64,000 bases of DNA from Deltaproteobacteria bacterium (GCA_040223695.1 JAVKFU010000015.1:632692-696691); one strand, 5' to 3'. Positions 1-64,000 are shown, counted from the stretch's first letter. Program-made: numbers and translations. Notes: generated by a model from the letters alone, not told the origin.

Positions 1-452
1 CGAATTCAGACCCCAAACCCAAAATCTTCTCCATCGGCCATTCTAACCGCACTTTCGACGAGTTCGTCGGGATTTTGACGCACTACGGTATCGAGACATT
101 AGCCGATATAAGGAGCTATCCGCACTCGGGAAGAAACCCGCATTTTGACAAAGAGCGGCTCGAAAAAGAGCTGCCGCCACTCGGCATCGAGTATATATGG
201 ATAAAAAAACTGGGCGGTATGCGGAAAGAAGGATACGGGGAATATATGAAGACGGACGGTTTCTCGGAAGGTCTCGGGGAACTCGAATCCAAAGCAAAGG
301 GAAAAAAGACCGCGTTTATGTGCTCGGAACTGTCGTGGCGGAACTGCCACAGGAGCTTCGTCGCAAGGGCCCTTCACAGCCGGGGCCGTGAGGTCGTGCA
401 TATTCACAACATAGACGAGGCCGAGATACACTCGGTCCTGCCGGGCTTATAA
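1..452 (+). CDS. DUF488 family protein (5' partial; continues upstream of the window)
   Basis: The reading frame is open from nt 3 and translates to ...IFSIGHSNRTFDEFVGILTHYGIE.... The conserved CSEL...WRNCHR motif is typical of DUF488. The track ORF 75..452 begins at an internal TTG. Confidence 0.7.
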   Translation, partial: NSDPKPKIFSIGHSNRTFDEFVGILTHYGIETLADIRSYPHSGRNPHFDKERLEKELPPLGIEYIWIKKLGGMRKEGYGEYMKTDGFSEGLGELESKAKGKKTAFMCSELSWRNCHRSFVARALHSRGREVVHIHNIDEAEIHSVLPGL

Positions 453-458
453 AACAGC

Positions 459-1046
459 TTATTGAGGGGTATTACCCTTTCCCCTGGGCGGCTCGTATCC
501 GCATACGAAGTTGGCTATGATTTCACTTACCGTGCCCCCGGGAATTGGGTTCCTGTTCGTAGCTATGTTCTCCATATAGACCATCTTGCCGAGGGAGTCA
601 TAGAATTTGGACGACATGTACATGTATGTCTTTTCCTTACAATTGATAGAGGAAGCGATCATCACCTCCCTGTAAAGGAGGCCGTCGGAATCCTTCTGAT
701 CGGCGTCGAACACCAGTTTGCTCCACGACATAACCTCCCCTTCTATAGTGTCGATTGTGGAGGTGTCAATGTAAACTTTATAATCCCTGTCTCCCTCTAC
801 TTCGGTTACCAGGAACCAGGCCTCATCTTCATTAAGCGCAGCGGTTTCAGTGCCCCCCGGGGCGGCCTGTCCATTATCAGCACCCGAGACCGGGGCCCTT
901 TCCGCTCCGGCTTGGGTATTAGAGGCCGGATCAGCGGCAAACTCTCTTCCCGCGCACGAGGCAAGAACCGTGAGCAGTATTAAAGGCACAACCGTCAGCT
1001 GAAATGTTTTCAATAAATAATCGAGCATTACGTGTGATTTTGTCAT
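459..1046 (-). CDS. hypothetical lipoprotein (signal peptide + LASC lipobox)
   Basis: N-terminal hydrophobic segment followed by ...LTVLASCAG. No recognisable catalytic motif. Confidence 0.45.
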   Translation of the reverse strand: MTKSHVMLDYLLKTFQLTVVPLILLTVLASCAGREFAADPASNTQAGAERAPVSGADNGQAAPGGTETAALNEDEAWFLVTEVEGDRDYKVYIDTSTIDTIEGEVMSWSKLVFDADQKDSDGLLYREVMIASSINCKEKTYMYMSSKFYDSLGKMVYMENIATNRNPIPGGTVSEIIANFVCGYEPPRGKGNTPQ

Positions 1047-1154
1047 GGTTAATTACTCTCAATTTATACGCAACCGCACCGGCAGATAAGGGAAATCCGC
1101 AAACCCGCAGGCCGGATAAGCTCTTAAATGTTCAGGATTTTAGTATATAAAAAG

Positions 1155-1763
1155 TTACTCTTGTTTATCCGCGCTGCTTTTTTCGGTATCGGCGCTTTTA
1201 GCTTCACCCGATTCTTCGGTTTTAGGGTCCGGCTGCCGCTTCATCTTTTGTGACCTTAATTTCATAATTTGCTTTCTTCTTAACTGGATTAAATCCTGCT
1301 CATGTTGTTCTATAGATTTATTTACCTGCTCGTACATCTCCTTACCCAACGCGTCGCGAACAATAACGAGGGCGTCAACGAAATTATTCGAAGCCTTATT
1401 ATTAATTGCGTTTGCTTCCTTAATTTCCTTCTTCAATTCTTCAGGGTCAAAGGAAGGGTCCTCTATCTTTTTCATTATCTGAAAATGCAATTTTTTTAAT
1501 TCATTCTCTTCATTACTCAAACTGACCACGTATTTTTTCCGTACTTCTGAAAGCTTTTGCTTTTGTGCATCAGTTATTCCCATACTATCGGCAGTGGAAA
1601 TTATATCACCAAGCATTTTGCTGTACTTCCCGGCCATAGGGGTTATAACCCTTTTGCCTAATCTCATTCTGTTATCAGGATCCCGGGACTTCCTCCCCTG
1701 CTCGGCGAAGCACAAGCCAAATGAGAGCATAAAAATTAAAGCGGATATCAGTGCTAATTTCAT
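1155..1763 (-). CDS. periplasmic Spy/CpxP-like (LTXXQ-motif) protein
   Basis: Signal peptide, helical and K/E-rich sequence. The ITDAQKQKL and MYEQVNKSIEQ segments resemble LTXXQ repeats of the Spy/CpxP family. Confidence 0.4.
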   Translation of the reverse strand: MKLALISALIFMLSFGLCFAEQGRKSRDPDNRMRLGKRVITPMAGKYSKMLGDIISTADSMGITDAQKQKLSEVRKKYVVSLSNEENELKKLHFQIMKKIEDPSFDPEELKKEIKEANAINNKASNNFVDALVIVRDALGKEMYEQVNKSIEQHEQDLIQLRRKQIMKLRSQKMKRQPDPKTEESGEAKSADTEKSSADKQE

Positions 1764-1798
1764 CTATATACCTCCAATGTATTCAATGACGGAATAGT

Positions 1799-2134
1799 TT
1801 AACCAATATTTTTCTGTTTTTCGTCAGAAATTTTATTAATCCCGTAACGGGAGAGCCATGCCTTCAGCACTTCCAGCATATAGTTCTTTTCAGCACTGGT
1901 AAGCTCGTGGTCTTCCGCTTCGATCCCATGCCACTTAAAGAGGCATTTCCTGCAGCATGTGGCGGTCGCGTGCTGCGCGATAAACACGGGATGGTTCCGC
2001 ATGGGTGTCTGCCTTCCGTCGTTCGGAGGATTACGAGGGGCAAGCCTTTCAAGCATTGAACAGATGTGTCTTAAGCCACAATAACAGGTGTAGTATATTC
2101 TACAATTGCCTGCTAATTCTATATTGACAATCAA
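1799..2134 (-). CDS. DUF4186-like small Cys-rich protein
   Basis: The ATCCRKCLFKWHGI motif resembles DUF4186. About 110 aa. Confidence 0.4.
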   Translation of the reverse strand: MIVNIELAGNCRIYYTCYCGLRHICSMLERLAPRNPPNDGRQTPMRNHPVFIAQHATATCCRKCLFKWHGIEAEDHELTSAEKNYMLEVLKAWLSRYGINKISDEKQKNIG

Positions 2135-2267
2135 GCCCCAAACCTATAACCCGCTGAAAATATTAAGTTTCCTGAATATTTATATACTTGGCATGGCTTT
2201 TGCACTTATATACAATATACAAGCATCTATGAAGTTTTGATTTGTTACAGGAGGGGAAAGCAAAGAA

Positions 2268-2816
2268 ATGTATAAATTGAAGAGAAAACAGATAAAAGAG
2301 GTTATTGTTATAGGGGTACTTTTTGGTTTGGTTATCCTTCTATCCGCATTTATGACTTCCTGTACTCAGGATGAAAACAGGGAGGATGAAGTAGTCGAAG
2401 TCGAGAATGAAAATGTAGACACCACTACCGAAGATGAAGAAGCCGTTGAATCCTTACAAAATGAAGTAGAAGAAGCAGAAACAGATAATGATAAAGACCC
2501 CGCTAAAGCCAGTCCCGCCGAGGGCAAAGAAATATTTGCACAGAATTGTACGCCGTGTCACGGTCAGGATGGAACAGGGGAAGGTCCCACGGCAGCTGCG
2601 CTTGATCCCAAGCCCAGGGATTTAACGGATGCGTCATACGTGTCCACACTGAGTAATGAGCATCTGTTTAAAGTAATTAGCGGCGGGGGATTGGCGGTCG
2701 GTAAATCCGCTGCAATGCCTGCATGGTCAAACAGTTTGTCGGATGATGACATACAGGATGTCATTTCTTACATAAGAAAGGATCTATGCAACTGTGAGTT
2801 TGAATCTACAAACTAA
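2268..2816 (+). CDS. c-type cytochrome (class I, lipoprotein-anchored)
   Basis: Single CTPCHG haem-binding motif. A Met-containing AAMPAW segment lies downstream. N-terminal signal with Cys lipobox, then an acidic linker. Confidence 0.8.
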   Translation: MYKLKRKQIKEVIVIGVLFGLVILLSAFMTSCTQDENREDEVVEVENENVDTTTEDEEAVESLQNEVEEAETDNDKDPAKASPAEGKEIFAQNCTPCHGQDGTGEGPTAAALDPKPRDLTDASYVSTLSNEHLFKVISGGGLAVGKSAAMPAWSNSLSDDDIQDVISYIRKDLCNCEFESTN

Positions 2817-3132
2817 TATCCGGAGGATTCTTCCGGTTTTAATCGGGAAATAGCTGGAAAATTTGCTCTATAACTATCCACACACCTTTCCTGTAGCGGG
2901 AATAGATCAAGTCCTGAATGATTTTTACATTCCAACCCAGGAATCATTACTCTTTATTTTTTCTTATTCAACTAATTTATGATCAATTGACATTGGACCG
3001 TATGTGCACTAATAATTATTAATGATGACGGGCAATTGTTGGTCGAGAATCGGATATTACCTCGGTAGCAGGGAATATTATGCTGGGATGACTATAAGTC
3101 ACAGTCTTTTTTAAGAAACCAAGAGGCGCATT

Positions 3133-5181
3133 TTGCCAATAAAGCCGATAAAAATGAGGAATGAGGAAAAATCCTATCTGATAGACATGGATGAACTATT
3201 CCGTACGATTTTTGAAAGAGCGGCGATTGGAATAGCTCTGGTAGATCTTGATGGACGTCCGATTACGATTAACCCAGCCCTCCAAGAAATGCTCGGCTAT
3301 ACCAAAAATGAAATAAGCAAAATGGTTTTTACCGAGTTTACTCACCCCGAAGACGCGGCTAAAGATTGGGAATTGTACCAAAGACTTGTATCCGGGGAAA
3401 TAGATCATTATCGAATGGAAAAGCGATATTATCGCAAAAACGGTGAAATTGTACACGGGTTGTTAAATGTATCGCTAGTAAAAGCTGCGAAAGATGATTC
3501 GAACTATATTCTGGCTACGGTAGACAATATTACAGACCGAAATGAAGCGGAGTCAGACATAGCCCTGCTTAATCAACTTATGCAAGCGGTGCATAATTTT
3601 CTCGACCTAGAAGAACTTTATAATGTTGCGTTGGACAATATTAAGTCCATGGATAGTGTAGACATGGCTATAATTTATTTGGTAGACGAAGAAACCAATG
3701 AAGCGGTAATGCAGGCGCAAAGAAATTTCCCCGAGACATTCTTAAAAAGGGCATCGAGGATACCTCATCCGAAGGGAATAACCTGGAAAGTAATAAACAG
3801 AGGGGAAATCATCAATATCGAAGACGCGCAGAAGGATCCGGATATCGGACCCGCGGGCAGAGAGCTTGGACATCATAGCATATTGGGAATACCGATATCT
3901 TCAAAAGAAAAGACAATAGGCGTAATATGGTTTCTCAGCTACAGGGAAAGAAAGTTTAACAAGAGAGAAGTACGGGTGCTTTCCGCTTTTGGTTATGAAA
4001 TTGGTATCGCCATTGCAAAGGCAAAAATGATTCAAGAATTAAAACTCAAGCAGGAGCAGCTTATACAATCTGAAAAGCTGGCATCAATGGGACAGATGAT
4101 ATCCAGCATTGCTCATGAAATTAACAATCCGCTCACCCCCATTATCGGTTATTCACAGAAACTTTTGACGAGAACCGATCTGGATCAAAAGCTCAAAGGA
4201 TCTTTGGAAATAATGCACGACTCAGCACAAAGGGTCTATAAAATAATCGACAAACTATTGTCATTCTCAAGAAAATATGCTCCTGCCAGAGAGCCGGTAG
4301 ATATCAACAGCCTGGTGGAAGAGTCGCTTGAGTTCAGAGCGTACCAGCTAAATCTGGCGAATATAGAAGTCGTTAAAGATTTAAAACCCGATATCCCTAA
4401 AGTAACGGCGTCCCCCAATCAGATTCAGCAAGTACTTACAAACATGATTATAAATGCCGAGCAGTCTATTTCTTCATCTAAAAATCATGGCCGTCTGCAA
4501 GTTAAAACAAAAATTAAAAACAAGAAATGGATAGAAGTATTTATTGCAGATGATGGTCCGGGAATTCCAAAAAAAATAGCAGGAAAGATATTCGATCCAT
4601 TCTTCACCACTAAGGACCCGGGAAAAGGAACAGGTCTGGGCCTCTATGTCGCCTATGGGATTATAAAAGATCATGGCGGTAATATTGAGCTTCTAAAAAA
4701 CGGCAAAAAGGGAGCTAAATTTGTAATTGAGTTCCCTATAGAGGATTCGATTATGAAACCAAAAATAAATCCTGAAGAGCAATCGGGTAATAACTTAAAT
4801 ACGATTAAAAAGAAACGAGTGCTCATTGTAGAAGACGAAGATATGATAACAGAACTAATTAAGGTAGTCCTCGAACAAGAAGACAATACAGTGGAAATTG
4901 CCAAAAATGGAAGAGAAGCGCTAGAGAAAATAAGAACAACACATTATGATGTGATTGTGTCCGATGTAAAAATGCCGGAAATCAATGGAATACAATTCTA
5001 CGATGAAATCAGAGAAAACAACCCCGGGCTTATCAGGAATATTTTATTTATAACTGGTGATCCGAGCTTTGAAACAATGGAATTTCTAAATCAAATAGAT
5101 AACCCTTTCTTGGTCAAGCCATTTAAAATCGAGAAGTTTATGTCCTGTATCAGTGAGCTTATGGCACATGAAAATCTCTAG
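3133..5181 (+). CDS. hybrid sensor histidine kinase/response regulator (PAS-GAF-HisKA-HATPase-REC)
   Basis: The H-box is [11 protein letters not shown]. ATPase G1/G2 boxes are DDGPGIP and GTGLGL. The C-terminal receiver carries [10 protein letters not shown]...[18 protein letters not shown] and GAF-like regions lie at the N-terminus. Confidence 0.9.
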
Positions 5182-5294
5182 TCCAGGGAGCTTACAGTTC
5201 TTCTGGACAAGTGAAAATGTGATTGAGCCTCTTATCATTCCTCACCTGCTTTATCGTAATTCCAACTCCCTCGTTAGAGAACCGCTAGCTTGTC

Positions 5295-5714
5295 TCAAGC
5301 CGTGCTCAGAAGATCGCAGTACGTATCGAAAGCGGAGATGGTGCTTTCCACAGCCTTTCTATGATATCTCTGAAGATCCCTGGTGAGCTTCTCGACTTTC
5401 CTCTTATTAATCTCCAGGAGCTCCCTGTTAAACTCACCTACATTTCCAATATGCTCCGCATACGGGCTCAGGCGATGCTCAAACGGCTTTATCATAGGCT
5501 TTATTTCCAGAGTGTTCTGAAGAAAATCGAGAAACCCGAGCTGCATGGAAAGCATGAGCTCCAGCTGCATATCAATGGCTTTGAGCGACTCTTCCATTAA
5601 AGACTTATTAAAAGCGATCCATCCCTGATAATTTTCTTTCGCACTCTCGGCCTGTTTCCTGACGCTTCCTTCCACATCGACGACTTTAAGTCTTTTTTGT
5701 CCTTTTTTAACCAT
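5295..5714 (-). CDS. hypothetical protein (possibly phasin-like)
   Basis: Start assigned at MVKKGQ (GGAGG lies 5 nt upstream), not at the longer track start 5774. Helical and K/E-rich. The phasin resemblance is weak. Confidence 0.35.
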   Translation of the reverse strand: MVKKGQKRLKVVDVEGSVRKQAESAKENYQGWIAFNKSLMEESLKAIDMQLELMLSMQLGFLDFLQNTLEIKPMIKPFEHRLSPYAEHIGNVGEFNRELLEINKRKVEKLTRDLQRYHRKAVESTISAFDTYCDLLSTA

Positions 5715-6037
5715 TTCTTGCCTCCCCGGTATTAATTTTATACATATTAATTGTGCATAATTCGTGCCGTACATACTATATATGCTTAACTAAGCGTTTT
5801 AGGGTGGTTACACGGTCCGCGAAATACCGGCACGCTGTACTGTGTCAGAAAATCTTACGCGTGTATCAGCCCTTACCGCTTAGCTTTTTTTATTTTCCGG
5901 CATACTGAACTTACCCAATGCTTCCTGGCTTCGGCCCCGGTGCTTTGCTCCGGAGCGGGGCCTTTCCTACCTGGTCTTCGGATATCACTTCCCAAAAAAT
6001 CAGCGGCAGATCAGATGTATCTCAACAGGAGTGCTTT

Positions 6038-6406
6038 TTAGACAATTTCTTCAAGATTGAGGACTTCTAGGAGCTTCAAGCGAAGTTCATAGGCTTCTCT
6101 CGCGCGGCTCTGGGGGAATTTTTCAATGGGGAACTTGGCTATCGCTTCTCTGAGAGCGTCCAGGCTGTGGTCAGACGCTGTGGATACTACGCGCAGGAAT
6201 GTCGGATGTATCTCGGCTTCGATATCAATATAGTCTATATAATGGTGAACAGGGGGCGTGCACATAGCGGTCACCGGACTGCAAAGGATGTCCTTGCCTC
6301 TTATATCCGTAGGTTCCGCGTTCGGCGTGGGCTGGTGGAGATACCACTCTACTTTATCTTTATGTTTAACGAACTCCTCTATGAACCCATCTACAGAGTT
6401 GATCAT
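6038..6406 (-). CDS. hypothetical protein
   Basis: 122-aa ORF with no recognisable motif. Confidence 0.4.
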   Translation of the reverse strand: MINSVDGFIEEFVKHKDKVEWYLHQPTPNAEPTDIRGKDILCSPVTAMCTPPVHHYIDYIDIEAEIHPTFLRVVSTASDHSLDALREAIAKFPIEKFPQSRAREAYELRLKLLEVLNLEEIV

Positions 6407-7177
6407 TTAACCGTCCCGAAACCAGTTAATGCTTTCTTCAATTTCAATGTGAAGACCCAGTACTTTTATTATGCTTGTTTGGTGTCGTAAATGCAAATAC
6501 GGTGGGCTGAGTTAACCTGACCAGATAAGGCAGAATTTTGGGGAAGATAGCGAAAAAGTAGTTGCTCCATTGTTTTTTAAGACTGGATTGCCGCGGTCGC
6601 ATAATTCGCTCTCTCGCAATGACGGTATTGGGGTTAGGCGGAGGAATAAAGAAGAAGGGATCGCCCTTCGATTGGACTCAGGACGAGCGGGTTTTTAAAT
6701 GCTCATAATTGGTAAATCCCCCTTAATTTGGCTTTAAATATTCGGTGCCGGGAGTCGATCAACGCATGTGCTATTAGCCAAGGGCATCCTGTTCCTCCGA
6801 TTTGTCGGAACCGTTCCCCTTTTTCTAAGGGGGTATTTATGATCTTCTCGGCGATTACTCCTGAAACAGCTCGTCGTCAGGGTATATAGGCGCGGGGACT
6901 TTGTTTTTTACAGGCCCGATAGCCTGAAGGTAGAGAAATATGGAACGTATCTCTTCATGGCTCAGCTGTGACTGAACGTTTTCAGGCTTGAGCGGGAAGA
7001 GCGCCCTCCCCTGCCTGCCCGTATAGTCCTGCTCATTGTGCAGAAAAGGCTTCTCCATGCCCGGTCATTCGTTTTTTAACCAGCAATATGGGCCGGTTTC
7101 CCCATTTATAAATTTTGAATATATAATTTCATATCAATCAGCTTTTTATCAACTACACCTTAGAAGGAGGAGAATCG

Positions 7178-9073
7178 ATGTTCAATCTCACATCTTTAGA
7201 CGTGCGCAAAAAGTTTATTTTAGCGCTCGTTGTACTGGCTTCACTATTCAGCGGCGCTGCTCTAACCTATGCACAGGATGCGGCGGGTCTGTTTGTAAGC
7301 AGCTTCGGCAACAACAGGGTAAACGAGTATAACGCGACCACCGGGAACTTCGTCGATATATTCGCCGAGGGAATCGTTAGCGGACTCGACGGTCCCTGGG
7401 GTATTGCATTCGGCCCTGACGGCAACCTGTATGTAAGCAGCTTCGCCACCGATGAGGTAATCCGGTATGACGGGGAAACGGGAGTTATGATTGACATATT
7501 CGTATCCCAGGGCTCGGGCGGACTGGACCAGCCCTTTACTCTCGTATTCGGTCCCGACGGCAACCTGTACGTCGTTAGCACCGGCACAGGACAGGTACTG
7601 AGCTACGACGGGGAAACCGGCGCTTTTCTGGATGTATTCGTAAACTCCGGAAGCGGGGGCCTTGACAACCCTTACGGTATAGTATTCGGTCCCGACGGCA
7701 ACGCTTACGTGACGAGTGCCATCTCAGACAGCGTGATACGCTATGACGGAGAAACCGGCGTTTTTATTGATGTTTTCGTTCCTGCCGGAAGCGGAGGGCT
7801 GGCTCTACCGAGCGGCCTCACGTTCGGTCCCGACGGGAATCTGTATGTTAACTCGCGGGGCGATAATTCAGTGCTCAGTTATGACGGAGAAACCGGCGTT
7901 TTTATCGATGTTTTCGTTCCTGCCGGGAGCGGAGGGCTAGATTCCGCCGAGAGCAACGCTTTCGGCCCCGACGGGAACCTCTATGTAAGCAGCCGGGGAA
8001 ATGATTCCGTGCTCCGGTACGACGGGGAAACGGGCGCGTTCCTGGACGCTTTCGTTCCGGAAAGCTCAGGCGGCCTCGACGACCCCTTCGGATTTGTTTT
8101 CGGACCCGATGAGGATCTCTATGTGACCAGTTTCGGAAGAGACCAGGTGCTTAAATATGACGGGGAAACGGGAGCTTTTATCGAAATTTTCGTTTCTCAA
8201 ACGAACATTGGTCTCGACCAGCCCGAGGGTCTCGTATTCGGTCCTGACGGGAACCTCTACGTAAGCAGCCGGGGCAGAGACGAGATACTCCGTTTTAACG
8301 GAAACACAGGTGCGCTGATAGACGAGTTCGTCCCTCCGGGGAGCGGCGGACTGGATAACCCGCGCTCGCTGGTTTTCGGTCCCGACGACAACCTGTACGT
8401 TGCCAGCTCCGGGAGCAATGAGATACTACGCTACGACGGCGTGACAGGAGCGTTTATCGACGCATTCGTAACCACAGGGAATGGCGGATTGGAAGACCCG
8501 TTCGGTCTCATATTCGGTTCGGACGGCAATTTATATGTAGCGAGCCGCGGGACAGACGAAGTATTAAGGTATAGCGGCCTGACGGGGGCGTTTATAGACG
8601 CTTTCGTTCCTGCTGGCAGCGGCGGGCTGGAGCGCTCCTGGGGACTTGATTTCGGACCCGATGGAGACCTTTACGTAACAAGCGTCGGCACCAATGAGGT
8701 GCTCCGGTATGACGGAGTGACGGGGGCGTTTATAGATGTATTCATAACCGCTGGCAGCGGCGGATTGAGTGGCGCTTTCTGCCTGCTGTTTAACCCCGAC
8801 GGCGACCTACTTGTATGCAGTTTCTTCACCAATGAGGTGCTGCTCTATAATGGCCAAACCGGGGCGTTTATTGACGCTTTCGTTAGTGCGGGCAGCGGCG
8901 GGCTGAACGGTCCGACCGGCATTGTCTTCAGAATAATCTCAAGCAACGGCAGCAGCGGCTGTTCCATTGCAGAGGCCGGAACGAAGGCATCATTTCCGCT
9001 CGTTCTTCTACTGGCTCCGATTTTATTCCTGATGTCGAGAAGGCTTATGCGTGTTAGCAGAAAAACTGTTTAA
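7178..9073 (+). CDS. NHL/SMP-30-like beta-propeller repeat protein, secreted, with C-terminal sorting-signal-like tail
   Basis: RBS aggagg lies upstream of the start. A signal peptide is present. About 13 tandem 43-aa repeats follow the pattern GPDGNLYVSS...VLRYDGETGAFIDVFV. The tail SSGCS...FPLVLLLAPILFLMSRRLMRVSRK ends the protein. Confidence 0.8.
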   Translation: MFNLTSLDVRKKFILALVVLASLFSGAALTYAQDAAGLFVSSFGNNRVNEYNATTGNFVDIFAEGIVSGLDGPWGIAFGPDGNLYVSSFATDEVIRYDGETGVMIDIFVSQGSGGLDQPFTLVFGPDGNLYVVSTGTGQVLSYDGETGAFLDVFVNSGSGGLDNPYGIVFGPDGNAYVTSAISDSVIRYDGETGVFIDVFVPAGSGGLALPSGLTFGPDGNLYVNSRGDNSVLSYDGETGVFIDVFVPAGSGGLDSAESNAFGPDGNLYVSSRGNDSVLRYDGETGAFLDAFVPESSGGLDDPFGFVFGPDEDLYVTSFGRDQVLKYDGETGAFIEIFVSQTNIGLDQPEGLVFGPDGNLYVSSRGRDEILRFNGNTGALIDEFVPPGSGGLDNPRSLVFGPDDNLYVASSGSNEILRYDGVTGAFIDAFVTTGNGGLEDPFGLIFGSDGNLYVASRGTDEVLRYSGLTGAFIDAFVPAGSGGLERSWGLDFGPDGDLYVTSVGTNEVLRYDGVTGAFIDVFITAGSGGLSGAFCLLFNPDGDLLVCSFFTNEVLLYNGQTGAFIDAFVSAGSGGLNGPTGIVFRIISSNGSSGCSIAEAGTKASFPLVLLLAPILFLMSRRLMRVSRKTV

Positions 9074-9474
9074 ATAATAACTATGGAGAGAGCTGGGGGC
9101 ATAGTAAGCCCCCTTCCTCTCTCCGCTTTTATACCAACCGTTTCAATCAATGACGGGTCGGAGTTTGTCCTGAGTTTATTATCGGGGTGAAAATGACATC
9201 CTTCGACCGGGGTCAGGATGAAGGGATTTGCGGGATTGCCGCAGCCATAAAAGAAGCCGCGCAATTACAGCTTTCACTCGTCATTGAGAGCAACGGGGGC
9301 TACCCCCCTCATTCCACTCACGTGCATGTACCTTGCATGGTCATGTCCCTTAATTTTATTATAGCAAAATAGTGAGATTATAGAGCTTAAAATAAAAAAC
9401 TTGAGAAAAAGGGTTAACAAGTTTAATATAATGCATTATAATTAGATTGATTTTCTCTTAAAGGAGGATGTACC

Positions 9475-10044
9475 ATGACGCGCCTTTTCCCTGCGGTTAC
9501 GGCACTCTTGCTAATATTTTCAGCATATGCGCCCGGGGCGCAAGCCCAGAATCCGGAGGGAGTAGGCGTCGTTGTGGATATACACTGGCCCTCCCAGCCG
9601 AACCACCTCCGCTATAACGTCGGGAACGGGGATGTAGTTACCGGGCGCTACGGTTATTACAGGCCGCCCGGTTATTATAATCTCCCGATTACGCACAGCG
9701 ACAACAACGTGCTTATCATAACCAAACCCATAAGCAAAGCGCGCACTTATATAATGTTCGAGGGTGTCAATATAGACCCCGAACTATTGAAGAAAAAGCT
9801 CGGCAGGCTCGAAGGGGTGATAATGGATGTGGGCACGGATGAATGGGCGCTGCAACTGGGAGACCAGGTACATATTACTACAGAGGACTTTTACGGGGCT
9901 ACGAAAGTAAACCTTACTTTCATACGGTGCGGCAGGTGGGAGCCGATTGCCGAATTTTCTTTCGTAAACCACCTAATACCGCCGCATACTCAACCCTCGG
10001 CTGAGGCGGCGCCTTATATTCCGTATATCTCGCAGATTGAGTGA
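9475..10044 (+). CDS. hypothetical secreted protein
   Basis: Cleavable signal peptide ending in AYAPGAQAQ. RBS aaaggagg lies upstream. Confidence 0.5.
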   Translation: MTRLFPAVTALLLIFSAYAPGAQAQNPEGVGVVVDIHWPSQPNHLRYNVGNGDVVTGRYGYYRPPGYYNLPITHSDNNVLIITKPISKARTYIMFEGVNIDPELLKKKLGRLEGVIMDVGTDEWALQLGDQVHITTEDFYGATKVNLTFIRCGRWEPIAEFSFVNHLIPPHTQPSAEAAPYIPYISQIE

Positions 10045-10199
10045 CTCTCACGAACATACTTTTTAAGCATACGCTTACTTCTAAGCTGGAATTTTGAAGA
10101 TTAGTTATAAAGGACCGCGGAGGTTACCCCCTACGTTATATTCGGAAGTAATCCCCCGCGGATTATTTTCTAATGTCTAAAGACCGTTACCGGACGAGC

Positions 10200-10700
10200 T
10201 TACTGTAAGACGCTTTCCGGCGGGGCCTCGGATTCGGCCGGCTCGTAATAAGGCGACTGCGGCTGCTGCAGAAGAATATTATCCGTCGGAAGGTCTTCCG
10301 CCGTATAGACTATATCCGCAACATCCGGCGGAACGCCCATTTCACCGTAGGAGACGAGCTTGCCGTCCCTTATCTCGGCTCTTATAGCGTATCCGCTTGT
10401 AAGCGCCTTCTCCTGAGCGTCCGTTACCTTGATTTCGTGCTCGATTCCGCTATCCACCTCGACGAGCCTGATCATGTCATCGCCGACTAGTGTAACGATG
10501 CCCGTAACACTGCCAGATGATTCGACATGCCCCGGCATAGCTTGCGGCTCGTGCATCCTAGAGTCGCTATTCTCCGCCGGCGCTTCCATCGCCTCATCGA
10601 AGCTCGGCTGTTCATAAGAACCCTTTTCCTCGGCATAGCCTGCGGAAGCGAGTCCCGTAACAGCTAAAAGCATTAATGTCGTCGTCAGTATCTTTTTCAT
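10200..10700 (-). CDS. hypothetical secreted protein
   Basis: Signal peptide, acidic sequence. RBS aggagg lies upstream on the minus strand. Confidence 0.5.
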   Translation of the reverse strand: MKKILTTTLMLLAVTGLASAGYAEEKGSYEQPSFDEAMEAPAENSDSRMHEPQAMPGHVESSGSVTGIVTLVGDDMIRLVEVDSGIEHEIKVTDAQEKALTSGYAIRAEIRDGKLVSYGEMGVPPDVADIVYTAEDLPTDNILLQQPQSPYYEPAESEAPPESVLQ

Positions 10701-11323
10701 TTTTACTACCTCCTGTACATAAAATTTTTACCGACTTTCGGATATACATAATTGCAACCGGCATGCCAGAACCGGGCATGAGGATAAAATACAGTTATAA
10801 TAGAGAGTTACGGCTCTCCGGGCTCTCGCAATAGTTTTGAACAGGTTGACTATTGTATCGTTAAATACAGTGAGGAGTGTATGAAAAAACACAATATATT
10901 GAAAAAGGAGGGAACGCGAGACGAAAGATGAGATTGCCGCAGGGAGTATATCCTGAGTTTATCGAAGGAATCGCAAAAATAAAAAAAGGCAAAGACCGGA
11001 TTTCTCATGTATATTCGAAATGATAGGGCGGGTGAAGACAAACATTCATGCCCCCCATCCTAATCCCCAGCTGCAGAGGGGAAGGTTAGGATGGGGGGGC
11101 ACGGAAGGCGGAGTGGGGGAAATAGGGGCGTCCTTCGATTGGACTCAGGACGAGGGGCAGATAACCTGTACTCGTATTCGGGAGTAAGCGAACTGAAGAC
11201 GGTGATTGGTCAGGCCGGGGAAATAGGAAGAAATCGTATATGAGCACAGATTCTGCGCAGAATTCGTATGCCGGCGGGTGCTTACCTGCTAAAGCCGATG
11301 CGGATGCTGGAATGCTGTAAATC

Positions 11324-11611
11324 TCAATCCTTTTTCTTTGCGCCCTTTTCTTTTTTTGCGGGTTTTTTCTTCTTTTCCGTATTATCCACTACCATTCCGG
11401 TGTGAAGGACGTAAACGATGCGGTTTATGATATGGTGCACGTTACGGTATTTATCCTCAAGCTGATACTGCGCAAGCTCGAGCCAGTCAATAAGTATTTC
11501 CGTTATTGGAATATTCTGTTGCTCACTGCGGCTCACTATCATCTTTTCCAGATCCTCTACCCCCATCCCCAAGAGCTCGAATTCCTTTTCCCTGTCAGTC
11601 ATCTCAGCCAT
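11324..11611 (-). CDS. hypothetical protein with Lys-rich C-terminal tail
   Basis: 95-aa ORF. The C-terminus reads KKKKPAKKEKGAKKKD. Confidence 0.4.
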   Translation of the reverse strand: MAEMTDREKEFELLGMGVEDLEKMIVSRSEQQNIPITEILIDWLELAQYQLEDKYRNVHHIINRIVYVLHTGMVVDNTEKKKKPAKKEKGAKKKD

Positions 11612-11759
11612 AAGTTATTCTCCTTGTTCGGTTTAAATCGAAGACGGGCGTTATATCCGAAGATTACTGCGTCCGCCCGGATTCTGACCCCAACTATATT
11701 ACAGTACGATTAAATCATTAACAATTGCGTATCGCAGCAAGTATCAATATACTATTTTT

Positions 11760-12173
11760 ATGAAAAGAGCGATATTAATCGCAGCATTGGTGTTTATTCC
11801 TCTGACAGCCCTGAAAGCAAACGCTCAAAATTACCTGGAGGGCATGATGTCAGAGCACCCCGAATGGTATATCAATGTCACGGATTGGTCGGTTTACGCA
11901 ACCTGGAGCGCGGTCGCGATAATCCATCACGTAACTATCGAAAACACGAGCGATATAACGTATAAGGACGTAAAAGTCAGGGTCTGCTACACATCCAATT
12001 CCCCCGGAGGAGCGGGCTCAATCGTAAGCCAGGAGGTGGGGGTTCTTCCCGTAACGCTTCCACCCAAAACCAAGGCGACCTATCTCAAGTCGGGCGTCAC
12101 CATAGGGGCGGGGTCCCAGTTTATGAACGCTGTCGATATACAGGTTTTAGGCGCGACCCCTGTGCTCGATTAA
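11760..12173 (+). CDS. hypothetical secreted protein
   Basis: Signal peptide ending in LKANAQN. Confidence 0.45.
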   Translation: MKRAILIAALVFIPLTALKANAQNYLEGMMSEHPEWYINVTDWSVYATWSAVAIIHHVTIENTSDITYKDVKVRVCYTSNSPGGAGSIVSQEVGVLPVTLPPKTKATYLKSGVTIGAGSQFMNAVDIQVLGATPVLD

Positions 12174-12890
12174 AGCGGTCTATCCAACGGCCGGCATAAC
12201 AAGCGCTTTGATTCAGCCTATGTATCCTGAAAATCAAGGGTTTTAAGCAATGAATATTTAGCCCGGCTCCTGCTTTTAGCTCGGAATTGCTTCAAAAATT
12301 AGGAATTTCTCACCAATCATCCAAAGAATTTTTCATTTTATGAAAAAATATGCACAAAAAGTGATGCAAAAAATTTTAAAGTTTGCTATACTCTTTGTTA
12401 ACCGGTTGTTACTACCTGAGCCCCGTCAACAGAAGGTGCGGGTCCTCTTGGCAGGGACCAGTATTCTTTCGGGGCTCACTCGGCATAATATTTACTGTAT
12501 TAAGTTGCTAAGATTTTGAGTGTTTGTTTTAGATAAATCTGGCAAAAATGTAGTTGGAAGAAGTAGAGAAGTATTGGATTGTCCGTAGTGGAAGCAGAGA
12601 AAAACTATGATTTTATCAACGGTTTGCAATTCGTTACCGTAGAGTTGTATCTTCAATATATCTCCAAGGCATGTATAGCGCCAGGCATTAACCTCTCGCG
12701 ATAGCATTTATCCGATCGTTTCAGCCTTCATTTTTATAGAGAATAAAATTATCCCTTCACAAACTATCTTTTTTTGTATTATAATTGGATTGGGGTTATC
12801 GAAGTACATTATTGCTTTCAGATTTACGCCGCTTACGGCGGCAGGGTCGTTGCCGTACGGTTAAACACAAGCCTTAAAGGTCGGAAGAAA

Positions 12891-13451
12891 ATGGCAAACC
12901 AGTGGGGGACCATCGGGATTCCCTCCGAGAGCCGCTTTGTTAAGCTCTACTTTGAGCCCGCGAGCGAACAGTTCCTTGCCCACTTCTACAAGGGTCTGGG
13001 AGAGGGATACGGCGTAAAGAGCATATACGCGAGACACTTCTCGGACGAGACATATAGGAAGATCACACCCGAGGACGAGAGCCTCACGTATGAAGACGTT
13101 GTGCTCTGCCGCGATCTTTCAAGGGTTTTCGTAAACGTTTTCAAGGTCAGGATGCGCAGCAATAATTTCGTAGGCTATGAATGGCACTCGGTGCAGGCGA
13201 TCGATACCGACACCGGGGAGGTATGCGTTTTGCTGTCCGCGCGCGATCTGGCCGTAGAACCCCCCTATGTCAAAGCATGGATAAGCCGCCTGAGGAAGGT
13301 GAAGGAAAGCGGAAACGCGATTATCTGCACAATTGCCTTTAAAAGAATGAGGGAGGGTCACGGGACCGCAATCGAGAATTACATTTGTAAAATCAATTCC
13401 CGGACCGGGCAGTACAAGAGAGTAACCAGGCTCGGAAACGAGCAGCCGTAA
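12891..13451 (+). CDS. hypothetical protein
   Basis: Start chosen at MANQWG, not at the longer track ORF starting 12774. No motif recognised. Confidence 0.4.
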   Translation: MANQWGTIGIPSESRFVKLYFEPASEQFLAHFYKGLGEGYGVKSIYARHFSDETYRKITPEDESLTYEDVVLCRDLSRVFVNVFKVRMRSNNFVGYEWHSVQAIDTDTGEVCVLLSARDLAVEPPYVKAWISRLRKVKESGNAIICTIAFKRMREGHGTAIENYICKINSRTGQYKRVTRLGNEQP

Positions 13452-13554
13452 AATAATCCAACGCAAAAATTCCACATCTAAAGGGATTTAACTACCAGCT
13501 GGTTTTTACAGTATTGCAGATTCCTTTCAGAAAATATTACCTGAAGTGTGAGGC

Positions 13555-14340
13555 TTATCTCTTCCCGTCCACCAGCTCCATAAACTCCTCGCGGTCGCCG
13601 TTAAAGACGTTCAGATCGACAAAACCCTCTATGCCGATTAGCCTTCCCCGGTTGGCATACTGCCAGAAGCTCCATTCCCTCTTATCCGGGAGACGGGGCG
13701 ATGAATAGATATCCCGTATCCATATCTTTTGCCCGGGCAGCTCACCCGCCAGAAACTCCTCATAGGACTGCCGTGTTGCGTATATGAGAGGGCGCTTGCC
13801 GTACCTTGACTCCATAATATTGGAAAATTCCGCAATCTCCTCCAACACTTCCTCTTTGGAAGGCCTTGCGCTGCAGTTACCCCCGAACTCGAGGTCGATC
13901 ACAGGCGGAAGAGTGTTTTCCTCCACAGGGACCGTGTCGATATAATTCATCGCCTGCTCATAGCCCGTTTTGCAAAACGTGAAGAAATGATAGGCCCCTC
14001 TGACAAGGCCTATCTCGTGCGCTTTATTCCAGTTCTCCTCGAACTTCGTATCCTTGTGGTCTCCGCCCTCCGTAGCTTTGATGAAGGCGAAGTCGAGCTC
14101 CTCCCGATCGAGAAGCGGCCAGTCTATCGCGCTTTGATGGTGTGAAATATCTATACCGCGCACAGGGAATCTGGATGTACCGGGATAGTTGAGCCGCAGA
14201 TAACCTTTCTCGAAGAAAATGAAGGTCGTCACGCCAAGGACGATAAAAAACGCTGAGACGGCGATTATCCTGTTCATAACGCGCTCATACCTCACCAATA
14301 TTATACTTATTAGGCTCGGATAATCACTTCGCACATTCAT
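13555..14340 (-). CDS. GH25 family lysozyme (membrane-anchored muramidase)
   Basis: The motifs GIDISHHQ, DFAFIKATEG and AYHF are diagnostic of GH25. An N-terminal TM helix is present. The true start is probably the internal Met at about 14277. Confidence 0.8.
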   Translation of the reverse strand: MNVRSDYPSLISIILVRYERVMNRIIAVSAFFIVLGVTTFIFFEKGYLRLNYPGTSRFPVRGIDISHHQSAIDWPLLDREELDFAFIKATEGGDHKDTKFEENWNKAHEIGLVRGAYHFFTFCKTGYEQAMNYIDTVPVEENTLPPVIDLEFGGNCSARPSKEEVLEEIAEFSNIMESRYGKRPLIYATRQSYEEFLAGELPGQKIWIRDIYSSPRLPDKREWSFWQYANRGRLIGIEGFVDLNVFNGDREEFMELVDGKR

Positions 14341-14399
14341 CGCCTCAGGCGCCTACCGTAAATATGGAATCAAACATCCGGTATCCTGTATGAATAAGA

Positions 14400-14771
14400 A
14401 TGGAGAAATATATTCTAATCTACCCCGCCCTTTTCGCCGTCGGGTTCGTTAACGGGGCAATGAGAGAGCTTGCATACGGGAAGTATCTGGATGAGTACCC
14501 GAGGCACGTGGTCGGAACGATAACCGGGACAATCCTTATCGGCCTGGTCATTTACGCCATTAATTATTTCTGGCCGTTTCAGGGCAGGAGGCAGGCTTTT
14601 CTTGTCGGTGTAGTCTGGGCGGCACTCACGATAATTTTCGAATCCGCCATGATTCTCTTCATGATGAAAAAGGGTATTAGTCACGTATTAAGGGAATATG
14701 ACGTGACCGAGGGCCGGCTATGGCCGTTTGTGCTGCTTTTCGTGATAATTTTTCCCGTGCTGATAGCATGA
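14400..14771 (+). CDS. hypothetical integral membrane protein (4 TM)
   Basis: Four hydrophobic segments. Confidence 0.45.
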   Translation: MEKYILIYPALFAVGFVNGAMRELAYGKYLDEYPRHVVGTITGTILIGLVIYAINYFWPFQGRRQAFLVGVVWAALTIIFESAMILFMMKKGISHVLREYDVTEGRLWPFVLLFVIIFPVLIA

Positions 14772-14962
14772 AGCGGTAAGGAAAAATGAATATAGTGACA
14801 AAAATTGCCGATTCCCGCTCTAAGGATTTGAAAATCGAGCTTGCTTGGCTTCTCACCCGGAATCCGGCAATGATCAGTTGCGATTTTAACGCTTAACTAC
14901 CCGTTATGGTTCAAAGAAATCTCAGAAAGATAGGTAATAACTGTATCTGAATCCGGCCTTTA

Positions 14963-15358
14963 TTAATCTTCCTCGACCTGATACTGCCTCTTCTTTCCGC
15001 TAACGGAATGGACCAAAGCCTCAATGACCTTTAACTGCCCCTGTTTTTCCACAACAAGAAAATCTATATCGTAAAGCGTACCATCATCGTCCGTGAAATC
15101 GGCACAGCTTACGTAGAAATTTCCCTTTTTAACTATTCCGCTATGGAGATCTTTAAATTCAAGCTCTAACAGTTTTCCCTCAACGGCATCGTAAATAATA
15201 TAATCCCCATCATAGGTATTACTCTCAACATGACTGCTCATCGCGGAATGAATATTCTCGCGCAAGTCACCACTTATATTGGGATCATCCGCAGCCGCAG
15301 CGGGCATAACAAGGCCCGTAATAAACAATAAAATAGTACCCAGTAATAGAATTTTCAT
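14963..15358 (-). CDS. hypothetical secreted protein
   Basis: Signal peptide with AAAADD cleavage region. Confidence 0.45.
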   Translation of the reverse strand: MKILLLGTILLFITGLVMPAAAADDPNISGDLRENIHSAMSSHVESNTYDGDYIIYDAVEGKLLELEFKDLHSGIVKKGNFYVSCADFTDDDGTLYDIDFLVVEKQGQLKVIEALVHSVSGKKRQYQVEED

Positions 15359-15487
15359 TTAAACTACCTCCTTTCATTATTGCCTTACAATTATAACGGA
15401 TTTCTCGGCTCGAGGATTGCATTTCACAGGAAATGAGGCGGACAAAATAATCCCCCCTGCCTCTGGATCCGCGCGGAGAACAAAAAT

Positions 15488-15775
15488 ATGGCTATGAAAC
15501 TCGAAAACGTGGTGCCGTTCGGGAGGTCTTACGACGAGTACAGGCTAATGTTCGCCCTGTCGGAGGAAGATCTCGACAAGAAGATAATCAGCGTCGCCGA
15601 CGCGCCCGCCGCCTTTAGCGTAAGTATGAAAAAGCGGGGTAGCAGAGTTATATCGGCGAATCCTCTGTACATTTTTGGCATCGATGACATCGAACGGCGG
15701 TTCTATAAAGCCCTAGATGAGGTAATAGGACAGGTTAGAGACTCGCCCGGTGGCTGGATATGGGCCATGAGATGA
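15488..15775 (+). CDS. hypothetical protein (possible degenerate methyltransferase N-terminal fragment)
   Basis: Weak resemblance to the N-terminal region and SAM-binding loop of class I methyltransferases. The ORF terminates early. Confidence 0.25.
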   Translation: MAMKLENVVPFGRSYDEYRLMFALSEEDLDKKIISVADAPAAFSVSMKKRGSRVISANPLYIFGIDDIERRFYKALDEVIGQVRDSPGGWIWAMR

Positions 15776-15960
15776 TGCGGGTGGGGAGAGTGGAATAGTT
15801 ACTTAAGAAAGTTAATATACTTTAAGAAGCGGGGGGAGAGAGACTTTCACATTTTTTAATAAAAAGGAGCTATCCTATAAACCCGGATGTAATATATTTA
15901 TAAGTCGTGAACGTATTCAATCGGACCGCCAGAAAATAAGAAATGTCGGAGGGTGATTAG

Positions 15961-16146
15961 ATGAAAGGTATGATTTTGTTGGGATTGGCTTTGTTCTTAT
16001 TAAACTGCTCCGGGGCATCCAAGGCAGATAGAGCCCGGGAACACCAGGAGTATCACAATAAAAGAATAGACTGCGAGCAGACCAAGAATACAAGCGAGAA
16101 CGCCAACATCACTCAATGCACGACTATCAGACCGGACGCCAAATGA
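15961..16146 (+). CDS. small lipoprotein
   Basis: The MKGMILLGLALFLLNCSG lipobox is preceded by ggagggtga. Confidence 0.4.
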   Translation: MKGMILLGLALFLLNCSGASKADRAREHQEYHNKRIDCEQTKNTSENANITQCTTIRPDAK

Positions 16147-16210
16147 TTCCGCCTAACACCGTAAAAAAAGACCTTGCCTGTCCCGGCTGTGGCATAATAT
16201 AATTCCCGCT

Positions 16211-17287
16211 ATGACAATTAAAGACCCGATGCACCCTGATGAGATAACGCCTGAGTGGATAACCCACGCGCTCAGAGAGGGAGGAGTGCTTAAAAAAGCC
16301 TCCGCTAAGTCTCTCGCAAAGGATATTCTGGGACAGGAAATAGGCTTTCTAAGCAGTGTCGTGCGGGTGAGAATCGAATACGATGCTCATGAGAAAGACG
16401 CCCCCCTGTCGGTAGTGGTTAAAATCGAACCTGAGGAAGGGGACTTCCGGCAGTTCGGCGATGAGCTTCACGCGTTTCAGAGAGAGATACGGTTTTATAA
16501 GGAAGTAGCGGTAAATGTTCCGGTACGGCTTCCCCGCGTTTACTATGCGGTGGACGAACCGCCTGCTTTTTCGATGGTAATGGAGGACCTGAGCTCTTTT
16601 ACGCCGGGTGACCAGCTCGTGGGTATGCACGAGCGGCAGGTTATGGATACGGTAGAAGAGCTGGCCAGGCTGCAGGCCCGGTACTGGAACAATGAAGCGC
16701 TGGAAAAGCTTGAATGGATGCCGGATAGAAACGGGGTAAGTGACGATTACGCTCAGAAGTGGGAATCTTTCGTTACTCACTTCGGCCAGTACCTGGAACC
16801 GGAGGGGCTTGAATTGGGGGAAAAGTTATGCCGTTTTATCGACTGGAAGAATAAAGAGATCGCCAAAAGGCCAAAGACGATCGTTCACAGCGACCTGAGA
16901 GAGGACAATCTTTTATTCGCGCCGCCGGGTTCTCCGGACCCGATCATAATAATAGACTGGCAGCTTGCGGTGAAAACCCTCGGGACGTTTGACGTCGCGA
17001 GACTAATGGGCGGAAGCGAGCTGCCCAAAGAACGAAAGAGGCATCAGCTCAGGGTGCTGAGAAAGTGGCACGATACGCTTCTAGAAGAAGGGGTGAGCGG
17101 TTACACATGGGAAGAGGCCTTGTACGATTTCCGCCTGGCCGCGCTCTCCGTCCTATGCTTTCCGGTACATTTTCATGTGGGAGTAATCGGAGCCGAGGGC
17201 CGCACAAAGGAGCTGGCGAAGGTTATTGTATCGCGTAATTTCTCTTCAGCGGTTGACCTGGACGCCGGGTCAATACTGAAAGAGTGA
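16211..17287 (+). CDS. phosphotransferase (APH/CHK kinase-like) family protein
   Basis: Brenner-type motif HSDLREDNLLF, plus IIIDWQLA. These are typical of the aminoglycoside/choline kinase fold. Confidence 0.75.
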   Translation: MTIKDPMHPDEITPEWITHALREGGVLKKASAKSLAKDILGQEIGFLSSVVRVRIEYDAHEKDAPLSVVVKIEPEEGDFRQFGDELHAFQREIRFYKEVAVNVPVRLPRVYYAVDEPPAFSMVMEDLSSFTPGDQLVGMHERQVMDTVEELARLQARYWNNEALEKLEWMPDRNGVSDDYAQKWESFVTHFGQYLEPEGLELGEKLCRFIDWKNKEIAKRPKTIVHSDLREDNLLFAPPGSPDPIIIIDWQLAVKTLGTFDVARLMGGSELPKERKRHQLRVLRKWHDTLLEEGVSGYTWEEALYDFRLAALSVLCFPVHFHVGVIGAEGRTKELAKVIVSRNFSSAVDLDAGSILKE

Positions 17288-17340
17288 TTTCGATAATTGA
17301 TGGGGCTTATGTTAATTCCTAGACCGCAGGTGAGCGTTCT

Positions 17341-17772
17341 ATGGCAAACGGTTTTACTGTAAAGGAAAAGATTGATCGCCCATCGGATGAAGTTTGGTCA
17401 TTCCTTACGGATATGAGTCAAGCCGGTAAATGGATGACGGGCGTTGAAAAAATAAAACCTGTTACCCCTGGGCCGATTGGTTTGGGCTCACGGTTTAGTT
17501 TTGTCTCTCGTGGCGCAGAACGCGAGACGGAAGTGTCCACTTGGGAACCACAGAAGGTGATTGCTTTAACCTCAACACAAGGCGGGATTACTGCAACATA
17601 CGAGTATTCAGTTAGTAGCCATAATAACTACACTGAGGTTCGACTCAACGCCGTATGCAAAGCCAAAGGATTTTGGAAGATCATTCATCCACTTATACTG
17701 TTTCTAATGAAAAAGAGCGATTCAAACCATTTGGCTCGTTTGAAGAATGCAATAGAAAATTCAGGCTCTTGA
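17341..17772 (+). CDS. SRPBCC (polyketide cyclase/START-like) domain protein
   Basis: About 140 aa. The VKEKIDRPSDEVWSFLTD...WMTGVEKI N-terminus is typical of SRPBCC. Confidence 0.5.
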   Translation: MANGFTVKEKIDRPSDEVWSFLTDMSQAGKWMTGVEKIKPVTPGPIGLGSRFSFVSRGAERETEVSTWEPQKVIALTSTQGGITATYEYSVSSHNNYTEVRLNAVCKAKGFWKIIHPLILFLMKKSDSNHLARLKNAIENSGS

Positions 17773-17889
17773 AGGGTGGATTTGTCCAACAATAGAAATA
17801 AGATTATGAGGATTTCAAGTGAGATATATGTTCGCCATAATATGAAAATAAAGTAATATGGTTGTATAAAGTGTCTACGGAGGGCCAGC

Positions 17890-18234
17890 ATGTCAGAACA
17901 AATATTGGACCACCACCTTAGCGCGGTCAATGAAGGGGATATAGAGGCGATTCTCGAGGACTATACGGACGAGTCCAAAATAATTAATTCCAGAGGCATA
18001 ATTACGGGGCTGGATAATATCAGAGACCTTTTCACGACCTTTACAAGGGATATCATTCCTACGGGCGCAAAATTCGAGCTTACGAACAAGACCGTGGACA
18101 GCAATGTCGCGTACATAATCTGGAATGCCGAGTCCGCCGCATACAAAATTCCCTTCGCTACCGATACATTCCTTTTCGAGAACGGGAAAATCAAGGTTCA
18201 GACTGTCGCGTTAATATTGGAACCGAAAAAATAG
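17890..18234 (+). CDS. NTF2-like/SnoaL-like domain protein
   Basis: About 114 aa. The LSAVNEGDIEAILEDYTDES pattern is seen in SnoaL-like/ketosteroid isomerase-like proteins. Confidence 0.55.
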   Translation: MSEQILDHHLSAVNEGDIEAILEDYTDESKIINSRGIITGLDNIRDLFTTFTRDIIPTGAKFELTNKTVDSNVAYIIWNAESAAYKIPFATDTFLFENGKIKVQTVALILEPKK

Positions 18235-18271
18235 CTGTAACATAAATTCGTCTCGAAATTCGACCCGGTTT

Positions 18272-18631
18272 GTGAAATCCGAGATTATGACTATTGACGA
18301 GTATATGGACAAGCTCCCGCTCGACAGGCGGGAGAGGATAATGAAGCTTCTCCGGCATATTAAGACATGGTTTCCCGGTGCGGTCGTAACCATGAAATAC
18401 AAGATGCCGACCATTGAGAAGAATGGAAACTGGGTAGCGGTCGCGAATCAAAAAAACTACATCGCGCTTTATACATGCTCCGAGGAGCACATTGCCCCTT
18501 ACATCGAAAAGCACCCGGATATAAGACACGGAAAAGGCTGCATTAATTTCAGAGACAACGATGAAATCCGTTATGACGACCTGAAAAACGTCGTGTCAGG
18601 CGCGCTTAACGCTAAGAATACGCACACATAA
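18272..18631 (+). CDS. DUF1801 (YdhG-like) domain protein
   Basis: Size and the motif FPGAVVTMKYKMPTIEKNGNWVAVANQKNYIALY are typical of DUF1801. Confidence 0.5.
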   Translation: MKSEIMTIDEYMDKLPLDRRERIMKLLRHIKTWFPGAVVTMKYKMPTIEKNGNWVAVANQKNYIALYTCSEEHIAPYIEKHPDIRHGKGCINFRDNDEIRYDDLKNVVSGALNAKNTHT

Positions 18632-18697
18632 GCGGCTTTGCCCTCTCCCTCGTCACCCGTTAAATTAATTTATACAAATAAAGCAAAAGGTGGTCTT

Positions 18698-19729
18698 ATG
18701 AATGAAGGCTCAAAGAGGAATCTAAGGTTCGGCCTGTGGTACGATTTCAGAAACCCCCCGCAGTGGAGACGCCCTTATGAAAAGGTATATTCGGAAATAC
18801 TGGATCAGATAGCGTGGGCGGAGGATATAGGGTTCGATGACGTCTGGCTCTCGGAGCATCACTTCACCGAGGACGGATACTCCCCTTCCCTCCTCCCCAT
18901 ATCCGCTGCGATAGCGGCAAAAACAAAGAAGATAAGAATAGCGACCGGAGTAGCGCTCCTTCCGCTTTACGATCCGGTAAGGCTGGCCGAGGACGCGGCG
19001 ACGGTGGACATAATTTCGGGCGGCAGGTTCGAGCTCGGCGTGGCGGTCGGGTATAAAGTGGACGAGTTCCGGGGGCTCGATATAGACATAAGCGAGAGAG
19101 GCGGGCGCACGGACGAGGCGCTCGAAATAATCACAAGGCTCTGGGCGGGAGAGAAACTGGACTACAAAGGGGAATATTTCAGGGTCGGTAACGTAAGTAT
19201 TTCCCCCGAACCCGCGCAAAAACCGGGACCACCCTTATGGATTGGCGGGTTCGTGCCGGCGGCTCTCAAGCGCGCGGTGAAATACGGGGACGGATACATG
19301 GGCGGAGGCGGGCCTATCGAGGAATCCTACAAATTATATGTGGAGGAACTCAAGAAGGCGGGCAAGCCCACAGACAACGTTAAGATCGCAGACGGCATCC
19401 ACTGGCTTATTGTATCCGAGGACCCTAAGAAGACGTGGGACGAGGCAGCTGAGCATGTGATATACCAGGCGAACAAATACAACGAGTGGTTCAAGGAAGC
19501 GGGGATGTCCGGCGTATACGAGCCGATAAGGGACAAGCAGCACCTGCGAGAGCTCGGAAGGCTTAACGTAGTCGACCCCGATATCTGCATAGACATGATT
19601 AACAAGCACCTTGAAAAAGCCCCGCTTACGCACTTTCTCTCGTGGACGCTTCCGCCGGGGCTTCCCGCCTCGTGGGCGGAGCCGCATTTAGAGTTATTTT
19701 CAAAGAAGGTTATTCCCGCTTTCAGATAA
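18698..19729 (+). CDS. LLM-class flavin-dependent oxidoreductase (luciferase-like monooxygenase)
   Basis: Start at MNEGSK, preceded by aaaggtgg. LRFGLWYDF...DIGFDDVWLSEHHF is the LLM signature. TIM-barrel sized. Confidence 0.8.
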   Translation: MNEGSKRNLRFGLWYDFRNPPQWRRPYEKVYSEILDQIAWAEDIGFDDVWLSEHHFTEDGYSPSLLPISAAIAAKTKKIRIATGVALLPLYDPVRLAEDAATVDIISGGRFELGVAVGYKVDEFRGLDIDISERGGRTDEALEIITRLWAGEKLDYKGEYFRVGNVSISPEPAQKPGPPLWIGGFVPAALKRAVKYGDGYMGGGGPIEESYKLYVEELKKAGKPTDNVKIADGIHWLIVSEDPKKTWDEAAEHVIYQANKYNEWFKEAGMSGVYEPIRDKQHLRELGRLNVVDPDICIDMINKHLEKAPLTHFLSWTLPPGLPASWAEPHLELFSKKVIPAFR

Positions 19730-19751
19730 GCGCGGAAGGAAGGAAGGTAAT

Positions 19752-20024
19752 ATGCATCTCAGAATCGAAATCTGGATGAATGATAATATAGAGTGGTCGC
19801 TCGAAGGAGAAGGCTCGCCTCTTCAGTTTCAGCAGGCGGGTATAAAGCTCCGCCACCTTTTCCCCGAAGAAGAGGAGTTACAGCTCGTATTCGATAAGGA
19901 TAATATTGCGACTGTCGAGCTTTCAAACGCTATGGAGCAAATTAAATCCCTCTCCGGGGGAAAAAATGTAATGCTATGCGACAAAAATTATGAAAAGATG
20001 ATGATGTTCATCTATAATGATTGA
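19752..20024 (+). CDS. hypothetical protein
   Basis: 90 aa. Preceded by ggaaggaagg. Confidence 0.35.
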   Translation: MHLRIEIWMNDNIEWSLEGEGSPLQFQQAGIKLRHLFPEEEELQLVFDKDNIATVELSNAMEQIKSLSGGKNVMLCDKNYEKMMMFIYND

Positions 20025-20624
20025 ATGAACCGCCGAAATAAAATCAGCCTGGCCGGCATATCGATATTCCTGATCGCTCTTTTACTGTCATTCACCGGAT
20101 CCGCCTCCGCCGCCGAGGGAGAAAAAGACAGGGAAAGCGGGAATAAGAAGACCTCTGCTGAGGTTTATAAGAGCAGGCACGGATTTTCCATAAAATATCC
20201 GGAAACATGGAGGCTTGAGACCCAGGTCGAGCTGTACGAGAGCCTCGATGAGGCGGAAAAGGAGGGCGGGAACTACTTCGCCGTTATGAGCTATCAGGAA
20301 GACGAGCCGCGCATGAAGGGTTTTCACTATTTCCCCGCCGATACGCTCAAGATCGAGGCCTGGATATTCCCGGATTACGGGAACTCCCTCGCCGAGCTTA
20401 TTACAGAGACGAAAGGAATCGCTCGTATAGATGACTTTGAAATCGGAGGTAAGAAAGCCAAGAAGGTATGGCAGGTGATTGAAGAAGGGATGCTCGAAGG
20501 GGAAGAGGTTTACTCGATCTATTTCGTGGATGGAGGGAAAAAAGTAATATTCACGTGCTATCCGAATTATACGAGGCTAACGGATAAGTTCGAGGAAGTT
20601 GTCGGGAGCTTCAGGTTCGAGTAG
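20025..20624 (+). CDS. hypothetical secreted protein
   Basis: Signal peptide ending in GSASAAEG. Confidence 0.45.
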   Translation: MNRRNKISLAGISIFLIALLLSFTGSASAAEGEKDRESGNKKTSAEVYKSRHGFSIKYPETWRLETQVELYESLDEAEKEGGNYFAVMSYQEDEPRMKGFHYFPADTLKIEAWIFPDYGNSLAELITETKGIARIDDFEIGGKKAKKVWQVIEEGMLEGEEVYSIYFVDGGKKVIFTCYPNYTRLTDKFEEVVGSFRFE

Positions 20625-20779
20625 CGGAGATTAATCTCCCCTTGTTGCACAGTACACACAAAGAACCCTTAATAAAGAATGAGTCCATGACCACACTTCT
20701 GTTCGCCGAACCCGTGTTTTTGTGACGAAATACAAAATGATGCGACTTGGGGAGGGCATGTACCGGGCCTGAAATACCC

Positions 20780-22651
20780 TTAGTCGAATAATTCAACGAG
20801 CGGGTTTCCGGTCGCGCCGTTCGGGAAGGGGATTTTCAAGAGCGCGGAAATAGTAGGGGCTATATCCGTAATCTCAACAGGCCTCACGGACTCCCCCTCT
20901 TTTATCTTCCATCCGTAAAATACGAGCGGCACGTGAGTGTCGTAGTTGTAGGGTGCTCCGTGGGTCGTGCCCTTCTTGTCGAACCTCTTCTTGTACTCTA
21001 TCCAGGAGGGCTCCATGATGATGGCGACATCGCCCGACCTCTTTCTGTTAAAACCGTTCTGTACCATAAGCTTCCTGCCCCGGCTGAATTCCGCCTTGTT
21101 GAGATCGGACGCCGTAACCGCGTCCGCAACACCGTCAAGTGCCATCATATACCTGACGACCTCACTTTCGACCTCCACAATATTAAGCCTGGAGTCCTTT
21201 GCAATAGCCTTCCGGTCGAGATACACCTGCTGGTTGCTGTAGCTTAAAACCGCGTCCGTATCCCCCAAGTCGAATTTCTCTTTAAGGTATCGGTTGAGAT
21301 TGTCCTTCACGTCGTCATCGTCCATAAAATAACCGGCGGGGATGCCCTCATCCTGAAGGTAGAGCGGAACATCGACAGCACCGTGGTCAGAAGTGAGAAA
21401 CACGAGGTAATTCCCCTCCCCTACACGCTCGTCTATCTCATCGAGAATCCCGGCGATATCCCTGTCGAGCCTTATGTAAGCGTCCTCGATCTCCATGGAG
21501 CGCGGCCCGTAGCTGTGGCCGATTATATCGGTAGCGGAAAAGCTCACTGCCATAAAATCGGTGATTTCGTCCCTTCCAAGCGCAAGCTCATCGTCCCTCA
21601 AAGCCGCAATCGCGAAGTCAGCCGTAATCGAATTTCCGTAAGGGGTGTGTTTGATGAGCCTTCCCCATTTGCCCCTGAATTCCTTTTCATTCTCCGTTAG
21701 GACCTCCACCAGATCGTACGGGAGAACAGGCGGTCTGTAGTTCCCGCCCTCATCCTTACCCCTTATGGACTTTTCGTATTTCTCGTTGCCCTCGTCACTC
21801 GCGGAGTATTTCGATTTATCGAGGAGGGTCTTCCATTTTCCGTCTATACCCGGTTGTTTCAAATATTTTTCGGCTGAATACTTCTCGTTAAAAGTTCTTA
21901 CCCAACCCGGCAATTGAAGCGTCCGTTTATCTCTATTCCCCTCCGCCCTGTAATAATATGAGCTTGTAATCCAGGTCCCGGTGTTATCGTCGAGCCAGTA
22001 CGCAGCGTTGCCCAGATGCCCCGCAGGCATTATCGCCCCTCTGTCCTTGAGCGATATCCCGATTACGACCGACTCCATGTTCGTCGCAAGTCTGAACTCG
22101 TCCGTTACGGTTGTGACAAGCATGTTTCCCGGCGATCTTCGACCCGTTGAATCATCACTATCTCTCCCTTTTTCAATCCCTACCGGAAATACAGCGCCGT
22201 CATAGGCGCAGTACATTTCATCGCCCTTGTTTCCTAAGGACCTGTCGAACCAGCTATTTCCTATAATCCCGTGCACGGAAGGTGTAGCGCCAGTGTAGAT
22301 AGATGTATGTGTGGGACAGGTTTTGGTAGGCGCAAAGTTGTATTTTGTATTATTGAAACTGTATCCGCCCTTTACCAGCTTCCTGAAGCCGCCGTCCCCG
22401 AACCTGTTCCAATAGCGCGGAAGGAAATCATAGCGCATCTGATCGACGATTATTCCCAGGATGAGCCTCGGCGATGAATCGCCACGCACTACGGGAGCGG
22501 GGCCCATCGTTGGCGAAGGGCTCTGAGTCGCGGCAATCTTGATGCTTTCTTTCCTTTTCGTCCTTTCAGGCCTCTCACAGGAATAGAGAATAACGACGGG
22601 CAGGATCAAGAAAATCAATATTCGGACACGGGATAAAAATAAGAATTTCAT
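20780..22651 (-). CDS. alkaline phosphatase superfamily protein (PafA/NPP-like), secreted
   Basis: Signal peptide. GIIVDQMRYDFL, TKTCPTHTSIYTG and FLTSDHG are AlkP-core metal-site motifs. 623 aa. Confidence 0.75.
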   Translation of the reverse strand: MKFLFLSRVRILIFLILPVVILYSCERPERTKRKESIKIAATQSPSPTMGPAPVVRGDSSPRLILGIIVDQMRYDFLPRYWNRFGDGGFRKLVKGGYSFNNTKYNFAPTKTCPTHTSIYTGATPSVHGIIGNSWFDRSLGNKGDEMYCAYDGAVFPVGIEKGRDSDDSTGRRSPGNMLVTTVTDEFRLATNMESVVIGISLKDRGAIMPAGHLGNAAYWLDDNTGTWITSSYYYRAEGNRDKRTLQLPGWVRTFNEKYSAEKYLKQPGIDGKWKTLLDKSKYSASDEGNEKYEKSIRGKDEGGNYRPPVLPYDLVEVLTENEKEFRGKWGRLIKHTPYGNSITADFAIAALRDDELALGRDEITDFMAVSFSATDIIGHSYGPRSMEIEDAYIRLDRDIAGILDEIDERVGEGNYLVFLTSDHGAVDVPLYLQDEGIPAGYFMDDDDVKDNLNRYLKEKFDLGDTDAVLSYSNQQVYLDRKAIAKDSRLNIVEVESEVVRYMMALDGVADAVTASDLNKAEFSRGRKLMVQNGFNRKRSGDVAIIMEPSWIEYKKRFDKKGTTHGAPYNYDTHVPLVFYGWKIKEGESVRPVEITDIAPTISALLKIPFPNGATGNPLVELFD

Positions 22652-22827
22652 TGATGCGCTTCCTCTATTATTCCCACAAGCAGATTTTACAACGGATTTG
22701 TTAACTTTGCGTTAAAATATAATTTCATAAGTGGATCGGGTTCGAATATCAAGCGCATTTACTTTATAAGAAAATCGAATTCAGTCATACTTAAGACTAC
22801 TATACCGACGAGGAAAATTGTACGCAA

Positions 22828-23205
22828 TTGTCCGGAAAGAAATTATTTATATTCATTCTCGCGTTTGCGGTAATTATCACGGGGCTGCTCGCGTTCCGCT
22901 ACCTTCACGGAACGCATACGGAGTATTGCCCGCTCTCGCATAAATTAAGCGACACGGCGGACTGCGTCGTTCTGCACAAAGCCCGGGGCAGAGTGCTCAT
23001 ACGCCATGCCGACAGATACAGGGTCGATTACTATATTGAGATAATCGACGGCGGAGAGTCCTATAAATACGAGATCCCCGAATACAGCGTGAACGGACCC
23101 GCCCCTAAAAAATTCAGGGTAAGGATGATCGAAAACGAACTCGGCGCCGTTACCGTGAACGGCGAAAGACTAACGCTCCTTCCAATTTCAAGCGGCGGGA
23201 GATAG
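22828..23205 (+). CDS. hypothetical membrane-anchored protein
   Basis: One N-terminal TM helix. Confidence 0.4.
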   Translation: MSGKKLFIFILAFAVIITGLLAFRYLHGTHTEYCPLSHKLSDTADCVVLHKARGRVLIRHADRYRVDYYIEIIDGGESYKYEIPEYSVNGPAPKKFRVRMIENELGAVTVNGERLTLLPISSGGR

Positions 23206-23214
23206 AGCCAGAGA

Positions 23215-23742
23215 CTAATCAAAAGTAATCACTTCAAAACAGCGGGGCGGGATGGAGTCGGAGCAGAAATTGCATGTTGCGTTTTCTACCCTAACACCGG
23301 GGATATTGATAAAGAGCGAGAGCTTGTCTATCTGAAAAGGCCTTATATCCTCCAGAGTCCCCGCGAATTCACCCTTCACGAATCTTCCGAGCTGGTTCTG
23401 GGATGTTTCAAAGAGGTTCATCGTTTCGCAGTCGGAGAACTCAGCGAGCCAAAGTGCGGAGGTGTTCAGGAAACTGAAGATGGTTCCGGGGTTCGGAGTA
23501 CCTTCGAGAACCGCAACAACCCAGTCAATTGAAAACCTGTCCCCAGTCTCCTGACCGGTGCACTTGATGCAGCTGAGCCCGTCCTGCTGCCCAATGGCCA
23601 GGATTGTCTGGGACGGGCAGGAGCTCCGCTCGAGGTTCACGCCGAAGCATCCGTCTATTTCGGAATCGCAGGATATGAATACAAGAGTTGCAATAGCGGA
23701 AATAAAAACAAAGAGTCCGGCTTTGAGGTATTGATTAACCAT
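23215..23742 (-). CDS. hypothetical secreted Cys-rich protein
   Basis: Signal peptide and 10 Cys residues. Confidence 0.4.
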   Translation of the reverse strand: MVNQYLKAGLFVFISAIATLVFISCDSEIDGCFGVNLERSSCPSQTILAIGQQDGLSCIKCTGQETGDRFSIDWVVAVLEGTPNPGTIFSFLNTSALWLAEFSDCETMNLFETSQNQLGRFVKGEFAGTLEDIRPFQIDKLSLFINIPGVRVENATCNFCSDSIPPRCFEVITFD

Positions 23743-23892
23743 TATATTTAAAGTATAGCTAAAAACGACGGGACTTAATTTATTTTCTTTGATTGTTATA
23801 ATATCAGCAGCACGATTTTTCTATCACCCCGTTTTTGCAGTTAAAATTAGTCCCCTGGAAATTTATGAGAAAGAATATTGTAGGAGAAAAGA

Positions 23893-24288
23893 ATGGTTTA
23901 TGAATACAAATATATAATTTTAGTTTTATTCGCAGTTATTTTGCTGTCGGCCGGATGCAAGGAATCCCCGAACCTTCAGCCCGAGCTTACAGGGGTGTGG
24001 ACAAGAACAATAGGCAGCGGAGAAGACACGATAGAGGGGATATTGAAATTCGACCCCGACGCCACATTCGACTTTACGTTCAAGGGCGATTCGAAAAACC
24101 ATGAGGACACGGAAGGCAGGTACAGCCTCGAAGGGAATCAAATAACCTTCATAGATAACTCATGCGTCGACGCCGGCACGTATACATTCATGGTCAGGAA
24201 CAATGTACTGACATTCAAAGAAGTCAAGGACGACTGCGGTCCCCGTAAAGCGGACCTCAACGGCGGATGGAAGCGGGTGGAGAAATGA
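23893..24288 (+). CDS. hypothetical lipoprotein
   Basis: LLSAGC lipobox. RBS aggagaaaag lies upstream. Confidence 0.45.
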   Translation: MVYEYKYIILVLFAVILLSAGCKESPNLQPELTGVWTRTIGSGEDTIEGILKFDPDATFDFTFKGDSKNHEDTEGRYSLEGNQITFIDNSCVDAGTYTFMVRNNVLTFKEVKDDCGPRKADLNGGWKRVEK

Positions 24289-24487
24289 TTGCTGGTTTTT
24301 ATGACGGTTATTTCTTCGATACTTAATAGTTAAGCAAGCCCTCCGACCGTGCGCTCGCAGGCAGTCAAAGAGTACCTACCCCGGCGCCTGAATCGAACCT
24401 ACAGCATAAATCACAATGCCGCTTGACTTAGAGTGCGCTCTAACTTGTATACTTTCAATTGATTCAGAAAAGACGAGGAATAATAGG

Positions 24488-24880
24488 ATGAATAAACCGT
24501 TAAAGATAAAAGACGTCTCGGAGTTAACGGGGCTAAGTAAACATACTCTCAGATACTATGAGAAAATAGGCCTGATTGACCAAGTAAAAAGGAGGGGTGA
24601 CGGCCATCGTTACTACTCCGAAAACGATGTAGCCTGGATAGAGTTCCTGAATAGACTCCGAGTAACGGGAATGCCTATAAGCCGGATGAAAACATTCGCA
24701 GATCTCAGGCGGAAAGGTAATTCAACAGCGGGGGAACGCAGGGAGATGCTCGAGAATTTTAAGGACGATTTATACCAAAGGCTGACTGATCTTAGTAAAC
24801 ATCTGGAGGCAATTGAGAAAAAGATAAAACATTACAAAGAACTTGAAAAAAAGACGAAGTCAATGAGGAGTAAGTCATGA
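24488..24880 (+). CDS. MerR family transcriptional regulator
   Basis: Start at MNKPLKIKDVSELTGLSKHTLRYYEKIGLI. HTH, then coiled-coil dimerisation helix. Confidence 0.85.
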   Translation: MNKPLKIKDVSELTGLSKHTLRYYEKIGLIDQVKRRGDGHRYYSENDVAWIEFLNRLRVTGMPISRMKTFADLRRKGNSTAGERREMLENFKDDLYQRLTDLSKHLEAIEKKIKHYKELEKKTKSMRSKS

Positions 24881-25269
24881 ACAAACAAAATGCAGTTGAA
24901 AAATTCTTCTCCGGAATCGGAGGGGGTAATATGGATGAGATTCTTGAAGCCGTTCATAAAGACGCGGTTTTTGAGGCACAGGGACCCGGTACAGTACCCA
25001 TTTACAATACATTTCACGGGAAAGAAGGAGTAACAGAGTTTGTGCGGATATTAGGTGAATTGTTCGATACAGAGGACTTTAAGGTGTATGTAACCGCCCC
25101 TCACGAAGATTATATTTTCGCCTACGGTCTGATGAAGCACCGGGTCAGGGCGACAGGAAAGATATTCGAGTGCGAATGGGCTCTGGTGTGTAAAATAAAG
25201 GAAGGTAAGATAATATCCTACAAGATGTTTGAGGATACCTTCGCGCTTGAGAGAGCATTTAAGGCTTAG
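24877..25269 (+). CDS. SnoaL-like/NTF2-like domain protein
   Basis: Start overlaps the merR stop by 4 nt (ATGA). About 130 aa with a ketosteroid-isomerase-like pattern. Confidence 0.6.
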   Translation: MNKQNAVEKFFSGIGGGNMDEILEAVHKDAVFEAQGPGTVPIYNTFHGKEGVTEFVRILGELFDTEDFKVYVTAPHEDYIFAYGLMKHRVRATGKIFECEWALVCKIKEGKIISYKMFEDTFALERAFKA

Positions 25270-25404
25270 CGCATGAGGCATTCGAAAAAAAGAGACAGAT
25301 ACAATATGCTTATAAGCAATTTAAGAACTCATACAGAGTAAAACCAGTATATAAACAAAAAATAGAGGATTGAATTAAATGTATCCTAGTTAATAATTTA
25401 TATT

Positions 25405-27006
25405 ATGTCTTCAGAAATAGTCAGATACATAAACAAAAAAGACGCCGAACTGCTTCATGAAATAGAACTAGCAGCTAACCAATCAGATCACGACACAGCT
25501 CTAAGATTAACAGAAGACAGACTCGCTAAACCTATCGATTTGTCTCGGCCATCAGAAAGACTACTTAAAGGATCACTAGCCGGTTGGCTAATTGACATAG
25601 GGACTGAATCCGGACAGGAACAAATTGTTAAAAAAGGTCTTTCTATCTTGGAGAATGAGGAGGCGGTCCTTCGTAAAAATGTAACTCAAGCCAGCTATGA
25701 TTATAATATTGGAAACGCTTATAGTTCATTATTTGACCTTAAAAAAAGTAAACCTGGTTTCAAATTAAATCCATCCGAAATCCAAGACATCGTTAAGAGT
25801 AAATCTCGATATTGGAGAGCTTACAAATCCCTACAAACACACGATAGAGCGTTCTGGGCAAAGTTGTGGGTCAACCTTGGTAATTGTTTGTTAAAATGCA
25901 ACCGAGTTGTAGAAGCGATTATATACTATGATGATGTAATTACTGAATATCCGAAATTTCCACAGGCAAATGCAAGCAGGGCTGATGCCTTACTCAAATT
26001 AAATGAAATATCAGATACCTATTCAATCAATTTACTCGCTCAAGCGATTGAGGGGTATTCAGTAGCAAGCGATTTTGCAGATACATTGTACAATCGTCAA
26101 GCTTGGCATATGCGCTCAGAATTACTGAAACAAAAATTATTAGAACATGGATACGACAGCAAAAATATAGAACATGAAACTTCCGAAACTGAATCAGAAC
26201 ATAATCAGCACTCAAAATATCGTAAATTTTGCTTAGAACAACATCTATCCCTTTCTGAGCATTCTATTTACTGTGGATGCGCTGGAGCTAGAAGTGATGA
26301 TCTCACAGTACCTAAATCATCCGGGCCAATAGGAGGTAATTTTGTTCCTAGAATGGAGTTCATATTAAATCGAGTTAAGTCAGAGTTTACATTTGCTAGA
26401 TTGATGTATTACCAAGCAGTACTTCCTTTAGAATCCGAATGGGACCTCTTGGAAGATGAAATCCGAATAACACAACTATTTGAGGATGAGATGCATGGCC
26501 CTCGCTCTGAAATGCTACGTCTGAGTTTTCGAAATTGTTTTGCAATACTTGATAAAATTGCAATGGCAATTTGCGAATTATTCGAATTAGCTCAGCCTAA
26601 GGAAGTATTATATTTTGAGAGCTTCTGGCGATCCCGATGGGAACGTATAAACCAAATCGATAATCCGGCAATAGTTGCCCTATACGCACTCGCTACAGAT
26701 TTAAATAGCAAAACAGGAGATTGGCCTGAGTTTAAAGAATGGCGTAATGCAATTGAACACAGAATCTTTTGTGTTCTTCAAAAGGAAAATTTTCACTCTG
26801 ACCCCTATTCTGTAGTTAATCAAAATGCAGGGGACCTAGTCGTTCCGTTAGATGTATTCCATCAGCGCGCTTTATTTTTATTAAGATTGACCCGTTCCGC
26901 TATATTCAGCTTTGTATTTTGTGTACGTTATGAAGGTTCTAAACTTACCGAAGGTGATCCTAGCAAAGCAATTACGCTAAGAGGCCGCAATGAGGAAAGC
27001 GGATAA
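25405..27006 (+). CDS. TPR-like + C-terminal HEPN-domain protein (LA2681-like; predicted RNase/defence protein)
   Basis: The C-terminal region contains RNAIEH, matching the HEPN Rx4-6H (RNxxxH) motif. The N-terminal about 250 aa are helical and TPR-like. The gene lies in a markedly AT-rich segment. Confidence 0.5.
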   Translation: MSSEIVRYINKKDAELLHEIELAANQSDHDTALRLTEDRLAKPIDLSRPSERLLKGSLAGWLIDIGTESGQEQIVKKGLSILENEEAVLRKNVTQASYDYNIGNAYSSLFDLKKSKPGFKLNPSEIQDIVKSKSRYWRAYKSLQTHDRAFWAKLWVNLGNCLLKCNRVVEAIIYYDDVITEYPKFPQANASRADALLKLNEISDTYSINLLAQAIEGYSVASDFADTLYNRQAWHMRSELLKQKLLEHGYDSKNIEHETSETESEHNQHSKYRKFCLEQHLSLSEHSIYCGCAGARSDDLTVPKSSGPIGGNFVPRMEFILNRVKSEFTFARLMYYQAVLPLESEWDLLEDEIRITQLFEDEMHGPRSEMLRLSFRNCFAILDKIAMAICELFELAQPKEVLYFESFWRSRWERINQIDNPAIVALYALATDLNSKTGDWPEFKEWRNAIEHRIFCVLQKENFHSDPYSVVNQNAGDLVVPLDVFHQRALFLLRLTRSAIFSFVFCVRYEGSKLTEGDPSKAITLRGRNEESG

Positions 27007-27087
27007 GCACTTCAATTTGACTTTCCGATATTTTGCTCTATTTAATGTATTTTAATATCAAAACACTGACTATGGAGGTACAAGTTA

Positions 27088-27408
27088 ATGATATGTCAGA
27101 ATTGTCGAGAAAACATAGATAGTGAAGATGCAAATCTGCCTTGTCCAAAATGCGGCTCAATGGACAGACAACTTCACATTAAGGATTCAGCAAATCTTGC
27201 TGATGCAGGCAACTTGATTAAAACCTTTTATAAAATACATCCAGAAATTCTTGTTTTGACAATATTGCTCGCCTTCATTGGAATATTAGTTGGAATACAT
27301 TTGAATCCGATTTATGGGGTAGTTATTAACTTTATAGATTTGACCTTGTTTTTTCTACTTCCACATTGGATAGAAAAAACAAATGAAAACTCTATCTTTA
27401 AGGAGTGA
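27088..27408 (+). CDS. small zinc-ribbon membrane protein
   Basis: CQNC...CPKCGS zinc ribbon followed by two TM helices. AT-rich, and co-located with the HEPN gene. Confidence 0.4.
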   Translation: MICQNCRENIDSEDANLPCPKCGSMDRQLHIKDSANLADAGNLIKTFYKIHPEILVLTILLAFIGILVGIHLNPIYGVVINFIDLTLFFLLPHWIEKTNENSIFKE

Positions 27409-27412
27409 AAAA

Positions 27413-27808
27413 ATGAAACTAGATGAATTCATTTACAAGCTGTGCACTGAGGGGAAAAACTTCGCCGCAGTCGCAACAGTGATGCCCGACGGCTCGCCTC
27501 ATGTGAGTCTCGTCTGGGTGGACTCGGACGGGGAGCATATAATTATCAACACCGCGGAAGGACGCCTTAAGCCCGAGAATATCAGACGCGACAACAGGGT
27601 CGCCGTATCTGTTTTCGACGCCGAAAATCCCTATAAACAGGCAATGGTACAGGGAGTAGTCGTTGAGGATACCCACGAGGGGGCGGAAGAGCATATTAAC
27701 CGTATGGCTAAAAAATATCTGGGCGTGGACGAATATCCTCATGGCGGGCCCGACGAGAAAAGGGTTATATTTAAGATTAAGCCCGAGAGTGTTTTCAAGC
27801 TCACGTGA
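27413..27808 (+). CDS. pyridoxamine 5'-phosphate oxidase family (PPOX class) FMN-binding protein
   Basis: Start at MKLDEF after ggag. AAVATVMPDGSPHVSLVWV...IINTAEGRLK is typical of the PNPOx-like split barrel. Confidence 0.7.
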   Translation: MKLDEFIYKLCTEGKNFAAVATVMPDGSPHVSLVWVDSDGEHIIINTAEGRLKPENIRRDNRVAVSVFDAENPYKQAMVQGVVVEDTHEGAEEHINRMAKKYLGVDEYPHGGPDEKRVIFKIKPESVFKLT

Positions 27809-27984
27809 TACCGTACTCAGTGCTCAACGCTTTATTAGGATACTCGGACCGTCATCCACTGCCCGCTTTACCTGAAATACAGTAGATCGGCGGCTTCAGA
27901 ACTTCACATGAGAGCCCTTTAAAAAAGCCCTCGAACAGCCGCATCGAGCCATTCCAGGGCTTTTTCAAAATCTGATAAATATTT

Positions 27985-28149
27985 AGAGACTTATTATGAC
28001 TGGGTTCCGGAATCACCCGAGTCAGATGGCTGCTCCGTTGTAGCGCCTTTATCTTTACCGCCGCACGCTAGTACGTTTGAGGTAGTCAGAACCGCGCCGC
28101 CGAGGGCCAGTCCCAGAGTTATCGCGAGTGTGAATAAAATCCTTTTCAT
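27985..28149 (-). CDS. small lipoprotein (51 aa, below the ORF-track size cut-off)
   Basis: The reverse complement translates to MKRILFTLAITLGLALGGAVLTTSNVLACGGKDKG.... GCAGGAGGT lies upstream of the start. Confidence 0.45.
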
Positions 28150-28338
28150 GAATCTTACCTCCTGCTGGTTTAAGAATAAAGTGTAGCTTAGAGTGTCGGA
28201 TTTTACCAGTTTTATTATCGTAATTAAAAGAAGTAATATGCAAATTTTTCTTTAAGGGGCGAATAGAAGAAAGATTTTTGCGTCTTTTTTCCCTTTTCGC
28301 GTCTATTCTGATGAGAACAAAAAATAAGGAGGCCCGAC

Positions 28339-28440
28339 ATGGCAGAGCAGGAAACAAAAGAAATCAGGTGTGAATGCGAGAATTGCAAGTGTGAGAACTG
28401 TGTTTGCGAATGTAAGTGCACTAGCTGTGATTGCGGTTAA
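28339..28440 (+). CDS. 33-aa cysteine-rich metallothionein-like peptide
   Basis: Sequence MAEQETKEIRCECENCKCENCVCECKCTSCDCG, with 10 Cys in 33 aa arranged as CxC. A strong RBS AAGGAGG lies 7 nt upstream. A hairpin with an 11-bp stem follows the stop codon. Confidence 0.5.
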   Translation: MAEQETKEIRCECENCKCENCVCECKCTSCDCG

Positions 28441-28584
28441 AGAGCCGGGGAAGATTCCGCGCGGGCGCATCTACCCTTTATGCCATATAATATAAGGTAT
28501 GCGCCCGCGGGATAATTATTACTCATAATTCCTTCCCCCAATCGGGGGGAAGGTTAGGATGGGGGATATATCAATTAAGAGAAG

Positions 28585-29190
28585 TTGGACATGGCGGAAA
28601 CAATAAATGGCAGGAATATAATTATGGAAAACACGCCGGAGACTGCTCAGGTATGGGAGGAATTTTCGGGGAACATCAGGTCGCATCTGCTCAGAAAGCT
28701 CAGGCGAAAGGACGACGCGGATGACTTGATGCAGGAGATTTTTATAAAAATACACACGCACATCGAATGCCTGAGGGATAAGAAAAAACTCACGTCCTGG
28801 ATATATACGATAGTCGAGAATACGCTCAACGACTATTACAGGAAGAACAGATATGATTCGGAATTTGACGAGAGCAGGGCCGCTACCAAAGATTCGGCAG
28901 AAGAAAACCCACTGCCCTGCATTACGCAATGCCTGAACGTATTCATAGACCGGTTGCCTATGAAGTACCGTGAGCCGCTCATGTTGAGCGATTTAGAGGG
29001 TAAAAAGCAGAAAGAAATAGCGCGGCGAATGGGTCTCTCCTATTCGGGGCTTAAGTCCAGAGTGCAGAGGGGTCGCCGGATGATAAAGGATATGTTCATC
29101 GAGTGCTGCAAGCTTTCTTTCGATGAAAAAGGGGTAATAAATAAAGAATATCAGGGGATGGAGAACTGTAAAATTTGCGGCGGGGCTTGA
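28585..29190 (+). CDS. ECF-type sigma-70 family sigma factor with Cys-rich C-terminal extension (SigZ-like)
   Basis: Region 2 reads DLMQEIFIKIH. Region 4 reads LSDLEGKKQKEIARRMGLSYSGLKSRVQRGRRMI. The C-terminus reads ECCKL...CKICGG. Confidence 0.75.
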   Translation: MDMAETINGRNIIMENTPETAQVWEEFSGNIRSHLLRKLRRKDDADDLMQEIFIKIHTHIECLRDKKKLTSWIYTIVENTLNDYYRKNRYDSEFDESRAATKDSAEENPLPCITQCLNVFIDRLPMKYREPLMLSDLEGKKQKEIARRMGLSYSGLKSRVQRGRRMIKDMFIECCKLSFDEKGVINKEYQGMENCKICGGA

Positions 29191-29324
29191 TCCGGGTCGG
29201 AAGGTTGTTTGGAATCCGGCTTTAGTGTAGCTTCAACCAAAATATTATCACTAACCATAGCTATATAAACAGCGTCTCATAGCGTTTATATTATAGATAA
29301 CTACACTAGAAAGGGGGCCGAGAA

Positions 29325-29687
29325 ATGATAGAACCAATCACGGGTCTTCCGGAAAATGTTCTCGGGTTTACGGCCAAGGGAAAAGTAACGGCCGAGGATT
29401 ATGAGAAAGTCCTCATACCGGAGGTTGAGAAAAAGCTGGCCAAATTTCCCAAAATTCGTTTCCTTTATTACATAGGGGACGATTTTGAGTCATACGAGGC
29501 CGGAGCGATGTGGGAAGACGCTAAGGTGGGTTTAGGTCATATCACGTCGTGGGAGAAGATAGCGATTGTGACCGATGTCGAGTGGATACGCGTTATGGGG
29601 AAAGTATTCGGCTTTGCAATGCCTGGGATAGTCCGTATTTTCAACAACGATGAGCTCAAGTCCGCAATTGAATGGGTGAGTGAGTAA
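29325..29687 (+). CDS. STAS/SpoIIAA-like (DUF3478-type) domain protein
   Basis: 120 aa. The pattern resembles SpoIIAA-like general stress proteins. RBS aagggggc lies upstream. Confidence 0.4.
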   Translation: MIEPITGLPENVLGFTAKGKVTAEDYEKVLIPEVEKKLAKFPKIRFLYYIGDDFESYEAGAMWEDAKVGLGHITSWEKIAIVTDVEWIRVMGKVFGFAMPGIVRIFNNDELKSAIEWVSE

Positions 29688-29700
29688 AAGTCCGTCCTCG

Positions 29701-29995
29701 ATTCAGAATGTTATTTTTTTACTTTTCCCGACATCACAGAATTGGTGTGAAGAAAATCGCTTGTTAATGCGTTAAGAAATATTTTAGGACGATTCCGAAC
29801 AAGCGAGGAATCGGACGCCCTACGCTATATACAATAATGTTCACATTCTTGCCTCAGCTAACCGCGAACTAATCAAGGAGGAATTAAAACATTTTAGCGT
29901 TAACATGAGATTTTTAGCCATATTCTGTGGAGTCGATGATTTTTGCTTCTTTTCATCAAGGAAAAGAAGAATCTATCTTTGCCTTTTAGTCGCTA
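29701..29995. repeat. modular composite intergenic repeat (modules B-C-D), copy 1
   Basis: Contains tcccgacatcacagaattggtgtgaagaaaat, ggacgattccgaacaagcgaggaatcggacgccc and ggaattaaaacattttagcgttaacatgagatttttagcc...gatttttgcttcttttcatcaaggaaaagaag. All three modules are shared with copies at about 34.96, 45.76 and 63.76 kb. Confidence 0.8.
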
Positions 29996-30091
29996 TTCTG
30001 AAACGTTGAAGCCACTGCAGCGATCCCGCCTACTCTTTCTTTCCCTCCCCCTCACAGGGGGAGGGTCAGGGCGGGGGTACTAACTCCCCCC

Positions 30092-33000
30092 TCAATTCAG
30101 TCTCTTCGCCCCCGCATCCTGTATCGCGCTCCTCAGTCTTCCGCCCTGCCGTATGCTCCTCACCAGCATGTTCTCTATCTCGGTCCCTATCGACGCCGCC
30201 GTAGCCCCCGAGCCTCCGTTCACGTTCACGTTGATATCCACATGCATCTCGCCTGAGCCTCCCTCGTCTCCGCCTATCCTCTCGACAAACCTGCTTAACA
30301 GTCCGTCCCCTGTGCCTATACTCTCACGGAACTGGTCCGCAAGCCCCGGCCCACTCGCCACAGCGCTCACGAACTGATTTATCAGCCCGGCCCTCAGCTG
30401 CACGAGCTGGTCCTCGGTCAGCACGGCCTCCCTTCCGTGCAGCACCGCAAGCGTCCCCCTGCCGAAGTCCCGTATCAACCCTCCCGTGCCCTCGGCGAAA
30501 CCCTGCACGTTCTGCAGCACCGACTCTATCGACCTCAGCACCACAAGCTGCTCGTCGTTTATACCCGCTATCGCCTGAAGTCCCTCGATCTCGTTATCGA
30601 ATCCGAACTCGCTCACTTCCTCGAGCTGCGCAAACCTCTCCTCCAGTATCCTTATATACTCCCCGCGTATGAACTCAAACAGCTCTATCAGCCTCTGCGA
30701 CGCCTGGAATGTATTCTGCGCCGTCTGCTCCCCTATGGCCGACAGCCTGTCCTGCAGCGCCTCTATCCGCGCGTCTATCCGCTCGATCTGCGCGTTCTGC
30801 TCCTGGGTCAGCCTCTCTATCTCGGCGTTTATCTCCTCTACTGACCGCCCCCTCGTCTCGGTCAGCTCCGCAAGCGCGTCGAGCCCTCCTGTTACCTGAT
30901 CGAATATAGCCACGAACTCGGGCGAATTCACTCCGAACGCGTCCCCGGCCACGTCGAACAGGGTTTTGAACGCGTCCTCGAGCCGGGCTACGATCTCGAC
31001 CTGCCTTTCGGGATCTACTGTACCGGCAAGCTCCTGCTGAAGCTGCGCAATATTCGACTGTAGCGCGTTTACCTGCTCCACTCCCGTGAGCACCGACTCC
31101 GGGCTGAACAGTATCGAGTCGAGCGTACGCCTTATGGATTCCGCAAGCGACGCGAACTCCTCCGCCAGCCTCAGCTCCTCGTTAAGCGCGTCTATACGCT
31201 CGTCAAACGCCTCCTGTATCCGCTCCTTCTCCTCGTTAAGCCCGTCTATTCTTCTCTCTATCGCCGCTCTTTGCGCCTCGGCAGCCCTTCGGGCCGCTTC
31301 CTGCCGCGCCTGAAAAGCCGCCTGCTCTTCGGCGAGCAATTGGTTCCCCAATCCCGCTAGGTCGTCCAGCAGCGCCTCCTGCTCCGAAAGCGACAGGTTC
31401 TCTATATTGTCCGTAAAGAAGCCCTGCACCTGCCCAATCGCCGTATTGAGGAACCCGGTCAGGTCCACTGAGCTTCCGCCGAATCCCGCGATAGTGCTGT
31501 TAAGCTGGCTTATCTTCCCAATCAGGCTCGATATGGAGCTTACGATTTCCGACGTCAGCGACAGTATCGCGTTTCTCAGCTCGACGTAGTTCTGCACCGT
31601 CTCCGGGTCAAGCTCTGCGTTCTTGATTAATTCCCCTAGCTCTTCCGTCAGTTGATCAATGGACGGCACGGCGTCGAATCCGAGCGTCCGGGAGAGCGAA
31701 TTTACGGAATTAATAGTCGTCCCTATCGCGTCATTTATATTCCCCTCTACTATGTTGAACGCATCGACAAAGGCGTTCAGATCGGCAAGCAGATCCTGCC
31801 CCACTGCCGCTCTCGCCTCCCTCGACCCTGCGCTCTCGAATTCCCGGAATCTCTCGTCGAGGAACGATGCCGCCGCATCGGGCAGTACCCCGAGCGACTC
31901 GAACATGGTCTGCAGGAATCCGTCCACCGCGAACAGGAACTTCGCCTGTATCTCCCCGTTTATAAGCTGATTGAATTTCTCCGCTATCTTCTTCCCCTTG
32001 GCGTCAAACTCGAAAAGCCTCTCCCCCGCGACTACCGTCTCCGTATCAAGCTCCGTATTCAGAAGCTCGTCCGTGAGCTTGTCCGCGAGGTCAGCCGGAA
32101 GCTTGTTGATAATATCCAGAAGGTTATTTACTGCCCCCTGTATCGCGTCGCCTAGAATCTCCTTTATCTTATCCGAGCCGCCAACGCCCAAACCGGCGCT
32201 TCGCTTTACGGATATGTCTATTATGTCGTTTATCAGGGTATCGGTGTCGAGCAGTTCGGATATAAACGCCGCCCTGCGCTCGCCTTCTTCTTTTATGCTG
32301 TCAAACTCTATGTCCAGACGAGGTGTCTTCTTGAATAAGCCGGATAGTAATGGGATGGCTAATGCCGCGGCAACGGCAACTGCACCGAGAATTGACAAAG
32401 CTCCACCTATCCCGCCAATACCTGCAAGAAATCCGGTTGATGGAAGCTCCCCGGCAGCTAAAGTCCCTACACTCACTCCACCGGTCAATCCTCCGACACC
32501 GAGACTTCCTGGCACAGCTGTAGCGGGTATTGTTGCAGCCGCTCCGCCTGCAAATCCAAATAGACCTGCAATTCCGGAACCGCCACCTAATATATCTCCA
32601 ATACTTCCGCCTATACCACCAACACCGCCAACAATATCTGCGCTTCCTCCAGCGCCTCTGGCACTTCCTGCCAACCCGAACAGTGCCCCAATACTTACCA
32701 CAATCTGCTTTGTGACAATCGCCGCAACAAGGTCGAGAAACGACCTGAGTATCGCCTCAAAAGCCTGCTTCACCAAGTCCTTTAAATCCTCAAACTTCCC
32801 GGTCAGCACGTTGAAAAATAAGTCGGAGAAATTCTGACTCATCTGGCTGAGTGTGTTAGCAAAGAAATCCGCTATGAGTTCACTATTCGACCCTACGGAT
32901 TCAACAAAATCCTCGAACCCCTGTTTTATTCCCTCAAAGAATCCGCCAGATTCATTCAGGTTTTCCACTCGCTCCGAAAACTCATCTAACCCCCCATCCG

Positions 33001-34027
33001 CCGCCGTTTGAGCCGCAGTATCTACACCCTCCACACTCGTGCTCATCGTGTCTATAGACTTGCTTGCTTGTCCGGTCTGGTCTATCACACCTTGAAGCCC
33101 GTCTTGACTTAGGTTGTTGGTAGATTCTGTAACATCCTCAGTAACACCGAGAAGTTCCCCCAACTCTTCTTTCGTATGCCCGAATATTACTGCCCCTTCC
33201 CCCGCGTTTTTAACTAAATCAACAAGAGATGTCGAAAATTCACCCTGCGCTGTAGTCCCTTCCTTCATCGCCGCAGACTGCTCCAAGGCCGATTCTCTAG
33301 CTTTATCGTATTGCAGACTAAGACCCTGTAATGTCAGACGGAGGGTCTTAAAACCCCTGTCTTGTTCATCAATTGCCCTTTGTAATTGCGTTGATACTGA
33401 TGGTCCAATAAATTCCTCTAAGCCACGACGTTGAAAATCCTCAACTTTTAGGTCAGGAATGTCAACCGTTAATTCAGGAATTTCTATACCCTCGATTTTA
33501 CCAAATTCTTCATTCAAATCACTCTGTAGCGCTTCTCTATATGCCTGCGCTAACTCTTCAATTGTTCTTCCTTTCGCAAGAAATTGTTCAAATTGTCTTT
33601 TAGCTATTTCTTGCAAATTACCTTCAATAGGTTCTGCTTTTTGGGGATTAACAAAAGGTCTTAGATCTACTGGCAAATCAACTATCACGCTTTCATTAGT
33701 GAACGGTTCCAGAATATCTTTAATAAGCAAGTTGATATTATGACCAATTTCCGCAGCCTGTTCACCACCAATCAACTTTGCAGCGTTCGTTAAAATATTT
33801 CCAAATGGAGAATTTGTTTTAAAAACTCTGTCAAATGCAGATTCCGCTTGTTTCATTGACGATTCAACATCTTTATTAAACTTGAAAAAAGTAGATTCTG
33901 ATGTTTTAGTAATAAACTCAAATCCGTCTCTAAATTCTTCGAATGTACTATTAGCTGTCTTTCCTAATTGTATTAATTGCTCATCTTCTACAATAAACTT
34001 GACCGTAATTTCATTTATCTCTGCCAT
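30092..34027 (-). CDS. giant helical protein, phage tail tape measure protein-like
   Basis: 1311 aa with no signal peptide. Long coiled-coil segments. A central Gly-rich hydrophobic block, GGIGGSIGDILGGGSGIAGLFGFAGGAAA...ALAIPLLSGLF, is typical of tape measure proteins. An AT-rich promoter region lies upstream. Confidence 0.5.
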   Translation of the reverse strand: MAEINEITVKFIVEDEQLIQLGKTANSTFEEFRDGFEFITKTSESTFFKFNKDVESSMKQAESAFDRVFKTNSPFGNILTNAAKLIGGEQAAEIGHNINLLIKDILEPFTNESVIVDLPVDLRPFVNPQKAEPIEGNLQEIAKRQFEQFLAKGRTIEELAQAYREALQSDLNEEFGKIEGIEIPELTVDIPDLKVEDFQRRGLEEFIGPSVSTQLQRAIDEQDRGFKTLRLTLQGLSLQYDKARESALEQSAAMKEGTTAQGEFSTSLVDLVKNAGEGAVIFGHTKEELGELLGVTEDVTESTNNLSQDGLQGVIDQTGQASKSIDTMSTSVEGVDTAAQTAADGGLDEFSERVENLNESGGFFEGIKQGFEDFVESVGSNSELIADFFANTLSQMSQNFSDLFFNVLTGKFEDLKDLVKQAFEAILRSFLDLVAAIVTKQIVVSIGALFGLAGSARGAGGSADIVGGVGGIGGSIGDILGGGSGIAGLFGFAGGAAATIPATAVPGSLGVGGLTGGVSVGTLAAGELPSTGFLAGIGGIGGALSILGAVAVAAALAIPLLSGLFKKTPRLDIEFDSIKEEGERRAAFISELLDTDTLINDIIDISVKRSAGLGVGGSDKIKEILGDAIQGAVNNLLDIINKLPADLADKLTDELLNTELDTETVVAGERLFEFDAKGKKIAEKFNQLINGEIQAKFLFAVDGFLQTMFESLGVLPDAAASFLDERFREFESAGSREARAAVGQDLLADLNAFVDAFNIVEGNINDAIGTTINSVNSLSRTLGFDAVPSIDQLTEELGELIKNAELDPETVQNYVELRNAILSLTSEIVSSISSLIGKISQLNSTIAGFGGSSVDLTGFLNTAIGQVQGFFTDNIENLSLSEQEALLDDLAGLGNQLLAEEQAAFQARQEAARRAAEAQRAAIERRIDGLNEEKERIQEAFDERIDALNEELRLAEEFASLAESIRRTLDSILFSPESVLTGVEQVNALQSNIAQLQQELAGTVDPERQVEIVARLEDAFKTLFDVAGDAFGVNSPEFVAIFDQVTGGLDALAELTETRGRSVEEINAEIERLTQEQNAQIERIDARIEALQDRLSAIGEQTAQNTFQASQRLIELFEFIRGEYIRILEERFAQLEEVSEFGFDNEIEGLQAIAGINDEQLVVLRSIESVLQNVQGFAEGTGGLIRDFGRGTLAVLHGREAVLTEDQLVQLRAGLINQFVSAVASGPGLADQFRESIGTGDGLLSRFVERIGGDEGGSGEMHVDINVNVNGGSGATAASIGTEIENMLVRSIRQGGRLRSAIQDAGAKRLN

Positions 34028-34217
34028 TTCCAGTACCTTGATTAACGTATCGACAAATTAATCTTTCACTATACGTTTACTTTATTCCTTAGATAGATTT
34101 ATAGGTGTTTGCTTGCAATCCCTCTATATTTAGAACCCTTTATTTATATTGTTGATTAATGGATACATATATGTAATTACTTAACTAGACTTCATATTCT
34201 TATTCTTTTATAATAGC

Positions 34218-34544
34218 GTGATGAAAGAAATCTGCTCCAATTGTCTTTACACCGGTGAGTCCGGTCATAGCGGAAGAAATGCTTGCAGGTTCCCTTTGGC
34301 GGGCCTGCTATTGGGAGTGGGTGTAAACGGTATTACAAGCGTAATACCGGATAGTGAAACTTCCGGTTCCACGCTCGTACTCGTAATAATTACTATTGCT
34401 TGTTTATTTACCGCCTTCTATTTACTTTACAGGTGTATCAATAAGAGCAGGAGAGCATGTCCCAAGTGTAACTATGGCGATATGATTGAGATGAATACCC
34501 CGGAAGCGGACAAACTAGTGGAGCAACATAGCCTGAAAAATTAG
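34218..34544 (+). CDS. split zinc-ribbon membrane protein, paralog 1 of 4
   Basis: N-terminal CSNC, two TM helices, C-terminal CPKCNYGDMIEMNTPEADKLVEQHSL. Confidence 0.55.
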   Translation: MMKEICSNCLYTGESGHSGRNACRFPLAGLLLGVGVNGITSVIPDSETSGSTLVLVIITIACLFTAFYLLYRCINKSRRACPKCNYGDMIEMNTPEADKLVEQHSLKN

Positions 34545-34566
34545 TTTTATATTCTCAAATACAAAC

Positions 34567-34914
34567 ATGCAAAAACTTTGCCCAGAATGTAACTATATTG
34601 GATACGAATCCCGTGGACAGAAATCACTTTTAATATGGGGAATAGCTTTAACTATTTGGGGAGCAATAACACTACTTGGCGCACTTATGCTTTATTCCTT
34701 TTCCGTTAGGATACTTGCGTCAGTAATTTGGCTCTCATTTGGTGTTGTTACCTTATATTACTACATTCATTACCCAAACATATGCCCAAACTGCAAGCAG
34801 AAAAAAACCATGATCCCTCTCGACACTCCCAAAGCCCAGGCCCTAATTAAAGATCACAACCTGACTATCCCGCAAGAAACATCACAACAGTCCAGCCCCA
34901 AAACCACTCAATAA
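34567..34914 (+). CDS. split zinc-ribbon membrane protein, paralog 2 of 4
   Basis: MQKLCPECNYIGY..., two TM helices, ...CPNCKQKKTMIPLDTPKAQALIKDHNLT. Confidence 0.55.
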   Translation: MQKLCPECNYIGYESRGQKSLLIWGIALTIWGAITLLGALMLYSFSVRILASVIWLSFGVVTLYYYIHYPNICPNCKQKKTMIPLDTPKAQALIKDHNLTIPQETSQQSSPKTTQ

Positions 34915-34959
34915 CCGAACATATCTACCATCCTTTTTTATCTGTCATTCTGAATGTAA

Positions 34960-35245
34960 ATTAGAAATCTCGTCTTTGTATTACCCTTCTCGACATTCAC
35001 GGAATTGGCGTTAAGAAAATAGAATATTGAGGCGTAAAAATCTTTCCGGGACGATTTCGAGCTAGCGAGGAATTGGACGCCCTTTCCTATAAGAAATAAT
35101 GTAATTAGTCTCGCTTCACTAAACCACGATTCTAATCAGGGTTGAATTAAAAGATTTTAGCCGAGATAGCCCATTTTTAGCCACATTCCGTGCAGTCGGT
35201 GATTTTTGCTTCTTTTCATCTAGGAAAAGAAGAAAGATGATTTAT
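34960..35245. repeat. modular composite intergenic repeat, copy 2 (full length)
   Basis: About 85% identical over about 280 bp to the 45.76-kb copy. Confidence 0.8.
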
Positions 35246-35655
35246 CTTTTTCCCGCCCAGCCTGAACCTTTCGAAGAATGTCATTTAGAGCGCAGCCGAG
35301 AAATCTATTCATTTATCCTTTAGAGTCTGTCATTCTGAACCCTGTCCTGAACTCGTTTCAGGATCATTTCAGAATCTCGATTTTCATCTTTCAATCCTTT
35401 AATTCCCTCCTTAGTAAAAGGAAACGAATGCGAACGTGTGAGCATTTAGACGCCTTTAGTTAAAAGCACTTATGCCCATTATCTACCGGCACATAAACTC
35501 TTGGAATAAAATAGGGTGGATTTAAAATACAATATAAAAACCTCACCTACGCCGCTAGCCTATACTCCACTTCCTCTACATTAACCTTATTATCATATAA
35601 CTGAACGACCACTCTCCCTTCATCCTCAAAATCCCAACTGTGTTATAATTTCCTG

Positions 35656-36030
35656 ATGCAAAAACTCTGCACCAATTGCAATTTCATCGGCAAAGGTAAG
35701 CACGGCCTCTTGTCCGGCAATATCTATGTCGGAATAATAGAAGTAGTTGTGGCGGTAATTATACTCTTTACAGGCCAGAAGCTCCTTCAGTCTTTTATAT
35801 ACGGAGCCGTGGTCGCGGCAATAGTAGCAATAGCCGGACTGATAAATATTATGGACTCGTTCTCGGAGGGCCGGCTCTGCCCTAACTGCGGCAAGGACAA
35901 GATGATCCCGCTCGACACTCCCAAAGCCCAGGTCCTCATCCAAGAACACAACCTCACAGTCGGCGATAATGTCCCCCAAAACACGCAGAATGACCAAAAA
36001 CCAGACCAGTTTGAAGCCCCCAAATCTTAA
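35656..36030 (+). CDS. split zinc-ribbon membrane protein, paralog 3 of 4
   Basis: MQKLCTNCNFIGKG..., two TM helices, ...CPNCGKDKMIPLDTPKAQVLIQEHNLT. Confidence 0.55.
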   Translation: MQKLCTNCNFIGKGKHGLLSGNIYVGIIEVVVAVIILFTGQKLLQSFIYGAVVAAIVAIAGLINIMDSFSEGRLCPNCGKDKMIPLDTPKAQVLIQEHNLTVGDNVPQNTQNDQKPDQFEAPKS

Positions 36031-36214
36031 ATCCATCTCTTAACTTCCATTCATAACCAACTATTATTCCAACATATTTATAGTAACACTGCAATACTTC
36101 GACCCACCTTTGCAACCACAGCGCCACAACCCCGCTTTTGTTTTTTTCATTCCCCCCCTTAGAAAAAGGGGATACAGGGGGATTTTTCCTATTTCTTATT
36201 CCCTAATGCCTTTT

Positions 36215-36395
36215 CCTTTCCCGACATTCACAGAATTGGCGTTAAGAAAACAGATTATCGAGGCGTGAAAATCTTTTAGGAATGGGGCTGAATTAACAGA
36301 TTTTAGCCGAGATGGTCTGTTTTTAGCCAAATTCTGTTAAGTCGATGATTTTTGCTTCTTTTTATCAAGAAAAAGAAGATATAATTTTTTGCTTT
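36215..36395. repeat. modular composite repeat, partial copy (modules B+D)
   Basis: Contains cccgacattcacagaattggcgttaagaaaacag...gatttttgcttctttttatcaagaaaaagaag. Confidence 0.7.
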
Positions 36396-36522
36396 TTTCC
36401 CTTGTCACTACATGTCGGGTAAAACCTCTCGGCAATCTCAAACCCCCCTTATCCTGAGCCCGGTCAAAGGATAAATACATGCCCCGCTTTCAATCCCTCA
36501 CCCATCCATTATCCTATCCCTG

Positions 36523-36930
36523 GTGAAAAAACTCTGCACAAACTGCTTCTACATCGGATACGAAGACAGGTCCACACACGGGAGCTTCAAGACCGAGTCC
36601 ATCCTCTGGGCGGTTGCCTTTGTCCTCGCATTCACGGGCGTTTTCGAGTCCGACCTATGGCTGCCGGCAACCATAACATTCGCACTCGCCTTTTTCTATA
36701 CTCTGACCATCTTCAGGGTAAAGATATGCGTCTGCCCAAGGTGCGGCCGCGACTCCATGATCCCGCTCAAAACCCCCAAGGCGGAGGCTATAATTCATGA
36801 GCACCACCTCGTGATGCCCAGCGAATTCAAAAATCCTGCGCGCACGATCTTCGGCCTCACATTCCGCGACGCGCTCCTCATCCTCACCACCATCCTTATA
36901 ACCGTCATGCTCTACAACCACTTCACCTAA
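36523..36930 (+). CDS. split zinc-ribbon membrane protein, paralog 4 of 4 (GTG start)
   Basis: VKKLCTNCFYIGY..., TM helices, ...CPRCGRDSMIPLKTPKAEAIIHEHHL. An extra C-terminal TM helix is present. Confidence 0.5.
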   Translation: MKKLCTNCFYIGYEDRSTHGSFKTESILWAVAFVLAFTGVFESDLWLPATITFALAFFYTLTIFRVKICVCPRCGRDSMIPLKTPKAEAIIHEHHLVMPSEFKNPARTIFGLTFRDALLILTTILITVMLYNHFT

Positions 36931-36939
36931 CTACTCATT

Positions 36940-37900
36940 CCCACTTAATCCTTTTTCTCCCTCTCTCTTGAGGGAGAGGGTAAGGGTGAGGGGGCACCTT
37001 CTGTTAAGTCGGCGATTTTTACTTCCTTTCATCAAGGAAAAGAAGATATAATTTTTTGACTTACCCTTGTCATTGCGAGCGCAGCGCGGCAATCCCAAAT
37101 CCGTCATGCTGAACTTGTTTCAGCATCTAACCCTTTGCCTTTCCCCTTCCGTCATTCTGAATTCATTTCAGAATCTAGAATTTTGCTTTTGCCTCCCTTT
37201 CACCCCTCCATAATCTCAAGAATCCTATTGACTCCATACCCCCAAATCATCTATAATAATTACGGAGGTAATTATGACAAGCGAGTGTGACAGCCCACCA
37301 GACAGGTTGGTCGAAAATTCGTGAGATCCGAAAATGGTGAGTACTTAAACAATCACCATAAATAATAGCTAAAACTAGCTATTGCTTAAAAAAAGCATAC
37401 AAACCAAAAAGGGAGCCACAGTGCTCCCTTTTCCATTTCTAGATATAGTAAACATTATTTGTCATTACAAACGAATGTGAGAAATCTAACCCTTGCTTTT
37501 TCTTCGTCATCGCAAACCGCAAAGTGGAACGACAACGTCGCATTATCGAAGTTTGTCATGCTGAACTACGATTTCGAGTAAGTAAGGAATCGGGTCCATT
37601 GACAAATTGCAACCGAGTAAGTATTCCCCTATCATGCCAGTCCAAACCCAAAACTTTCAGCATCTAGCCTTTCGTCTTGTCCATTCTGACATTCACATAA
37701 TTAGCGTCAAGAAAATCTTATGTTGATGCGTCAAAATGTTTTGGGCCGGGGCGGAATTAAAACATTTTAGCGTTAACATGAGATTTTTAGCAATATTATG
37801 TGCAGTCGGTGATTTTTGCTTCTTTTCATCTAGGAAAAGAAGAAAGTCTTTATCTTTTAGTCATTGCGAGTGGAGCATATTATGCGTAGCGCGGCAATCT
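36940..37900. repeat. about 1-kb non-coding cluster of stacked repeat units
   Basis: Contains the gagggagagggtaagggtgagggggc hairpin, a D-module end at 37.00-37.05 kb, gtcattgcgagcgcagcgcggcaatc, gtcatgctgaa, cattctgaattcatttcagaatc, a gtcatgctgaactacgatttcgag...gaggaatcgggtcc C-type unit, and a B+D composite at 37.69-37.87 kb. Confidence 0.75.
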
Positions 37901-37910
37901 AATCTTTTCA

Positions 37911-38240
37911 TTAAGAGCCAGCAATACCCCTACGGCGCCCGAGAGCCTCAATCCCTTCCCCCTTGGCGCCCCTTTTCATTTTCCTCTCCTGAGACTTCAG
38001 GGCAAACTCTCTGAACGCCTCATCCACGGCAATCACTACCCGAAACGCCCTCATCTTCGGATGCCCCTCGAACTCTAGCTTCTCCAGGTTATTCCATATC
38101 TCGGAATGCACCAGTGTGCCTACGGTCATCCCCTGCCCGTAGCGCTGAGACTGGCATAGCTCCCATAGAGATACCCACTCCCGCTGGTGCTGGGGGAGGT
38201 TCCGTATAAATCCTTCCGTCTCGTCCCCCGCCTTTTTCAA
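37911..38240 (-). CDS. downstream -1-frame ORF of a G/GT-like pair (candidate frameshift extension)
   Basis: Its frame is open upstream to about 38476, so it overlaps the last about 52 codons of the 38321..38890 ORF in the -1 frame. No conventional start or RBS of its own. Basic sequence. Confidence 0.4.
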   Translation of the reverse strand: MKKAGDETEGFIRNLPQHQREWVSLWELCQSQRYGQGMTVGTLVHSEIWNNLEKLEFEGHPKMRAFRVVIAVDEAFREFALKSQERKMKRGAKGEGIEALGRRRGIAGS

Positions 38241-38320
38241 TATGCGAAGCTCGTCCCTGTCGTTCTTTTCAAACTTGAGCCTGTTCTTCCGCCTGAGTTT
38301 CCTCTTTTCTTCGAGCTGAC

Positions 38321-38890
38321 TTACCCTGCGTCTGATTGAGTCTGCGCGGTACCTTCTTTTTTCCCCTTTGAAGCGGACTTCGAATCCCTCGTATATCCGC
38401 TCGAAGTACTCCCTGACTCTTCCAAAAAATTTTCCTCTTCTTTCTTCTCCTCCTTCGTGACCTTGCCGGCTATGAGCTCATAGCTCGACCTGAAGTTGCT
38501 AAGCAGGAAAGAGGACTTACAGAACTCATTGTAGAGCCATTCTTTAGTGTCCTTGTCGTATAGCACCCGCTCGCCCTTGTCGGTAAGCCCTGTAATGTCC
38601 TGTATGAGGTTATATACCAGGAACTTCGCGGCGCGCTTCGGGTCTCCTCCGAGAATCTTGAAGCTCCTGTCCTCGACAGTCAGGTCTTGCGTAAGGTCCC
38701 TTATCTGAGTAAGCCTCGCCACTGTCGGGTACGGACACTTGAACCCCACCTCGCGCCAGCCCTCGTCGTAACCCACCCACTCGCCTTTCTCGTCCTGGTA
38801 AGCGGGCCAGTCCTCATCCTCTATATCCCTGTAGGGATATATCGTCACATAATTTGATACATGTTTGGTCAAACTCTTAATTTCAGGCAT
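38321..38890 (-). CDS. acidic protein, phage tail assembly chaperone (gpG)-like candidate
   Basis: 189 aa, acidic (EDEDWPAYQDEKGEWVGYDEGW). Its 3' end holds T TTT TTG (about 38422-38428) and GGGGAAAAAAG (about 38355-38365), both inside the overlap with the downstream -1 ORF. Confidence 0.4.
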   Translation of the reverse strand: MPEIKSLTKHVSNYVTIYPYRDIEDEDWPAYQDEKGEWVGYDEGWREVGFKCPYPTVARLTQIRDLTQDLTVEDRSFKILGGDPKRAAKFLVYNLIQDITGLTDKGERVLYDKDTKEWLYNEFCKSSFLLSNFRSSYELIAGKVTKEEKKEEENFLEESGSTSSGYTRDSKSASKGKKEGTAQTQSDAG

Positions 38891-39130
38891 ATCCCCTCCT
38901 TTACACTATTGCACTATGTCATTCTGAACTTCGTCCTGAACTCGTTTTTCAGGATCTATTCAGAATCCAATCCCTTCCCGCTCATCCTGAGCCTAGTCGA
39001 AGGATGTCATTGAGTGGTTGCAAAGCAACAGCGGCAATCCCGTCTTTCTCTCGTCATTGCGAGCCGCAAAGCGGCGCGGCAATCTCGTCCTTTCCCCTCA
39101 ATCATTTAATCCCCTACCGGGAAAAGAAAA

Positions 39131-39178
39131 GCTAAAAAAGGGCTGTTAGCATTCATTTATTGAATATAAACAGCCCCT
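39131..39178 (-). terminator. rho-independent terminator after the 491-aa gene
   Basis: Minus-strand hairpin aggggctgtt-loop-aacagccct, followed by a TTTTTT run. Confidence 0.55.
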
Positions 39179-39190
39179 TAGCAATAATCC

Positions 39191-40666
39191 TTAAACAACG
39201 GCCTCAACCATATCCTCAACTGTTGGCTGGTTGTTCTTCACCGTAACTGTAATGTCCGTATTCGGCGCGCTGCTGGTATCAAGCCTGCCAAGGAAGCTCT
39301 TCTCATCCGTCACCGGGTCCTTCGAGCTCACGCCCGGATGCGGACTCCCCTCGAACTTGGCTTTGGGCACGCTCATTGTCACCTGATGGCTGTTGTCACC
39401 GATATAGGTCCATATAAAGTCGAGCTGCGTCTCTGTTCCCGCAACTGTCTTCTCAGCGAATTGCTGGCTTCCGTACTGATAAGTGAATGAGCCGCTTACA
39501 GATCCTTCCCCGGGGGTGATCGCGCCCTTGATCGGCGACCCTACGACGAAGTTACCCTGTATGGTATTCTCGATCACGAGACTCAGGTTTTCAAACTGGT
39601 TTGTGGTCTGCTCCACACTGTCCACCTGCACGCTCGATTCCCAATGTGCGTAAGGAATGTTTTCAATCGAGGCCGGAGTCCCGAATATGTTCTCTGACAG
39701 TATTTGAAATGCCTTCCCTACTACGTTCATATTGAGCTGCGGAAGGTCGGTCGGGTCCACGTTAAGAGTAAGATTGCTTACCTTGTTCCCCCTGATAAGC
39801 ATGAGCGATTCAATATCGGTAAACCTCAGAAGGAAACTGATACCCTCGGGAATGGTGGAGCCTCTATAAATCGTATGTGTGAAGGGTTTAATTACTTCAT
39901 CGCACGCCGCCCCGTTAGAGTGAGCCTTCCTGAGCCCGTTGGGATGAGCAGCCGAGTCCAGCGTAAGCTGCCCCGCAGCCGTGCTGCCTATCTTTACAAT
40001 CTCTGCGTCATTTCCCGTGCTTAACTGAGCAAACTCACCGGCTGCGAAACCAACTTCGGATGTCACTGATACCGTTGTATCTCCGGCGGAAGCCGCTGCC
40101 GACAAAGTCGTACTTGCCCCCGCTGTTGACGTTCCGACTGTGGTGTAATCACTATTCAAGGCGTGTAAGTAAAACAGCCCCACTGTCGCTATATCGAGCT
40201 CAACAGTCATATCCGCTCCTGTGTCATAGTTTCCCTCACGGAAGTTTGAAAGTACACGCGAGCCGGAGAGCGCCTGCGACCTCTGCAGATCTCTTCCGCC
40301 GGACGGTGTGAAGGACCTCACGTTACCTAGCTTGAACCAGTTATTAGCCGGGTCTACCTCAACCACAGCCTCCCCCGATTCATGCCTGTAGTTTATCTTT
40401 GTGTTCGCGTCGAGACTCACCGTCGTGCCAGACACGTAACCTGCATCCACCTTTACGAATTCCATATTGTTGTCGTTCCCGACCTTAAGAATATCCCCCG
40501 CCGCGATATTAGTATCGCTCGCTACCGTAACGCTAGTCGCTCCGGGGTTAACAGCTGCGGCAAGCGTAGTGGACGCTCCGCCCCCGACCGCGGCTGACGG
40601 CGTCACGCCGTTTACCTGTTCAATCTTGTACCAAATCTCCGCACTTGAGCCTGAAGCCTGTGCCAT
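39191..40666 (-). CDS. hypothetical structural protein with two tandem ~100-aa N-terminal domains; possible phage major tail protein
   Basis: 491 aa, no signal peptide. Thr/Ser/Ala-rich and beta-rich. An internal duplication is visible (ASTTLAAAV...TSVTVAS...AAGDILKVGND / ASTTLSAAASAGDTTVSVTSEVGFAAGEFAQLSTGND). The phage assignment rests on gene-order context only. Confidence 0.3.
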   Translation of the reverse strand: MAQASGSSAEIWYKIEQVNGVTPSAAVGGGASTTLAAAVNPGATSVTVASDTNIAAGDILKVGNDNNMEFVKVDAGYVSGTTVSLDANTKINYRHESGEAVVEVDPANNWFKLGNVRSFTPSGGRDLQRSQALSGSRVLSNFREGNYDTGADMTVELDIATVGLFYLHALNSDYTTVGTSTAGASTTLSAAASAGDTTVSVTSEVGFAAGEFAQLSTGNDAEIVKIGSTAAGQLTLDSAAHPNGLRKAHSNGAACDEVIKPFTHTIYRGSTIPEGISFLLRFTDIESLMLIRGNKVSNLTLNVDPTDLPQLNMNVVGKAFQILSENIFGTPASIENIPYAHWESSVQVDSVEQTTNQFENLSLVIENTIQGNFVVGSPIKGAITPGEGSVSGSFTYQYGSQQFAEKTVAGTETQLDFIWTYIGDNSHQVTMSVPKAKFEGSPHPGVSSKDPVTDEKSFLGRLDTSSAPNTDITVTVKNNQPTVEDMVEAVV

Positions 40667-40803
40667 ATTGTTCCACCTCCGGTTTTTATATAAAAAAGCC
40701 CGGAACGGCCTGAACCGCCCGGGCTTATATTTTTAATTTGTTATTAGTCATCCTGAATTTATTCAGGATCTAAACTTTTATGATCTAATCCGCTTTCATG
40801 AGA

Positions 40804-41931
40804 CTAGTAATTGATAATCTTCCCGTTCTCATCCCATCCTGTAGTCCTCTGATACTGGCTTTGAAAATCATTACGCCAACTGTCGTTCCACTTCCAGTCG
40901 CCGCTTTTTATCTTCCACGTGTTATAGTCCACACTGTTGTCAGCCGATTCGGCATCGAAAACTTCCAGCGCAGCTACACCGGGGTTAGCGCTCTGGAAAT
41001 AGTTATTTTGAATCTCATTATTCGAACTCTTCCATATGCCCAGATGAGTATGGCTCGTATCGTCTGTTGAAGGATACTTTTCAAGTATAAATTTATTATT
41101 GGTAATTCTAGAATTTCGCACATGATGATATATGGCCATTCCCCAGGAATTATCCTCGATCAGGTTTTTTTCGATATCCAGATTTTCTATCCAGGTTGAG
41201 CATTTCGAGCCGTTCATCTGAATCCCCCTGCCCCCGTGATTTCGTATTACGTTACCGCGAATAGCAACTCCGGAAATCCCCTTGCACTCGAAATCAGATA
41301 GATATATGCCGTGGCAGTGTTTGGGACTCGAGCCCCGCCAGTCCTTGTTGTAGCACTCCCCTTTTCCAGTCCCGTTCGACTCTATTATGTTATTTTCGAT
41401 TGTTATATTATCAGTCGATATGATCAGGATTCCCTGATACGTGTTTCGGTGAATTTTATTATTCCGTATGATATTATTGCCTTTGTAAAGCTTTACCCCG
41501 TCCCAGCCTTTCATTACTTCAAAACCCTGAAACACGATCCATTCGGCGTCGATCTCGACCCTGTCGCCTTCGCCCTTTCCCGGAACGATAATAGGCTTAT
41601 GTCCGGGGTAGGCTTCGATTGTAATCGGTCTCAGACGTGTCCCGCTGTTTTTGACAACAATTTTTCCGGTATAGACACCGCCTATTACCCTGATAATATC
41701 ACCCGGGACTGCTGAATCGACAGCTCCCTGTATGGTTGTGTAATCGCCGTTAGCGCCCGGCGCAACTATCTTCACAGATGGCAAGCGCGCACCTGCTGAT
41801 TCGACGCAATCAGCGCAGCTGGAAGGATCGGAGAGAGTGTAAACGCCTCCCACCACAGCCGGGGCCTGGTCGATAAAATATAGAGGTAAAATTGCAGTCA
41901 AGACAACTGACAGAATTGCCGTCGATTTCAT
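40804..41931 (-). CDS. secreted right-handed parallel beta-helix repeat protein (pectate-lyase-fold; possible depolymerase/tailspike-like)
   Basis: Signal peptide. Repeated NNxIxxN / GxxIxxN beta-helix coils: NNIIRNNKIHRN, ITIENNIIESNG, IRGNVIRNHGG. Confidence 0.6.
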   Translation of the reverse strand: MKSTAILSVVLTAILPLYFIDQAPAVVGGVYTLSDPSSCADCVESAGARLPSVKIVAPGANGDYTTIQGAVDSAVPGDIIRVIGGVYTGKIVVKNSGTRLRPITIEAYPGHKPIIVPGKGEGDRVEIDAEWIVFQGFEVMKGWDGVKLYKGNNIIRNNKIHRNTYQGILIISTDNITIENNIIESNGTGKGECYNKDWRGSSPKHCHGIYLSDFECKGISGVAIRGNVIRNHGGRGIQMNGSKCSTWIENLDIEKNLIEDNSWGMAIYHHVRNSRITNNKFILEKYPSTDDTSHTHLGIWKSSNNEIQNNYFQSANPGVAALEVFDAESADNSVDYNTWKIKSGDWKWNDSWRNDFQSQYQRTTGWDENGKIINY

Positions 41932-42204
41932 AATTTACCAGTTGGCTTCCAGACTTGGCGCTGGATAACCGTTTAATATTATAACTGCCAGACATAGTAA
42001 ATAGCTTTTTACGAATTTAATGCATCTTCCACCAGCCTCAGAACCCGACAAAGATTTTTATTTTCCCCTTCCTTTAACATTTTTTACCTTTTACGTTTTT
42101 AAAAATCATCCTGAATTCATTTCAGGATCTCGTCTTTTATAGATACATTCGCAATTTCCCGCCGGTTTCTAGAGCACAACGTCCGTCTATATAAAAATCG
42201 GCTA

Positions 42205-42906
42205 TTAATAAATAGTCCTCCAGGCATAAGCATCCGCCGCGTCCTTTGCGCAAACTTCAATAGTATCCTTTACTCCCGCATTACCTTCTACCATCCAAAA
42301 TTTGCCTCTTTCAGAAACGCTGCAAGTTGGTTTAACAACAGCCCCTCCGTTATCAGAAATTTTAATCCCCCCCGCTTCAACGGAAACCAGGCTCTTTGCA
42401 TAAATACTATCGGGTCTATTGGCGCCGGTTTTCCCAATATCGCCGCTTGCGTCAGTATTAAATATAAAATCACCATCGTAAATTCTAACTCCAATAACAC
42501 GAGAAATACTAGCTACAACAACTCCGTTACCCCAAAACTCAATATTGTTAACACCATTCATTTTAATTCCAGTATCGTCATCTTCGCCTACCAGTCTCTG
42601 GTCAAATATAATTATGTTGTTAGCACCACCTTGGCCTATAACTGTCTGGTCACTTGTATTGACTGAAAGTAAATTTATATCTGCTGTATTAGCTGCGTTC
42701 CTAGCTTTTATAAGAGTAGAGTTATTAGGACCTTTCAGTGAAGCAGAACCAGTTAGGTTGATATCGCCCGCCATACTCCCGCCGGATTTCGGCAGGACAT
42801 TGGAGGGAATTATAATGTCTGCTTCAATAATATCCTCATTGATCTGCGATTGAGCATAACTTGAAATAAGAATTATAAATACGATAACGAGTATAAATTT
42901 TCTCAT
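42205..42906 (-). CDS. secreted protein with tail-fibre-like SGGSMAGDINL motif
   Basis: Signal peptide. LPKSGGSMAGDINLTGS resembles the GG[ST]M[TA]G motif of phage tail fibre proteins. Confidence 0.4.
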   Translation of the reverse strand: MRKFILVIVFIILISSYAQSQINEDIIEADIIIPSNVLPKSGGSMAGDINLTGSASLKGPNNSTLIKARNAANTADINLLSVNTSDQTVIGQGGANNIIIFDQRLVGEDDDTGIKMNGVNNIEFWGNGVVVASISRVIGVRIYDGDFIFNTDASGDIGKTGANRPDSIYAKSLVSVEAGGIKISDNGGAVVKPTCSVSERGKFWMVEGNAGVKDTIEVCAKDAADAYAWRTIY

Positions 42907-42950
42907 GGATTTCTTTTTTACCTCAATTCACCATTCATTCCGAATGTCCC

Positions 42951-43676
42951 TCAGTTTTTCCAAACTCTACGAGTACTGCCTCCTAGCGGCTGCTTTATTT
43001 CAGCTGCTACAGCAGCCCAATCATTACTTGCACTACCGCTCCAATCATATGTTTGACTTGATGAACTTATGGCAGTAACCCCGCTGATGGACAAATCAGG
43101 TCCCTCTGCTATATTTGCTTGCTCTGTCTGTCCAAGATCAGCAGAAAAAGTCAATGCCGCATTGTCTTTATAACACCCTAATGCAATATTTGCACTTTCA
43201 CCGTTTATGGCATTAGGCACGTGAGTAAGAGCTATGCTTGTAGATGCAGCCGCTGTATTTGAAGCGGTTATATCAGGTGCTTCATCGGCTGCATCTATAA
43301 TCGAAACAGCTATCGCTATTCTGTCTGCTGAATTTGCGCTCAAATCGAATGAGACTGTATTTATGCCGATTGCCGGATTTGTAAGATAATAAATAGAACA
43401 AACACGTAAATTATTATTTATCTGGTCAACGGCTTCCGTCAAAGCAACACCGTTATAAGTTAATGAGCTCACAGATTTTGCGGAGGTACTCTCTACACCT
43501 ACTAACACTACCAGGTAATCACCGTTATTGTCATGATTAAAGGTAAGAGTTGCTTGGTTCGTACCCGATCTCTGAGCAGAGGTTACATTACCAATAGAGA
43601 TAGAAAAAGCACTCTCATAAGCTCCAAAAAACATTAATAATAAAAATAAAGCCATATTAACAATAAAACGCGTCAT
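42951..43676 (-). CDS. hypothetical secreted protein (paralog A)
   Basis: Signal peptide. The C-terminal ...GGSTRRVWKN is shared with the next gene. The two genes overlap by 4 nt. Confidence 0.45.
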   Translation of the reverse strand: MTRFIVNMALFLLLMFFGAYESAFSISIGNVTSAQRSGTNQATLTFNHDNNGDYLVVLVGVESTSAKSVSSLTYNGVALTEAVDQINNNLRVCSIYYLTNPAIGINTVSFDLSANSADRIAIAVSIIDAADEAPDITASNTAAASTSIALTHVPNAINGESANIALGCYKDNAALTFSADLGQTEQANIAEGPDLSISGVTAISSSSQTYDWSGSASNDWAAVAAEIKQPLGGSTRRVWKN

Positions 43677-44386
43677 TTCCAGATTCTCCTCGAATTTCCA
43701 CTTGCCTGCGGTTCAGGGATGGCAAAGGCTATAGCCCCCCAGTCTTTTGCGCCACTGCCAATTGTCCAATCCATAAGGAATGTCCCAGTGCTTGCCATGT
43801 TTTTTGTTGACGAGCCTATCTCCAAACTAAAGGAAAATGCTGCTGAATATTGTAAAGTTTGCCCTATTCCATCGGCCGTAAAACCTGCGTTGGCGTTATA
43901 CCCGACGCAATCTACAATTATAGAGTTAGCGTTTGTGGTCGTTACGCTGATTTGTGGGTCATTACTAAGTCCGGAGGCCGTTTGTGTCACATCCGGCGCG
44001 CCGTCATTCGCTCCATTTAAAGTCATACCACCCGCTGTGATATTCTGAGAAGCCGAAAGTGTTACTTCTATATTCGCTGTCGTTACGGTAGGGCGGCTTA
44101 GATAAGCAAACCATATAGTTGTACCGCCCTGAGTTACTGTCGTAACCGTCATTGCTTCGGAGGTGTTGAATTCGACACTAGATACTGTTGTGGTGCCGCT
44201 GTTATAAACTCCGCAGGCAGTCAAATAATCCTCACCTGTATTTACGACCTGACTCCATGAATGGGTCGTTGCCGTTCCATTATAAGTTGACGTAGTTCCT
44301 ACGGTCGGGACTTGCGAATAACTTGCAGTGGCAAACGGAAACAATACGACAAATAAAATAAATGTATATCCAAAAACTTTAGTCAA
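43673..44386 (-). CDS. hypothetical secreted protein (paralog B)
   Basis: Signal peptide. The C-terminus reads ...SGNSRRIWK. Confidence 0.45.
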   Translation of the reverse strand: MTKVFGYTFILFVVLFPFATASYSQVPTVGTTSTYNGTATTHSWSQVVNTGEDYLTACGVYNSGTTTVSSVEFNTSEAMTVTTVTQGGTTIWFAYLSRPTVTTANIEVTLSASQNITAGGMTLNGANDGAPDVTQTASGLSNDPQISVTTTNANSIIVDCVGYNANAGFTADGIGQTLQYSAAFSFSLEIGSSTKNMASTGTFLMDWTIGSGAKDWGAIAFAIPEPQASGNSRRIWK

Positions 44387-44416
44387 TTAACAAAACTCCC
44401 TTAATCTATTGGGAAA

Positions 44417-45267
44417 TTAGTCGATGATATACCCCACACATATCATATAAGTATCTGTTTCAGGTGATACTGCGTTATCAACATCGAACCTAAGAACCTC
44501 ACGTGCGGTCAGGGTATTTGCCGCAGTAACCGACTGCGCAGTTGCTACAGTCCCAGGCCCACTACAGGTGGGGGTTGTATGCGTCATCGCATTACCCGCT
44601 CCGTCCTCCAGACTAACTTGTGCTACCGTTGTAGGCGCTAGGCCGTTATAGTTACACCAAATGTCCGTGATTGTGACCGCGCTCACGAATGAGCCGAACA
44701 ACATATCATCGTCAGCAGCCGCCAGATTCTCTATAACTATGCAATCTGTAAATTTCTCGTTTTTTGTCAATATATTCGCATCGGTTATTTGAGTGTTCAG
44801 TTCTGAAATAGTATCGAGCTCGGTTTCCTCAATAGGGTCAAAATCAACTTCAGCTGTTGATATTGTTTGACCAAGGAGAGTTACTTCACCAGCAGCATCA
44901 GGAAATGTCACCGCTCTTGCGGCAGTCAGTGCCGGTATAGTAATTGTCATGGTGTCCACACCCTCTTGAATCTGAAGGCTCGTATCGTCCAATATCAACG
45001 GCCCGGTCATTGTGCCACCGGCAAGCAGTAGATAGTTACTGGCAGTTATAGTATCCGGCACATCCGCATCTGTAATAGAACTACAAGTAGGAGCCGCATT
45101 GTCATTCAAAATAATGGCAAACTGGTTAGCAGCGCACGCTCCGATTCCTGAATAATTACTTGCGAGCTCCCCATCCTCTATGGTCTGGCCGAGCAGGGTT
45201 ATTTCCCCTGTCGCATCAGGAAAAGTTACTGTCCTGTCTGCAGTCGGGTCTGTGATTTGGAATGTTG
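44417..45267 (-). pseudogene. tail-fibre-like protein, apparently 5'-truncated (no ATG/GTG start; open frame runs to a stop at 45268)
   Basis: Contains LLLAGGTMTGPLIL and a duplicated VTFPDA(T/A)GE(I/V)TLLGQTI segment. The track ORF starts at an internal TTG. The frame is open for about 50 more codons upstream with no plausible start or signal peptide. Confidence 0.4.
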
Positions 45268-45312
45268 TTTCAAAACACTAGCAGATATAATCTAGTAAGG
45301 AATAAAAAGGGC

Positions 45313-45358
45313 ACAAAAAAAACGGAGATGATGTTCTCAGTCTCCGTTCCTTTTGTTT
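45313..45358. terminator. bidirectional rho-independent terminator
   Basis: aaaaaaaa-AACGGAGA-tgatgttctcag-TCTCCGTT-ccttttgttt. An 8-bp stem is flanked by A8 on one side and a T-rich run on the other. Confidence 0.6.
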
Positions 45359-45443
45359 AAATCTTTGTGGGGCGTTGTTCGCCCATTGATATATAAATTA
45401 TACAAATTACACCACGCTGTCAACAACCTTTTTTAAGCTTCTT

Positions 45444-45644
45444 TTAAAAAGTCTCATAGCTCCCATTCGTCATCCCAAGCTCCGCACCCTTTTTTTCATA
45501 GGAGAGCATTTTGCCGTCAATAAAGCCGAACCTTAGCTCAAGCGCCCTCCCCTCCTTCTCAGCAAGCCCGGAGAGAACCTCCTCAGCCCGCTCCCGGTTT
45601 ACGGTATCCCTCATATCTGCCGGCAGCAAATGCAATATCCTCAC
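45444..45644 (-). pseudogene. relic of a sigma-70 (RpoD-family) gene: region 4 fragment only
   Basis: RAEEVLSGLAEKEGRALELRFGFIDGKMLSYEKKGAELGMT aligns with sigma-70 region 4.2 (VL.GL..RE..VL.LRFG...TLEEVG..FGVT). Homology ends abruptly after GMT. Regions 1-3 are absent. Confidence 0.5.
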
Positions 45645-45649
45645 AATTC

Positions 45650-46040
45650 CGTTATTATATTTCTACATGTCTTTAACCTTAAAAAAACGTCATACTGATT
45701 TCATTTCAACGTCTCGTTTTTCAACCCCCTCATCCTGACCACAATCGAAGGATGTCATCCTTTCGTCTTTTTCTTTCCCGACATTCACAGAATTTGCGTT
45801 AAGAAAATAGTTTGTTATGGCTTAAAAATCTTTTCGGGACGATTTCGAGCAAGTGAGGAATCGGACGCCCTTTCCTATATGCAATAATGTCATTAGTCCT
45901 GCTCCACTAAACCACGATGCTAATTACGGTAGTATTAAAGATTTTAGACAGAATGAACTATTTTTAGCCAAATTCTATGCAGTCGGTGATTTTTGCTTCT
46001 TTTTATCAAGAAAAAGAAGGAAATTCTTTATCTTTTCTTT
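45650..46040. repeat. hairpin unit + modular composite repeat copy 3 (full length B-C-D)
   Basis: catcctgaccacaatcgaaggatg hairpin, followed by tcccgacattcacagaatttgcgttaagaaaatag...ggacgatttcgagcaagtgaggaatcggacgccc...gatttttgcttctttttatcaagaaaaagaag. Confidence 0.8.
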
Positions 46041-46096
46041 TTTTCATTATGAAGAGACAACCTATGCGACACAGCCTCATGGCAAAGCCGCCCCCC

Positions 46097-46570
46097 TCAC
46101 GCATCCCACTCTTCCATCATCTCCGCCTCCCACATCTCCCTGTGCGGGCACACCGAGCCGTGCGTCCTCTCGCGGTACGTACCGTCACCCCATCTTTTTT
46201 GATCATGGCAGAACGGGCAGAAGCTCGCCTTCCTTATAAACACCCCGAACATCGTATTCACGAGCCCGAACTGCTCGCGGTTCCCAAATATCCAGACCCT
46301 TATATCGTTCAGCGAGACCTTTTTTCGCCTGAATATTTCGCTCCCGCGTATTGCCTCAGCACGCTTTCCGTCGAGATACATAGATACCGCTTTGTGCTCG
46401 AGGAGCCTTAAACCTGTGACGTAGTTCTCTATGGCCCGTTCCTCTTCGAGCGTCTCCAGATAAGCCCTGAGCAGAGGCGGCACACCCTCGCCCCGCTTGT
46501 ATCTGGAGAAGTACAAAAGAGCTTCCTGTATGTGCCGGTAAATTAGCTGCCTCTCCGCCCCCTTTATCAA
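46097..46570 (-). CDS. hypothetical protein (C-terminal Cys/His cluster)
   Basis: 157 aa. The C-terminus reads CPFCHDQ...CPHREMW. Possibly translationally coupled to the upstream 83-aa membrane ORF (ATGA overlap). Confidence 0.4.
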   Translation of the reverse strand: MIKGAERQLIYRHIQEALLYFSRYKRGEGVPPLLRAYLETLEEERAIENYVTGLRLLEHKAVSMYLDGKRAEAIRGSEIFRRKKVSLNDIRVWIFGNREQFGLVNTMFGVFIRKASFCPFCHDQKRWGDGTYRERTHGSVCPHREMWEAEMMEEWDA

Positions 46571-46818
46571 TGCCTCTCCCCATCCCTTGACCTGGTGCTT
46601 TCTATGAGGTCTCTTAACGACTGCAGGTTATAAGAGATGTTGCTGCCGAGTCGCCGCTTCTTTGCAGTCTGGCCCATGCTGGCAATCGCGCCGATAATCG
46701 TCATCACTATGAGCGGCGTCATGACCCAGAACCATGACCACTGTATTCTGTCCCACAGCTTCGCCGCTACAAATAGCAGATTCAAATAAACCGCAAACGC
46801 AATATAAAAATTATCCAT
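46567..46818 (-). CDS. small membrane protein (2 TM)
   Basis: Two hydrophobic helices. 4-nt overlap with the downstream gene. Confidence 0.4.
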   Translation of the reverse strand: MDNFYIAFAVYLNLLFVAAKLWDRIQWSWFWVMTPLIVMTIIGAIASMGQTAKKRRLGSNISYNLQSLRDLIESTRSRDGERH

Positions 46819-46862
46819 ATCACTACCCCTCCTTTATCTTTCACCCCCATCTTCTTTAAACG

Positions 46863-47620
46863 CCATTGCGAAGCTCCGAAGGAGCCGCGGCAATCTCATC
46901 TTTAAATAAGTCATTCTGAACTACGATCTGGAACGTGTGAGGAATCGGGTCCACCGGCTAAATGTAATCGAGAAAATGTTCCCTGGTCGTAGTTGTTCGA
47001 ATTCAAAATTTTCAGTGTCTCGTTTTTGTTTTTTTGCTTTTGCCCTCCCGACATTTACAGAAATCGCGTTAAAAAATAAATTACGAAATCGTAAAAATAT
47101 TTTTGGGCTGCAGGTGGAATTAAAATATTTTAGACGTAGTAATTTATTTTTAGCTATTTCTGTTAAGTCGATGATTTTTGCTTCTTTTCATCTAGGAAAA
47201 GAAGAAACTATTTTGCTTTTTATTTGTTATTGCGAGCGTAGTAACACGAAGCGCGGCAATCTCATTCTCAATCCCTCTTCATCCTGAGCCTGTCGAAGGA
47301 TGCTCCCCCCTTTTCTTTTTCTTCCTCCCCATCGAGGAGGAAGTTAAGGTGGGGGGGGACACTATTCTCTTTTATATCCCACAGGCATATACCCACAAGC
47401 AATATGCTATCAAGCTATTATATAAAGTATATCCCTTAGAAATATAAACTATCCCAAAACGGAAAAACACACAAGGGGGTTTTTTACATCAGAGGCAACT
47501 AGTCATTGCGAGGCTCCGAAGGAGCCGCGGCAATCTCATCTTTAAATAAGTCATTCAGAACTACGATTTCGAAGGTGTGAGGAATCGGCCAATGGCTGAA
47601 TGCAATCAAGCATGTGTTCC
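46863..47620. repeat. repeat block: two about 110-bp direct copies flanking a B+D composite element
   Basis: 46863-46975 and 47503-47615 are near-identical (gtcattgcgaggctccgaaggagccgcggcaatctcatctttaaataagtcattc(t/a)gaactacgat...gtgaggaatcgg). A B+D module lies at 47030-47225. A GC hairpin aggaggaagttaaggtgggggggg lies at about 47325. Confidence 0.75.
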
Positions 47621-47791
47621 TAGTACATACTTACCCGTACACAAATCTTTCAGCATCTAATTGTTCAAATATCACTTTCATTCTGAGTCCAATCGAAGGA
47701 TACCATTGCGAAGGGGCGAAGCAAGGTACGACAACCTCCCTTCCTTCCCTGATTTACAATCTAAGTCCCCGCCAAAACGTCTTGCTCACCT

Positions 47792-48757
47792 CTACCGCCC
47801 AGCCTCTACAAACTCTACAATCTCCCCAGCGTTCACGTTCAACGAGCTTATCCTGTGCACCCCACCCTCCGTCGTAACGAACTCGTGCCTTATACTCGCT
47901 TCTGTAAGCGCGTCTGCAAACGCCTTGCTCTCCGTCCAGGGAACAACGCAGTCCCCCGTGCCGTGCGCGACGTACATGGGCGGGTCAGAAGCGTCCAGAT
48001 GCGTCGCCGGGTCCGCAAGCTCGATATCCTCGGGCCTGCACCCGTCTACGTTGTACCTGTCCTTGTCCATATCCGGGCAGTCGAGCAGCTCAAGCGCGGG
48101 GCTGGAGTAGCCCGGCTTCATGCAGTTCTTGTCCTCTATCTGCCGCCTTTTTTCCTCGGCGAGCGTCGCCATGTTATAAGGCGCGAAGAAAAGCACCGCC
48201 GCCGATACTTCCATAGAGACCCCCGGGTTCTCAGTTCCTTCCAGCTCCGTAACGCCGGTTGTTACAGCGGCCAGCGCGGCGAGGTGCGCTCCGGCAGATT
48301 CCCCCGCAAGTATAATCCTGCCGGGATCAACGCCAAGTTCTTCAGCATGAATTTTTATCCACCTAATAGCCGCCTTTATGTCGAACACTATCTCGGGCCA
48401 GGGGGCGGATTCATCGCCCGCGTACCTGTAATCGACCGATATAATCTGGTATCCCCCAATAGACGCCATATCGAACGCAATCGGGTCCACATTCTCCTTT
48501 ATACCCCTTATCCATCCCCCGCCGTGTATCCACACAAGAGCCGGGCGCGGCCCATTCACGCCCTTAAGGCGGTAGAGGTCGAGCCTTTGAAGCTTCGTAC
48601 CTCCTTCGACATAAGAGAATGTTTCAGGCTTTTCTTCGAGCCGGTACTCACCCGCCGTCCCCTGCCCGTTGCCTGAGCATGACGCGCCGCCCCTGCAGCC
48701 TGAAACCGCTATCATGATAAGTAAGGTTATTAGTGATACGGATCTAAAAAGTGACAT
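47792..48757 (-). CDS. secreted alpha/beta-hydrolase (esterase/lipase, HSL-like fold-3 family)
   Basis: HGGGW oxyanion motif, GESAGA nucleophile elbow, and a Cys lipobox or signal. Confidence 0.8.
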   Translation of the reverse strand: MSLFRSVSLITLLIMIAVSGCRGGASCSGNGQGTAGEYRLEEKPETFSYVEGGTKLQRLDLYRLKGVNGPRPALVWIHGGGWIRGIKENVDPIAFDMASIGGYQIISVDYRYAGDESAPWPEIVFDIKAAIRWIKIHAEELGVDPGRIILAGESAGAHLAALAAVTTGVTELEGTENPGVSMEVSAAVLFFAPYNMATLAEEKRRQIEDKNCMKPGYSSPALELLDCPDMDKDRYNVDGCRPEDIELADPATHLDASDPPMYVAHGTGDCVVPWTESKAFADALTEASIRHEFVTTEGGVHRISSLNVNAGEIVEFVEAGR

Positions 48758-48843
48758 CGGTAAAACCCGGATATATGTTTGAGGTACTATCTTAAACGAT
48801 TGCGAGATTACATCAACTTTTCATCCCGGCCCGTCCTCTCTCT

Positions 48844-49689
48844 TCACGGTTTGTCCCAATCAAGGAGGCTTCCCCAGGAAACATTCCCTGGCTCGTATCT
48901 CTTCGTAGTAATAACGTCCACATAGCCCCCGGAGGCCTCCTCAGCCGCCCTGACGAGCTGGTTTAAGTCCCCGAGCGAGTCGCTTTTCCTCAAGAGGAAT
49001 TCCTTCGTATTATAATAACTCCTGTCCCTCATCCGTATCCTGAGCGAGTACCATTCTCTATCCGGGGTCTGACCGTCCCCGTGCTGCACTAGTTCCAGAT
49101 ACCATATATCCTCGAACTTCAGATGAACAGGCTTTATGCTCTCCTCCGTGCTGTAAACGATTCCCTCATATGTAACGTTTACGTACATATTATAAAACCA
49201 CAAATTGGCCGCCGCGCATACAATGCCGGCTGCGATCGCAACAGCCTTATACCGTGGTATCTCTCTATAAAGGGGCCATCCTTCATAGGTCCTGAGTAGA
49301 AATTTTCTGACATCGTCCTCCCCTCGCCTCGCGTAAAGATAAGAAAAAACGAACAGCATCAGGAAAAGCGCCATCAGCGCGGACGGAAAAACCGGGTACA
49401 TAAAAAAATCAGTGTATCTGGACGAGTACAGGAGCCCGGAGCCACTCGCGAAATCCCACAGGAGATATGCCTGAACTATGCTCAGGAACAAAGCGGCGAA
49501 CAGATAAATAAAGAATATGTGTAGGTAGTCCCTCGTTTTAAATTTATAAGGTGTTAATCCGTGCCCGAGGGTTTTTATCTCTCCGGACGCAAAATAATCC
49601 TTCAGGCTGATTGGGAAAAAAACAGCCAATATAACAGCGGCAACCAAAGGAAAGCCTACCGCCAGATATGCCTCCCAGCTCATGCCCAC
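48844..49689 (-). CDS. hypothetical integral membrane protein
   Basis: At least five hydrophobic helices. No motif recognised. Confidence 0.45.
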   Translation of the reverse strand: MGMSWEAYLAVGFPLVAAVILAVFFPISLKDYFASGEIKTLGHGLTPYKFKTRDYLHIFFIYLFAALFLSIVQAYLLWDFASGSGLLYSSRYTDFFMYPVFPSALMALFLMLFVFSYLYARRGEDDVRKFLLRTYEGWPLYREIPRYKAVAIAAGIVCAAANLWFYNMYVNVTYEGIVYSTEESIKPVHLKFEDIWYLELVQHGDGQTPDREWYSLRIRMRDRSYYNTKEFLLRKSDSLGDLNQLVRAAEEASGGYVDVITTKRYEPGNVSWGSLLDWDKP

Positions 49690-50760
49690 CCGTAGGGTCC
49701 TCCTGAGAAAAGATATTCAAAATATATCCTACCTCCCCGCAACTTTCACCGTTTTCCGCTATTTATTTTTTATTCCTTCCCTCTGTGAGTGGAAGGTCAG
49801 GACAGGGTGTCATTTCGACCAATAGGAGAAATCTTGTCTTCGCCTTATCGCCGTCATTGCGAGGCTGCAGCAACCGCGGTAATTCCATCTTCCATCCCTT
49901 CTGTTGTAGGAGGGGCATCTTACCGCGAACAAACACCCCCTCATCCTGAGCCCAGTCGAAGGATGTCATGCTTTCATCTTTTGTACGTTATTGCGAGCAT
50001 TCGAAGAATGCGCGGCAATCTTGAATCCGCCACTACTATTATGAACAAGTAACAGTTCTGAGCAAGCGAAGAACTGGTCGCCCTTAGCCAAATGCAATAA
50101 TGATATTGTTTTGCTGAAGATTTACTGTACCCAAAATAAATCGTGTCCATTTGTTGCGTATAACCGTGAAATTATCCCATGTATTCTTTCATCTCTGATA
50201 GATTTCAGAACCCCTTATTGAGTAGAAAAAATATATAACATATATTCAATATGTTTACTATATCACATAGTTTAATACCTTTCTTTTTTTCCTGAGCCAG
50301 AGCCATGGATTCCATAGTTAAAGTTAAATATCACCGTGCCCGGAGGGTCTGTTAAAGTAAAAAACGAACCGTTAATGAAGATTATGTAATATTTTATGTT
50401 TACTATTATATATATTAAGTACAAGATCTTAGCTTCCATATTTTATATATACTTTATATTTTCTCATGCCTTTCCAATAATACTTAACAAACTTCAATTC
50501 AGAATACAGGTACTAAATTAGAATGCACTTTAAGTCGTTTTTGCGCACTTTGCATGCCCTATTTCCCCTATGGCTCTTGTAATTCTTTCATTGTTGTGGC
50601 TATCAACTCTTGGCAAACTCGAGAAAGCCGGGCGTTTACCCCACAACCTGCAATGCATCAGCACAGTGAATAAATTGCAATTTTCTCTCCCTCTATTTTC
50701 AAACGTCTCGGGATTCGGATAGACTGTCATATATTCCATCCCTGAGCCAAGGAGTAAAAC

Positions 50761-51642
50761 ATGATATTGTTGACTGGCGCTACCGGCACGACGGGCCGTA
50801 GAGTTGCCAGGCGGTTATCAAAGTGGGGATATAAATTCAGCGCTCTGGTGAGAGACCCCGAAAAGGCGCAGAACCTGAAGTCTTCCAAAATAGAACTTAT
50901 AAAGGGCAATCTCGATAAGCCCGATTCTCTTAAAAGGGCAATGGACGGTATCGAACATGCTTTTCTCCTGTCGCCAAACACCGAAAATCAGGTAAGGCTT
51001 GAAAAGAACTTCATTGAGGCCGCAAGGGAATCCGGTGTACGTTATATCGTAAAATACTCCGCCATCGGTGCCGACCCCAACTCCCACTGCGATCTGCTTC
51101 GTTGGCACGGAGAGTCCGAGGAGTATCTGGAGCACTCGGGACTTAGATATTCCATTGTCAGACCGAATATCTTTATGCAGAATTTCGTCAACTTCTACGG
51201 TGTCCCCATAAGGGAAAACAGGGAGTTCCACCTCCCGCTCAAAGACGCTAAATGCGGATGGGTGGATGTAAGAGACATAGGAAGACTGATTGCAAAGATA
51301 CTAACTCAAAACGGTAACGCCGAAAAAATATACACCGTTACTGGGCCCGAGTCCCTGAGCGCTGAGGAATTGGCTGATATCTTTTCCCACGCCTTAGGAA
51401 AGAAGGTCAAGTACATAGACATTAAACCCAAGGAGTTTAAAAAAGACCTGCTGAGCGGAGGCGTATCCGAAACACTGGCTTCGGCCTACACTGAGCTGTA
51501 CAAACTCGTAAGTGATGGCCTCTGCGACGTAGTAACCGATACATTCTACGAGACCACGGAAAAACAGCCCCGCACCTTCGATGAATTCGTGGACGATAAT
51601 CTGTCCGAATTCCTCAAAAAGAAATCCAAGTCCAAGAAGTAA
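50761..51642 (+). CDS. NmrA-like/SDR-family NAD(P)-binding protein
   Basis: ILLTGATGTTGRRVARRL Rossmann motif, with an NmrA-like C-terminal half. Confidence 0.8.
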   Translation: MILLTGATGTTGRRVARRLSKWGYKFSALVRDPEKAQNLKSSKIELIKGNLDKPDSLKRAMDGIEHAFLLSPNTENQVRLEKNFIEAARESGVRYIVKYSAIGADPNSHCDLLRWHGESEEYLEHSGLRYSIVRPNIFMQNFVNFYGVPIRENREFHLPLKDAKCGWVDVRDIGRLIAKILTQNGNAEKIYTVTGPESLSAEELADIFSHALGKKVKYIDIKPKEFKKDLLSGGVSETLASAYTELYKLVSDGLCDVVTDTFYETTEKQPRTFDEFVDDNLSEFLKKKSKSKK

Positions 51643-51984
51643 TTACTACTTAATATGGCCAGGTGCGCGTAAACAAACCCCCTCATCCTGAGCTTGTCGA
51701 AGGATGTAATTCTTTTGTCTTTTGCCTTTCCAACATTCACAGAATTAGCGTTAAGAAAATAGCACGAAGCAACCTCGTCTTTTCATCGCTCCGTAGGAGC
51801 CGCCTCTTGCCGCAAACAAAGACTTGTTTATACCGAACGCACTCACTGTGTGCAGTCGAAGAATGCCATATCAATTGACGTAAGCAAGCAAATATTTAGG
51901 TCTTATTGCATTTAAATCTGGTAATACCGGAATAAATTAGCCACCCTCGAAAAAATGCAATCAAGTGCCTCTATACACAAAAAA

Positions 51985-53241
51985 CTAAACTCCTCTCCCT
52001 TCTCTCCCCTCTCTTCCACTCACAGTGAAAATAAGCATCAGAGCTGCTAGTAACGCAATAATAGAGAAAACAACCAGGGGCAGCCTGACAAACATTGCCG
52101 CGAGAAAACCCGCCCCCAATCCCGACGCCACCTCAGCCGCGACTTCAAGCGAGAGATTATTCCCTAGCACACTCCCCTGCTCGTCGAGACCGGCTTTCAG
52201 TGAAAGCATTGACGCCGAGGCAGGAAGCGCTACCGCAAGCGCGAGTCCGGGAAGAAATATCGTTACCCAGAGGGCGGGCTCAGGCTGCGGAACAATGACG
52301 AATACCATAAAAATCGCGAAGAGTATCATCGAGAAAAGTGTAATCGTTCTCGGCGTGTAGAACATTGCAAGAAACCCCGTGAGCCATATGCTTGCTATCA
52401 CCACGGGTACTGCGTTCCATGCGATAAAATTAGATACCTTTGACACTCCCATACCGAACTCGTCCACCAGATACATGGGGAACGCCCGGAAGAATCCGAA
52501 GATAGCGAAATAGACGAGGAAATTTATAAGGTAAATAACCCTGAGCTTTCCCGGAGAAAACACTGCCAGAAAACTCGTGACCGCTTCCCGGTAATTCACA
52601 CCGGTTCTTGTTTCCGGGGGGCGGGTCTCCCTGAAGAGCGCATATGTGAATATCGTAGTCAGTACCAGAAGTATGAAGACAGCCCAGTAAGGTGTTGCGT
52701 AGCTGAACCACGGCACGAGGTCCTTATCCGCGAGCTTGCCCCCGACCAGCGGCCCTATTAAGAACGCGCCGCTGGCGCTCAGACTGATATACGCGAACAG
52801 CCTTGTCCTGTTTTTGACAGTAGTCACGTCGGATACAGAGCTTTGGGCGATTACAATATTCCCCTCCGCAAGTCCTGTTATAAAAGCCGCGGCCATGAAC
52901 AGTGTCAGATTTTTTATTTCGAGGGAATAAGCAAAGACCGCGTAGAAGAAGGTGGTTATCAATAATGAGACGAGAAGCACGGGTCTCCTGCCAAAACCGT
53001 CAGATATCGCCCCTATGATCGGCGATCCGAAGAACTGTCCGAGAGGATAAATGGCAAGCACTATACCTAGCGCAATAGTGCGGTCTGTGTCGAATGGAAA
53101 CGAGCTTAGAATCCCCCCTGTATTCTCCAGAATCAGAGGGGTCATAATTGTAATCATTAGGCTGTAGCCGAGAAACCCGATGAAAATTACGATATACAAA
53201 GGAAGCAATCGGAATAATCCGGAGCCCTGCCGGTCTGTCAT
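51985..53241 (-). CDS. MFS transporter
   Basis: 12 predicted TM helices. G-x-x-x-D-(R/K)-x-G-R-(R/K)-like loop at GAISDGFGRRP. Confidence 0.8.
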   Translation of the reverse strand: MTDRQGSGLFRLLPLYIVIFIGFLGYSLMITIMTPLILENTGGILSSFPFDTDRTIALGIVLAIYPLGQFFGSPIIGAISDGFGRRPVLLVSLLITTFFYAVFAYSLEIKNLTLFMAAAFITGLAEGNIVIAQSSVSDVTTVKNRTRLFAYISLSASGAFLIGPLVGGKLADKDLVPWFSYATPYWAVFILLVLTTIFTYALFRETRPPETRTGVNYREAVTSFLAVFSPGKLRVIYLINFLVYFAIFGFFRAFPMYLVDEFGMGVSKVSNFIAWNAVPVVIASIWLTGFLAMFYTPRTITLFSMILFAIFMVFVIVPQPEPALWVTIFLPGLALAVALPASASMLSLKAGLDEQGSVLGNNLSLEVAAEVASGLGAGFLAAMFVRLPLVVFSIIALLAALMLIFTVSGREGREGRGV

Positions 53242-53754
53242 AGGATAATCCTCCTCCCGTTATAAGGGAGAAACCGGCAACTAATATAATATATGAGCGT
53301 GACTATTTATAGTTTTTTATTCTTAAAGCTGACGAGCGATAGCTTTATCAACTTTGGTACATGGGGTTGATTTACTCCCCCTGGCATAGTTGTATTAAAT
53401 AAAAGGAACAGTACACACTTACCCCAATAACAATTATGCTATTCAGCATCCGACGGTCGAATTCCTAAACTAAACCAAATCAGATCAGGATAGGTGCCCT
53501 TTAGAATAAACCGATTCCCGTCACTCCGAAGGGGCAATGCTCCTGCGGCAATCCCACATCCGTCATTCTGAATTCATTTCAGAATCTCATCTTTTGCCTT
53601 TACCTCTCCCGACATTCACGGAATTGGCATTGAGAAGATATCTTTATCCAAATTTTTCTTGTCATTTCGACCCCTTCGATAAACTCAGGATATACTCTCC
53701 GCTGCAATTCCGTTTTTGTCCTTTATTTCCCGCTTAGCAAAAGCGGGTCGATCC

Positions 53755-54216
53755 CTACTCGCAGTTATTCTCCTTAGCCTGCTTCTTTAGAGCGTCCAGT
53801 TTTGCGTATGTCTCTGCAGCGTTTTTCTTTGCAACGTCAAGCTCCGCTTTCGCTTCCTGCTCACCGGACGTTAGTTTTTCGTATTCCTCAAGCGTTCCCT
53901 TACAGTAATCCCCGCCGTGGTCCTCCCCGGATTCACACTCCTCCGCGGTATCTGCAATCGGTTTTTCAGATCCGGCATAGGTATCCGAATGAAGCTGCTT
54001 ATAATACTTGTCCCAGTTCCGAAACGCTTTCACCTGCTCGTCGTGTGCGTCCTTGTATCCTTTCTCCGCTTCCTTTATCTCTACGGATAATTCCGTGCAG
54101 TCAACATCCTGCCCGTGGGACGAATCATAACCACCTGACAAAACAATTATCGAAAGCCCGGCGATAATCGCCAATCTTAAACCCTTACGTCTCAGCATCA
54201 ATTCCCTCCTGATCAA
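53755..54216 (-). CDS. hypothetical secreted coiled-coil protein
   Basis: Signal peptide, K/E-rich and helical, four Cys. Confidence 0.4.
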   Translation of the reverse strand: MIRRELMLRRKGLRLAIIAGLSIIVLSGGYDSSHGQDVDCTELSVEIKEAEKGYKDAHDEQVKAFRNWDKYYKQLHSDTYAGSEKPIADTAEECESGEDHGGDYCKGTLEEYEKLTSGEQEAKAELDVAKKNAAETYAKLDALKKQAKENNCE

Positions 54217-54412
54217 GATTTGCCTAAATCAAATTAGTTATTCTCAATTATATCAAACCCACCTGAAATTACACACAATAAATTAAGAGTAAAATTCTTT
54301 TTTTTACTTGAAATTCCAAACCCTTAGACTCCCTGGCAATTCACCGGATTTTTGATATTGCAATAGATTATGTTATTTTCAATCCGTTTTGAGAGAACAT
54401 TAGGAGGCAAAA

Positions 54413-55909
54413 ATGAAAAACTGCATTACCGCTGCAATCGTCTTTTTTCTTATTTCAACATTAGCGGATACAAATCTTTACTCGCAGGAAAACATCGAAG
54501 GCCTTGACGCCTTCATAGAGTTGGCAATGGAGCAATACGGGGTGCCCGGGGCGGTGGTCGCGGTTGTTAAAGACGGGGAGGTCGTCTATCTCAAGGGACA
54601 CGGCTTGAGAAAAATCGGCTCTAAAGAGAAAGTAAATGAAGATACCGTATTCCAGCTTGCCTCGGTTACCAAGACATTTACCGCCGCCTCCGTAGCTTCG
54701 ATGGTAGACAGGGACAAGATCACGTTCGATGATAAAGTAGTGAATATAATCCCGAACTTTTCTCTGAAAGACCCCTACCCCACGCGTTACACGACGCCGC
54801 GCGATCTCCTCGCACACAGGACCGGGCTCCCCGCGTTTACCGGGGATTTATTCGACCACCTGGGTTACACGAGAAAGGAAGTCATCGAGAGGATTCGCTA
54901 TATCGAGCCCGCATGCAGTTTCAGAGAGGAGGCAAACTACTCCAACATCGGGTACTTCCTCGCCGGCGAAGTAGCCGCATACGCGGCGGGTAAAGAATGG
55001 GAGGAAGTTGTGGAAGAGAATCTGTTAAAGCCGATGGGGATGAAACATACCGGCTTCACGAGGACGCTCAGCAAGGAAAAAAACGTAGCCTCCCCTCACG
55101 CGCTCGTCGATGGCGAGACTCGTGTAATTCCCCCTAATCAGCAGATGGTGCTTGCCCCCGCAGGGGCGATGACATCCACAGCCTCGGACCTCTCGCGTTA
55201 TATGACAATGCTCCTTTCAGGCGGAAAATACGACGGCAAGGAAGTACTGAAACAGGATTCTATAAGCGAAATGTTCACGCCAGCTATGGTAGACAAACCG
55301 AGCTTCTCGGAGGTTCCCCCGATTTCGGAAGAAACGGGATTCGATTACGGACTCGCATGGGGTATCTACTACTGGAAGAACCATAAAATTCTTGAAAAAG
55401 GCGGCGCCCTCGACGGTATGAGGTCCGTAGTCGTTCTCGTGCCTGAAATAGATCTCGGCATAGCCGTCCTCGCGAACATGAATCTGACTGTTCTGCCCGA
55501 AGCAGTCCGGGCATTTATTCTTGAGAATTATCTCGGGCAGGCTGGGTACGATATGCAGGCGGAAATCATGGAAAGATCCAAAAAGATCGCATCCATGCTG
55601 GGGCTCGACACCACTGCGAAACCGGAGAACCCACAGCCTCCTAGTAAAGATCTAAGCGCCTATACGGGTACCTATGAAAATGAGCTTTACGGGCAATTAG
55701 TCATTTTAAAGGACGTTGATAATTTAAAGGCAGAAGCCGGCCCCGCGAAATACACGGGCAAGCTGACGCATGTAAACTTCGATACTTTCTATTTAAAATG
55801 GCCCATATTCATATCCGCTCCGAATGAGGTAACTTTCTTAATCGACGCCGAAGGTAACGTAACAGAATTTCTCGACAGCGGACTCGGCACATTCAAAAAA
55901 GTGAAGTAA
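54413..55909 (+). CDS. serine hydrolase, beta-lactamase family (class C/esterase-like) with C-terminal extension
   Basis: Signal peptide. SVTKTF provides the S-x-x-K active-site motif. About 500 aa. Confidence 0.8.
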   Translation: MKNCITAAIVFFLISTLADTNLYSQENIEGLDAFIELAMEQYGVPGAVVAVVKDGEVVYLKGHGLRKIGSKEKVNEDTVFQLASVTKTFTAASVASMVDRDKITFDDKVVNIIPNFSLKDPYPTRYTTPRDLLAHRTGLPAFTGDLFDHLGYTRKEVIERIRYIEPACSFREEANYSNIGYFLAGEVAAYAAGKEWEEVVEENLLKPMGMKHTGFTRTLSKEKNVASPHALVDGETRVIPPNQQMVLAPAGAMTSTASDLSRYMTMLLSGGKYDGKEVLKQDSISEMFTPAMVDKPSFSEVPPISEETGFDYGLAWGIYYWKNHKILEKGGALDGMRSVVVLVPEIDLGIAVLANMNLTVLPEAVRAFILENYLGQAGYDMQAEIMERSKKIASMLGLDTTAKPENPQPPSKDLSAYTGTYENELYGQLVILKDVDNLKAEAGPAKYTGKLTHVNFDTFYLKWPIFISAPNEVTFLIDAEGNVTEFLDSGLGTFKKVK

Positions 55910-56077
55910 ATTCAATAGTAACACGTCGCGCCAAAACCAGATATTCGACGAATGAGCGAATTTCAAATATTCAGATACTTTTTCCTTCCTCTCCTGGAGG
56001 GAGGAGAAGCTCGGGACGCGGAATGATTTTAATATTAAATTCGCGGTATGATTATTACTTTCCGCACCACACTAAAT

Positions 56078-56329
56078 CTACGGCCCTGTACACGGCACGT
56101 CCGGCGGTGCATCCCACGCCATAATATCCGTACACCTTTCTAGGTCAGCGCAGCTGATTTGAAACGCCTTATCCTCAGGGTCTGCCGCCGCCAGCCTCTC
56201 AACGCCCACCGGAATATTATTGCAAACACTCGGATCAAACCCGTCTTCCTCGGCGGTCTGCTGTCCCGCGCAGGCGCCGAGCGCGAGAGCCCCGATCATA
56301 AGAGCCGCATATAAACTCTTCCCTGTCAT
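56078..56329 (-). CDS. small Cys-containing lipoprotein
   Basis: ALALGACAG lipobox and six Cys. RBS aggagg lies upstream. Confidence 0.4.
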   Translation of the reverse strand: MTGKSLYAALMIGALALGACAGQQTAEEDGFDPSVCNNIPVGVERLAAADPEDKAFQISCADLERCTDIMAWDAPPDVPCTGP

Positions 56330-56570
56330 TAATCAATCCTCCTTATGCTAATTTTCGCAATCTCATTATACACTAAAAAAAGCGGTCTTTAGCTAAATAA
56401 TCCACAAGCGGTATAAAGCCTTTCGTCCTGAGCTTGTCGAAGGACGTACAACAAATGATACTTTGTTATCAATTGTAAAAGCCTCATTGCCCGCCCGCTT
56501 TATTTCCGTTTCTTCTCTTCCCGGCACTGGCGCTTATTCCTCAAATCCGTAAAAATAATATTCAAAGACA

Positions 56571-57194
56571 ATGAGTAGAAAATCAACTTACCTCATTCCC
56601 TCCCGCACCGTTACCGCCGAGCAGGAGATAAAAAAGAGCAGGTTCATCACAACGGCGGGCCATGCGTCAGATAAAGCCGCAGCCATGCGTTTCGTCGAAT
56701 CGGTACGAAAGGAGCACCCCTCCGCGCACCATAACTGCTACGCATATATAGCGGGGAGCCCGTTCGACACCACTGAAATAGGCTTCAGCGATGACGGAGA
56801 GGTGAACGGCACCGCGGGAAAACCCATCCTTAGCGTGCTTCAGCATAAGGGAATCGGTGAGATTGTTACCGTCGTCACCCGCTATTTCGGCGGCATCAGA
56901 CTCGGCACGGGCGGACTCGTAAGGGCCTATACGGGCTCGGTCACGCTCGCGCTTGATGTATTGCCTTTAAAGAAGCTCGTAACGACGAAGAAGGCCATCA
57001 TCACCGTCCCCTACCAGTATGAAAACGCGGTCAGGCTTGCGCTGGATAAATTCAACATAGCGATAGAGGAGGCAGTCTACACAGACGAGGTTTTGATTGA
57101 AGCCGGAATCCCTGAGGACACGTTAGACAAACTCGCGGATGAAATAATGAATGCCACACGCGGAGCCGCTCGGATCAAGATCAATAAAACTTGA
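56571..57194 (+). CDS. IMPACT/YigZ (UPF0029) family protein
   Basis: KKSRFI...HNCYAY motif characteristic of the YigZ/IMPACT N-domain. About 207 aa. Confidence 0.7.
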   Translation: MSRKSTYLIPSRTVTAEQEIKKSRFITTAGHASDKAAAMRFVESVRKEHPSAHHNCYAYIAGSPFDTTEIGFSDDGEVNGTAGKPILSVLQHKGIGEIVTVVTRYFGGIRLGTGGLVRAYTGSVTLALDVLPLKKLVTTKKAIITVPYQYENAVRLALDKFNIAIEEAVYTDEVLIEAGIPEDTLDKLADEIMNATRGAARIKINKT

Positions 57195-57260
57195 TTTAAA
57201 ACTATATACCTATTGCCTTTATCACACCTACAATTATATTTTTTCGGGAAGGGATCTAAT

Positions 57261-57620
57261 ATGACAGACGACACGACAAGAGTAGGAAATGATATCGACA
57301 CCAATATCGATAAATATTACTACTATCTCAATATGATTACTGAGAACGCCCGGAACGGTTACAATTATATGGTAATAAAATACTGCGCGCTGTCCCTGCC
57401 GCTCATCCCGAGCCTTATAGAAAAAACCAAACAGGATTTTGGCGAATTCGACATCACTACGATCCCAGCGATTGAGCTCGGAGCCAAAATCTGGAGCTTT
57501 CAGGGAAACGAAGAAGGTGTAAAGCAGATCGAGCGCCTTGTCGTATCCTATCCCGAGCTTTCCCCCTGGCGAATCCACATCGACCGCGCTTATAAACAAT
57601 TAAAACAAATCGACCGATAA
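57261..57620 (+). CDS. hypothetical protein
   Basis: Start at MTDDTTRV. No motif recognised. Confidence 0.35.
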   Translation: MTDDTTRVGNDIDTNIDKYYYYLNMITENARNGYNYMVIKYCALSLPLIPSLIEKTKQDFGEFDITTIPAIELGAKIWSFQGNEEGVKQIERLVVSYPELSPWRIHIDRAYKQLKQIDR

Positions 57621-57929
57621 TTTCCCCCCTCTAGTGCCATAATCTTCAAACAAACGTGAAACGCCAAAGGATGCCGCGTCTAACCTACGCGAGAAATCTT
57701 TCTTTATTTTTTATTTCCTTCCCTTCGGAGAGGAACGGTTCTAAGCAACGATTGCGCGCGAGTAAGCAGTCGAAGTAGCTAGTCTAAATGCAAGCCTGCA
57801 ATATTTTATTTCCTTCCCCCCTATAGGGGGGAAGGTCAGGATTGGGGGTGCAGATGCGACTAAAAAGAGCTACCAGACGCCTTCGCTTACCTCGCCATAC
57901 CCCCTAAATCAGCGACCTATATTTCCCTC

Positions 57930-58080
57930 CACGTCATTAAGAACTACGATTGCGAAAAAATGTTTTAGTGCTTTGGGTGGAATTAAAAGATTTTAGCCGC
58001 AATAATCTATTTTTAGCCACATTCTGTGCAGTCGGTGATTTTTGCTTTTTTTCATCAAGGAAAAGAAGAAGTTATTAATG
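57930..58080. repeat. modular composite repeat, partial copy (C-end + D)
   Basis: gtcattaagaactacgattgcgaaaaaatgttttagtgc...ggaattaaaagattttagccgcaataatctatttttagccacattctgtgcagtcggtgatttttgc...catcaaggaaaagaag. Confidence 0.75.
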
Positions 58081-58352
58081 TAGTCACTGCGAGCCGTAAA
58101 GCGGCACAGCAATCTCGTCTTTTGCTTTCCATCGTGAATCCTGAATCGTGCATCTTTCTTCGTTTAAACACCCTCATATTGAGCCAATTCGAAGAATGTA
58201 ATCTATTCATTCCCCTCTTTCCATTATCTCCCTGACTTCTATCGCATTATCCTGAGCAGCACGTCACCCGGTCGCACTTCCCACTTTGAATTCCCACTTA
58301 TATCCTTTATCCTTTTTCCCTGCATTAACAATAAGAGAGGAGCGGAAATAGC

Positions 58353-59144
58353 TTGAAACGCAAAATAATATCTGTGGCAATCATTTCATTACTCTTATAC
58401 CCGGGTTATGCACCCGGGCAGAATAATAGTTCATCACAAGCGGAGAGATCAGCCACGCAGAAAGAAAGCAGATCCGGCGACCAATCACCAAACCTGGAAT
58501 ACGTTCTCACAAATTATTACAAGGCCATAGGCGGTGTACTGAATTGGCGTAATGTACAAACACTGGTCATAACAGGCACGCTGGATACGGGAAGCGCAAA
58601 GCTGTCGACGATTGCAAGAAACATGCGGCCGGACAAGTGCATGGTCGTCTACTCAAAAGACGATTTAAAAATTATCCAGGCCTATAACGGCAGCAGCGCC
58701 TGGGAGCTAAACCCACTGACCGGAATCAACGAGCCTCAGGTAATAAAAGGAGAACTCTCGGAATCCATTAAAGATAAGTGCGATATCGAAGGACCGCTCA
58801 TTGAATTCAGGGAAAAGAACCTGAAAGTCCAGCTTGAGGGCAAGGAAAAGGTAAAGGACGTGGAATCATATAAAATTAAAATTAACTATCCTTCGGGCAA
58901 TGTGCAGTACTACTTCATCGACTCCGAGACTTTTCTCCCGCTCAAAACCGTAAGGGTTATAAAGAGCAGCGGCGGAGAAAACACCGTAACTACTACATTC
59001 AGAAATTATCGCAAATCAGGCGGCATTGTAGTCCCGCACCTTCTCATATTCGAAAACACCGGCCAGACGCCCCCTCACAGACTGATAATAGATTCGGTCA
59101 AGGTCAACTCTCCAATCGATACAGATGTCTTTACTATGCCTTAA
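58353..59144 (+). CDS. hypothetical secreted protein (paralog of 60231..61088; LolA-like size and pattern)
   Basis: Signal peptide. LTNYYKAIGG...WRNVQTLVITGT is shared with the paralog. The LolA-like fold is a guess. Confidence 0.4.
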   Translation: MKRKIISVAIISLLLYPGYAPGQNNSSSQAERSATQKESRSGDQSPNLEYVLTNYYKAIGGVLNWRNVQTLVITGTLDTGSAKLSTIARNMRPDKCMVVYSKDDLKIIQAYNGSSAWELNPLTGINEPQVIKGELSESIKDKCDIEGPLIEFREKNLKVQLEGKEKVKDVESYKIKINYPSGNVQYYFIDSETFLPLKTVRVIKSSGGENTVTTTFRNYRKSGGIVVPHLLIFENTGQTPPHRLIIDSVKVNSPIDTDVFTMP

Positions 59145-59316
59145 ATCTTAAACTCTAAGCCCCAATATAAACTATATTATATCCTGACAAAAAATTCTTA
59201 TTTATAATAAATAGTTATACCAATTAGCTAAAGAAGTGTATCATTATTGTTTAGCGTATCCGGAGCTCCCCTGCAATACCTGCTTGACGGATTCGACCAG
59301 ACAGGCAGAAGAAAAT

Positions 59317-60057
59317 ATGAAGAACCCGAAGGAATTAATACTACCCCTCCTCGTAGTCGTGACGCTGACCGTAGTAGCAACCTGGATTCTTTACAACTTT
59401 CTGGGAAAGTTTATTTTCTATGAAAAACTTCACAGAGGCGGCGTCGAAACGAACGCGGTTCTCCTGGATAAAGGCATCTTCCGGAACGGAAGGCTGTTTA
59501 AGACATCCGTTACCAGCGCTTCAAACGACCACAGGTTCGTAGTGGCCTTCGCTACCGAAGAAGGTGTTACCGGAAAATGCACCATCTCTGTATCCAAGCG
59601 AACATATGATGTGATCTCTAAGCGCGACGAGCTTTTAATTTCCTACCTGCCGGAAGACCCCGCGCAATGCACCATCCCTAACAGCTTTGAACTAAACCGC
59701 TACCTGGTTATTACCGTACTGGCCGTGGCTGTCTTCCTTCTCCTTCTGGCAGCCGGTTTCGTCTTGTATATCTACAAATCATTCAAAAAACCCTCCTCCC
59801 GGCATCTTGTCCCCCTCACAAATAACCTAGACCTTCCGGGCGACGGGCTTACCTGTCCCAAATGCGGCTCCGGGATGACCGAGGGCTACCTCCCCGCCGT
59901 GGGCGGCGTCTCCTGGAGAGACAGAGACGACCCTGTGGGCATTCCAACGATGCTTACCGGACTTCCGGGAACAACTTTTTGGTTAAAACGTCCGAAACTG
60001 CATGCGTATCACTGTGAGTCATGCCATATAATTACGTTTAGGTATGGCTCACAATAG
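59317..60057 (+). CDS. membrane protein with C-terminal zinc-ribbon (CPKCGS...CESCH)
   Basis: N-terminal TM helix, a second TM helix mid-protein, C-terminal Cys4 ribbon. Confidence 0.4.
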   Translation: MKNPKELILPLLVVVTLTVVATWILYNFLGKFIFYEKLHRGGVETNAVLLDKGIFRNGRLFKTSVTSASNDHRFVVAFATEEGVTGKCTISVSKRTYDVISKRDELLISYLPEDPAQCTIPNSFELNRYLVITVLAVAVFLLLLAAGFVLYIYKSFKKPSSRHLVPLTNNLDLPGDGLTCPKCGSGMTEGYLPAVGGVSWRDRDDPVGIPTMLTGLPGTTFWLKRPKLHAYHCESCHIITFRYGSQ

Positions 60058-60230
60058 ACTGTAGTTATTATACTTAATGTCGCAATAGTAATTATCCTCC
60101 CTCTTGTGTTATTTGTGATTCCGCTATCCTTTAAAAAATACCGTAAAAAATACCGTAATTTTCTATTGTATTTCCCGCTTTATCCCTTATTCTTCATAAA
60201 CGTACTTTAATTATTCAGGAGAGCCGATAT

Positions 60231-61088
60231 ATGTTCAGGAAATCGTACCTCTTTATACTGCTCCTATCTGTCACACTCGCAGGCGCTGCGAGCGTGCTTT
60301 CATGTACCAGGGGAGAAGAAAAGGAAAATAAACCGGAAAAGAGCGCTGAAGCAGCCCCCGAACCGACAGCGGGCCCGACCCGGACAAAAGAGAACAAAAA
60401 AAACGACGATGCGGAACTCAGCACTATCCTCACCCGTTATTACGACGCTATAGGGGGTCGTGAGAACTGGGAGCAGGTCGAAGCCATCAAATATACCGGC
60501 AACATGCAATCAATGGGGAAGCAGTTCAAAGCCGCCCTCGTTTACGAGCGCCCTGATAAATGCAGAATAGATTTCAGCGTCGGCAATATATATTTTATTC
60601 AGGCATACGACGGTGAAAGCGCATGGAAATTCAACCCGACAACAAAGGACAGTAAGCCTGAGTACCTCACAGGTGAAGACGCGGATGATCTGAAGGAAAC
60701 CTGCGACTTCGACGGTCCACTAATCGATCACGAGAATAAAGGCTACACGATCGATTACATGGGCAGGGAAAATGTCGAAGGTAAAGACGCCTACAAGCTC
60801 AAAATTACATTCGATACCGGAAACATCGATTACTATTATCTCGCCTCCGAAACCTACCTCCCTTTCCTCGTAAAGGGAACAACAACTTTCGAGGGTAAAG
60901 AGACCGGCACGACGACCACGATCGACGAGTATATTGACACGGGCGGATTAATTCTTCCTTATTATGTCAAATTCGACATGGACGACGTTGAAGGAAGCGA
61001 GATATTCACAGTATCCACTATAGAGGTCAACCCGGAAATCGAGGAAAACGTATTTACTTTTCCCCGCCGCATCGAAGACTCTTACTAA
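60231..61088 (+). CDS. hypothetical secreted lipoprotein (paralog of 58353..59144)
   Basis: ASVLSC lipobox. LTRYYDAIGG...WEQVEAIKYTGN matches the paralog. Confidence 0.4.
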   Translation: MFRKSYLFILLLSVTLAGAASVLSCTRGEEKENKPEKSAEAAPEPTAGPTRTKENKKNDDAELSTILTRYYDAIGGRENWEQVEAIKYTGNMQSMGKQFKAALVYERPDKCRIDFSVGNIYFIQAYDGESAWKFNPTTKDSKPEYLTGEDADDLKETCDFDGPLIDHENKGYTIDYMGRENVEGKDAYKLKITFDTGNIDYYYLASETYLPFLVKGTTTFEGKETGTTTTIDEYIDTGGLILPYYVKFDMDDVEGSEIFTVSTIEVNPEIEENVFTFPRRIEDSY

Positions 61089-62017
61089 CGTAAAATCTGT
61101 GCTTATACCGATTTCTTCCTCTCTCCTTCGTTTGTTAAAAGAGGGCACTCGAGCCCGCTCGTCCTGAGTCCAATCGAAGGACGTCATCCTTTCGTAAGCA
61201 ATACAACGTGGTCTTCTTAGGAAACACACTTGATCTTTTCAGAAGACACACAATGTGTGTGCTTCTTTTCATCAAGGAAAAGAAAATATTTTGCCTTCTC
61301 TGTACCATTGCTAGGACGAATTCGAGCGAGCAACAGTTCTGAGCGACCTTAGCTGAATGCAACGATGTACTTGAACTTTGGGCAAACTTTCTGAAAATAA
61401 AACATTCGGACGCCTTCTGTAAAAGGCATGGTAGTTATTGTGCTACGAGAAGCGGCACTTGAATAGTAAAGCGGCAAGGTAATCCCACTTTTCATACCTT
61501 CAGTTGTAAGAGCGGCTTCCAGCCGCGATTCCTTTAATTTTCTTCTTTAGAAAAAATAGCGTGATTCTACGAATTCTGCGAGAATCCTCTGCCAGCTCGA
61601 CAATCCTTAATGGTCCCATTCCTTCCATATACGAGCAGATGCTATCTGCCGCTCATGCTGAGGCAGGTCGAAGCGCGTCATTTCAAGCCCTTTGATAAGC
61701 TCGGGATAAACTCCGCGCGGCAATACCGTCCTTGTCTTTAGTCCCTTCCTTAGAAAAAGGAAGGTTAGGATGGATTTATTTCTTCCTTTGTCATCCCCAA
61801 ACGCCTTTATCGGAAATCCGATTCCTTAAAATTCCTTCCCCCTTTCGGTTGGGGAAGGCCAGGATGGGGGGCACACCTGTCTCTACAATTTCCCCTCGGA
61901 ACATAATCAGCATATATCCCCGCCACCCCCGCTCCCCTCACCCGAACAATAGCGCATATCATCCGCCGTTGACATCCTACCGCCTTTATGAGAACATCTG
62001 TATTAGAGGCAATATAA

Positions 62018-63448
62018 ATGCTGAAAACTCCCGAAGAATATGCCGAGAGTCTGAGAGCATTCTCACCTATCGTCTATATTAAAGGCAAAAAGATACAGAG
62101 CGTACCGGACGAGCCGCTTCTCCTGCCTGGGCTGAACGCAATCTCTCTCACTTATGAATACGCCCTTCTGCCCGAATACGCCGACACCATGACAGCCGTC
62201 TCTCACGTAACCGGAAGAAGGGTAAATCGGCTGCTTCACATAAATACCAGCCAGGACGATCTGCTCAAGAAGCTCGAGATGATCAGGCTTCTCTGCCGCG
62301 AGACAGGCTGCGCGCAGCGCTACCTCTGTCATGATGCTCTGAACGCGCTCTATGAGACAACACACAATGTCGATCTTGAATTCGGCACTGACTATCACCT
62401 GAAATTTCTCAATTACCTTGAATACGTCCAGGATGAGGACCTTACCACATGCGTCGCCATGACAGACGCGAAAGGCGACCGCTCTAAGCGTCCCCATGAA
62501 CAGCACGACCCTGATCTTTATCTGAGGATAGTTGACCGGAACAAGAACGGGATAGTAGTAAGGGGAATAAAGGCGATTGTGACAGGTGCGCCCTACACTC
62601 ACGAAATAATCGTGCTACCCACACGCAATATGACAGCTGAAGACGAGGACTATGCCGTTTCTTTCGCCGTTCCCATAGACACAGAAGGCGTGGAGATGGT
62701 CTCCCGCCAGGCGGGACGCCCCGGGGAGCCGGGAGCGCCGCTTACCTCACGCTACGGGCAAGCCACTGCGCAAATTCTATTCGATGATGTTTTTGTTCCC
62801 TGGGACAGGGTATTTCTCGCGGGCGAATGGCAGCTTGCCGGGTCTCTCACCGAGAGTTTCGCAACGCACCACAGGCTCAGCTGTATCGGCGCGCGCGCCG
62901 GACTCGGAGATATGCTTATCGGCGCCTCGGTATCTCTGGCCGAGGCTAACGGACTCGATGCTCATAAAACCGGGCACGTCAGGGACAAGATTGCCGACCT
63001 TATAAAATATGTGGAATCTTTCTACGCGTGCGGCGTTACTTCCACAGTTTTCGGGAATGAGACACGCGCCGGTAATTTCATACCCGACCCCGTCTATTCA
63101 AACATCGGCAAGCTCCTTCAGGGCACTCATATTTACGATATGTTCAGAATCGTCCACGATACTTCCGGAGGTATCCTGGTTGCGTCCCCTTACCCGGAGG
63201 ACATGGAATCCCCCGATGTTGGCGAAAGATTAAACCGTTATTTACGGGGACGTGAAGACATACCCGCCGATTACAGAATTTCGGTCGCGAGGCTCCTCGA
63301 AGACATAACCGCGTCTTACCAGGGCGGGTGGTACTCGGTAATAAGCATTTCGGGAGGCGGATCCCCGGAAGCCACCAAGCTCGAAATCATGCGCAAGTAC
63401 GACATAGAAGAGCGTAAATCACTCGCCGAAAAAATTTCGGGCGCATGA
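62018..63448 (+). CDS. 4-hydroxybutyryl-CoA dehydratase/vinylacetyl-CoA isomerase (AbfD) / HpaB-family flavoprotein
   Basis: EEYAESLRAFSPIVYIKGKKI and TDAKGDRSKRPHEQHDPDLYLRIVDRNKNGIVVRGIKA closely match the conserved N-terminal and core of the AbfD/HpaB family. Confidence 0.75.
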   Translation: MLKTPEEYAESLRAFSPIVYIKGKKIQSVPDEPLLLPGLNAISLTYEYALLPEYADTMTAVSHVTGRRVNRLLHINTSQDDLLKKLEMIRLLCRETGCAQRYLCHDALNALYETTHNVDLEFGTDYHLKFLNYLEYVQDEDLTTCVAMTDAKGDRSKRPHEQHDPDLYLRIVDRNKNGIVVRGIKAIVTGAPYTHEIIVLPTRNMTAEDEDYAVSFAVPIDTEGVEMVSRQAGRPGEPGAPLTSRYGQATAQILFDDVFVPWDRVFLAGEWQLAGSLTESFATHHRLSCIGARAGLGDMLIGASVSLAEANGLDAHKTGHVRDKIADLIKYVESFYACGVTSTVFGNETRAGNFIPDPVYSNIGKLLQGTHIYDMFRIVHDTSGGILVASPYPEDMESPDVGERLNRYLRGREDIPADYRISVARLLEDITASYQGGWYSVISISGGGSPEATKLEIMRKYDIEERKSLAEKISGA

Positions 63449-63699
63449 CAACAGCACCCCAGCTGTGCAGGCCGCACATAACTTCTCTGCCTTCCCTACA
63501 CCGTCACTGCAAGCAAAGTGCATCATGCGAGTACAACAATTCCACCTTTGTCTTTTTATCTTTCCCTTTAAATGAGAACGGGTGCAAATGAGTAAGCATT
63601 CGAACACTATTACCTCAAATTAAAGTAAGTTCTTTAGATTTCAGCACAAAAATTATGGAGTAAATTAAGGGGGTGTGACTAATTATCTAAGTACTCCCT

Positions 63700-64000
63700 C
63701 ATGCTGAGCCCAGGCTTTAGTCGTCATCCTAAATTCATTTCGGGATCTGATCTTTTGTTTTTTTCCTTTCTCGATATTCACAAACGATTTCGAGCTAGTG
63801 AGGAATCGATCGCTCTCTCCTAAAAGCCAGCATGTAACTTTCTTGACTCCTATATTTCATATTATCTAATCGGCGTTGAGAAGATCGCTTGTTAATGCAT
63901 AAAAAATGTTTTGGACTTCGGGAGGAATTAAAACATTTTAGCGTTCATAAGGGATTTTTAGCCACATTCTGTGCAGTCGGTCATTTTTACTTCTTTTTAT
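63700..64000. repeat. modular composite repeat copy 4 (runs off window end)
   Basis: gtcatcctaaattcatttcgggatc hairpin, followed by cgatattcacaaacgatttcgagctagtgaggaatcgatcgc...ggaattaaaacattttagcgttcataagggatttttagccacattctgtgcagtcggtcatttttacttc. Confidence 0.75.

Follow-up and report, generated by a model that had tools for sequence, protein, structure and literature searches.

A probable defective prophage with predicted exported proteins in a Deltaproteobacteria genome, and the phage lineage behind it

On the minus strand of a 64,000-nucleotide stretch of a Deltaproteobacteria bacterium genome (GCA_040223695.1, JAVKFU010000015.1:632692-696691; hereafter, the window), genes resembling those of phage tails are mixed with genes for proteins that carry signal peptides. 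Is this a prophage, a tailocin-like particle locus, or a phage tail repurposed by its host for secretion? A sequence-only reading had favored the last two possibilities and placed the feature at positions 45360 to 38321. All of the sequence features that it listed are present, and the phage-derived DNA extends from ~45674 to 30092 instead. We consider it quite probable that this region, in the chromosome of an uncultured Dadabacteria-type bacterium, is an internally deleted, defective prophage of a siphovirus-type lineage, i.e., an ordinary decayed prophage with two odd features, whose parent phage lineage is undescribed. The locus is not an assembly artefact, since identical (100%) beta-helix and tube genes are carried by an independent Logan contig and the 241-aa protein is found on a 770-kb NCBI MAG contig. 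Its features are as follows.

45309..45674, minus: Sigma-70 region-4-like small regulator, pseudogene (ORF 45644-45444); upstream limit of phage-derived DNA
44417..45279, minus: 5'-truncated fibre-like gene, family F6; open frame, first canonical start TTG at 45109
43673..44386, minus: predicted secreted paralog 1, 237 aa, jelly-roll RBP-head-like domain, RRIWK C-terminus
42951..43676, minus: predicted secreted paralog 2, 241 aa, same jelly-roll domain, RRVWKN C-terminus
42205..42906, minus: predicted secreted short fibre-like protein, 233 aa (SP233), family F13; leader, post-leader motif QINEDIIEAD, SGGSMAGDINL
40804..41931, minus: predicted secreted right-handed beta-helix protein, 375 aa; leader, PF13229, NosD, PF22842, phrog_2234
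39191..40666, minus: major tail tube protein by PF18906, phrog_290 and PDB profile matches, 491 aa, two copies of an extra ~75-aa domain
39134..39178, minus: intrinsic terminator directly 3' of the tube stop; stem AGGGGCUGUU...AACAGCCCU, then U-run
38321..38890, minus: tail assembly chaperone G, 189 aa, by position between tube and tape-measure genes; in all related loci
37911..38477, minus: T extension in the -1 frame; slippery heptamer A_AAT_TTT at 38432-38426, overlapping T_TTT_TTG
34218..36930, plus: four paralogous small membrane proteins with a split zinc ribbon (CxxC, two TM helices, CxxC) and a MIPLDTPKA motif
30092..34027, minus: tape-measure protein by weak profile matches and homology, 1311 aa, intact; downstream limit of phage-derived DNA

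Tail tube, chaperones and tape measure

The 491-aa protein matches PF18906 (Phage_tube_2) at 2.1e-17 and phrog_290 at 8.2e-28, and a profile of its family, when compared with the PDB, retrieved the major tail protein 8xan_B at 1e-19 as well as the tail tube gp93 (8ed0). On the strength of these profiles the protein is a tail tube and not a member of a non-phage family, a placement that would have undone the phage-tail interpretation. The statement that the locus lacks a tube is thus incorrect; for sheath, portal, capsid, terminase and integrase it stands (Pfam, tblastn). The duplicated N-terminal domains seen in this protein are real: residues ~30-104 and ~183-258 are 36% identical (E 9e-11). 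There are 58 database relatives of the tube, with 36-88% identity. The closest solved or cultured relatives of its C-terminal core are 8xan_B and the tail subunits of the ~56-62-kb Escherichia/Xanthomonas phages such as Greed and SeppeHuegi (~20% identity by tblastn for these subunits), the alignment being limited to the C-terminal ~200 residues of the window protein; the N-terminal and inserted domains are specific to the Dadabacteria lineage.

As had been noted, the tube gene is followed by a strong stem-loop with a T-run (39178-39134) and then by a G/GT-like pair. In all 16 of the 16 related loci a slippery heptamer is present in the overlap of G with the -1 frame (A_AAT_TTT in 15, T_TTT_TTG in L004), and the -1 frame continues past the stop codon of G to give an extension of 122-152 aa. 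The position of the pair between the tube and tape-measure genes and the predicted -1 frameshift identify it, at the level of sequence, as the G/GT chaperones of a siphovirus-type tail module.

The interruption that follows consists of four plus-strand Zn-ribbon paralogs (34218-34544, 34567-34914, 35656-36030 and 36523-36930), for which searches of Pfam and PADLOC gave no match and a single ortholog pair gave a dN/dS of 0.47. Among the related loci long enough to cover this region, nearly all (the exceptions are L004 and L018) have copies on the opposite strand downstream of T, and in those with a tape-measure gene the copies separate T from it. The 1311-aa ORF beyond them shows weak matches to Tape_meas_lam_C and phrog_4070 (Pfam, PHROGs). 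It is 38.6% identical over its full length to a 1273-aa protein of L003 and 43.5% identical to its counterpart in L006, both of which are large ORFs after GT, and it clusters with the tape measure of L004, which carries PF10145. Judged by this homology, it is the tape measure of the module, as had been proposed; the next gene is a host SpoIIAA-like gene.

The order of tube, strong terminator 3' of the tube gene, G/GT with an X_XXY_YYZ slippery site, and tape measure is that of the lambda tail module (gpV, G/GT, gpH). Unlike lambda, the lineage of the window places a set of genes for predicted exported proteins between tail terminator and tube genes and antisense Zn-ribbon membrane genes between GT and the tape-measure gene; its tube bears two extra ~75-aa domains, and some relatives (L015 and L016) have two or three tape-measure-like ORFs.

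The exported cassette and the upstream edge

Upstream of the tube gene lie four intact genes whose products (237, 241, 233 and 375 aa) carry predicted Sec-type leaders, the signal peptides having been called by sequence rules. The ORFs of 237 and 241 aa share 4 nt (43673-43676) and encode 29% identical proteins with hydrophobic leaders and a predicted minor-tail-protein fold (phrog_2106). They would share this fold with actinophage minor tail proteins and the RBP head domain of lactococcal phage Tuc2009. The phage proteins are, however, cytoplasmic parts of the virion, while the window paralogs are stand-alone proteins of ~240 aa that would be exported. The 233-aa protein is 81% identical to its ortholog in related locus L013 (dN/dS 0.13) and has no match in Pfam, PHROG, PDB or PADLOC; its SGGSMAGDINL sequence, which had been taken for a GGTMTG-type (GGxMxG) tail-fibre motif, retrieved no tail-fibre profile from Pfam or PHROGs. 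For the 375-aa protein (dN/dS 0.13) the parallel beta-helix that had been noted was borne out by matches to PF13229 (Beta_helix, 2.5e-16), NosD (4.9e-11) and the Pel9A-like PF22842; the match to tail-spike family phrog_2234 (5.7e-5) is weak. Terminator-like hairpins are found 3' of the SP233 and beta-helix genes.

The leading gene of this cassette is damaged. Within its ORF are LLLAGGTMTGPLIL and a twofold VTFPDAxGE(I/V)TLLGQTI segment, and its identity to the extended L013 ORF (residues 204-489) is 82.6% (dN/dS 0.065, dS 1.94). Because the ortholog in L013 has 424 aa and begins with a signal peptide, the window copy has lost its leader and ~140 N-terminal residues; the 3' two-thirds of the gene remain. 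The truncated protein has no Pfam, PHROG or PDB sequence match; its L013 ortholog gives a marginal tblastn match (E 3e-3) to a Pelagibacter phage baseplate protein.

Immediately upstream are the hairpin/T-run terminator (~45347-45314) of the regulator and the regulator gene itself, with a weak Sigma70_r4 match. Orthologs of 86-100 aa are present in L006, L003, L019 and L020 (PF04545 at 2.3e-8 in L019), and a frame change near 45470 is needed for the window copy to continue as ...MGAMRLFKRSLKKVVD, matching them. The tblastx homology of the window to L019 ends at ~45309.

Fuller relatives and the ancestral layout

The same layout is found in fuller relatives, which include a prophage in a closed 2.67-Mb genome (OZ244991.1, contiguous from TerL through tube) and IMG/VR contigs. 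Contig 3300028845_000195 of the latter carries TerL (PF03237/PF17289), a 490-aa gene, the sigma-r4-like regulator, and scaffold, major head protein, tail terminator, tube and tape-measure genes. Terminase, scaffold, major head protein and tail terminator are all four present in L016 and L019 taken together and in L020. L006 has scaffold (phrog_2303), major head protein (phrog_267) and tail terminator (PF23818), with F43 and F44 (Gp80 fibre) after the tape-measure gene, and distal-tail genes are found in two loci, L006 and L018. The late region of an intact phage of this kind runs from terminase, a portal-sized gene, the regulator, scaffold, major head protein, connectors and tail terminator, through a variable block of proteins with predicted Sec export, to tail tube, terminator and G/GT (predicted -1 frameshifting), and then to antisense Zn-ribbon membrane genes, the tape-measure gene(s) (two or three such ORFs in L015 and L016), and distal-tail and fibre genes. 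Members of the exported block in the lineage are small F7, fibre-like proteins with a common post-leader motif, LamG or jelly-roll lectin-like proteins and beta-helix proteins.

By its gene content, the parent lineage, which is widespread in Candidatus Dadabacteria/Thermodesulfobacteriota MAGs, is one of real phages. Since the gene order and the secreted block are common across the family and recur in fuller members with terminase, scaffold, head and tail terminator genes, the odd order and the predicted signal peptides are ancestral traits of a phage lineage and do not speak for the repurposing at this locus that had been read from them.

The relative L013 sits at the same locus, next to a SpoIIAA-like flank in common with the window (92.5% aa identity). 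It retains the major head protein, the tail terminator and the full fibre gene, and its tape-measure gene is in two fragments adjoining an rve transposase. This one locus with the shared flank suggests vertical inheritance of the element, and the two copies have decayed independently, with different parts lost.

Losses, selection and present role

Kept in the window are the frameshifted regulator, the fibre remnant, four intact exported proteins (as predicted), tube, G/GT, four Zn-ribbon genes and the tape-measure gene, in accord with the earlier view of a phage-tail-derived locus that is not an intact prophage. A Pfam scan of every ORF of at least 250 aa in the window revealed no terminase, portal, capsid, integrase or sheath. 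When 16 head, connector and distal-tail proteins of the lineage were searched against the 64 kb by tblastn, the tube's own extra domain was the only match; lineage TerL, the 490-aa gene, the L004 portal, scaffold, major head protein, capsid, tail terminator (PF23818), F10, F7, F43 and F44 were not found there. The window has no tRNA genes and no visible attachment sites, and direct repeats at the edges were rejected as att sites, as they belong to a dispersed intergenic repeat family. An intact prophage is excluded by the lack of terminase, portal, major capsid protein, integrase and att sites in 64 kb, and a complete siphovirus-type tail module by the lack of a tail terminator and distal tail or tip proteins. 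Contractile systems (R-type tailocin, eCIS, T6SS) were rejected, since Pfam and PHROG scans of the cluster detected no sheath, nor any gp25 or VgrG-type domain. On this gene content, the remnant alone should be incapable of DNA packaging, tail termination and tail-tip building, and so would make neither virions nor tailocins.

Could the locus make a working particle without a head (F-type tailocin), or be the tail portion of a system akin to a gene transfer agent, the remaining genes of which lie elsewhere in the genome? As in F-pyocins and monocins, flexible-tail genes, among them intact tube, G/GT and tape-measure genes, stand here without head genes in a bacterial chromosome. Members of the lineage are common among the genomes of Dadabacteria, L004 encodes GTA_holin_3TM proteins, and a GH25 lysozyme gene, unlinked to the cluster, lies 16 kb off. 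We nevertheless regard this as very unlikely. The window departs from F-type tailocins in having no tail terminator, distal-tail, tip or baseplate gene, no lysis cassette (no holin or endolysin in 30092-45674) and no working regulator; the long fibre is truncated, and only the 233-aa protein is a complete fibre with the N-terminal motif of the lineage. The tailocin-like assignment was rejected on these grounds, as was a gene transfer agent, head genes being absent from the window. Further, the homologs of the major head protein that were reported include none from the 770-kb source contig, and the fuller relatives with terminase resemble ordinary phages, some being called viral by IMG/VR.

A defective prophage agrees with what is known of cryptic prophages (E. 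coli K-12; PMC7744054): a late-region fragment among ordinary host genes, with packaging, head and lysis functions lost, tail and fibre genes kept, and some pseudogenes. Unlike those, the window has an undescribed parent lineage, no visible integrase or att sites, and no relaxed selection in the retained genes. With respect to L013, retained genes have dN/dS values of 0.02-0.13 (0.02 for chaperone G, which is 98% identical), against 0.06 for the flanking host gene. On the window's own branch, 4 nonsynonymous and 46 synonymous changes were counted in the tube and 2 and 14 in G. The 3.9-kb tape-measure ORF and the four genes for predicted secreted proteins are intact, and the retained genes bear no sign of decay. 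Synonymous divergence is similar in element genes (0.4-0.8) and the flank (0.61), which fits long vertical residence, so that selection would have acted on an already defective element. The GC3 of the tube, G, T and tape-measure genes (0.56-0.64) equals that of the host. Intact genes, low dN/dS, flank-like dS and host-like GC3 count against a simple defective prophage. Such strong purifying selection leaves room for recent inactivation, co-option or complementation in trans, and a helper copy or head genes may exist elsewhere in the genome.

Co-option would mean a partly domesticated remnant, in which, once head and tip were lost, the exported cassette stayed in use by the host to supply surface or secreted proteins that bind or degrade glycans; possibly the tube, G/GT and tape-measure genes were kept as well, and selection would maintain what was kept. 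In line with this are the purifying selection on the window's own branch, the remnant adjoining the same flank in two diverged genomes with similar synonymous divergence of element and flank, the intact cassette genes with hairpins after two of them, the occurrence of the jelly-roll domain in many bacterial extracellular multidomain proteins, and the enrichment of tail-fibre genes in incomplete prophages (PMC7744054). We still consider it unlikely. Because the two same-locus copies lost different parts, only tube, G/GT, SP233 and the beta-helix protein are kept by both. At the head of the cassette operon stands a truncated gene, just 3' of a terminator and with no evident promoter; small secreted F7, which precedes the fibres in most loci covering that position, is deleted; and the cassette GC3 (0.28-0.51) has not been ameliorated to that of the host. 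Related active phages integrating independently at one site would, moreover, give an equal selection signal.

Within a defective prophage, the tube, G/GT and tape-measure genes were most likely orphaned recently. The exported proteins are the part of the window most likely to be still acting, putatively as stand-alone, secreted, adhesin-like proteins that bind or degrade carbohydrates, and it is on this cassette that the interest of the locus centers.

Gene content of the element and its tail core

ORF listing combined with direct reading of the window recovered every element that the sequence-only reading had listed. The genes of the phage-derived region are the following.

45644-45444, minus strand: small sigR4-like ORF, weakly matching sigma-70 region 4, followed by a hairpin and T-run
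45279-44417, minus strand: open frame of a 5′-truncated fibre, its first start codon being a TTG at 45109
Minus strand: 237- and 241-aa paralogs, overlapping by 4 nt, 29% identical, ending in RRIWK and RRVWKN
Within the 42205-44386 cassette, minus strand: 233-aa protein containing SGGSMAGDINL
Minus strand: 375-aa Beta_helix/NosD protein, Pel9A-like
39191-40666, minus strand: 491-aa tube, with a strong intrinsic terminator after it (39178-39134)
Minus strand: 189-aa ORF (G) and an ORF in its -1 frame downstream, candidates for the G/GT pair
34218-36930, plus strand: four paralogous small genes, opposite to the tail genes
34027-30092, minus strand: tape-measure ORF, 1311 aa

The truncated fibre frame carries, as read directly, LLLAGGTMTGPLIL and two VTFPDAxGE(I/V)TLLGQTI segments. 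The sequence-only reading had seen no tube at the locus; this proved wrong, since the 491-aa protein itself matches PF18906 Phage_tube_2 in Pfam (2.1e-17) and phrog_290 in PHROGs (8.2e-28), and the tube-family profile matches PDB entry 8xan_B, "major tail structural protein" (1e-19), as well as the tail tube gp93 (8ed0). These profile matches identify it as a tail tube protein. The domain duplication noted earlier in this protein is confirmed, with 36% identity between residues ~30-104 and ~183-258 (E 9e-11). The second ~75-aa copy is an insertion within the tube core, and relatives also have this domain in a 235-aa protein whose gene lies close to their head genes.

At the overlap of G and T, an open -1 frame spans 38477-37911, and a canonical heptamer, A_AAT_TTT, is located at 38432-38426. 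A slippery heptamer is present in this overlap in 16 of 16 related loci (A_AAT_TTT in 15, T_TTT_TTG in locus L004), and in all 16 the -1 frame continues uninterrupted past the G stop. Judging by these features, the 189-aa ORF and the -1-frame ORF would behave as a G/GT tail chaperone pair. The 1311-aa ORF has weak matches to tape-measure profiles of Pfam and PHROGs, aligns along its entire length with homologous large ORFs located after GT in relatives and groups with a relative's tape measure bearing PF10145. In two relatives (L015, 13211-19488; L016, 14853-21470), two or three tape-measure-like ORFs follow one another in series with antisense small membrane-protein genes between them, an arrangement that is unusual among siphoviruses.

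Both flanks consist of ordinary cellular genes (an ECF-type sigma factor, SpoIIAA-like, HEPN, phosphodiesterase, esterase, NmrA-like, MFS transporter and beta-lactamase-fold proteins). No tRNA genes were found in the 64-kb window, and Rfam gave no match anywhere in it. Directly upstream of the sigR4 pseudogene, two overlapping ORFs of 157 and 83 aa (46097-46818, minus strand) gave no hit in Pfam, PHROGs or PADLOC; they were left out of the element because the fuller phages have no counterpart of them. A GH25 lysozyme gene (1.8e-40; 13555-14340, minus strand) lies 16 kb away from the tail cluster, and no link between the two was found. A 533-aa TPR and LA2681-like HEPN protein (1e-36; 25405-27006, plus strand) has a very low GC3 of 0.29 and no PADLOC match; it is probably encoded by a gene of defence or toxin type that was acquired horizontally.

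The parent phage lineage

The tube has 58 database relatives with 36-88% identity, one of them named Candidatus Dadabacteria, an uncultured marine and soil group. A genome-collection search with a 7-sequence tube alignment as query returned loci from Dadabacteria and Thermodesulfobacteriota MAGs. The 241-aa protein is identical to one on a 770-kb NCBI MAG contig (locus tags RIG61_*). We rejected an assembly chimera, since independent assemblies agree: the element is not an assembly artefact because identical beta-helix and tube genes are present in an independent Logan assembly.

Comparison of 20 related loci by tblastn and clustering revealed a recurrent gene order. It starts with TerL, a ~460-490-aa gene, a sigma-r4-like gene, a scaffold gene and the gene of a 276-aa major head protein; next come small connector-sized proteins, a tail terminator, a variable block, the tube and G/GT, and then antisense genes of small Zn-ribbon proteins, at least one tape-measure ORF, F43 (265 aa) and F44 (Gp80-type fibre). 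Profile matches behind these identities are as follows.

L019 (IMG/VR contig): Terminase_6N/6C
L020 (closed 2.67-Mb genome OZ244991.1): Terminase_6N/6C
L006: scaffold phrog_2303, major head protein phrog_267, terminator PF23818, Gp80 PF23140
L004: portal PF05136, capsid PF25209

In OZ244991.1, the element runs without a break from TerL to past the tube. This contiguity, together with the head-gene annotations of relatives, shows the parent lineage to be a genuine tailed phage. The odd gene order had been taken as a sign of repurposing, but fuller relatives have the identical order, so the placement of fibre-like genes before the tube and of antisense genes before the tape measure is a property of the lineage. 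Rearrangement of the gene order through decay was rejected on the same grounds. The nearest cultured phages share only ~20% identity with the tube core of this lineage, and no description of Dadabacteria phage biology was found in the literature; the parent phage lineage is not previously described. One MAG, MFD09730.bin.2.52, contains two copies of the element (L009 on contig 57 and L012 on contig 58) with several genes fragmented, possible causes being a mixture of two strains in the bin, frameshift errors from long reads or a genuine duplication.

Gene loss and selection at the locus

In tblastx comparison with the IMG/VR contig, homology extends from the sigR4-like gene (~45674) to ~45309, after which the sequence resumes in the interior of the fibre gene. 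TerL, the portal-sized gene, the scaffold, the major head protein, F18, the 235-aa protein, F10, the terminator, F7, F43 and F44 have left no trace in the 64 kb. The sigR4-like gene requires a frame change to match its orthologs, and the fibre gene lacks its leader and ~140 residues. The closest relative, L013, has a tube that is 88% identical and adjoins the same SpoIIAA-like gene (92.5% at the amino acid level). Major head protein, terminator and a complete fibre gene are still present in L013; of its tape measure, only two short pieces remain, adjoining an rve transposase, and a frameshift disrupts one Zn-ribbon gene. The two are thus one locus with different losses, a pattern as in decay.

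A tailocin would be expected to have a terminator, a tip, a complete fibre, lysis genes and a working regulator, while a gene transfer agent by definition needs head genes and a contractile system a sheath. Each of these assignments, including the tailocin-like locus proposed earlier, fails because the element contains no terminator, tip, lysis, head or sheath genes, its regulator is frameshifted and its long fibre is incomplete. It is very unlikely that a functional particle is formed with the help of genes located elsewhere in the genome. We consider it likely that the locus is a defective prophage remnant, alone unable to form virions or tailocins. Of the earlier suggestion of a remnant or repurposed system rather than an intact prophage, the first part stands, head, terminator and tip genes having been lost, and repurposing is retained only as a minor alternative.

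Counting against simple decay, the retained genes are under purifying selection as judged by comparison with L013: dN/dS was 0.10 for the tube, 0.02 for G, 0.13 for T, the beta-helix protein and the 233-aa protein, 0.065 for the 3′ part of the fibre gene and 0.06 for a host flank gene. The corresponding dS values were 0.4-0.8 for the element and 0.61 for the flank, with the exception of the fibre (1.9). The same dN/dS was observed across all family pairs, viral contigs included. Changes on the window branch, counted with six outgroups and limited to assignable single-nucleotide changes, were 4 nonsynonymous versus 46 synonymous in the tube, 2 versus 14 in G, 1 versus 6 in T and 3 versus 10 in the beta-helix gene. 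With no shift in dN/dS and few nonsynonymous changes on the window branch, there is therefore no detectable relaxation of selection in any of these comparisons. The data are compatible with each of three readings: the deletions are recent relative to a dS of ~0.4, the window copy and L013 stem from active phages that integrated separately, or the genes are maintained. That the host has partly co-opted the exported cassette (the 237-, 241-, 233- and 375-aa proteins) is an unlikely explanation.

The predicted exported block and the antisense Zn-ribbon genes

In the variable block, families F7 (a small protein), F6 (truncated fibre), F13 (233-aa protein), F8 (LamG-type), F22 and F48 (jelly-roll) and F4 and F16 (beta-helix) mostly have, family-wide, Sec-type leader-like N-termini, defined as one or two basic residues, a hydrophobic stretch of at least 11 residues and an AxA-like site. 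The exceptions mostly look like mis-called starts or truncated ORFs. Such a start was never found in the tube, G, major head protein, scaffold, terminator, F10, F18, F43 or F44. An additional sub-block of OZ244991.1 (602, 632, 133, 187, 78 and 104 aa) has no leaders, and the exported block proper therefore begins at F7. From these N-termini, we infer that the block proteins are exported. Behind the leader, F6 and F13 have a motif in common, IQQDV(I/V)xRD (its window form is QINEDIIEAD), as is the case for co-docking fibres.

The jelly-roll domain of the 237- and 241-aa paralogs was found in 1911 representative proteins by a full HMMER scan, including large extracellular proteins with LamG, DUF2341, CBM9, DUF11 or T9SS sorting domains. 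A word-indexed homolog search with the 241-aa protein returned only itself. Structure prediction for the paralogs was unusable with a two-sequence alignment (pLDDT 43.6) and reached a pLDDT of 81.8 with 63 sequences; with the predicted structure, Foldseek found nothing below E 1e-3 in the PDB. PDB sequence searches with the 233-aa protein, the truncated fibre and the beta-helix protein gave no useful match, nor did PADLOC match G, the Zn-ribbon proteins, the 233-aa protein or neighbouring proteins.

GC3 of the window cassette is 0.28-0.51 (0.28-0.40 for the three small proteins within 42205-44386). The tube, G, T and tape measure, at 0.56-0.64, match the host genes (mostly 0.55-0.66) and lie far above the cassette. 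The low cassette GC3 fits a horizontally exchanged cassette. L013 has one gene where the window has the 237- and 241-aa paralogs, and its product shares only 26-29% identity with them, versus 81-98% for neighbouring genes, and the content of the exported block varies between relatives.

The Zn-ribbon genes encode small proteins with a CxxC, two TM helices, a second CxxC and a MIPLDTPKA motif, a family without a Pfam match. They lie opposite to the tail-gene strand, mostly between GT and the tape measure, in the window (34218-36930, plus strand) and in L002, L003, L005, L006, L008, L009 and L011-L017, with 1-5 copies per related element; in L015 and L016 they are also located between successive tape-measure ORFs. 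For one pair, dN/dS was 0.47. An intergenic repeat of ~180-270 nt with the hairpin CTTCTTTTCATCWAGGAAAAGAAG has eight copies in the window versus none expected by chance:

29938, 35201, 36347, 37014, 37811, 45988, 47173 and 58037, plus strand: copies of the ~180-270-nt repeat

Of the eight, seven fall within the phage-derived region or on its borders, with copies at each end (29.9 kb and 46-47 kb), and L013 also has many copies between phage genes. Rfam has no match for this repeat. It is possibly MITE-like, and the deletions may have arisen through it. Other short repeats of REP-like type, CATTGCGAG...CGCGGCAATCT and TCATCCTGAGC...GTCGAAGGATGTCAT, occupy scattered intergenic sites, including the gap between the tube and G:

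38976-39094, 45724-45771, 46855-46948, 47495-47588 and 49935-50021: REP-like repeats

A cryptic prophage as such is already known; decayed prophages are common, and incomplete prophages are enriched in tail-fibre genes (PMC7744054). The locus is of value because it gives access to an uncharacterised Dadabacteria phage lineage with two lineage-wide oddities: a block of Sec-exported fibre- or receptor-binding-like and polysaccharide-active proteins inside the tail operon, and an array of antisense Zn-ribbon membrane genes. No description of Sec-exported tail-fibre cassettes was found in the literature. We regard as rather doubtful, though conceivable, the combined reading that the exported block is an extracytoplasmic functional module of the lineage and that the host retained the 237-, 241-, 233- and 375-aa proteins, in secreted form or on its surface, once the virion genes were gone. 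Candidate members of such a module are F7, the fibres with the docking motif, the jelly-roll and LamG lectin-like proteins and the beta-helix enzymes, their roles being predicted; receptor masking, matrix-degrading release factors or fibres that join particles only after lysis are candidate functions. If this combined reading is true, exported phage receptor-binding-like proteins would be a class not described before. Should these proteins act in infection, release or exclusion, phage biology would gain something new; if they were instead co-opted by the host, the locus would provide a clean case of prophage-derived surface proteins.
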